In this document: in pieces, positions 1-34,268 of the stretch
Layout of the letters: every line of letters begins with the position of its first letter
Position numbering within the stretch: the stretch's first letter is position 1
Source of the DNA: Anaerolineae bacterium
GTDB taxonomy: Bacteria > Chloroflexota > Anaerolineae > Epilineales > Epilineaceae
Direction: 5' to 3'
DNA: 34,268 nt
Assembly: GCA_029262755.1 (NCBI GenBank)
Contig: JAJCYU010000284.1
Coordinates: 1-34,268, forward strand
Notes under the pieces: generated by a model
Database searches by the model: none
Seen by the model: only the letters and a program-made list of their open reading frames with translations
What the model was told of the DNA's origin: nothing
Translations under genes and position numbers: made by a program

Positions 1-2
1 GC

Positions 3-821
3 CGCATGATCGAGGATCGCTACGGCAACCTCTTCGACATGTACGCCAATATCACTGGCGAGGACCCCTACGCGGCGCCGATGCGAATCTATCCCGCCTC
101 ACATTACACGATGGGCGGCCTGTGGGTCGACTACAACCTTCAGAGCACCGTGGCGGGCTTGTTCGTGATCGGGGAGGCCAACTTCTCCGACCACGGGGCC
201 AACCGCCTCGGCGCGAGCGCGCTCATGCAAGGACTGGCCGACGGCTACTTCGTGCTGCCGTTCACGATCGGCAACTACCTGGCAGGCATGCCGCGAGACC
301 GGCAGGACGGCGAGGCGGCCAAGGCGGCGTTCGACGAAGCGAAGGCGGAGGTCGAGGCCCGCATCACGCGTCTGATGGGCATCGGCGGCACGCGCAGCGC
401 GACGGACTTTCATCGTGAGCTTGGACGAATCATCTGGGAGGGCTGCGGCATGGCCCGCACGGCAGAGACTCTCAAGACCGCGTTGGCGAAGATCCCAGCC
501 TTGCGGGAAGAGTTCTGGAGCGATTTACGTATCCCTGGGGACGCCGCCGATCTCAACCAGAATCTGGAGCTTGCCGGTCGCGTTGCGGACTTCCTTGAGT
601 TGGGCGAGCTCATGTGTATCGACGCCCTCGATCGGGAGGAGTCGTGCGGCGCGCACTACCGGGAGGAGTACCAGACGGCGGAGGGCGAAGCGCTGCGGCG
701 CGACGACGAGTTCGCCTACGTCGCGGCGTGGGAATCCACCGGTGATCCGGCCGCCCCGCGCCTGCACAAGGAGCAGCTCGAGTTCGAGTATGTTCCCCTC
801 TCCACCCGTAGCTACAAGTAG
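3..821 (+). CDS. sdhA: Succinate dehydrogenase/fumarate reductase flavoprotein subunit, 3' part (5'-truncated by window edge)
   Basis: Motifs [38 protein letters not shown] and REESCGAH are typical of the SdhA/FrdA C-terminal half. The frame is open to the window edge and sdhB follows directly. Confidence 0.95.
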
Positions 822-871
822 ATGAATCCCGGCCCGTCGATGCCTTCTGCTTCCCACGGAGCAAGCGCACC

Positions 872-1630
872 ATGAACCTTACGCTGAAAATCTGGCGCCA
901 ATCCGCCGCGGACACCGCCGGTCGGCTCGTGAAGTACGGAATCGAAGGCGTAAGCCCCGACTCTTCCTTCCTCGAGATGCTCGATTTGCTCAACGAGCAG
1001 CTGCTGCAGGAAGGCGACGAGCCCGTTGCCTTCGATCACGATTGTCGCGAGGGGATATGCGGCTCGTGCGGCATGATGATCGATGGCTTCGCGCACGGAC
1101 CACGTCGCGCCATCACCGCGTGTCAGCTGCATATGCGCTCCTTCTCCGACGGCGACACGATCACGATCGAGCCCTGGCGCGCCACTGCATTTCCGATCAT
1201 CAAGGACCTCGTCGTAGACCGGAGTTCCTTCGATCGAATCATCCAGGTCGGTGGCTACGTGTCGGTCGGGACGGGCAGCGCGCAGGATGCCGACAACGTG
1301 CTGATCCCCAAGCCGGCCGCGGACAGAGCGATGGACGCCGCCGCGTGCATCGGGTGCGGCGCGTGCGTGGCCGCCTGCCCGAACGGTTCGGCCATGCTGT
1401 TCACGGCATCGAAGCTCGGCCACCTGGCTGCGCTGCCGCAGGGTCAGGAAGAACGCTACGAACGCGCCGTGCTCATGGTCGGCCAGATGGACGCCGAAGG
1501 CTTCGGCGGCTGCACGAACATCCGAGAGTGCGGCGCCGCTTGCCCGAAGGAGATCTCGGTCGATCTCATCGGCCAGATGAACCGCGACTTGTTAGTCGGC
1601 GCGATCAAAGGCGCGGCCGGCGGTCGTTGA
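872..1630 (+). CDS. sdhB: Succinate dehydrogenase/fumarate reductase iron-sulfur subunit
   Basis: 2Fe-2S motif [10 protein letters not shown]...C, 4Fe-4S motif [11 protein letters not shown], third cluster motif [15 protein letters not shown] upstream of the ATG; follows sdhA. Confidence 0.95.
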
Positions 1631-1631
1631 A

Positions 1632-1663
1632 CGGCACTCGGTAGCGGCACTCGGTAGCGGCAG
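1632..1663. repeat. Short tandem direct repeat, 13-bp unit cggcactcggtag, about 2.4 copies, filling the gap between convergent genes
   Basis: cggcactcggtag (1632-1644), cggcactcggtag (1645-1657), cggcag (1658-1663), read directly. Confidence 0.85.
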
Positions 1664-3583
1664 CTACGGCGCCAGCGACGGACACGCGGGCCACGCCCCG
1701 CCGCAGGCCGGTAGGCTGCCCGCAATCGGTGATCCGATGCGTGACGCGCTGCGGTCGCCGGGCACATGCTCGCCGAGCGCTCCGCCCGCATGCGCCAGGA
1801 CGACGGCAGCCAAACCGAGGGGCGAAGGTGCTGCATCGGGAGCACCTTCGGCCTTGCCGTGGCGCCAGGCGACCGCGCTGATCACGGCGCTGCCGACAAA
1901 TCCGGGCTCAAGGAACGCGTAGCGATCCAGGTCGAGCGCGCTGGACTGCCGTTCTGGTAGCCGCTGACAGAGTACGTCGATCGGACCGTTCTCGTCGAAG
2001 AGATAGATAGCGAAATCGGTGACGCCCGGCGTCGAAACCACGTTGACCACGACCAGCTCGACCTGCGTGCCGACATCGCCCGGCTTGCGAACGTGCGGCG
2101 CCGCGATGAGCCCGATGCAACCCGGTCCGGGGCAAATCGCTTCGGGCAACATGGCGATGTCCGGATCAAAGGTCGCCCTGCCGTCGAGTAGGTGGTAGCT
2201 ATGCGCCTGGACAGGGTGGCTGCGCGCAATGTCCGCATACCGAACGCTGCGCGCTACGGCGATGATCTCCGCGGCGGGCTGGCTGGGTGCGGCCGGCAAC
2301 CCGACCGGCTCGCTTTCGACCCGCACCGCACCGCGCCAGCCAAGCGGTAGGTCGGCCACCATAGGCAAGAAGAAGGAGCGGCTGCCGCGGGGACAGATCC
2401 AATCGACGAGCGAAGCCCGTGCGCGGCCGCTTGGGTCGAGGAAGGTCAGGCGGACTCTGGCGTTGCGATTGGCCGACCGATTGCGCACCTGGATGCCGGT
2501 CGACCACCCGCCGTCCTCGCTGTGGGCCACGGGTGCGTGAAGAACGGTGGTCCGCTGTGCGATCTCCTCGCCTTCGACGACGTAGCGCAACCCGGAAGCC
2601 TCGGCCCGATAGCTCATGAGCAGGGCGGGACCGATCGTGTCCACGACGACCGCGAGGGGCTGCGTCGAGCGCAGCCAACCCGAGCCGGTCCATCCTCCGC
2701 CGATGCAATCCGAGAGTTCGACGGCCGCGGCCTCCCCAGGAGCAAGGGTATCCACCGTACAGATGCGGGCGCGCCCGCATTGATCTGCGCGGGTCAGCCA
2801 CAAGCTCACCGACGTGCATTCCGCGCCCGCGTTGAGCATATGTACGCGGCTGGTCATGCCATCTGCATCGACCTGTAGTAGGGCCAGATCGTGTGCATGG
2901 CCGCCGAAGACCGCATCGTGCACACCAAGATCGGCCACCGCGATGCCGGAGTACGCCGCCACGACCTCGACCTCCGACGGCGGTGGTGCTGTGCAGCTAC
3001 GCCGAAGCTCAACGGCGATCGGCGCGGATGCCGCCGAAGCGAGATCGACGCCCGACCACCGCCGACCGTCGTCAATCGCCTGCTTGAAGCGCCGGTAGCC
3101 ATGGCAGTTGCCGACTACGGAAAAGAACAGGACCTGGCATACGTAGTCGGCCGTGACCGCGTCTGCCAGGACCGGATCGGGCGCAACATCGAGCGCAAAG
3201 AGCCTGCGGGCACTCAAGCCGAACACGGTGCCGGTTTGAGCCGCTGGGGGAATCTCGTGGACCGGAAAGCGCCAGGTTGCGCCCGGCTTGAGTAGCCCCG
3301 AGCACACGACACGCAACGGTCCCGCACAGTCGGGTGGACAGGCCCCTGGCTCACCCCAAAGCAGGAGCAACGCCTTGCTCGGCTCACACCCCAAGCTTTG
3401 AACCTCAATGTCGGCTATGCAGGGTGCCGTTGGTCCGGGGCCCGCATCATGGATGACCGGCAGATGCACCACGGCGGGTCCGTCGGCCGACTGCGCGGCT
3501 GCAGGCAGGGCGCCCAGAAGGCATGTGGCCACGGCTGCTGTGGCCACCAGACCCAGTCGAACCACCCTCGACCCGAACGGCAT
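1664..3583 (-). CDS. Secreted multi-domain protein with repeated beta-sandwich-like modules, function unknown
   Basis: ATG at 3583 preceded by purine-rich AAGGGGGGAAG; signal peptide (LGLVATAAVATCLLGALPAAAQ); repeated modules TSRVHMLNAG / STGIQVRN / TQVELVVVN paired with GWTGSGWLRS / GWRGAVRVES / GFVGSAVISA; many Cys. Confidence 0.8.
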   Translation of the reverse strand: MPFGSRVVRLGLVATAAVATCLLGALPAAAQSADGPAVVHLPVIHDAGPGPTAPCIADIEVQSLGCEPSKALLLLWGEPGACPPDCAGPLRVVCSGLLKPGATWRFPVHEIPPAAQTGTVFGLSARRLFALDVAPDPVLADAVTADYVCQVLFFSVVGNCHGYRRFKQAIDDGRRWSGVDLASAASAPIAVELRRSCTAPPPSEVEVVAAYSGIAVADLGVHDAVFGGHAHDLALLQVDADGMTSRVHMLNAGAECTSVSLWLTRADQCGRARICTVDTLAPGEAAAVELSDCIGGGWTGSGWLRSTQPLAVVVDTIGPALLMSYRAEASGLRYVVEGEEIAQRTTVLHAPVAHSEDGGWSTGIQVRNRSANRNARVRLTFLDPSGRARASLVDWICPRGSRSFFLPMVADLPLGWRGAVRVESEPVGLPAAPSQPAAEIIAVARSVRYADIARSHPVQAHSYHLLDGRATFDPDIAMLPEAICPGPGCIGLIAAPHVRKPGDVGTQVELVVVNVVSTPGVTDFAIYLFDENGPIDVLCQRLPERQSSALDLDRYAFLEPGFVGSAVISAVAWRHGKAEGAPDAAPSPLGLAAVVLAHAGGALGEHVPGDRSASRIGSPIAGSLPACGGAWPACPSLAP

Positions 3584-3846
3584 CTTCCCCCCTTGACGTC
3601 GCCTACGCGATCCGGTCGCTACCGTAGTGCCCGCTGCTTGGCCCGCTTTCGGCGCACCGATCTTTGCGCGCATTCAGCCGTTCCGTAGCACGGTATCGCG
3701 GCACCAACAACACGGCTTCGCCCTGGACGCAGCACACGGGCGTAGACCCACCAACCGTAGCAAACGCCTGCACAGTCCCGGTTTGTTAACATGAAGATAA
3801 CCGCAGGCGTTCACGATTGCAAGCCGGTCAAAGTGGGATGGCCCCC

Positions 3847-3855
3847 TGCTATACT
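3847..3855 (+). promoter_or_regulatory. Extended -10 promoter element (TG-c-TATACT), probably driving a leaderless transcript from ATG 3862
   Basis: tgctatact at 3847-3855 is followed by 6 nt and an in-frame ATG at 3862. Confidence 0.6.
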
Positions 3856-3861
3856 CGCTCC

Positions 3862-5232
3862 ATGCGCGCATGCACCCGCTCGGCGGGCCCCAACCTTACC
3901 GCGACCTCCATGCGACGAACCGCGATCTTCGTGGCCGTCGTCGTGCTCGTCATGGGTATTCACGATGGCACGCGACCTTTGTTCGCGCAGCCTACGGGCT
4001 TCGCCCCGCAACGCAACGAAACGACGATTCGGTTCGCCGACTCCATGGATTTCGCGCTCGACGCCGAAGCCGAACCCGGGCGACGGTTCGAAGACATCGT
4101 GCTGCGCTTCGAGATTGACGACGAAGACGTACGGAATCGGCGGATTCCGGAGTTTCAGCCCGGATCTCGCGTGCAGGCGCGTCATACCGAGCCTCTGCCT
4201 CGTGGCTCGCTGCACCCGACTGCGGAGATCACTTGGTGGTGGACCCTCGTCGATGATCTCGGCGCGACCATCGAGACCCAGAGGCGCACGGCGCGCTATA
4301 TGGATGAGCAGCTGCCGTGGCAGTCCTTGGACGGTCAGGGCCTGCGTCTGTGGTACCACGACATGGACCTGGATGAGGCCCGCGACGTGTTGGACATGTC
4401 GGAGCGGTCGTTTCGCGCCGTCGATGCGCTTGTTGATCTGCGTGAAGAGCGCACGATCGAGGTCGTCGCCTACCAACGGCAGGCGGACCTGCGGCGAGCG
4501 CTCGCCGACCGCGGCGCCACCTACGAGTCGCGCTTGTCGACGCTCGGTGCCCGTGTTGCGGCAGACACCGTCGTGTTGGATGTCGGCTCGAGTGCGGATG
4601 ACCTGGAGGAGGTCATCCGACATGAGCTGAGCCATATCGTCCTGCACCTGCATTTGGGGCGGGAATGGGTACAGGTGCCTGCGTGGCTGGATGAAGGCTT
4701 GGCCATGTATGCGGAGGGCCCGCTTGGACGCGACGAGCAGGGCTTGCTCGACCGTGCGCTAGCGCGCGACGAGCTACTGTCCGCACGTTCGCTTACCGCA
4801 TTTCCCGGCGACGCCGGCCAGGTCTCGCTGGCCTATGCCGAAAGCCGCGATCTCGTGGCGTTCCTAGTAGAAGAGCATGAGTCCGGCGCGTTCCGGCGCA
4901 TGCTCGACAACCTGGTGGAAGGCGAGACCGGCTTTGACGAAGCGCTCGCTCTTGAGTTTGGCTATGATCCATTGTCCTTGTATCAAGCGTACCGGGCTGC
5001 GCGGGACCTGCCACCGGCCGTCGTGCCGAGCGGCCTCGATGATGGGGACGGTTCGCGAACCGGATCGACAGGTGCTGCGGCTGACCGCACTGCGGCAGGG
5101 GCCGACGACGACGGGACGCCGGCGTGCAACGGCATCGGCGGGCTTCTCGGATTCGTTTTGATGGCGTGGGTCGGCGCTAGTCCGCGTCGCAGGGCATGGT
5201 ACAGGGCACACCAGAGTCCCGATCGGTCGTAG
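3862..5232 (+). CDS. Secreted/membrane-anchored zinc metallopeptidase (peptidase MA-like, gluzincin)
   Basis: HELSH zinc motif followed by VPAWLDEGLAMYAE (third ligand Glu); N-terminal hydrophobic signal (IFVAVVVLVMG); C-terminal Cys, hydrophobic helix and RRR. Start is 3862 or 3910. Confidence 0.85.
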   Translation: MRACTRSAGPNLTATSMRRTAIFVAVVVLVMGIHDGTRPLFAQPTGFAPQRNETTIRFADSMDFALDAEAEPGRRFEDIVLRFEIDDEDVRNRRIPEFQPGSRVQARHTEPLPRGSLHPTAEITWWWTLVDDLGATIETQRRTARYMDEQLPWQSLDGQGLRLWYHDMDLDEARDVLDMSERSFRAVDALVDLREERTIEVVAYQRQADLRRALADRGATYESRLSTLGARVAADTVVLDVGSSADDLEEVIRHELSHIVLHLHLGREWVQVPAWLDEGLAMYAEGPLGRDEQGLLDRALARDELLSARSLTAFPGDAGQVSLAYAESRDLVAFLVEEHESGAFRRMLDNLVEGETGFDEALALEFGYDPLSLYQAYRAARDLPPAVVPSGLDDGDGSRTGSTGAAADRTAAGADDDGTPACNGIGGLLGFVLMAWVGASPRRRAWYRAHQSPDRS

Positions 5233-5333
5233 CCGCAACGAGCCTGTACTCGTCTTGAACCCTGGATTGAGACGGCATGCAGCGGGACGAACGGAGGCTT
5301 CACGAGCCTCGAGCTGAACACGGAGAGCCACCT

Positions 5334-6707
5334 ATGGATGGCAACGGCCAACGCACCGCGCCACGAACGAGCATGAATCGCACGCGGCCACGCCGACGTC
5401 GACAGCGCGGCGCATCGGGTATGCGCTTGTTCTTGTTGACCACGTTGGCTGTCGTGTTGAGCGGACCCACGGTGCGCGCGACATCGCCCGATTCGAATGC
5501 CGCGTCACCCGGGATCACGGCGCTCCCCGAGGCTTCCCTGCAGCGATGGATCGCCGCTCCTGCCGTCGCCGAGGGTGCCATCGGCATGCTCCCCGTAGAC
5601 TCCTCCACCAACCGCGTGTTGGCGCGGGGTGCGGATGCGCCCTTCTGGACCGCGCTGCCGCAGGCCGGCCGCCAGCTCATCGACGACTTTGATGCCGCCG
5701 ATTGGCCCGATCGTGCCCGTTGGCCGCTGGTGGCCGATCTCAACGCGCCGTTTGTGGCACGCGCAGGCTATCCCTGGGCCGCGAGCGGATGTGAGAGCCC
5801 GCCCGGTACGCGGAGCCTGCGCGCGGTGGGCGGCGGCGACGGCGCGACGTTGGATTGTGACGCGGCTTATCCCGCCGCGGTGGCCAGCTCCGCGCTACTC
5901 TCGCTTGACCTGAGCCGTATGACCGGCGCTCACGGCTTGTCGCTGCGCTTCGATCTGTGGGTGGAGGCGGATCCCGAGGAAGGCTTGCTGGTGAACCTCC
6001 TACGCTTCACCGACGGCGGTGAGGTTGCCGAACGGAGGATCGTGTACTCGGCCACCGGGCGTCTCGGCGCATGGGCGCGTGACCAAGCGATCGACCTGAC
6101 GATGCTCCAGGATGCGCTCGACGGACGGTGGCAAGGCGACCTGCGCGGCGAACGTGCCTATCTCGAGTTCCTGTTCGTCAGCGCGGACGGAGGTGAAGGA
6201 GGTGCTCGCGGTGTATTGATGGATGATCTGACCATCGAAGCCGTCTACCGCGCCCCCACCGCTACACCTTCGCCGGCCGCCACCGCGCAGCCGACGCAAC
6301 TTCCGGGCCCCAGCCCCACCCCGCCTCCGCCCGGCGCCACCGCGACACCGGAGATCGTCGATCGCACCACCTTGTGCACCTCGATCCGCGATTGCACGAC
6401 CCTTTCGGTCCGGGCGTGGATCGACCGGGGGTGTGACGGCCGCTTCCAGACCGGCCTGGATGCCCCCCTACGCACGGAGTCGCGAGTGGACGGCTCGGCA
6501 GGCGGGGAAGCGCTGGGAACAGCGCTTGGACGAACCGGCCGGACGACGTTCTCCTATCCAGGCGGGCGCGATGCGGAGTTCCGTCTTGCCCTGCCCGATG
6601 GCTACGCGATGTGCGACGGTTCCGCGAATCCCGCCGTAATCAACGCGGACGATGTGAACCGCTACGGGCGGGCAACGGTCAACTTCCGGCTGCAACGCAC
6701 GCCGTAG
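5334..6707 (+). CDS. Secreted protein with jelly-roll (MAM/immune-inhibitor-A-like) domain, Pro/Thr linker and C-terminal SdrD-B/prealbumin-like domain
   Basis: GGAG RBS before ATG 5334 (alternative start 5421); signal peptide LFLLTTLAVVLSGPTVRA; IDDFD..WP to GVLMDDLTIE domain; PTATPSP linker; WIDRGCDGRFQTGLD resembles a DxDxDG-type module. Confidence 0.75.
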   Translation: MDGNGQRTAPRTSMNRTRPRRRRQRGASGMRLFLLTTLAVVLSGPTVRATSPDSNAASPGITALPEASLQRWIAAPAVAEGAIGMLPVDSSTNRVLARGADAPFWTALPQAGRQLIDDFDAADWPDRARWPLVADLNAPFVARAGYPWAASGCESPPGTRSLRAVGGGDGATLDCDAAYPAAVASSALLSLDLSRMTGAHGLSLRFDLWVEADPEEGLLVNLLRFTDGGEVAERRIVYSATGRLGAWARDQAIDLTMLQDALDGRWQGDLRGERAYLEFLFVSADGGEGGARGVLMDDLTIEAVYRAPTATPSPAATAQPTQLPGPSPTPPPPGATATPEIVDRTTLCTSIRDCTTLSVRAWIDRGCDGRFQTGLDAPLRTESRVDGSAGGEALGTALGRTGRTTFSYPGGRDAEFRLALPDGYAMCDGSANPAVINADDVNRYGRATVNFRLQRTP

Positions 6708-6791
6708 CGGACCGAGTCCGTCTCCGCCATCGTCTACGTCGTCTGCCGTGTCGGTGCTTGAAGCGAGTTCCGCCAGCGGTCACGGTCACGG

Positions 6792-7757
6792 TCACCGCGG
6801 GCTGAGCAGCTTCACGTAGCTCGCGTACCGTTCCGCAGCGATCGCGCCGTCGGTCACCGCCTCCCGGACCGCGCAACCGGGCTCATGTACGTGGGAGCAA
6901 TCCGCGAAGCGGCAGCGGTTCAGATAGCCGCGGAACTCGACGAAACCCCATTCGAGTGAAGCAGGATCGACGTCCCAAAGACCGATTTCCCGCAGGCCGG
7001 GTGTGTCGGCCACCCGCCCTCCGGCAACGCCGGGCAGCGAGTGAAGCTCCCCGACGCGTGTGGTGTGCCTGCCTTTGTCCACCGCATCGCTCACCCGTCC
7101 GACGGTAATCGCGAGCCCGGGCGCAACGGCGTTGAGCAGGCTGGACTTGCCAACGCCGCTCGGACCTACGATGGCGCTGATCCGGCCCGCCAATGTGGCA
7201 CGCAGCGCCTCGATGCCGGCGGGCTCGATGGTCGAAGTGCGCAGCACGGTGTAGCCGATGCGCTCGTACTCCGCGATCCGCTCCGCCAATTCCGGATCGA
7301 TGCCCAACTCGATCTTGTTGAACACGATCACGCTCTCGATCTCGTCGATCTCGGCGAGCGCGAGGAAGCGGTCGAGCATGCCGAGGCTCGGCTCGGGGCG
7401 ACGGACCGAGAATGTGGGCAGCAGCAGGCCGACGTTGGCAACCACGACGTCCTGCGCCCAAGCCCCTTTGGCGCCGGGCGCTCGACGAATGAGGGCTCGC
7501 TCACGCGGCAGGCGTTCGACGATTACCGCGTCGACATCCCCCTCTTGCTCGATCGGCGTAAAGCGCACCCGATCGCCAAGCGCGATCAAGCCCCCGCGTT
7601 GCTTGCGCTCGCGCTTGAGACGACCGCGCAAGACGGCGGTCCATGCGCCCTGTCGCTGCGTCTCGACCCGATAGAATCCACTTTGGGAGCGCACCACGAG
7701 GCCCTCGAGCACCGTTGTACTCGCCCGGGCGCCGGCACCGATGTCGTCTGCGCTCAT
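6792..7757 (-). CDS. rsgA: Ribosome small subunit-dependent GTPase A
   Basis: OB-fold N-terminus (LRGRLK...GDRVRF), circularly permuted GTPase (NKIE, GPSGVGKSS, GRHTT, DTPG) and zinc finger CRFADCSHVHEPGC. Confidence 0.95.
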   Translation of the reverse strand: MSADDIGAGARASTTVLEGLVVRSQSGFYRVETQRQGAWTAVLRGRLKRERKQRGGLIALGDRVRFTPIEQEGDVDAVIVERLPRERALIRRAPGAKGAWAQDVVVANVGLLLPTFSVRRPEPSLGMLDRFLALAEIDEIESVIVFNKIELGIDPELAERIAEYERIGYTVLRTSTIEPAGIEALRATLAGRISAIVGPSGVGKSSLLNAVAPGLAITVGRVSDAVDKGRHTTRVGELHSLPGVAGGRVADTPGLREIGLWDVDPASLEWGFVEFRGYLNRCRFADCSHVHEPGCAVREAVTDGAIAAERYASYVKLLSPR

Positions 7758-9397
7758 AGGCGGGCACGCCCGACAGCGCGCCGTAGGTCGGTCATGAGCA
7801 GTACAGCCAGACCTGTTGCGAGCAAACCAAGCGCGATCGGTGCGGCCGGAAGATTCTGGGGCGCCCCACCGGCGTCGACGCGGAACACGTCGACGCTGAG
7901 CTCACCGCCTGCTCGCCACGGCCCGATGCGCAGCTCGTGATCGGCCAGGTCGAGTCCGTCCGCAAGTACGACCTCCTCCCAGCCCTGACCCTCCTTCAAC
8001 GAAATGCTGGCCAGCTCCCTGCCATCGACGTGCACGCGTAGCCCGCCGGCCTGCGGCCCTTGAAGCGCACGAACACTTACGCTACGCCCATGAAAGCGCA
8101 TTGTGAGGGAGGCGTCCGGCGATCGGGCGACCAGCGCGTGCTCGTCGCTCGCTCCGTCGGCACGTTGCCATGCCCAGTCGTCCAACGATTCGGGCTGAAC
8201 GGGCGCGCTTCGTTCTTGCCAGTACCCCGGGGTCGCGACCAAGAGTTCGTCGCTGAAGGCAACCTCGCGTACGGCGTCGTAGACGCGCTTCGCTACGAAA
8301 TCCACGCTGACCATCTGGAAGTAGCTGTCGGCGAACTCGCCGAGGAAGCGTTCGCGCCGAAAATACCAGATGCCGAACACGCCGGCCCACGGCCACTGCG
8401 CTTGTGCGTAGCTCACCCCGTCCACGGTCCACGTGGCCTGAACGCTCTCGTCCACCCGACCCCAAATGTTGTCCTCGACCCACTCCGGCGCCGCGGTCCA
8501 CCCGTACTCGCTAAACCAGATTGCCTTCCGCTCGTCGTCGAACTCCTCCATGATGGTGCGCTGCAACTCCGTGCGCCGAACGTTGAGCACATCGGGCGCC
8601 GGCGCATCGTCCGGTGGACGTTCTTTGCCGAACGCGTTGGCCGCCAGCACATCGAAGTGCTCGCGTGCGCCGGCCTCGTACATGCCCCGAAGGTAATCCA
8701 AGTCGTTGAGGTTGCCCGCGAGGCTGACGTCCTCGTTGTTGATCGCCAGCGGTGCGGCCAGGATCACGACGTCCGGATCGGCGGCCCGCGCGGTGGCGGC
8801 GGATCGAGCGAGCAGATCGACATAGGCGGCCGGATCCGCAGGCAACCAACCCCATTCGCTGCTCAGATTCGGTTCGTTCCACACTTGAAAGAAGCGCACC
8901 CGACCCTGAAAGTGCGCCACGGCTTCGCCCAGAAAGCGCGCGTAGTCATCGGGGTCCTTGGGAAGTCCATTGGCACCGGCGTCGAACTCACCCGTGGCCC
9001 ATTGGGGTGGCCAATCGACCCGGAAGATCACTTCGATTCCAGCCTCGCGGTACAGGCTGACGATCGCGTCATACTTGGCCCAATCGAACACGCCCTGCTC
9101 GCGCTCCACCTCGCTCCAAAGCAGATGCTGCTTCGCGAAGCGCAGGCCGGCATCGCGTGCCATGTCCACCGTCAACTCGCGCTTCCACGCCTCGACCTCG
9201 CGCTCGAGGAAGAAGTTGGCGCCCCAAGGATGAACATCCGCAAGGGGAATCGGGTTGAGCCGCCGCGACTGGGGTGGCGAAAGGCCCAGCGCGGAGTCGG
9301 GGCTACGGCCCAGGAACCACCAGCCAAGCGCGCCGAGGCAAAGCACAAGCGCGATGCTCGTCAGCCGCATGCGACGCAGCAAGGGAGGCGGGATCAT
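7754..9397 (-). CDS. Membrane-anchored clan GH-A glycoside hydrolase (GH5/GH39-like) with C-terminal beta-sandwich domain
   Basis: FQVWNEPN (acid/base Glu) and IWFSEYGW (nucleophile Glu); WSEVE..GVFDWAKYD; hydrophobic helices at both termini. Start 9397 or 9370; the longer ORF-track start overlaps the upstream gene. Stop overlaps the rsgA start. Confidence 0.85.
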   Translation of the reverse strand: MIPPPLLRRMRLTSIALVLCLGALGWWFLGRSPDSALGLSPPQSRRLNPIPLADVHPWGANFFLEREVEAWKRELTVDMARDAGLRFAKQHLLWSEVEREQGVFDWAKYDAIVSLYREAGIEVIFRVDWPPQWATGEFDAGANGLPKDPDDYARFLGEAVAHFQGRVRFFQVWNEPNLSSEWGWLPADPAAYVDLLARSAATARAADPDVVILAAPLAINNEDVSLAGNLNDLDYLRGMYEAGAREHFDVLAANAFGKERPPDDAPAPDVLNVRRTELQRTIMEEFDDERKAIWFSEYGWTAAPEWVEDNIWGRVDESVQATWTVDGVSYAQAQWPWAGVFGIWYFRRERFLGEFADSYFQMVSVDFVAKRVYDAVREVAFSDELLVATPGYWQERSAPVQPESLDDWAWQRADGASDEHALVARSPDASLTMRFHGRSVSVRALQGPQAGGLRVHVDGRELASISLKEGQGWEEVVLADGLDLADHELRIGPWRAGGELSVDVFRVDAGGAPQNLPAAPIALGLLATGLAVLLMTDLRRAVGRARL

Positions 9398-9488
9398 GCG
9401 CGGCGTCGTGGCGCCACGACGCCCGGTCGCGAGGGACCGGGCGTGCGGCGGTTCAGCCCGCGTGTCAGCCGTCGGACGGCGACGAGGC

Positions 9489-11726
9489 TCAGCGGGTACG
9501 GCCCATCGGCAGCAGCGCCTCGGGGGCAAGTCTTTCGATACGGGGTGATCCTTGCATCGAGGTTGGCCGGCCCACGATCTCGACGGGTGCGCTCCGGGAC
9601 GGATCGAAATCATCGCGATCCCAACCACGGACCGTGGCCAGGTCGGCTGCGTTCGGCGCGACCGCGCGCATGGGCACCACGTGCATTCCCTCCGGCGTGC
9701 ACAACTCGAGCACGACGTTGTCGACACGGAAGTTGGTCAGCAACTCGTTGGCGTTGAGGATGCCGACCAACAACAGATGCGCTTCGTCGAAGCCCTCACC
9801 TTGCACGAATCCGGACGTGATGTCTGCTTGCAACGGCCACCATCTATCGCTGGGGAACGGCGTCGTCGTGTTGGGAGCAAAGCTGTCCTCGCTGACGGCC
9901 ACCAACGAACGACCATCGTCGTTGGTGTTGCCACGGGTTCCGATGCCGAATCGATCCGCGTTGTCACCGTTGCTTCGATCTTCCTGACTCACGACATTGA
10001 GCCACCATCGGACCGTGGCCGACTCCAACTCGCCTTCCGGTAGGGTGGTCACCGGCTCGAGTGCCATGACCGCTTCTTGAGCACCGGGGTAGAGTCCGAA
10101 GATCACGCCGAAGTTGCTCTGGAGAGCGCCATCCGCCCTGATGCTTGCTTGGTTGTTGGCGGACTGTTGCTGCCAGCCGACATTGGGACCCTGCTCGAAG
10201 TCGCCGTTGACCAACGGGTTCGTGCAGTTGGCCGGCAACGTCGGCTTGGGCGTAGCTTCGCCGGGCGGCGTCGGGCTCGCGGTCGGGGGGTTGGCGCCGG
10301 GCGTTGCCGTCGGTCCCGGGCTACCGGGCACGATCTCTGCGGTGCGCGACGCGGCGGCCACGTCAGAGCCACGCAGGTAAATGGATGTGCGATAGCGTCC
10401 GTTCGGCACCGGGATCGCGTTACCGGAGGCATCCACGAAGCCGACGCACTGGAATGCGAAGCTCGCCTCGGCCGGCGCGTCAAACGTGTCGTTCACACCC
10501 GTGACATTGCCCGGGTCCAACTCCTCGAACACGCCGCCTCGTTCGACAAACCATTGCACGCGCATGGGGGTCCCCACCACCATGTCACGCCATTGCTCCC
10601 GCGCGCACAGCTGCTGAATACCATTGGTGAAGCGCGTGCCTTCATTGGCCAACGCGCCGGTCTCGCGGTTGATGTCCGTTCCAAAGTCCACGGAGATCGA
10701 CCCCGTCTGCGGTGTGGGGAATTCGCTGGGCAGGTTCGCCTTGTCGAAGTTGTTGAACACGAAGGGAAGGAAGGCGCGGTTTGGATCCGGTGCCGGTCCT
10801 GGGCCCGGACCGGGTCCCGGCTGCGGCGTCGAGCTGGCGGTGGGCACCGGGCTTGGGCCCGGGCCTGGATCGCTGATCGTCTTGCCGACGATCTCGACGT
10901 TGTCGATGATGACGCCCATATGGGTTCCTTCGGGCGTCAAATCGCGGTGGATGAAGTAGACGAATACCTCATCGAGACCTCCGGCCAGCGCAAACTCAAG
11001 CGGCTCTCCCCAACCCACCCATTGCTTGCGTGGCCCATCTTCGCTCGCGAGCGTCCGGCAGTCCAAATTGGTCGTGCTGTCACGCCGGTCGGTGCATACG
11101 AGGAAGGCCTTCGCCTCCGCCGCATTGTTTGGTTCGCCGGTACGGACGGGGAGGTCGGGGTAGAACTGGTGTTGGACGGTCAGCCCGTCTGGAAACGCCG
11201 TGAGATCCATGGGCCCGTAGGCTAACACGCTGGCAACCGGGTCCGCGTACACGCCGCCAAATCCGAGCGTGCCACCAATGGTCCCGCCACCAATGGACCA
11301 AGCCGCCTGAACGCCGCCGTCCCGCGGGACCTCGATATCTTCCATGGCCCATATGAAGTTCGGGTCTACACCCTCGGGAGCAAGGTCATCGAAGGTGCGC
11401 CACCCTGTGGGCGGAAACTCCGTGCCTTCGAAATCTTGACTCTCCAAGACCTCATCCATCGTGTCGAAGGAAGACCGGTTCGCGCTGGGGCGAATGCCGG
11501 CCGGCACGACCGGAACGGTGTCGTTGATCTCGAGCACCCGTCCTCGGAGCAGGTCGTCGGGCGCATGCGCAGCCGCAAGGCCGGAGCCGGAAGCCAACAA
11601 ACGCGCCTCCAAGTCCTCACCAACGTCCTGCGCATGGGATGGACCGCCGGAAGACGCAAGGACGCCCACCGCGACGGCGATAGGCATGAGCACGACGAGG
11701 CCCGTGCGCGCGAACTGTCCGAACAT
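9489..11726 (-). CDS. Large secreted multi-domain protein (MAM/jelly-roll domain, Pro-rich linkers, Ig-like domain, CBM-like domain)
   Basis: RBS AGGGAGG before ATG 11726; signal peptide ending PSHA-Q; QDFEGTEFPPTGW to GVIIDNVEI domain; PGPGP linker; RAFLPFVF motif; NPLVNGDFEQG to FRVDNVVL (CBM4/9-like pattern). Confidence 0.85.
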   Translation of the reverse strand: MFGQFARTGLVVLMPIAVAVGVLASSGGPSHAQDVGEDLEARLLASGSGLAAAHAPDDLLRGRVLEINDTVPVVPAGIRPSANRSSFDTMDEVLESQDFEGTEFPPTGWRTFDDLAPEGVDPNFIWAMEDIEVPRDGGVQAAWSIGGGTIGGTLGFGGVYADPVASVLAYGPMDLTAFPDGLTVQHQFYPDLPVRTGEPNNAAEAKAFLVCTDRRDSTTNLDCRTLASEDGPRKQWVGWGEPLEFALAGGLDEVFVYFIHRDLTPEGTHMGVIIDNVEIVGKTISDPGPGPSPVPTASSTPQPGPGPGPGPAPDPNRAFLPFVFNNFDKANLPSEFPTPQTGSISVDFGTDINRETGALANEGTRFTNGIQQLCAREQWRDMVVGTPMRVQWFVERGGVFEELDPGNVTGVNDTFDAPAEASFAFQCVGFVDASGNAIPVPNGRYRTSIYLRGSDVAAASRTAEIVPGSPGPTATPGANPPTASPTPPGEATPKPTLPANCTNPLVNGDFEQGPNVGWQQQSANNQASIRADGALQSNFGVIFGLYPGAQEAVMALEPVTTLPEGELESATVRWWLNVVSQEDRSNGDNADRFGIGTRGNTNDDGRSLVAVSEDSFAPNTTTPFPSDRWWPLQADITSGFVQGEGFDEAHLLLVGILNANELLTNFRVDNVVLELCTPEGMHVVPMRAVAPNAADLATVRGWDRDDFDPSRSAPVEIVGRPTSMQGSPRIERLAPEALLPMGRTR

Positions 11727-11829
11727 AGTGCTTCCTCCCTACAGAGATCGAGGCGCCGCCATGGGCGCACGTAGTGGTCACGAATGAGGGCGATACGGGG
11801 CTGCGAGGAGCCCGGTTCGACGGTGCGAC

Positions 11830-11838
11830 AGTCTATCA
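11830..11838 (-). promoter_or_regulatory. Extended -10 promoter element (TG-a-TAGACT) for the 11726 gene
   Basis: Reverse complement of agtctatca, about 100 nt upstream of the start codon in an intergenic region. Confidence 0.5.
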
Positions 11839-11983
11839 CGCGTCCTAGTGGGCCGCGAAGTCCTTCCCTGGTTGGCAGGGTGGCACGGCAGGCGCGTTGC
11901 CGGAGTCGTTCCGCCACGGACACGCCGCCACGTTATGTTCAGCGCCCGTCGATGCCTGCCCCGTCCGAGGCGCATACACGCAC

Positions 11984-13177
11984 TTACTCCGCGCTGCGGG
12001 GAACGACCGCGAAGGGCAGATAGACGATGTCGAAGGGCACCTCGCTCGTCGGACCCGCGGTGGGCGGGTCGGCGGGCGTGGAGGTCACCTCCGTGGTACT
12101 CGTCGCCGTAACCGGTGCATCGGGCGTTGTTGTGGTCGCGGCGGGCTGCGTGGGTGTACCTACCGGCGGAACCAATGTGGCGACGGTGGTCTCCGTCGGC
12201 GTAGTACGGCTTGGCGTCGCGCTCGGCGTCCTTCCCGGAATCGGGGTCAGCGTCGCGGTTGCGCTCGCGCGCGGAGTAATCGACGGCGGTACGTCGCTCG
12301 GCGTAGACGACGGCGTTAGCGTCGCCGAATTCGTTGGCACGCCTGTCGGGGGCGTCGTGGTCGTTGGTGACGGGGTGACGCTCGGCGTCGCTTCCTGCGT
12401 TCCCGTGGGCCGCGGCGTCAACGTCGGAGGGCGCGTTGGGCCTGCGGTGGCGGATGGGAAGCGAGTCGGCGTCGGGCCGCCTGATCCACCGCGGCCGCGA
12501 ATCACGACCTCGTCGATCAACGCACCGTAGTCGCCACCCTGCGCGAGGATGTCAGAATAGCGGATCTCCACCCATACGGACTGCCGGTTGCCCGCGTCCG
12601 TGAAGACCATGCCCGGATCCGGAAAGGTGGCCCAGTCCGTCTCATCGATGCCCGTGCCAAAGCAACCATACTCTTCGCCAACGCCCTCCCCGACGACGCA
12701 AACGGTGAAGGACTGCACGCTCGGCGCCTGGAGCTTGAACAGGAAGTTGACCTCGAGCCCGCCGGGATAGCTCTGCGTGTCGATCGGACCGAAGCGAAGG
12801 ATCGTAAACACACTGCTCAGATACGGATCTAGACAGCCGAGCATGGCACCCGCTTCGCCGTCGCGCACGGACCATGCGACCGCGTCACCACCGCCCGGAG
12901 CCGGGTCGCAGGTCTCTCGTCCCCACGTGTACTGCGGGTTGGTTCCTCCTTGGCTGGCGAATACGTCGACCGACTCCCATCCGGGCGGCGGAAAACTCGG
13001 GTCCTCGAAGGACTGCTCCTCCAGCACGGTCGACTGCGCCGTCGGCGCGGCCGAGAGCGGCGAACGCAACGTGTCCATCATCGCCCATCCGAAGCTGCAC
13101 GTCGTGGCGGCTAGCAGGCCTACAAACGCGAAACGCCGGAAATGGCGCCTGGCAACGTGTCGAGCGTGGTGACTCAT
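11984..13177 (-). CDS. Secreted protein with MAM/jelly-roll domain, long Thr/Pro-rich stalk and terminal YLP motif
   Basis: RBS GAGGAG before ATG 13177; signal peptide; EQSFEDPSFPPPGW to GALIDEVVI domain; about 150 aa Thr/Pro-rich tail ending IVYLPFAVVPRSAE. Confidence 0.85.
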   Translation of the reverse strand: MSHHARHVARRHFRRFAFVGLLAATTCSFGWAMMDTLRSPLSAAPTAQSTVLEEQSFEDPSFPPPGWESVDVFASQGGTNPQYTWGRETCDPAPGGGDAVAWSVRDGEAGAMLGCLDPYLSSVFTILRFGPIDTQSYPGGLEVNFLFKLQAPSVQSFTVCVVGEGVGEEYGCFGTGIDETDWATFPDPGMVFTDAGNRQSVWVEIRYSDILAQGGDYGALIDEVVIRGRGGSGGPTPTRFPSATAGPTRPPTLTPRPTGTQEATPSVTPSPTTTTPPTGVPTNSATLTPSSTPSDVPPSITPRASATATLTPIPGRTPSATPSRTTPTETTVATLVPPVGTPTQPAATTTTPDAPVTATSTTEVTSTPADPPTAGPTSEVPFDIVYLPFAVVPRSAE

Positions 13178-13254
13178 GCCGATTCTCCTCGTCGCCGTAG
13201 CGGCGACTTGTTCGGGACCCAAGATCGGCCGCTCGGCGGCTCGCGCAACGGTCC

Positions 13255-14703
13255 TCAACGGAATTCCAAGGTACGGAACGTCTCATAGCGATATGCGTCT
13301 TGCGATAGCCCGGTTCCCGCGCCTGTCGTACCGCCGGCCAAGAACAAAGTCCGGCCAAGCAACGCCATCCCGGCGCCGCGGCGCGGCGTGGGTCCCGGCA
13401 CCCGCGCGAAGGGCACCCAACCGGCATCGATGTCTTCCAACGTCAATCCAATCGTGCCCGCATCGTTCTCAAGCGCGGCGTCCCAGCCGCCTCCGACGAC
13501 GTAGAGTCGGTTGACCGGATTGTCCAACGCGACCATCGCGTGCCCGGCTCGGCCGCGAGGCAGCGCCAACGCATCGGGATCCCAAGCGGGTTTGGCGAAG
13601 GGCCGATACACCCAATGGTCCGTTTCGAGATCGCCGTCGCGATCGCGACCGCCCACCAAATGGATTTCGTCCCGATCGGCGATCGCCGCCGCCGCGAGAT
13701 CGGCCCTGGGCGCCGGTAGGCGGTCGACGACGGCCCATGCGTTCAGTTCGGGATCGAAGCGCAGGACCTCGTCCAACGCGCTGTCCGCTTCGTCCGTCGT
13801 GCGCCCGCCGAAGAGATAGGCCTGGCCGTCGAGCACCGCGAGCGCATACGCGCATCGAGGTGAGGGCAGCGATGCGGATGTCTGCCATCGATCTTGGGCA
13901 GGATCGTAGATTTCCACGTCGGCGATCGCATTCCCGCGTGCGTCACAACCGCCAGGCACGAGCAGGCGCCCGCGCAGCTCTGCAACCTGCACGTCGCGCA
14001 CTGCGAGCGGCTTGGCGCGCAGCGCGAGCCACGCGACTTCCCGAGGCTCGAACACGAGCAACTCCGAGAGCACGCGCGCCCCGTCGAAACCGCCGACGGC
14101 AAACACGCGCCCCCCCACGACGCCCAACGCGAGACCCGTGCGCGGCTCGGGCAACGGTCGAATGGGCACCCACAACGGGAGCCCACGCGGCTGCGCCTGC
14201 GGCGTTGCCGTAGCGAGGGCCCGGCCCGGACCAATCGACGAAGCATCCCGCACGATCACGGCCAATAGTGCCAGCGTTAGAACCACCACGACGCCACCGA
14301 GTCTGCGGACGTTGCGGCCATGACGACCCTGGGCGCGTTCGAGCTCGGCGGCGCGTTGCCGTTCCCGCTCCAAGGCCTCCGCGAGCTCGCGTGTGGCATG
14401 AGCGCGCGCTTCTTCATCCTCGTCGTCCGGAGTATCGATTGCGACGAGGCCGAACTCGAAGGCATGCAAGGCCATCTCCACCCGATTGGAGGTGCCGAGC
14501 TTGCCGTTGATGTTGGTGACGTGCTTCTTGACCGTCGCCTCGGAAACCCCGCGCTGGTGTGCGATCTCGCGGTTCGACGCGCCGGTCGCAACGAGGCGAA
14601 TCACCTCGAGCTCGGTCTCGCTCAGTCGTGCGACGGGCGAGGGCTCAGCCTCGTCGGCGCCGCTCGCGCCGCGCGCGCTGGCGCCTTCGAGTGGGTCGGT
14701 CAT
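13255..14703 (-). CDS. LuxR-family HTH regulator fused to coiled coil, transmembrane helix and Kelch-repeat beta-propeller
   Basis: LSETELEVIRLVATGASNREIAHQRGVSEATVKKHVTNINGKLG is a LuxR HTH; TM helix LGGVVVVLTLALLAVIV; six Kelch-like blades (VFAVGG, LLVPGG, AYLFGG, IHLVGG, LYVVGG, LFLAGG). Confidence 0.9.
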   Translation of the reverse strand: MTDPLEGASARGASGADEAEPSPVARLSETELEVIRLVATGASNREIAHQRGVSEATVKKHVTNINGKLGTSNRVEMALHAFEFGLVAIDTPDDEDEEARAHATRELAEALERERQRAAELERAQGRHGRNVRRLGGVVVVLTLALLAVIVRDASSIGPGRALATATPQAQPRGLPLWVPIRPLPEPRTGLALGVVGGRVFAVGGFDGARVLSELLVFEPREVAWLALRAKPLAVRDVQVAELRGRLLVPGGCDARGNAIADVEIYDPAQDRWQTSASLPSPRCAYALAVLDGQAYLFGGRTTDEADSALDEVLRFDPELNAWAVVDRLPAPRADLAAAAIADRDEIHLVGGRDRDGDLETDHWVYRPFAKPAWDPDALALPRGRAGHAMVALDNPVNRLYVVGGGWDAALENDAGTIGLTLEDIDAGWVPFARVPGPTPRRGAGMALLGRTLFLAGGTTGAGTGLSQDAYRYETFRTLEFR

Positions 14704-14711
14704 GGGCCGGG

Positions 14712-14720
14712 ATTATACCA
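14712..14720 (-). promoter_or_regulatory. Consensus extended -10 (TG-g-TATAAT) 8 nt upstream of the LuxR-Kelch start codon
   Basis: Reverse complement of attatacca; perfect TATAAT in very GC-rich DNA; no Shine-Dalgarno before ATG 14703. Confidence 0.65.
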
Positions 14721-15777
14721 CGCGGCGCCCGATCCAAAGGGGAAAGACGGCCGGCGGCCTTCGCCGTCGCACATGGGCCTTGAGCGGGCGCATTGCCATG
14801 CGCCAGCCGAGCCACGGACGCGAGCGGCGCCACCGCACCATGCCGCCGACCTCCCCGTCCACGAGGTCGCGCGCCACCAGAAACTCGCGGCTGCCCAAGG
14901 CGTCGGAGGCGAAACCGTAGCGTTGTAGGTAGGCTTCGCGCCGCTCGGCGACCATCCGTCGGCCATGGCTCGAGTGTGCGTAGAACGGTGAGTCGACGAC
15001 TACGAGCCTGCCACCGGGTCGTACGACTCCGCTCGCACGGGTAAGGGTGCGCGCGGGGTCCGGGCTGTAATGCAGCGCCGCGTTGAAGATCACCACATCC
15101 GCACTTCCAGCGGCGAGCGGCAGGTCGTCGAAATCCGCCTCCAAGCGCGCATACCGTGCTGGAGGAGCCGCGGCAGCCGCCGCGTGCAATCCATCGTGCG
15201 GATCGACCGTCACGTCGACCGCGAGCACGCGGTGACCCGCAAGCGCAAGACGGCGGCTTAGCCATCCATTGCCTGCCCCGATGTCGAGGATGCGACTACC
15301 GGCGGGCAGCTGTTGCAGCAACCGTCGGTCCAGATGTCGATAAGAACGAGCGCGGACAGCCCAGGCCGCGGCCATGGGATCGCCCGTACGGGCAAACGGA
15401 AGTCGCTGCACGGCGGCGCGCCCCCCTTCGCCGCGTCCCTCCGCATGGCGCACTTGCGCGTATTCCTCGACGAACTGTTCCAGGCGCTCGCCTAACGAAC
15501 CGGCCGGTCCGCGCCATACGCCCGCGTCCAAGCGCAGGCGCCACCCATCGGTGGCGCACGTCGGACCCGTACCCGGCTCCGATGCGGCGCCATCCAACGG
15601 CAGGTGCCCGAGCGCACGCTTACAGCGCGGACAACGGATCGGCCAACCCGATGCCGCGATCGCCTCCTGCTCGCCCTGGCCGGCTGGTGCTGTTCGTCGC
15701 CGTGTTCGCGTTGCGTTCAGCGTGGAAACCTCATACCTCGGGCGTGCCCGTGCCCGTGCCTGTGCCCGAGTCTCCAC
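14713..15777 (-). CDS. Class I SAM-dependent methyltransferase with N-terminal Trm112-like zinc-ribbon segment
   Basis: Motif I ILDIGAGNGW, ADFDDLPL, DVVIFNAALHY, RPGGRLVVVD; N-terminal CPRC...CATD. Start uncertain: GTG 15777 or CTG 15720. Confidence 0.85.
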   Translation of the reverse strand: METRAQARARARPRYEVSTLNATRTRRRTAPAGQGEQEAIAASGWPIRCPRCKRALGHLPLDGAASEPGTGPTCATDGWRLRLDAGVWRGPAGSLGERLEQFVEEYAQVRHAEGRGEGGRAAVQRLPFARTGDPMAAAWAVRARSYRHLDRRLLQQLPAGSRILDIGAGNGWLSRRLALAGHRVLAVDVTVDPHDGLHAAAAAAPPARYARLEADFDDLPLAAGSADVVIFNAALHYSPDPARTLTRASGVVRPGGRLVVVDSPFYAHSSHGRRMVAERREAYLQRYGFASDALGSREFLVARDLVDGEVGGMVRWRRSRPWLGWRMAMRPLKAHVRRRRPPAVFPLWIGRRVV

Positions 15778-17197
15778 CGCGCTCGCGCCGGGCGTACCAC
15801 GCTTCCCGGCCGCGCATCTGAACGCGGGCGATCCGCTCGCCGGCGGCCGCCGCCACCCAGGCGCCGGGATGCGCGCTCCCGGACGCCGGATCCTGGAGCC
15901 GCGCCAGCTGAACGGCATGCCGTAGCCGTTTCGTCGCGAGCGCATAGTATCGCGGCGAGGGACGACCCGCGACGGTGCGCAAGCGGTCACTTCCTTCACG
16001 CCACGAGGCGAGCGGCACGACCCGTTCGGCAACCTCGGCGTGGTAGGGCGTTCCTTCGATCGGATAGGCGACAGTGGTCAGGTACGTATCCGGATCGACC
16101 CGCGCAACGTGGCGGATCGTCGCGTCGATGTCCGCGGGCTCTTCGCCTTCGTAGCCCCACATCAGGAACAGGCCCACCTGAATGCCCGCGGCGCGCAGCA
16201 CCTGCGTCGCCTCCTCGACCTGCGCGGTCGTCACTCCGCGCTCCATGGCGTCCAAGATCCGCTGCGACCCGCTCTCGGAGCCGATCCACACCCGGAAGCA
16301 GCCCAAGCGCGCGAGGTTCTCTGCAACCTCGGCGTCCACCCGATCGGCGCGCGTGATGCACTCGAAGGGCAGGCCGATTCCGCGCGCGGTCACGATGTCG
16401 GCGTAGCGAGCCAGCCAGCGAGGGCTGATCGAAAAAACGTCGTCGGCGTACCACACCATGTCTGGTGACCATCGTTCGCGCAGATGCGCGAGTTCCGCCG
16501 CGACGTCCTCGGGGGAACGACGTGCGTGGTGATAGCCGAAGACCGCGTGGCTGCACCACCGGCACCGATACGGGCAGCCACGCGCGGTGATGAGGTTTAG
16601 CGCGCCGCGGCCATGTGCGCTGCGCCAACACGCCAGGTATGCAGGCACATCGATGGCCTCTCGGTCGGGCCAAGGCAAGGCATCCAGATCGCGGATCGTC
16701 GGGCGGGCGGGCGTGGTCACGACGAGCCCGTCTTGGTCTCGGAAGCTCAACCCGGCAATGTGATCCAACCGGTGAGGGCCTCCGGAAGCAAGCGCGGGCA
16801 GCAGAGCCTGCATCGTCCGCTCGCCTTCGCCGTGGACGATCACATCGGCGCCGGCCTCAAGGTATCGGGCCGCGTGGTTGGCCGGCTCCGGGCCGCCCAG
16901 GACGATGGTCCAGCCCAGCGCTCGCGCCCGTTCGATGAGGGCGAGCGCCGGCCCCCGGGTCGTTAGGTTGACGTAGACACCCAAGACGTCTGCCTCACGA
17001 CGGGCCAAGCGGGCCTCGACGAGCTGACGTGTATCGAAGGTTGGATCGTGCAACCCGACGTGGAAGCCGACCCGCTCCAAGTAGGCCTTGAGATACAGGA
17101 GGCCCAACGCGGGATAGGGCTTCATCACGCGCTGTTCTCCCGCGTCCTCCGCGATGCGGTGAGCATGCGTCAACAGCAGATCCACACGAGCTCCCAT
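15731..17197 (-). CDS. Cobalamin-binding domain radical SAM protein (class B methyltransferase/BchE-like architecture)
   Basis: PYPALGLLYL...IVLGGPE...GEGE (B12-binding domain); TARGCPYRCRWC (CxxxCxxC); YADDVF; IGSESGSQRILDAM. Start ATG 17197 or GTG 17185, which follows GGAG. Confidence 0.92.
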   Translation of the reverse strand: MGARVDLLLTHAHRIAEDAGEQRVMKPYPALGLLYLKAYLERVGFHVGLHDPTFDTRQLVEARLARREADVLGVYVNLTTRGPALALIERARALGWTIVLGGPEPANHAARYLEAGADVIVHGEGERTMQALLPALASGGPHRLDHIAGLSFRDQDGLVVTTPARPTIRDLDALPWPDREAIDVPAYLACWRSAHGRGALNLITARGCPYRCRWCSHAVFGYHHARRSPEDVAAELAHLRERWSPDMVWYADDVFSISPRWLARYADIVTARGIGLPFECITRADRVDAEVAENLARLGCFRVWIGSESGSQRILDAMERGVTTAQVEEATQVLRAAGIQVGLFLMWGYEGEEPADIDATIRHVARVDPDTYLTTVAYPIEGTPYHAEVAERVVPLASWREGSDRLRTVAGRPSPRYYALATKRLRHAVQLARLQDPASGSAHPGAWVAAAAGERIARVQMRGREAWYARRERGGDSGTGTGTGTPEV

Positions 17198-17371
17198 GCG
17201 AGACTCGAACGCAACAGCGCTCGGTTCGGCGTGACCAAGGACATCCTGGTGCCGGCGGCAATCAAGGGTGGCAGCGGCGTTGCACCGGGTCAACGACTCC
17301 GTTGGGTACGCGACGTACCTCCACGGCTGGACCCAGCGTCTCAACCTTTGGCATGATCGCACGGACGTATT

Positions 17372-17386
17372 GTGACGCGACGTCAC
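17372..17386. promoter_or_regulatory. Inverted repeat GTGACG-N3-CGTCAC in the divergent promoter region; possible operator
   Basis: Perfect 6-bp dyad read directly, located between the divergent radical SAM and Cys-repeat genes. Confidence 0.35.
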
Positions 17387-17478
17387 CCGAGCGCCATGTT
17401 GCACTCGATACCATGTTCCGATGGCGGCGCATCGCCCGATGGGCGGCATACCAAGCGCCGTATTCCTAGGAGGCTCCC

Positions 17479-18963
17479 ATGGCCCCATTATTGAATCGCT
17501 TGTGGCGCACCGGCCTTCCGGTCCTGCTGCCGGCCCTCTTCCTTCTCATCGCGCTCGGCGCCCCGCCCGCCCATGCGGGCTCACCGAGCCAGGACGATCC
17601 ACCGACGACGTGCGAGGATCGATGCGAAGAAACGGCGCGTGTAGCGCTCGCTGATTGCTTGGATAGTGGCCGCGCGGAGCCCGCGTGCCGAGCACAGGCC
17701 CGCAAGGTTCTCGAAGACTGCCTCGATCGATGCGAGGGCGACGATCCCCCTTCGTGCCCCGACCGTTGCGAGCAGGTCTTCGTCGAAGCCAAGCAGCGCT
17801 GCGAGGGTGCGGATAACCCTGAGCGCTGCGTCGCTGATGCACGTCAGGCCTTCGAAGACTGCCTCGAAGAGTGTCCCAAAGACGAGCCGGAGCCGACGAC
17901 CTGCGCCGGCCGCTGTGAGCAAGCGTACAAGGCTGAACTCAAGCGCTGCGAGCAAGCCGACAATCCGGAGGCGTGTCAGCGAGAGGCCCATCAGGCCTTC
18001 GAGGATTGCCTGGAAGAGTGCCCCAAGGACGAGCCCGAACCCGGTTGCGAGGACCGCTGCGAGATCGCCTTCAAGGCCGCCAAGGCCCGTTGCGAGGGTT
18101 CGGAGAACCCGGATCGCTGCGTCGCCGAGGCACGTCAGGCCTTCGAGGACTGCCTCGAGAACTGCCCCAAGGACGAGCCCGAGCCCGGCTGCGAAGACCG
18201 CTGCGAGATCGCCTTCAAGGCCGCCAAGGCTCGCTGCGAGGGCGCCGACAACCCCGAGCGCTGCGTCGCCGAGGCACGTCAGGCTTTCGAGCATTGCCTC
18301 GCCGAATGCCCGAAAGACACGCCGTTGCCTAGCACCTGCGAGGGCAAGTGCGAGCTGGCCTACAAGCAGGAGCTCAATCGCTGCGAGCGCGCCGACGACC
18401 CCGAGGCCTGTAAGCGTGATGCCCGGCAAGCCTACGAGCATTGCCTCGAAGAGTGTCCCAAGGACGCGCCGGAGCCACCCGCCCACTGCGAAGCGGACTG
18501 CGCGCGCAAGGCGGTTGCCGTGTTCCTGGAATGCTTCACGGACACGGGTGATGCCGAGGCGTGTCGACATCGCATGGATCGGTTCCTGGAAGAATGTTTG
18601 TTGACGTGCCGGCGCGACGGCGGATTGAGCAACCCTGTCGCCTTGGCGAAGCGCTGCTCCGTGCAGTGTTCGCAAGCCGCGGACCGTGCCCAGGCGGCCT
18701 GTATGAAGGCCGGTGGCAGCGGCGATAGTTGCGACGCTGCGGCCGATGCTGCGCGTGCGGATTGCGCGTCGAAATGCGCAGAAGGGCGGCGCGGTGCCTC
18801 AGGTTGTGAAGGCCACTGCGCTCGTAGTGCCCAATTGGGACGCAAGCGCTGCTTGGCGGATGGCGGCACAGAGGCGGACTGTCAAGCCGCTGCGACTCAA
18901 GCGCGAGCGACGTGTCTGGAACAGTGTTCCCAAAGCCCGCGCACCATCACCAGCAAGCCATAG
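17479..18963 (+). CDS. Secreted cysteine-rich repeat protein: nine C-x3-C-x10-C-x8/9-C-x10-C-x3-C repeats
   Basis: AGGAGG RBS at 17468-17473; signal peptide ending PAHA; 54 Cys in 9 regular repeats joined mostly by Pro/acidic linkers (PKDEPEP). Confidence 0.9.
   Translation: MAPLLNRLWRTGLPVLLPALFLLIALGAPPAHAGSPSQDDPPTTCEDRCEETARVALADCLDSGRAEPACRAQARKVLEDCLDRCEGDDPPSCPDRCEQVFVEAKQRCEGADNPERCVADARQAFEDCLEECPKDEPEPTTCAGRCEQAYKAELKRCEQADNPEACQREAHQAFEDCLEECPKDEPEPGCEDRCEIAFKAAKARCEGSENPDRCVAEARQAFEDCLENCPKDEPEPGCEDRCEIAFKAAKARCEGADNPERCVAEARQAFEHCLAECPKDTPLPSTCEGKCELAYKQELNRCERADDPEACKRDARQAYEHCLEECPKDAPEPPAHCEADCARKAVAVFLECFTDTGDAEACRHRMDRFLEECLLTCRRDGGLSNPVALAKRCSVQCSQAADRAQAACMKAGGSGDSCDAAADAARADCASKCAEGRRGASGCEGHCARSAQLGRKRCLADGGTEADCQAAATQARATCLEQCSQSPRTITSKP
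18019..18306 (+). repeat. Two near-identical 144-bp coding repeat units within the Cys-rich gene
   Basis: Units begin tgccccaaggacgagcccga at 18019 and 18163 (144-bp period); more diverged copies flank them. Confidence 0.9.
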
Positions 18964-19006
18964 ACGGTTAGGCGCGATACCGTTTCCCAGTCAACAATAG
19001 GTTCAC

Positions 19007-19037
19007 CGGATGCCCGGCCTACGCGGCCGGGCATCCG
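19007..19037 (+). terminator. Perfect 13-bp stem hairpin downstream of the Cys-rich gene; probable terminator or stabilising stem
   Basis: cggatgcccggcc-tacgc-ggccgggcatccg; only a weak T-tract follows (tgcttg). Confidence 0.55.
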
Positions 19038-19132
19038 TGCTTGACGGGATGCCGGGCCTCCGCCAGAGTCTTTCGCCCCCCGTGACCATGCAACGATCCT
19101 CACGGATCGTGACCGAATTGTTGGAGGCCACC

Positions 19133-20956
19133 ATGTCGCAGCCGCTACCGACCCGCGCCGAACTGCCTATCGAGCGTACGTGGAACCTCGACGCCATCTT
19201 CCCCAGTCTGGCAGCATGGGAAGCAGCGATTGTCGCCTCGGAGCAACGAATCGACGCCATTCCTGCGTTTGCCGGCACCCTCCACGCAGGCGCGGCGGCA
19301 TGGGCGGACTTCCTTGCCGCCAAGGAAGAGCTTTGGACGGATCTCATGAAGGCGCTGGTCTGGGCGAGCCTGCAATCCGCCACGGACGCACTGGATTCCA
19401 CGGCGCAGGCCCAGACCGGCAGAGCGCGTGGCCTCGCTACGCGCGCCGCCGCAGCGATGGCGTTCGAAGAGCCGGAGCTACTCGCGATCGGCATCGACAC
19501 CCTGCGAGAATGGGTTCGTGAGGAGCCACGCCTCCACGAGATGGGCCATGTCGTCGAGCAGCTTGCGCGCCGTGCCGCGCATGTGCGCAGCGCGGAAGTC
19601 GAAGAAGTCTTGGGGCTGGCCGGCGATGCGCTTGGAGCAGCCGGCGAAGCGTATGGGATGCTGACGAACGCCGAGATGGATTTCGACCCGGCCGCGGATT
19701 CAGAGGGCGACGAGCACGAGGTGGCGCAGTCGAGCATCAACCGTCTCTTGGCGAGTCCGGACCGGGTGCTTCGGCAAAGCGCGTGGCGCGCCTATGCCGA
19801 CGGATACCTGGGTAAGCGCCGTACGCTCGGAGCCTGCCTAGGCGGCGCGATCAAACGCGATGTCCTCCACGTTCGCGCACGGGGTTATGGCTCCTCTCTG
19901 GAGGCCGCGACGGAGCCGGGATTCATACCGCCTGACGTGTGTCGTGGCATGCTCGACGTGTTCGCCGAGAACTTGCCCACGTGGCACCGCTACTGGGCGA
20001 TCCGACGCCGAGCCCTCGGCGTGGACGGCTTGCGTCCATGGGACGTGAAGGCGCCGTTGTCCACCGCGCCCGTCCACGTCGGCTACGAGCAGGGCGTCGA
20101 ATGGATCGTGAGTGGGGTCGCGCCCTTAGGCGAGGAGTATGCGCGGACAGTGCGAGCGGGAGCGCTCGAAGAGCGGTGGGTGGACGTCCTGCCCAATCGT
20201 GGAAAGCGCCAGGGCGCCTTTTCCTCCGGCGTGCCGGGCACCCCGCCCTACATCTTGATGAGTTGGACGGACGATGTGTTCAGCCTGAGCACGTTGGCGC
20301 ACGAACTCGGCCATTCCATGCACAGCTGGCTGACGTGGCGCGCGCAGCCGCTGCAATATGGCCGCTACGGGATGTTCGTGGCGGAGGTGGCATCCAACCT
20401 CACGCAAGCCCTCGTACGTGGCTGGCTGCTGGAAGAAACGCGGGACGATCCCGCAATGCAGCTGGCGTTGCTTGAAGAAGCGATGGCCAACTTCTATCGC
20501 TACTTCTTCGTGATGCCTTCGCTGGCCCGATTCGAGCTGGCCATGCACGAGCGGGTCGAGCGCGGCCAGGCCGTGAACGCCGACATCATGGGCGGGCTCA
20601 TGGCCGATCTGTTGGCGGAAGGCTACGGGGACCAGATGCCCTTCGGAGAGGATCGGGAGCGCATGGGCGTCACGTGGGCACAGTTCCCCCATCTCTTTGC
20701 CAACTTCTACGTGTACCAATATGCGACGGGCATCAGCGCGGCCCACGCACTCGCCGCCCGCCTCTTGTCCGGCGAATCCGGCGCGCGCGAGGATGTGCTC
20801 GGCTTCCTTTCGGCCGGATCGTCCCGCTTCCCGTTGGACGCGCTAGCCTCCGCGGGCGTCGATATGACCAGCAGGGCGCCTGTTGACGCGGCGTTTGCTG
20901 CCCTCGGAGACGTCGTCGATCGCCTAGAAGCGTGGGAACGCGATCAAGCCGTGTAG
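19133..20956 (+). CDS. pepF: Oligoendopeptidase F (M3B family)
   Basis: GGAGG RBS; TWNLDAIF N-terminus; WVDVLPNRGKRQGAFS; TLAHELGHSMHS (HExxH); FVAEVAS; PHLFANFYVYQYATG. Confidence 0.95.
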   Translation: MSQPLPTRAELPIERTWNLDAIFPSLAAWEAAIVASEQRIDAIPAFAGTLHAGAAAWADFLAAKEELWTDLMKALVWASLQSATDALDSTAQAQTGRARGLATRAAAAMAFEEPELLAIGIDTLREWVREEPRLHEMGHVVEQLARRAAHVRSAEVEEVLGLAGDALGAAGEAYGMLTNAEMDFDPAADSEGDEHEVAQSSINRLLASPDRVLRQSAWRAYADGYLGKRRTLGACLGGAIKRDVLHVRARGYGSSLEAATEPGFIPPDVCRGMLDVFAENLPTWHRYWAIRRRALGVDGLRPWDVKAPLSTAPVHVGYEQGVEWIVSGVAPLGEEYARTVRAGALEERWVDVLPNRGKRQGAFSSGVPGTPPYILMSWTDDVFSLSTLAHELGHSMHSWLTWRAQPLQYGRYGMFVAEVASNLTQALVRGWLLEETRDDPAMQLALLEEAMANFYRYFFVMPSLARFELAMHERVERGQAVNADIMGGLMADLLAEGYGDQMPFGEDRERMGVTWAQFPHLFANFYVYQYATGISAAHALAARLLSGESGAREDVLGFLSAGSSRFPLDALASAGVDMTSRAPVDAAFAALGDVVDRLEAWERDQAV

Positions 20957-21056
20957 GAAGGCCTGGCAGCGGGGGCCTGCTCGCCGGGCGGCACGTTGGC
21001 GGCCATCACGTAGCACGGTCGATGCGGATGGATCGCTGGCTCCGCGCGACCTCGCG

Positions 21057-21773
21057 CTACCGTCGCCGCACATGGTATCGACGATCCAATGCCGCCGTGT
21101 CGGATTGCGAGTCGCGCTCGGTGCGCGGCTCGTGATCCGCTGAACCGTTGGCCGGGTCCGACGGTGCTATCGGTTGCTTCGGCGCCGCCAACGCCGCTTC
21201 GATCACCCGCCAAACCGCGCGTTCCCCGCGCTTCTTGGCGGCGGTCGTGACGAGCACTTCGGTGTCGAGACCCCGATTGTCCAGCGCGCGCCGCGTGGCT
21301 TTTCGATTGTGCTCGAGCACGCGCTGCTTCGGCTTGTCCGACTTGGTAAGCACGACGACATAGCGCGCCGGGGAAACGGCCATGACATCCATTGCTTGCA
21401 GGTCGAGCTCCGTCGGCTCGTGTCGGCTATCGATCAGGTGCACGACCAGCCGCAGCGCCTCACGCTCCAACAAGTACTCCGTCAGCACGCGCGCCCACCG
21501 GGCGCGTTCCGCCCTCGGCACGCGGGCGTAGCCGTAGCCCGGCAGGTCGACAAGATAGAAACGCTCGTCGATCAAGTAGTAGTTGAGTTGGCGGGTCTTG
21601 CCGGGCTTGTTGCTCGTTCGTGCCAGCTCGCGGCGGCCGAGCAACAAGTTTACCAAGGAGCTCTTGCCCACGTTGGAACGACCGAGGAACGCGATCTCAC
21701 CGCGCCCGTCATCCGGCATCCCTCGCGCATCGACGGCGCCGGTCACAAACTCCGCTCTGCGATTGGTTGCCAT
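21057..21773 (-). CDS. engB: Ribosome biogenesis GTP-binding protein YihA/YsxC
   Basis: G1 GRSNVGKSS, ARTSNKPGKT, G3 DLPGYGYA, G4 TKSD. Confidence 0.95.
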   Translation of the reverse strand: MATNRRAEFVTGAVDARGMPDDGRGEIAFLGRSNVGKSSLVNLLLGRRELARTSNKPGKTRQLNYYLIDERFYLVDLPGYGYARVPRAERARWARVLTEYLLEREALRLVVHLIDSRHEPTELDLQAMDVMAVSPARYVVVLTKSDKPKQRVLEHNRKATRRALDNRGLDTEVLVTTAAKKRGERAVWRVIEAALAAPKQPIAPSDPANGSADHEPRTERDSQSDTAALDRRYHVRRR

Positions 21774-21971
21774 GCCGCTCTCCCGTCAGATTCCGTCTGC
21801 GTATGCCGCGACCGAAGTGGGTCCGGCAGATGGGCCTGCAGTTTCCCAAGAAACGGGGGATTCTTCGTCACTTAAGGCTAGAGTAGTCCTTGATTGCGTC
21901 CAATGGCCACAGATCTTGTCATTTTGCGAGCATTCACTCATCATTCGCCCGCGTTTCGCGGAGGTGAATCC

Positions 21972-24797
21972 ATGACGTCTTTCCTACCGGTGGGCGACGC
22001 AGCATTGTCCGGGCGGTCTCCCGCGGCAACGAGCATCCTGCGCGTCGGCGCGATCCTCGTTCCGCTCTTTCTCGTGATGGTCATCGTGGCAGCCGTCGCC
22101 TATGCCTGGGCTGCCGCCAGCCTGCCCGATGTCGGCGATCTCCAGGAGCGCGCGAACGCGTTCCGTTCTACCCGAATCTATGATCGCGACGGAGCGCTGC
22201 TCAACGAAGCCTTCGACCCCGACGCCGGCCGCCGCATCCCGATCGCGTTGGACGACGTTTCGGCCGACATCGTGGCGGCGACCGTGTCTACCGAAGACGC
22301 CAACTTCTATGAGCACACGGGCGTTGACCCCATCGCGATCGTTCGCGCCGTGTGGTATGCCCTGCGCGAACGCCGCGTGGTATCCGGTGCTTCGACGATC
22401 CCGCAACAGCTCGCGAAGCGTCTGTTTCTTTCTCCCGAGCGCACGCTACGCCGCAAGCTGAAGGAAGTGGTGCTGGCAACGGAGATATCACGACGTTATG
22501 ACAAGGACGAGATTCTCGAGCTCTACCTCAACGAGATCTACTACGGCAATCTCGCCTATGGCGTGCGGGCCGCGGCCGATACCTACTTCGAGAAAGAACC
22601 CTCCGAGCTGACCCTCGCCGAATCCGCCCTGCTGGCCGGATTGCCGCAGGCGCCCGCCTACTACGACCCATACTCGCGGCCGGAAAGGGCGAAGGGCCGC
22701 CAAGAGGTCGTGCTCGGTCTCATGGTCGAGCAAGGGCACATCAACGAAGCGCAGGCACGCGCGGCGTTGGCGGAGCAACTGGCCTACGTTCCCGTCCACT
22801 TCGACCTGGAAGCGCCGCATTTCACCCTATTTGTCCGCGAGCAACTCGAGGCACGCTACGGCCCCGAGGCCCTGACGAGCCTCGGGCTCGAGGTGACCAC
22901 CACCTTGGACCGCGGTTTGCAGGATGAAGCGGAGCGCTCCGTGTCGGAGCACGTCGCGAGTTTGCGCGATCGATCGCTCGAAGCCACCAACGGCGCCCTT
23001 GTCGCCATCGTGCCGGAGTCGGGCGAGATCCTGGCTCTGGTCGGAAGCGCCGACTTCAACGACGCGGAGATCGACGGACAGGTCAACATGGCGCTCGCGC
23101 CACGGCAGCCCGGCAGCACGATGAAGCCGTTTGCCTATCTTGCGGCGTTGGAAGGTCGCGGCATCGTGCCCTGGACGCCGGGCACCTTGCTCGCCGACAT
23201 CGAAATCCCGTTCGACGACGGCGCCAACCCGCCCTATGTACCGCGCAACTACGACGAGCGCGAACACGGGCTTGTGACGATGCGCACCGCGCTCGGCAAC
23301 AGCTACAACATCCCGGCCGTGCATGCGCTGGACCACATCGGGGTTGACCAGCTCGTTCGCACGGCGCAGCGGCTCGGCATTACGACGCTCACGCGTGCAG
23401 ACTACGGCCTCAGCCTCGTCCTCGGTGCAGGCGAAGTTCCGCTGGTTGAGATGACGAGCGCGTTCGGCGTGCTCGCCAACGAGGGCCTGCGCGTGCAGCC
23501 GACCGCCATCGTTCGCGTGCTCGATGCGGAAGGCAACGTATTGTGCGGGGCCGGGGACGACGAAGAGGCCTGCGTGGATGTCGATCCGGACGGGTTGGCC
23601 CCACGCGAACGAGCCATCGAGGCCAAAGACGCCTTCTTGATCAGCGCCATGCTCTCCGATGCCCAAGCCCGTCTCCCGGCTTTCGCGGGTGTGCTGGACT
23701 CGCTGAGCCTGGCAGACGGGCGTCCTGCCGCGGTCAAGACCGGCACGACCAACGATTATCGGGACAGCCTCACGATCGGCTACACGCCGCAGCTCGTGAC
23801 CGGCGTGTGGATCGGCAACGCGGACCGAACGCCGATGGGCACCGTGCCCGGCTCCATCGGCGCCGCGCCCATCTGGAGCCGGTTTATGAGCGCCGCCCAT
23901 ATCAACACGCCAGTGCAGGAGTTCCGACCGCCCGAGGGTGTTGCGCTCTTCGAGATTTGCGACGACACGGGCACGCTGCCTTCCGAGGCATGTCCAGCGA
24001 CGCGTTCCGCCTATTTCGATGTGGACCGGCCGCCGCTCTCTGCGGAGCACGATCTCTGGCAACGCGTGAAGGTAATCGGCGACGAGCGTGCGCCCGAAGG
24101 CGCTCCGGACTGCCTGGCGGAAGAGCGTGACTTCAAAGTCTACCCCGAGGAACACCGCGCCTGGGCGCTCGCCAACGGTATCGCCCAGCCGCCGGAGTCG
24201 GTGGCGGCCTTGCGCGTTGCCGACCCGGTCGTGCGGATTGCGCGCCCGCGCGACGGCGCGCTGGTCTCCGGCATCGTGACGGTAACGGGCAGTGCGGATC
24301 TGCCGGCCTTCGAATCGTGGAGCCTCTGGTACGGCGAGGGCGTCGATCCATCGACCTTTTTCGGCCCGCTCCTTGGTCCCGACGACGATCCGGCCGACGA
24401 CGAGCGTCTTGGGCGCATCGATTTGCGGGGCTTTGCGGACGGTCCCTACGTGCTGCGGCTCATTGCTCGCGATCGCTGCGGCGAAGAACGCGAGGTGCGC
24501 CGGTCCGTGATCGTCGCGAACCCGACGGCAACCGCAACGCCGAGCCCGTCTCCGAGCCCCTCCGCGACCGCCGCCATCACGGTCGTCGCGACGGTCATGC
24601 TGCCCAGCAGTACACCCACACTCGAACCGCCGAAGCCGACAGCTACCGGCGCGCCGCCGACGTTGGCTCCGCGTCCCACGGTCGAGCCCATCACGGCCGT
24701 ACCCCCTCCGACCCCAACAGACGTGGCGGACGTCCCGGTCGAACCCGTTCCTGGTGTGACCGCCATCTTGCCGGCCCCACCGACCCAGGAGCCGTAG
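21972..24797 (+). CDS. Class A penicillin-binding protein (PBP1A-like transglycosylase/transpeptidase) with C-terminal Ig-like domain and Pro/Thr tail
   Basis: GGAGGT RBS; N-terminal TM helix; TG motifs EDANFYEH, GASTIPQQLAK, RKLKE; TP motifs STMK, SYN, KTG. Confidence 0.95.
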   Translation: MTSFLPVGDAALSGRSPAATSILRVGAILVPLFLVMVIVAAVAYAWAAASLPDVGDLQERANAFRSTRIYDRDGALLNEAFDPDAGRRIPIALDDVSADIVAATVSTEDANFYEHTGVDPIAIVRAVWYALRERRVVSGASTIPQQLAKRLFLSPERTLRRKLKEVVLATEISRRYDKDEILELYLNEIYYGNLAYGVRAAADTYFEKEPSELTLAESALLAGLPQAPAYYDPYSRPERAKGRQEVVLGLMVEQGHINEAQARAALAEQLAYVPVHFDLEAPHFTLFVREQLEARYGPEALTSLGLEVTTTLDRGLQDEAERSVSEHVASLRDRSLEATNGALVAIVPESGEILALVGSADFNDAEIDGQVNMALAPRQPGSTMKPFAYLAALEGRGIVPWTPGTLLADIEIPFDDGANPPYVPRNYDEREHGLVTMRTALGNSYNIPAVHALDHIGVDQLVRTAQRLGITTLTRADYGLSLVLGAGEVPLVEMTSAFGVLANEGLRVQPTAIVRVLDAEGNVLCGAGDDEEACVDVDPDGLAPRERAIEAKDAFLISAMLSDAQARLPAFAGVLDSLSLADGRPAAVKTGTTNDYRDSLTIGYTPQLVTGVWIGNADRTPMGTVPGSIGAAPIWSRFMSAAHINTPVQEFRPPEGVALFEICDDTGTLPSEACPATRSAYFDVDRPPLSAEHDLWQRVKVIGDERAPEGAPDCLAEERDFKVYPEEHRAWALANGIAQPPESVAALRVADPVVRIARPRDGALVSGIVTVTGSADLPAFESWSLWYGEGVDPSTFFGPLLGPDDDPADDERLGRIDLRGFADGPYVLRLIARDRCGEEREVRRSVIVANPTATATPSPSPSPSATAAITVVATVMLPSSTPTLEPPKPTATGAPPTLAPRPTVEPITAVPPPTPTDVADVPVEPVPGVTAILPAPPTQEP

Positions 24798-25024
24798 CGA
24801 CAGCCTCTGTGGCAAGAAGCCGATCCCCGAACCCACCTATGCCCGATCCGCGGCATCCGCTGGGAGCACAGCAGGTGCAGCGCTTCGGCACCCGACCAGA
24901 TCCGGTTCTTGTTGGAAGCCCCTTTTTGGCCGCGACATTGACCGCACCGGAACGCCCCCCCAGAATTCCGGCATGGACTCGCCTGTCGTCAAGCCAACTG
25001 CGTCTCGACTCAACGGCACGTCGG

Positions 25025-28000
25025 ATGCGTAGACCCGGAGCCCGCGGGCGAGCGCTGCTCGGCGCGACGTGTCTCGTCGCCTTGGCATGGCTGCCATGGT
25101 GGGCGCCCATGGCATCGCTGCCACAGCACCCTCCTGTGGTACTTGCCAACGATGATACCAAGGCCCGCACCGCCCTGCCGCAGGGGCACGAGCCGGCTCG
25201 TGGCGCGGACGACTCTCCTCGCCGCGCATCCAGCCGGCCATCCGCGTCAGGCGAGGTATCCGCTGCCGCCGCTGCAGGAACCAACCAAGGCGCCGTGCTC
25301 CCGGAGCGCTACGAGCTCGATGCGGTCGGGTCCTCGCGCAGTCCGGAGTCCGACCGCCCGCTTTTCGAGTCCCCGATCGACGTCGCGGTCGACGGCGATC
25401 GGATCTGGGTGCTCGACGTGGGCGTGCCTGGCGTGGCCCAACTCGATGCGAGCGGCGATCTGCTCGCGTGGATGCCCCTCGCGGTCGCCGCGACACAGCC
25501 CGTCGCGCTCGACGCCCGCGATGCGCGCATCGCCATCGTCTGGCCGGATCGTGGTGAGATTCGCACACCCGACGGCGCCGTGCTTGCGCGATGGACGCAA
25601 GGGGCCACGGAAGGCAAGGCCGTCGGGGTAGCCCTGCAGGCCGACGGAGGATTGGTCGTTGCGGAGGCGGTTGCCGGCCCAACCGGCGGCGTTGCGCTGG
25701 CGCATCGCCGGCCGGACGCAACGCTTCGCGAGCGCTGGAGGGACGATGCGATTGCCGTACGCTCGCCGCGTGGGGTCGACGTCGCGGACGACGGGCTCGT
25801 CGTGCTCGCGGCCGACGGGGCGGTCTACCTATGGCGTAGCGGTGCCATCGTGGGCCTCGCCCGTGCAACCGGACGCGAGGGGCCGCCAATGATCGATGCC
25901 GCGTTCGATGGGATGGGGGTGCTCCTCGGGATGCTCGGACCCCGCTTGGCGCCCGATGGCCCCACGGAAGTATTGCGCTGGCAGATCGATGACCCACAGC
26001 GCCCAACGCTAGCCGAAGGGCTGGTGGCGCCCGCGGCGATCGCGCTGGCGCTGGGACCCGGATCCGGGTGGCTGGCCCTCGTCGACGAAGGCGACGGCGA
26101 CTTCGACCGCGTCGGGCTCTTCCGCGGTTCGAACGCCGCCGATCTGCGTGCGGGTCTCGTTCCATGGTCCCGGCCTCCCCCGGCGGTCGGCGTTCTGCGC
26201 GGCCCCCGTTTCGTCGCGGTCGGCGATGACGGCGATGTGTTCCTTGGCGATGACGCGGACCGCGTCCATCGCTGGTCGCCCGACGGCGTGCCTCTCGACG
26301 CCTGGGCGATTGCAGGCGTCCGCGATGTCGCGGCCGGCCTTGCGGATGCAGACGGGCCCTGCGTGCTCGCCATTGCCGGCGCGACATGCATGGACTCAGC
26401 CGGTCGCGTCGGCACTGCACCCACGGTCTCACCAGGAGGCTGGCCGTCCGCGATCTCGGTACGGGACGGGCGCCTGCTTCTGATCGACCTCGGCCATCAA
26501 CGCGCGAGCGTGCACGACGCTTCGGGCGCGGAAGTGGCCCGATGGGATCTGCCCGCAGGTGACGGCTACGCGGCGATCGTGGACGCGGACATGGGCCCAC
26601 GGGGCGCCTCGCCGGCACGAGTTGCGCTGGCCGAGAGCGGTGAGCCCGACGTCGGGATTCACCTCGCGCTTGATGGAGGCTTGCTTGCGCGCGCGGCCTT
26701 GCCGGCCGGCACGGAGCGAGTGGCCCAGGTTGAGGACAACGTGTTCAGCCTTGCCACGGACGGCCGGATTTGGAAACACGACAGAGACGGCGAGCCCTTG
26801 TCCGCATGGCTGCCGGGTCCCAACGCCGCCGGCACACCGGGCGACCTCGCGGTGGGACCGGCCGACCACGTGTTCGTGACGGACCCGGCGGGCGACCGGG
26901 TCCTGCGCTACCGCCCCGCGGAGGGAGAGTCCTTGGCACCACCGCCATCAGACGGCGAGGTATGCGAAGTGCATGTCGACAAGCGCGCCGCACCGGCGGA
27001 AGTCGGCATCGGCGATGCCGTCACCGTTACATTGTCCGTGCGGGGTGCGTGCCCACGCGGCGACGGCGCGCTCGACGTGGTGGTGGCGCTCGACACCTCG
27101 GCCTCGATGGCCGGGCCGCCGCTCGCCGCCGCACAACGCGCCGTCGCGGCATTCTTGGGCGAGCTGGATGCCGGTCGTTCACGCGTCGGGCTGGTTGGCT
27201 TCGGAAGGGACACCACGTTGGCTCAGGCGCCTACGGGCGATCTGGCTTCGATTCCGCGCGCCCTCGGGGCGCTCACGACCGGCGGCACGACCCGCTATGC
27301 GCCGGCATTGGAGTTGGCGGGCGACGCGCTCGACGCGCTGGCATCGCGCGCAGGTGTACCCCGTGCCGTCGTGCTGATGTCGGATGGTCGACCCAACGAT
27401 CTGGACCGGGCGCTGCCTGCGGCTCTCGGCCTACAGGGACGCGGTGTGGAGCTCTACACCATCGGCTTCGGCCCCAACGCGGAGTTGGGGCTGCTCCGAC
27501 GAATGGCAAGCAGTGCGGGGCACTTCTTCGAAGCACCTACGGGCCCCGATCTAGTGGACGTATTCCGCGCACTGGGTCGTCAAGTTCGGTCGGATCGGCT
27601 GCTCGATCAGGCACGCATCCACGACGAGCTGCCCGCGGACATGGACTATGTGCCCGCGTCCGGTTCGCCTGCGCCGCGTGTCACGGGCCGCACGTTGCAA
27701 TGGACTCTGCTGGGCGTATCGAGTGCCGGCGTCGAGCTCAGTTACCAGGTTCGGCCCCGCCTCGCCGGCATCCGGCCGACCAACGCCTGGGCACGATTGA
27801 CCTACATCGACGGTGTCGGTTTTTCCGACGAGCGCGACTTTCCTGTGCCGCACGTCCGCGTGCGTCCGAGCCTCTATTTGCCGTGGCTTGCGCGGGCACA
27901 GTGTCGGCCTCGCCGGGTCGATGTCGCGTTGGTAATCGACACATCGGGCAGCATGGACCTACCCGTGGAGGTCGGCGGCGAACGCAAGCTCGACGCGGCG

Positions 28001-28471
28001 CGCGCGGCAGCGACGGGCTTCCTGGACGCCATGCGCTTCCCCGACGACCGAGCCGCCATCGTTTCCTTCGATGCGTCCGCGCGCACGATCCAGGCGTTGA
28101 CGGCCGACGAATCACGGGCGCGCGTCGGGCTCGACTTGCTGCGAGTTGCGCCTGGCACGCGCATCGACGCGGGGCTTGCCGCAGGAGCGAGCGCGCTCCG
28201 CGATCCCGCACGTCGCCGCGCGGTGACACCGCTACTCGTGCTCTTGACGGACGGCCGTCCATCGGAAGGCACCGTTGCCGCGGTGCGTTCCGCAGCCCGC
28301 TCCGCGCGCGACGAAGGCATTCGCTTGTTCACGATCGGCCTCGGCGCGGATGTGGATGCCGCGCTGCTCGCCGAATTGGCGGGCGACCCTGCCCGCAGCT
28401 TCATCGCACCCGATACGGCGACGCTGCGTGCCGTCTACGACCGGCTGGCGGGCAGCGTCCTGTGCGAGTAG
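25025..28471 (+). CDS. Secreted protein with NHL-like beta-propeller region, VWA domain, DUF11-like domain and second VWA domain
   Basis: NHL-like repeats (PIDVAVDGDRIWVLD, PRGVDVADDG, PGDLAVGPADHVFVTD); two MIDAS motifs DTSASM and DTSGSM with SDG/TDG; IHDELPADMDYV. Start uncertain (25025 gives a signal peptide; 24839 possible). Confidence 0.85.
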   Translation: MRRPGARGRALLGATCLVALAWLPWWAPMASLPQHPPVVLANDDTKARTALPQGHEPARGADDSPRRASSRPSASGEVSAAAAAGTNQGAVLPERYELDAVGSSRSPESDRPLFESPIDVAVDGDRIWVLDVGVPGVAQLDASGDLLAWMPLAVAATQPVALDARDARIAIVWPDRGEIRTPDGAVLARWTQGATEGKAVGVALQADGGLVVAEAVAGPTGGVALAHRRPDATLRERWRDDAIAVRSPRGVDVADDGLVVLAADGAVYLWRSGAIVGLARATGREGPPMIDAAFDGMGVLLGMLGPRLAPDGPTEVLRWQIDDPQRPTLAEGLVAPAAIALALGPGSGWLALVDEGDGDFDRVGLFRGSNAADLRAGLVPWSRPPPAVGVLRGPRFVAVGDDGDVFLGDDADRVHRWSPDGVPLDAWAIAGVRDVAAGLADADGPCVLAIAGATCMDSAGRVGTAPTVSPGGWPSAISVRDGRLLLIDLGHQRASVHDASGAEVARWDLPAGDGYAAIVDADMGPRGASPARVALAESGEPDVGIHLALDGGLLARAALPAGTERVAQVEDNVFSLATDGRIWKHDRDGEPLSAWLPGPNAAGTPGDLAVGPADHVFVTDPAGDRVLRYRPAEGESLAPPPSDGEVCEVHVDKRAAPAEVGIGDAVTVTLSVRGACPRGDGALDVVVALDTSASMAGPPLAAAQRAVAAFLGELDAGRSRVGLVGFGRDTTLAQAPTGDLASIPRALGALTTGGTTRYAPALELAGDALDALASRAGVPRAVVLMSDGRPNDLDRALPAALGLQGRGVELYTIGFGPNAELGLLRRMASSAGHFFEAPTGPDLVDVFRALGRQVRSDRLLDQARIHDELPADMDYVPASGSPAPRVTGRTLQWTLLGVSSAGVELSYQVRPRLAGIRPTNAWARLTYIDGVGFSDERDFPVPHVRVRPSLYLPWLARAQCRPRRVDVALVIDTSGSMDLPVEVGGERKLDAARAAATGFLDAMRFPDDRAAIVSFDASARTIQALTADESRARVGLDLLRVAPGTRIDAGLAAGASALRDPARRRAVTPLLVLLTDGRPSEGTVAAVRSAARSARDEGIRLFTIGLGADVDAALLAELAGDPARSFIAPDTATLRAVYDRLAGSVLCE

Positions 28472-29202
28472 CCCCCGTCGATACCGACGAGAGCGCCCCG
28501 GGGCGCGCGGGCCGGCATCGGGTCTTCCTCTTCGATCTGGACCAGACGCTGCTCCGTGCCAACGGCGCCGGTGGCGCCGCGTTTGCGTACGCGTTCCGAA
28601 CGGTACTCGGGGACGACACGGCGCTGCACGGAATCGAATACGCGGGGCGGACGGATCGCGGGATCCTGACCGAGGCGCTCGATCGGGCCGGCGTGTCGCC
28701 GGCCGAGCAGGGCGACGTGCGGCAGTGCATCGTCCAACGCGTGTGCGAGGCGTTGCCCGATTGCTTGCGCACTGCCGACGCACGTACGCTACCCGGATCG
28801 CAGTCCGTGTTGGCCGCGCTCTCGGAGGAACCGAACGTCACGTTGGGAATGGGCACGGGCAATTTGCGAGCGACCGCCCTCATCAAGGTGGCGCATGTGG
28901 GCTTGAGCCCGTGGTTGCACGACGGCGGCTTCGGTGACGATCACACGCAACGCCACGGCATGATCGCCGACGCAGCGGCCGCGCTCTGTCCGCCCGACCG
29001 CGACGCGGACGTCGTTGTCATCGGCGACACGGCGCTCGATGTCGCGGCCGCCCGCAGCAACGGATTCGCTAGCGTCGGGGTCGCAACAGGCGGCGCGACC
29101 CGAGCGACGCTGCAGGCCTGCGGCGCCGACGCCGTGCTTGCCGACCTACGCGATACCGAGCACGTCCTGCGCGTGCTGCGTACGGTTCGCTTCCCTGGGT
29201 AG
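28462..29202 (+). CDS. HAD-superfamily hydrolase (phosphoglycolate phosphatase-like)
   Basis: Motif I FLFDLDQTLL, motif II GTGN, Lys, motif IV VIGDTALD; in-frame GTG at 28462 overlaps the VWA gene stop. Confidence 0.88.
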   Translation: MRVAPVDTDESAPGRAGRHRVFLFDLDQTLLRANGAGGAAFAYAFRTVLGDDTALHGIEYAGRTDRGILTEALDRAGVSPAEQGDVRQCIVQRVCEALPDCLRTADARTLPGSQSVLAALSEEPNVTLGMGTGNLRATALIKVAHVGLSPWLHDGGFGDDHTQRHGMIADAAAALCPPDRDADVVVIGDTALDVAAARSNGFASVGVATGGATRATLQACGADAVLADLRDTEHVLRVLRTVRFPG

Positions 29203-29418
29203 CCCGCGGCTGCCGCACGGCCCTCGTTGCCCCGGGAATATCGCGGTCTCGCGGCACTCGAAACGCGGGAGTGCAGGCCTCGGCGGCATCTTCGAGGTCG
29301 CCGCAAACCGCCCGCGTAACGCGAGGCCCATGGCATCGGACGTAAGGGAGCCGCCGCACCGCGCGTCGGTGATGGAGTCGGCGCGAGTCGCCGCCCACCC
29401 AGGATCAAGGAGATACGG

Positions 29419-30087
29419 ATGACCGCTGCGAGTCAGAACGGTCGCAAGCAAGGTGCGGCACCTTCCGCGAGCGCACCATGGGTCGAAGCCCAACGGCCGC
29501 AGGAACTGGAATTCGTTCCGGCCGATCAACACACGGAAATCGAGTGGCGCGTTCGGGAGCTCTTGGCCTTGTTGGGCGAAGATCCGGAACGCGAAGGCCT
29601 CCTACGCACCCCCCATCGGGTGGCCAAGATGTACGGTGAGTTGCTCGCCGGCTACACGCAAGACCTCGACGAGGTCATCAACGGCGCACTTTTCGATGTC
29701 GCATACGGGGAGGGCGAGATGGTCGCGGTGGCGGACATCGAGTACCAGTCGCTGTGCGAACATCACATGCTGCCCTTCACCGGGGTCGCGCACGTGGCCT
29801 ATGTGCCGGGCGAGCGGGTCGTCGGTTTGAGCAAGATCCCGCGGATCGTGGACATGTTTGCGCGGCGGCTACAGGTCCAGGAACGGCTGACCAATCAGGT
29901 TGCCGATGCCATCGAGTCGGCCCTGGATCCGCGCGGCGTGATGGTCGTGTTCGACGGCAGCCACAGCTGCGCGAGCCTTCGTGGCGTGAAGAAACACGGC
30001 TTGAAGATGACCACGACCGCACGTCGCGGCCAGTTCCGCGAGGACACGACGTTGCGCGATGAGTTCTACCGCCTGATCGGCCGCTGA
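29419..30087 (+). CDS. folE: GTP cyclohydrolase I
   Basis: AAGGAG RBS; GEDPEREGLLRTPHRVA, SLCEHHMLPF, GLSKIPR, RRLQVQERLT, HSC. Confidence 0.97.
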   Translation: MTAASQNGRKQGAAPSASAPWVEAQRPQELEFVPADQHTEIEWRVRELLALLGEDPEREGLLRTPHRVAKMYGELLAGYTQDLDEVINGALFDVAYGEGEMVAVADIEYQSLCEHHMLPFTGVAHVAYVPGERVVGLSKIPRIVDMFARRLQVQERLTNQVADAIESALDPRGVMVVFDGSHSCASLRGVKKHGLKMTTTARRGQFREDTTLRDEFYRLIGR

Positions 30088-30294
30088 GCGGGCCCAGCGT
30101 CGCAACGAGGACGCTGTTGGCCACAACGTCGTGTGGCCCCGACATCGGGTGCGTCCAACGAGAACCCGACCAAGGCGGGGACCGCCGTATGCGCGCTTAG
30201 TTTGGCACGCAGCGAGACGCGGGTCCGAACCATCTACCGTAGTCGCTGACTGCGTTCTTCTCCAGTTCCGCCGAGCAGGGCGGTCTCCTAGGAC

Positions 30295-31140
30295 ATGGAT
30301 CGAGACGTTATGGACCTCCAAGGCCGCGTTGCGCTCGTCACGGGCGGCGGAAAGCGATTGGGACGGGCGATCGTGCTCTCGCTCGCGCGGGCCGGCGCGG
30401 ACGTGTACGTCCACTATGGGCGTTCTTCCGAAGCTGCCGAGGACACCGCCTCGGAGGCCCGTCAGTCCGACGTGAGGGCGTGGACCGGTTCGGCCGACCT
30501 GCGCGAAGCCGATGCGATTGAAGCGCTCTTCGACGACGTGAGTCGCCGCGCGGGACGCTTGGACGTGCTTGTCAACAGCGCCGCCCGATTCGATTCGGAG
30601 GCCCTCGCGGACGTGGATATCCAGGGTTGGGCCGCGTCGATGGACGTCAACCTGCGTGCTCCGTTCTTGTGTGCCCGAGCCGCCGCGCTGCTCATGCGGG
30701 GCGATGGGGGCAATCGCTCCGGCACCAATTCTGACTCCGGCTCCGTCACCGCCGACCCAAGCGCGCTCGAGCCTGATGCTCCGGACGAAGGCTGCGTGAT
30801 CAACATCGCGGATCTCTCTGCGATCCATCCCTGGCGCGACCACATCCAGCACGGCGTCAGTAAGGCGGGCTTGGTTCACCTCGGGCACATCCTCGCGCGC
30901 GAGCTCGCACCGTCCGTGCGTGTGAACACGATCGTTCCAGGGGCCATCTTGCCGCCGCCTGGCACGTCGCCGAGTAGCGAGGCGTGGCGCAAGACCGCCG
31001 AACGCGTGCCGCTGCGCCGGACCGGCCGGCCGTCGGTGATCGCGGACTCCGTGCTCTTTCTCGCCCGCAATGACTTCATCACCGGCGCAACACTGCGCGT
31101 AGACGGCGGCGAGGGCCTGCTCGGCCCCGTTGGACACTAG
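30295..31140 (+). CDS. Short-chain dehydrogenase of pteridine reductase (FolM/PTR1) type
   Basis: TGGGKRLG with the Arg typical of pteridine reductases, VHYGRS, LVNSAA, VNLRAPF, VRVNTIVPG, ITGATLRVDGG; lies between folE and folB. Confidence 0.85.
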   Translation: MDRDVMDLQGRVALVTGGGKRLGRAIVLSLARAGADVYVHYGRSSEAAEDTASEARQSDVRAWTGSADLREADAIEALFDDVSRRAGRLDVLVNSAARFDSEALADVDIQGWAASMDVNLRAPFLCARAAALLMRGDGGNRSGTNSDSGSVTADPSALEPDAPDEGCVINIADLSAIHPWRDHIQHGVSKAGLVHLGHILARELAPSVRVNTIVPGAILPPPGTSPSSEAWRKTAERVPLRRTGRPSVIADSVLFLARNDFITGATLRVDGGEGLLGPVGH

Positions 31141-31161
31141 ACTCGACCGGAGGCCCCACCG

Positions 31162-31590
31162 ATGACCCCTGATCCGCAACGCGCAACAAACGCACAACCG
31201 ACCCTTTCACAGAGTGCGCTACCGCGCGCGGACCGCATCCTGGTACGCGATCTCCTCCTGCGCGGCGTGATCGGGCTGAACGACTGGGAGCGCGAGGTCG
31301 AGCAGGACATTCTGGTCAACTTGGAGCTTCATACCGATGTGCGTCGCGCCGGCGAAACCGATCGCGCGGAGGACATCCTGAACTACCGGACGATCACCAA
31401 GGCCATCGTAGAGCTGGTCGCGCAGGGCGAGCCTTTCCTCGTGGAACGCCTCGCGACCGATATCGCCCGCCTATGCGTGGTCGAGCACGGGGCTGCGCGT
31501 GCGCGAGTGCGCGTGGAGAAGCCGGGCGCGCTTCGTTTCGCCCGTTCCGTCGGCGTCGAAATTGAGCGGGGTCCGGAGGACTTCGCATGA
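31162..31590 (+). CDS. folB: Dihydroneopterin aldolase/epimerase (FolB/FolX family)
   Basis: GGAGG RBS; DRILVRDL..RGVIG..DWER...Q, LNYRTITK, LVERLA, VEKPGALRFARSVGVEIER. Confidence 0.9.
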   Translation: MTPDPQRATNAQPTLSQSALPRADRILVRDLLLRGVIGLNDWEREVEQDILVNLELHTDVRRAGETDRAEDILNYRTITKAIVELVAQGEPFLVERLATDIARLCVVEHGAARARVRVEKPGALRFARSVGVEIERGPEDFA

Positions 31591-32171
31591 GACAGCCGCC
31601 GTCCGATGAGGCCTTGATCGCCTTGGGTTCGAACATTCGCCCGCGTGAGCATCTTGCCGCCGCCATCCAGCGCCTGGCAGACACCGAAGGCCTGCACCTG
31701 GTGGCAACGTCCGGCGTGTGGCGTAGTGAAGCGATCGGGAGCAAGGGACCGCCGTTTCTCAACGCGGCCGTGCGCGTGCGTCTCAGCGGGCAATGGATCG
31801 ACGCCGAACGGTTGAAGTACGATGTCCTGCGACCGATCGAGGCCGCGCTCGGCCGCACGCGCGGCGAGGATCCCAACGCGGCGCGCACCATCGATCTGGA
31901 TCTCAGCATGCTCGGCGCCACCGAACGAAGGCCGGGCGCGGACGTGCGGCCAGTAGTATTGCCCGACCCCGAGGTGCTCCTGCGACCGCACGTGGCGTGG
32001 CCGCTGGCGGAGGTCGCACCGGACTGGCGCTATCCGGGCGACGGTCGGACCATCGCCCGCATCGCAGCCGCATTGGGTCGCGAAGGCATTCAACGCGAGC
32101 CGACTCGTCTACCAGGGCACCGAGCCCGCGCGAAGAAGGCAGCGGCGCTGGTGAGCGGGCACGACGGTTGA
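31587..32171 (+). CDS. folK: 2-amino-4-hydroxy-6-hydroxymethyldihydropteridine diphosphokinase
   Basis: IALGSNI, FLNAAV, IEAALGRTR, RTIDLDL; ATGA overlap with folB. Confidence 0.92.
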   Translation: MRQPPSDEALIALGSNIRPREHLAAAIQRLADTEGLHLVATSGVWRSEAIGSKGPPFLNAAVRVRLSGQWIDAERLKYDVLRPIEAALGRTRGEDPNAARTIDLDLSMLGATERRPGADVRPVVLPDPEVLLRPHVAWPLAEVAPDWRYPGDGRTIARIAAALGREGIQREPTRLPGHRARAKKAAALVSGHDG

Positions 32172-32950
32172 ACGATCCCTCCGGCTCCCTTCCCGCTCCC
32201 GTAAGCCTGGCGGCGCGAATCGCGGCGCTACGACCGCTGACGCCAAGCGTCCTCGGAGTCGATCTCGACCTCAACGGCGCGTCGCTACCCTTTCTCGCCG
32301 GGCAATGGATCGATCTGCATGTGGAACTGGATGCCGGGGATGGGGGCGGCAACGCCGTGGGCGGCTACTCCATTACCTCGCCGCCGGCGCAGCAGGGCAT
32401 GATCGAGTTGGCCGTCAAGGCAGCGCCGAGCCATCCCGTCACGCGCTGGCTGCATAGCCGCGCGGCCGTAGGCGACCCGGTGCGCGTGGTCGGCGGCCAG
32501 GGCAGCATGACGTGGAGCCCCGGCGATGGCGGACCGCTGATGTTGGTCGCGGGCGGGATCGGCATCACGCCCTTGATGAGCATTCTGCGCACCGTGGACG
32601 CCGATGCCGGCGGCACGCAGGCCACGCTGGCCTACAGCGCATCGACTCCGGTCGAGCTGGCCTTCGCACCGGCCCTGCGGCTTATGGCCGCCACGAACGC
32701 GCGCATCCAGACACATTTCACCGTCACCGGCACCGACACGGGCACCGGAACCGGAACCGGCACCGTCAGCGTGGTAGAGGGGTGGACGGGTCGAACGGGG
32801 CGAATTGACCGCGCCTGGCTCGCGGAGCTCCTGCCACCGGAGGCGCTGTGCTACGTCTGCGGACCGCCAGCCATGATCGATCGCGTCGAGACCGATCTGC
32901 GTGCGCTCGGTGTGGCGGAGGATCGGATCCGGACGGAGCGATGGTGGTGA
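32168..32950 (+). CDS. FAD/NAD(P)-binding oxidoreductase, ferredoxin-NADP reductase family (OXNAD1-like)
   Basis: FLAGQWIDL, VGGYSITSPP, IELAVK, LVAGGIGITPLMSIL, YVCGPPAM, C-terminal ERWW; TTG start overlaps the folK stop (TTGA). Confidence 0.88.
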   Translation: MNDPSGSLPAPVSLAARIAALRPLTPSVLGVDLDLNGASLPFLAGQWIDLHVELDAGDGGGNAVGGYSITSPPAQQGMIELAVKAAPSHPVTRWLHSRAAVGDPVRVVGGQGSMTWSPGDGGPLMLVAGGIGITPLMSILRTVDADAGGTQATLAYSASTPVELAFAPALRLMAATNARIQTHFTVTGTDTGTGTGTGTVSVVEGWTGRTGRIDRAWLAELLPPEALCYVCGPPAMIDRVETDLRALGVAEDRIRTERWW

Positions 32951-32978
32951 GGTTGCACGGGAGGCTCCAAGGCGAACC

Positions 32979-34253
32979 CTAGCCGCGTTCCCGTTCGCCA
33001 GAAGGATCGCCTTCATCCTCGTCGACAGGCGTGCCATCTGCCATTGCACCCTCCGGCCCAGATCCAGGCTCCCCTTCCAGCTGCGCACCGTGCGCGCCGT
33101 ACACACCGGCTAGTCGCGCCATCCGCTTGCTCACCACGGCAGCACCGAGCACGCCGAGCACGATTGCGCCCACGGCGCTCGACAGACCGAGCATGAGGAA
33201 GAGCATCGCGCGCGCTCCGTCGTCGCTGACCGCGCCGTCGTTCTCGTTCTCGTCCTCGTCCCCCTCCCCCTCTCCGTCCCCTAGCCTGTCGTCATCGGCT
33301 TCCGGCCCGTCCCGGCGATCGGCACCAGCGGCGAGCGCCCTCGCGCTCTGTGTGGCCGCCGCATCGACCGTCGCGGCCGCTACGCGCTCGTCGCTCGTTC
33401 GAGGCGCAATCGGACTGCCTCGCGTGCCGCCGTCCGACGGCGCATAGATCGCCGTGCCTGTCGGCGCGACGTCTCGCTCCGCGCCCGGTGTAATCACCCC
33501 GTCCTCGGCGCCCGGCAATCCAGGCGGCCATGTGGCTTGTGGCGGGCCGGACGAGCCGGCGTCATCGCCCGCAGAATCAGCCGACGATCCGCCTGTCGAT
33601 GGCGAGCCGCCCACCGGCTCGCGCGCGCCATGTTGCCCGACGGCATCTCCGTCCTTGCACGTCACAAGCACGGACGCATCCACCCTGCGATGGTCGATCG
33701 GTCGAGCCATCTCGTCGGCAAGGACGGTTGCTTGGAGCGAGATCGCCGACCGGCCGGCGCGTAGCCCGCGTACCCGCAGGCGCGCGATCGTTGCGTTCCC
33801 CGCGATCGCAGCCGCGGGTCGCAAGAGGACCACCGCGAAGCTCGCGACCCCTGCAAGAGCGGAGTCCTGCGGCGTCCGGACGCGGGCAGCCGTTTCAGCG
33901 TCCGGTTGGTGCACCGCGTTAACCGCGACCATGCCCTCGCCGGCGACCTCGCTAAAACGAACGGAGGCGAGCTGAATGCCGGGCGTATCGGGCTCGGCAT
34001 CGACGGCAGCGAGCAACGCGCCATCGAAGCTTAGCTGCACGTCGGCGCCCCACAATCCGGCGACGTTGGATACGACCAGCTCCAGGTCGCGCTCCTCGCC
34101 ACACGCGACGGTGATCTCGGCCGGTAGCACAGCGACGATCGCGGGGCCTTGCTTGGCTCCCAGCCCGACGCCGCGATCCGGGTCTGTTTGTGCGCGCACG
34201 GTTGATGCGCCGAGCGCGATGCAGATCGATGCGAACAGCACTGCGCGGAGCAT
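32979..34253 (-). CDS. Cohesin-domain cell-surface protein with low-complexity linker and C-terminal membrane anchor
   Basis: Signal peptide MLRAVLFASICIALGASTVRA-Q; cohesin-like LELVVSNVAGLWGADVQLSFDGALLAAVDAEPDTPGIQ; TM helix MLFLMLGLSSAVGAIVLGVLGAAVV followed by KR. The frame is open to the window edge, so the true start may lie outside. Confidence 0.75.
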   Translation of the reverse strand: MLRAVLFASICIALGASTVRAQTDPDRGVGLGAKQGPAIVAVLPAEITVACGEERDLELVVSNVAGLWGADVQLSFDGALLAAVDAEPDTPGIQLASVRFSEVAGEGMVAVNAVHQPDAETAARVRTPQDSALAGVASFAVVLLRPAAAIAGNATIARLRVRGLRAGRSAISLQATVLADEMARPIDHRRVDASVLVTCKDGDAVGQHGAREPVGGSPSTGGSSADSAGDDAGSSGPPQATWPPGLPGAEDGVITPGAERDVAPTGTAIYAPSDGGTRGSPIAPRTSDERVAAATVDAAATQSARALAAGADRRDGPEADDDRLGDGEGEGDEDENENDGAVSDDGARAMLFLMLGLSSAVGAIVLGVLGAAVVSKRMARLAGVYGAHGAQLEGEPGSGPEGAMADGTPVDEDEGDPSGERERG

Positions 34254-34268
34254 CCGAACCGTACGCTG

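Follow-up and report, generated by a model that had tools for sequence, protein, structure and literature searches.

The locus raises the question of whether the genes beside a bacterial relative of OXNAD1 can tell what this protein family does. In the window, the 34,268-nt stretch of DNA analysed here, the gene for an OXNAD1-like two-domain flavoprotein of the ferredoxin-NADP reductase (FNR) fold (32168..32950, forward strand, 260 amino acids plus stop) lies downstream of folE, an SDR gene, folB and folK, and genes sharing an operon are frequently linked in function. The preliminary description regarded this coupling as a genomic-context clue for the eukaryotic family. OXNAD1 is a conserved eukaryotic flavoprotein, and gene neighbours conserved in bacteria would have offered a lead to it. 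In line with the belief that its function is poorly defined, neither a biochemical function nor an enzymatic substrate was found in the searchable literature, where the 145 papers naming OXNAD1 treat it chiefly as a marker of expression or as the gene paired with DPH3 at a bidirectional promoter. One passage of a 2026 review cites a cancer study about NAD/NADH balance.

The flavoprotein gene and its junction with folK

The frame at 32168-32950 translates into 260 residues unbroken by stops. At the junction (...gacggTTGAacg...) the start codon TTG occupies positions 32168-32170 and the folK stop codon TGA positions 32169-32171, and the 4-nt overlap TTGA noticed earlier is thus read directly in the sequence (32168..32171, forward strand, gTTGA context). 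The nearest downstream in-frame ATG, GTG or TTG is residue 52, within the conserved GQWID region, and the N-termini of homologues correspond to approximately residue 12-16 of the window flavoprotein, which leaves TTG 32168 as the only plausible start. The start context is weak, consisting of a TTG with no clear Shine-Dalgarno sequence upstream. A frameshift fusion of FolK and the flavoprotein was also considered and rejected, as FolK of the relatives ends earlier and the flavoprotein homologues start near residue 12-16.

An independent assembly of one sequencing run, possibly of the window's own sample, spans the junction with 0 differences over 1670 nt. The runs of a second study contain near-identical pieces of the flavoprotein gene, with 1-4 differences per 160-224 nt; their contigs leave positions 31873-32534 uncovered, so that the junction is unbridged there. 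The base composition and codon-position GC of the gene agree with those of the neighbouring genes, and no foreign signal was found in its composition. A GC3-based gene caller left the ORF uncalled owing to its self-set thresholds, and this approach was dropped. The site scan was uninformative in both directions (promoter-like sites 0, with 0.3 expected; terminator-like sites 3, with 2.2 expected). The ORF is a genuine gene, and its predicted product is probably functional.

The pterin operon

All four upstream genes named in the preliminary description were identified by profile matches, and all are on the forward strand. The first gene of the operon, folE (GTP cyclohydrolase I; 29419..30087), matched NF006825 with 241.5 bits (cut-off 174), TIGR00063 with 218.2 and PF01227 with 237.2. 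The SDR (30295..31140) is pteridine-reductase-like (FolM/PTR1-like), with 198.9 bits for PRK09135 and 191 for PRK09134, both below the cut-offs of 288 and 281; its sequence includes VTGGGKRLG, fitting TGxxxRxG, which we take to be the FolM/PTR1 signature. The folB/folX-like gene of a dihydroneopterin aldolase or epimerase (31162..31590) matched PF02152 with 101.1 bits and TIGR00525 (folB) with 72.5 (cut-off 72.15), while its 95 bits against FolX (PRK11245) were below the cut-off of 152. The start of folK (HPPK; 31587..32171) overlaps the folB stop, and the gene matched TIGR01498 with 73.2 bits (cut-off 54.1) and PF01288 with 74.3. The C-terminus of the window FolK is approximately 20-30 residues longer than in the relatives, the matches of which end at residues 156-177 of 194. 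The 3' boundary of the operon is formed by a convergent 424-aa ORF without a Pfam family (32979..34253, reverse strand), separated from the flavoprotein gene by a 28-nt gap.

SDRs of the FolM/PTR1 type are the known bacterial means of pterin reduction in such operons, and SDRs pass hydride directly from NADPH, without a flavin. The window flavoprotein resembles these pteridine reductases in genomic setting alone, an SDR of this kind being encoded two genes upstream in the operon, whereas their fold and cofactor use are unrelated to it.

Fold and motifs of the flavoprotein

The Pfam domains and motifs found in the translation agree with the initial reading of an FNR-family protein in which GGYS replaces RxYS, with GQWID, IELAVK and a terminal ERWW. 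The matches to PF00970 (27.9 bits, cut-off 21.1) and PF00175 (53.3 bits, cut-off 22) cover residues 31-116 and 126-241, respectively. The N-terminal flavin-binding beta-barrel domain (residues ~12-111; 32201..32500, forward strand) has six strands in the model and includes AGQWID (44-49, GQWID at 45-49), VGGYSITSPP (64-73, GGYS at 65-68, nt 32360-32371), IELAVK (79-84) and HPVTRWLH (89-96). The C-terminal NAD(P)H-binding Rossmann-like domain (residues ~124-258; 32537..32941, forward strand), delimited by the secondary structure of the model, includes GGIGITP (129-135) and CGP (231-233). Sequence and translation end with ERWW (257-260) and the TGA stop (32936..32950, forward strand).

The AlphaFold2 model had a mean pLDDT of 92.1 and a pTM of 0.90 and was confident outside a Thr-Gly repeat insertion (residues 187-199; 32726..32764, forward strand). 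The aligned homologues are without this insertion; it is predicted to be disordered, with pLDDT below 50 at residues 191-198, and short unrelated high-depth contigs stack there. In an alignment of 34 sequences the window flavoprotein keeps 8/8 invariant and 17/17 near-invariant columns.

Foldseek found 320 PDB chains at E ≤ 0.001, topped by cytochrome b5 reductases, flavohaemoglobins and NqrF; for the b5 reductases and the flavohaemoglobin reductase modules E ranged from 1.5e-20 to 1e-16 and TM was approximately 0.75-0.81. The best fold match among the NADH-cytochrome b5 reductases (7rom, 2eix, 1umk) was 7rom (E 1.5e-20, TM 0.77), while the best solved sequence match was the E. coli flavohaemoprotein Hmp (1gvh; E 7.4e-13, fold TM 0.81). 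The nucleotide-binding motifs GxGxxP and CGP are common to all of these. The Hmp and b5 reductases differ in having the Arg of RxYS, another C-terminus and a defined haem partner, fused or separate, whereas the window flavoprotein is a stand-alone protein with Gly for this Arg and a WW end. In the 1gvh alignment GGYS is opposite RQYS, the Tyr and Ser being kept and the Arg, the flavin-phosphate contact of RxYS, replaced by Gly. The alignment stops one residue short of the E-x-F of 1gvh, and W259 would be equivalent to the aromatic residue near the C-terminal end in FNR-type enzymes, Phe in 1gvh.

Relationship to eukaryotic OXNAD1

The 259 proteins matching the window flavoprotein included 174 ending with [ED]xWW and 41 ending with [ED]xW. 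Gly or Ala was present at the RxYS position in 202 of the 259, and 183 of these 202 had a WW or W end; Arg was present in 22, none of which had a WW end. The Gly and WW features vary together. Because Gly or Ala is so common in this position, the loss of Arg is a trait of the subfamily and not a defect. The window flavoprotein has all three elements of the OXNAD1 signature GQW(V/I)D, GG(Y/F)S and terminal E-x-W-W, as derived here from named members and not from a curated definition. Its matches included named OXNAD1 (UniRef and NCBI names) of Ciona intestinalis, Montipora and Apatococcus, and in a search of 1.84 billion cluster representatives named OXNAD1 ranked among the best 150. When the Ciona OXNAD1 was searched against the window genome, the window flavoprotein was the single match (E 5.2e-28). 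Two RxYS-type proteins (P0114 and P0116) scored against the window flavoprotein in the same range as named OXNAD1, and the protein atlas search returned only generic 'oxidoreductase' clusters.

In the tree, a branch with SH-aLRT 99 parts 14 RxYS rows from 58 rows including the window flavoprotein, OXNAD1 and the prokaryotic WW-ending proteins. The eukaryotic clade of 17 rows was supported by 92, with the window flavoprotein outside it on a long branch (0.92). Within this tree, constructed by a quick method with an outgroup drawn only from the top matches, the window flavoprotein appears to be basal, and the branch joining it with the outgroup has a support of 44. The profile scores of the window flavoprotein were 250.1 bits for the prokaryotic WW proteins, 212.5 for eukaryotic OXNAD1 (17 members) and 210.9 for the RxYS reductases (14 members); the profiles thus showed no preference for eukaryotic OXNAD1 over the RxYS reductases.

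GQW(V/I)D, GG(Y/F)S and E-x-W-W define a discrete subfamily, to which both the window flavoprotein and eukaryotic OXNAD1 belong. Judged from its sequence, the window flavoprotein is probably a basal member of this OXNAD1-containing subfamily and not a member of the eukaryotic group. The proposed kinship with OXNAD1 stood as regards the shared motif subfamily, the Ciona match and the OXNAD1 side of the tree, but the placement appears basal and the profile scores are indifferent.

The two-domain FNR fold, GQW(V/I)D, GG(Y/F)S, (I/L)ELAVK and the terminal E-x-W-W are common to the window flavoprotein and eukaryotic OXNAD1, with 35-37% identity across almost the full length. The eukaryotic proteins differ by an N-terminal extension of 50-100 residues, absent from the window flavoprotein, and the window flavoprotein by its Thr-Gly insertion. 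The nearest relatives are prokaryotic WW-ending proteins of ~234 aa, which have 45-50% identity and share the motifs and the length class; they are known from Dehalococcoidia/SAR202, Sulfuriferula, Acidihalobacter, Bathyarchaeota and Sericytochromatia and are labelled 'FAD-dependent oxidoreductase' or 'ferredoxin-NADP reductase'. In comparison to these the window flavoprotein has ~12 extra N-terminal residues and again the Thr-Gly insertion. It is an ordinary further member of a known flavoprotein kind.

Distribution of the gene and of the fol linkage

Many of the surveyed genomes are incomplete, the window genome itself being 84% complete. A homologue was present in 1 of the 35 genomes of the order, this being the window genome, in 0 of the 16 other genomes of the family and, across the phylum sample, in 34 of 401 (a count including one unpublished genome). 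The patchy distribution is the sole basis for inferring lateral gain, which is the most likely origin of the gene in the window lineage; formally, all the other genomes of the order could instead have lost it. At no more than 45-50% identity, the nearest homologues do not point to a donor.

The folE-SDR-folB-folK operon was present in 8 of the 11 loci fetched from relatives. A flavoprotein gene followed folK in none of the 11, and the genes downstream varied. The fol linkage was also surveyed by tblastn with the window FolE, FolB and FolK in 189 homologue loci (29 from the phylum sample and two sets of 80). Neither folE nor folB was found near the flavoprotein homologues in any of the 189 loci, of which the 29 phylum loci had just 1.5-kb flanks and 43 of the 80 metagenome loci were at least 5 kb; folK was found in a single locus, 3.7 kb away and non-adjacent. 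With single queries divergent FolB and FolK might be overlooked, while this is unlikely for FolE (64-74% identity among relatives). The count of fol neighbours that the preliminary description had called for thus left the linkage unique to the window genome within everything searched, and the fol coupling failed as a clue to the OXNAD1 family. The coupling most likely arose in the window lineage and does not characterise the family.

Neighbours of homologues elsewhere

The same-strand adjacent genes of 160 homologue loci included acyl-CoA dehydrogenase (19), NMT1/THI5-like protein (14), MsrB (14), aminotransferase (10), alanine dehydrogenase/PNT (10), metallo-beta-lactamase fold protein (8), xanthine-dehydrogenase-type molybdoenzyme (6) and adenine deaminase (5). 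MsrB was directly upstream in its 14 loci, chiefly in Sulfuriferula and further Burkholderiales, and MoeA was within ~3.6 kb of the homologue in seven loci. No neighbour gene was common across phyla, the neighbours varying by lineage. Longer forms that could name a partner by fusion were limited to two proteins at E ≤ 1e-15, both uninformative, and the N-terminal extensions of nine longer family members yielded no Pfam domain.

Proposed role and alternative explanations

The reading we prefer, to which we give a probability of about 0.7, is that the window flavoprotein is a general NAD(P)H:acceptor oxidoreductase, the gene for which was acquired laterally and came to close a pterin operon, its fol coupling being lineage-specific. 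The predicted product would be a stand-alone flavoprotein of ~28 kDa and have the ferredoxin-NADP reductase fold. Going by fold and motifs, NAD(P)H would be held by the C-terminal Rossmann-like domain through GGIGITP and CGP, and hydride would pass from it to the flavin, most likely FAD. The flavin would lie in the N-terminal beta-barrel, where the Tyr-Ser of GGYS presumably grips it and the C-terminal Trp pair covers it, and once reduced the flavin would deliver electrons to an external acceptor. Genomic context does not single out this acceptor, which might be a quinone, a free flavin or a small redox protein. The gene, gained laterally, would have landed at the 3' end of the family-conserved folE-SDR-folB-folK operon, to be now co-transcribed with it and translationally coupled through the TTGA overlap. 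The 4-nt overlap with folK implies obligatory co-expression of the flavoprotein with the pterin genes, and since genes of one operon often work together, a pterin-related acceptor is conceivable.

The most serious alternative, though an unlikely one, is that the protein serves pterin or folate redox chemistry in this organism, either using NAD(P)H to reduce dihydropterins (quinonoid or 7,8-) or dihydrofolate, or supplying electrons to an enzyme dependent on the pterin made by the operon. The translational coupling to the folK that closes the folE-SDR-folB-folK series is in its favour, but the coupling is a single occurrence (folE or folB in 0/189 loci, one non-adjacent folK, 0/11 relatives) and the operon already includes a pteridine-reductase-like SDR. 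FolA-type DHFR (PF00186) was not found in the window genome; this lack is, however, family-wide, with a match over the cut-off in just 1 of 17 genomes, and the flavoprotein is not the filler of the FolA gap because 16 of the 17 family genomes lack its gene. A homologue of pterin-4a-carbinolamine dehydratase is present elsewhere in the window genome, but aromatic amino acid hydroxylase (PF00351) was not found in that genome, which is 84% complete. The closest solved sequence, 1gvh, adds some support, as the E. coli flavohaemoprotein was reportedly first purified as a dihydropteridine reductase and would be a precedent for pterin reduction by FNR-type modules. Homologues elsewhere near a molybdoenzyme (six loci) or MoeA (seven loci) point towards pterins as well, although to molybdopterin and not folate. 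The narrower proposal that in the window lineage an OXNAD1-type flavoprotein was recruited into the pterin operon as an NAD(P)H-dependent reductase of quinonoid or 7,8-dihydropterin or of dihydrofolate, or to supply electrons to a pterin-using step, is still more doubtful.

FNR-fold modules are common electron donors for partner proteins, and the window flavoprotein could likewise be a dedicated reductase for a specific partner encoded elsewhere, such as MsrB, an acyl-CoA dehydrogenase or a molybdoenzyme, its place after folK being incidental. The genes adjacent upstream of homologues (MsrB in 14 loci, acyl-CoA dehydrogenase in 19, molybdoenzyme large subunit in six) agree with this, but these neighbours are lineage-dependent and none is common to several phyla, all three are absent beside the window gene, and neither fusions nor the nine N-terminal extensions name a partner, which makes such a role very improbable. 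That the gene would be a neutral or decaying passenger, functionless in this organism, is hardly credible: it is a singleton within its order with an unusual low-complexity Thr-Gly insertion and a weak TTG start, but the frame is intact, every family-invariant residue is retained, the model is confident outside the insertion, codon-position GC is native-like, and near-identical pieces recur in the runs of the second study.

Implications for the OXNAD1 family

Prokaryotic relatives of OXNAD1 are widespread, yet they lack a conserved partner, and coupling to fol genes is a single case; for this reason the neighbourhood in the window should not be read as a clue to the OXNAD1 family. The pterin reading is left as a testable hypothesis for one enzyme. 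If it were true, the orphan OXNAD1 family, the human mitochondrial protein included, would thereby gain its first substrate class. The lineage-specific neighbourhoods with MsrB, acyl-CoA dehydrogenase and the molybdoenzyme form a pool of candidate acceptors.

Structure of the operon and integrity of the flavoprotein gene

The flavoprotein gene (32168–32950) is the fifth and last of five plus-strand genes lying head to tail at 29419–32950, in a window with a G+C content of 67%. It follows folE (29419–30087), an SDR gene (30295–31140), folB (31162–31590) and folK (31587–32171). The overlap of its TTG start with the folK stop, already proposed in the preliminary description, is read directly as gTTGA, with four bases in common. 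Downstream of the TTG at 32168 there is no in-frame ATG, GTG or TTG before residue 52, which already lies within a conserved motif, and the N-termini of the homologues fall at about residues 12–16 of the translation; the TTG is therefore taken as the start. The operon is closed by an opposite-strand ORF of 424 aa beginning 28 nt downstream of the flavoprotein gene.

The FolK of the window has 194 aa, and the matches of its relatives stop at residues 156–177. The extra C-terminal tail (32090–32171) is basic and reaches the overlap with the flavoprotein start; it may be a by-product of the insertion of the flavoprotein gene. Just upstream of folE lies a HAD-like hydrolase gene (28540–29202), which was not found beside the fol operon in the 11 relatives' loci examined. 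Elsewhere in the window, the minus strand at 13255–17488 encodes in a row a LuxR-type HTH fused to Kelch repeats, a SAM methyltransferase and a B12-binding radical SAM protein, and no Pfam family was found for several large ORFs nearby (1664–3673, 7754–9727, 9489–11726 and 11984–13258).

An independent assembly of the best-holding public run produced a contig of 1670 nt that covers 31400–32890 with 0 differences and thus bridges the folK/flavoprotein junction; this run may come from the same sample as the window. Short pieces 98–99% alike were found in runs of a second study; they represent portions of folK, the central part of the ORF and, together with the intergenic region, its 3' end, and none covers the junction. 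These low-depth matches (31522–31872, 32535–32730 and 32859–33100; runs X2–X4) come from marine metagenomes, so the organism or a close strain is not restricted to the biofilm sample holding the whole stretch.

The 260-residue product matched PF00970 (27.9 bits) and PF00175 (53.3 bits) above the Pfam cut-offs. It includes AGQWID, VGGYSITSPP, IELAVK, HPVTRWLH and the C-terminal ERWW, as well as the nucleotide-binding motifs GGIGITP and CGP, which bears out its description as an FNR-family protein with variant motifs. GGYS aligned opposite RQYS of the E. coli flavohaemoprotein (1gvh, E 7.4e-13), which by sequence is the protein's nearest relative of known structure; the flavin motif keeps its Tyr and Ser and has Gly in place of the Arg. 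The AlphaFold2 model, built from a 34-sequence alignment, had a mean pLDDT of 92.1 and a pTM of 0.90, with disorder limited to the N-terminus and a Thr-Gly repeat at residues 187–199. Foldseek matched it to NADH-cytochrome b5 reductases, flavohaemoglobin reductase modules and NqrF (E 1e-20 to 1e-16). In the family alignment the protein keeps all invariant and near-invariant positions. Judging from alignment and model, the gene looks functional. The Thr-Gly repeat (32726–32764) is situated in a loop of the NAD-binding domain, has pLDDT below 50 and is missing from all aligned homologues; in the read layout, short unrelated contigs, themselves of very high depth (300–500), pile up on its hexanucleotide-like coding repeat.

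Relationship to OXNAD1

A search of 1.84 billion cluster representatives found 44 matches to the window protein at E ≤ 1e-30 and 1772 at E ≤ 1e-10. The best were prokaryotic proteins of about 234 aa with 45–50% identity, named merely 'FAD-dependent oxidoreductase' or 'ferredoxin-NADP reductase' in their sources. The best 150 matches also included longer proteins with N-terminal extensions, and three clusters of these, from Ciona intestinalis, Montipora and Apatococcus, were named OXNAD1 by exact look-up. In the reverse search, Ciona OXNAD1 matched a single place in the window's own genome, the flavoprotein ORF (E 5.2e-28).

Among 259 matched proteins, the C-terminus was [ED]xWW in 174 and [ED]xW in 41. 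Gly or Ala occupied the position of the Arg of RxYS, the usual flavin motif of FNR-type reductases, in 202 proteins, 183 of them with a WW or W end; Arg was present in 22, none of which had the WW end. This co-occurrence marks a discrete subfamily.

A maximum-likelihood tree of 72 rows (quick search, LG+C20 PMSF) included a branch with SH-aLRT 99 separating 14 RxYS-type rows from 58 rows, the latter comprising the window protein, the eukaryotic OXNAD1 group and the prokaryotic proteins with the WW end. The window protein came out loosely at the base of the 58, with a branch as long as 0.92, and the eukaryotic clade (17 rows, support 92) did not include it. The branch that would group it with the RxYS rows had a support of 44, which neither establishes nor rejects that grouping. 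Its assignment to the WW set depends on rooting among the RxYS proteins together with the shared derived motifs. Profiles did not discriminate eukaryotic OXNAD1 (17 members, 212.5 bits) from RxYS proteins (14 members, 210.9 bits), and that of 38 prokaryotic WW proteins gave 250.1 bits; in single-sequence searches the RxYS-type proteins P0114 and P0116 scored in the range of named OXNAD1 proteins. Because of the basal position, the low branch support, the non-discriminating profiles and the scores of these two proteins, the window protein is filed on sequence grounds under the OXNAD1-type subfamily, as a putative basal prokaryotic member and not as an orthologue of eukaryotic OXNAD1. The original family assignment was broadly right: motifs and named matches assign the protein to the same subfamily, and the strongly supported branch leaves it on the OXNAD1 side, outside the eukaryotic clade.

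Linkage to the fol genes

As its main inference, the preliminary description had taken the fol linkage to hint at a pterin or folate redox role, which would be a genomic-context clue for eukaryotic OXNAD1. The FolE, FolB and FolK of the window had no tblastn match in 80 named-genome homologue loci (up to 6 kb on each side), which span Dehalococcoidia/SAR202, Sulfuriferula and other Burkholderiales, Chromatiales, Desulfuromonadales, Bacteriovorax, Sericytochromatia and Bathyarchaeota, nor in 29 loci of the window's own phylum (1.5-kb flanks; one from the unpublished genome G272). Neither folE nor folB was found in 80 metagenome homologue loci, 43 of them at least 5 kb long, and folK was present in one, 3.7 kb away.

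The operon itself is older. Around the orthologous folK, folE–SDR–folB–folK occurs in the same order in 8 of 11 same-family genomes (identities to the window proteins: FolE 64–74%, FolB 58–67%, SDR 49–53%). None of the loci fetched from these 11 genomes has the flavoprotein gene 3' of the operon; genes for VWA, TPR, DinB, ArsR/DUF2087 and histidine kinase proteins or a convergent tRNA synthetase lie there. Of 35 genomes of the order, the window's own alone had a homologue (E ≤ 1e-15), the 16 others of the family having none; at E ≤ 1e-20, 34 of the 401 phylum genomes sampled had one. Since the relatives' operons lack the gene and only one genome of the order has it, it is a lineage-specific addition at the end of the operon. 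Gain by transfer is the simplest account; however, the composition of the gene is native-like, and no close donor was seen.

Other neighbours of the homologues

Clustering covered the ORFs surrounding the homologue in the 80 genome loci and, for the full set of 160, the same-strand ORFs immediately beside it; cluster representatives were scanned against Pfam. A same-strand acyl-CoA dehydrogenase gene lies directly upstream of the homologue in 19 of the 160 loci (L032, L039, L048, L049, L051, L054, L061, L069, L150, L151, L155, L156, L158, L159, L162, L163, L165, L180 and L222); wherever the record is named, it is a Dehalococcoidia/Chloroflexota genome bin. In 14 other loci, all of Dehalococcoidia, an NMT1/THI5-like gene overlaps the start of the homologue.

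Also in 14 loci, msrB directly precedes the homologue (L038, L070, L075, L076, L080, L084, L086, L087, L093, L105, L178, L199, L212 and L225); these are mostly from Sulfuriferula and other Burkholderiales, with three metagenome contigs, and in eight of them a gene for a metallo-beta-lactamase-fold protein follows downstream (8/160 overall). A methionine-sulfoxide or sulfur redox context is possible there. Adjacent genes further included class I/II aminotransferase (10/160; Bathyarchaeota and metagenome contigs), alanine dehydrogenase/PNT (10/160), a xanthine-dehydrogenase-type molybdoenzyme subunit (6/160) and adenine deaminase (5/160). Many Dehalococcoidia loci have a generic SDR near the homologue, with 27–31% identity to that of the window. 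Recurrent neighbours also include MoeA, about 3.6 kb away in 7 loci, and PurH in 7 loci, whose bearing on molybdopterin and folate use is no more than loose. No neighbour was common to different phyla in the loci surveyed, and no informative fused forms were found. Such lineage-specific partners fit a general-purpose reductase, or one whose partners differ between lineages.

Function of the flavoprotein

By analogy with FNR-type enzymes, NAD(P)H would be bound at GGIGITP and CGP and would reduce, by hydride transfer, a flavin that stacks on Tyr67 under a cap formed by Trp259, at the C-terminal aromatic position, together with Trp260; an external acceptor would then receive the electrons. Glu163, which is conserved and follows the second strand of the nucleotide-binding domain, may point to NADH. 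The protein is probably (about 0.7) a general NAD(P)H:acceptor flavoprotein, its coupling to the fol genes being an insertion accident specific to the lineage, or else a local recruitment that says nothing about the family as a whole.

That the protein truly acts in the pterin or folate redox chemistry of this organism appears unlikely, even though the four-base overlap guarantees co-expression with folK and the E. coli flavohaemoprotein was reportedly first purified as a dihydropteridine reductase. The conserved SDR of the operon would lower the need for such a role. The best NCBIfam matches of this SDR are pteridine reductase models, below cut-off (198.9 vs 288 bits). TGxxxRxG is the FolM/PTR1 signature, and the glycine-rich loop TGGGKRLG presumably represents this form. 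FolA-type DHFR (PF00186) was not found in the window's genome (84% complete), and in only one of the family's 17 genomes did a DHFR match exceed the cut-off. The lack of FolA is thus a family trait, and 16 of these genomes are also without the flavoprotein gene, which makes the SDR (30295–31140) the obvious candidate, on sequence, for a FolM-like substitute at the reductase step, with less need for a flavin-based pterin reductase. The genome, at this completeness, yielded no aromatic amino acid hydroxylase, one pterin-4a-carbinolamine dehydratase homologue and two Pterin_bind proteins.

The genomes of the family have two HPPK (folK) paralogues. In the window's genome the second, more canonical one is on another contig (G000:C205:26473-26949; locus L142, 4980–5486, minus strand). 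Because it scores higher against PF01288 (114.8 bits vs 74.3 bits for the operon copy at 31587–32171) and has enoyl-CoA hydratase rather than folP as its neighbour, the operon copy may have its role in a specialised branch of pterin metabolism.

A dedicated protein partner encoded elsewhere, or a dead passenger gene, takes the little probability that remains.

The OXNAD1 literature searched gave no enzymatic substrate; among the matches listed, its themes were expression signatures and the DPH3/OXNAD1 bidirectional promoter. The top fold match of the window protein is yeast Cbr1, which is the reductase of Dph3. Taken with the promoter common to OXNAD1 and DPH3 (PMC4742151, abstract), this match is only a loose lead. 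In the portions of two further papers covered, OXNAD1 is mentioned in one figure legend of proteomic enrichment (PMC11912224), and a 2026 review (PMC13409929) cites a gastric-cancer study dealing with NAD/NADH balance and ferroptosis.

The sequence observation behind the preliminary description is right, and its functional inference fails its own test, as the fol linkage is unique to this genome among the loci and genomes searched. The flavoprotein described here adds a new and fairly divergent member to a subfamily that is known but uncharacterised, in a genomic position that is unusual but unique.
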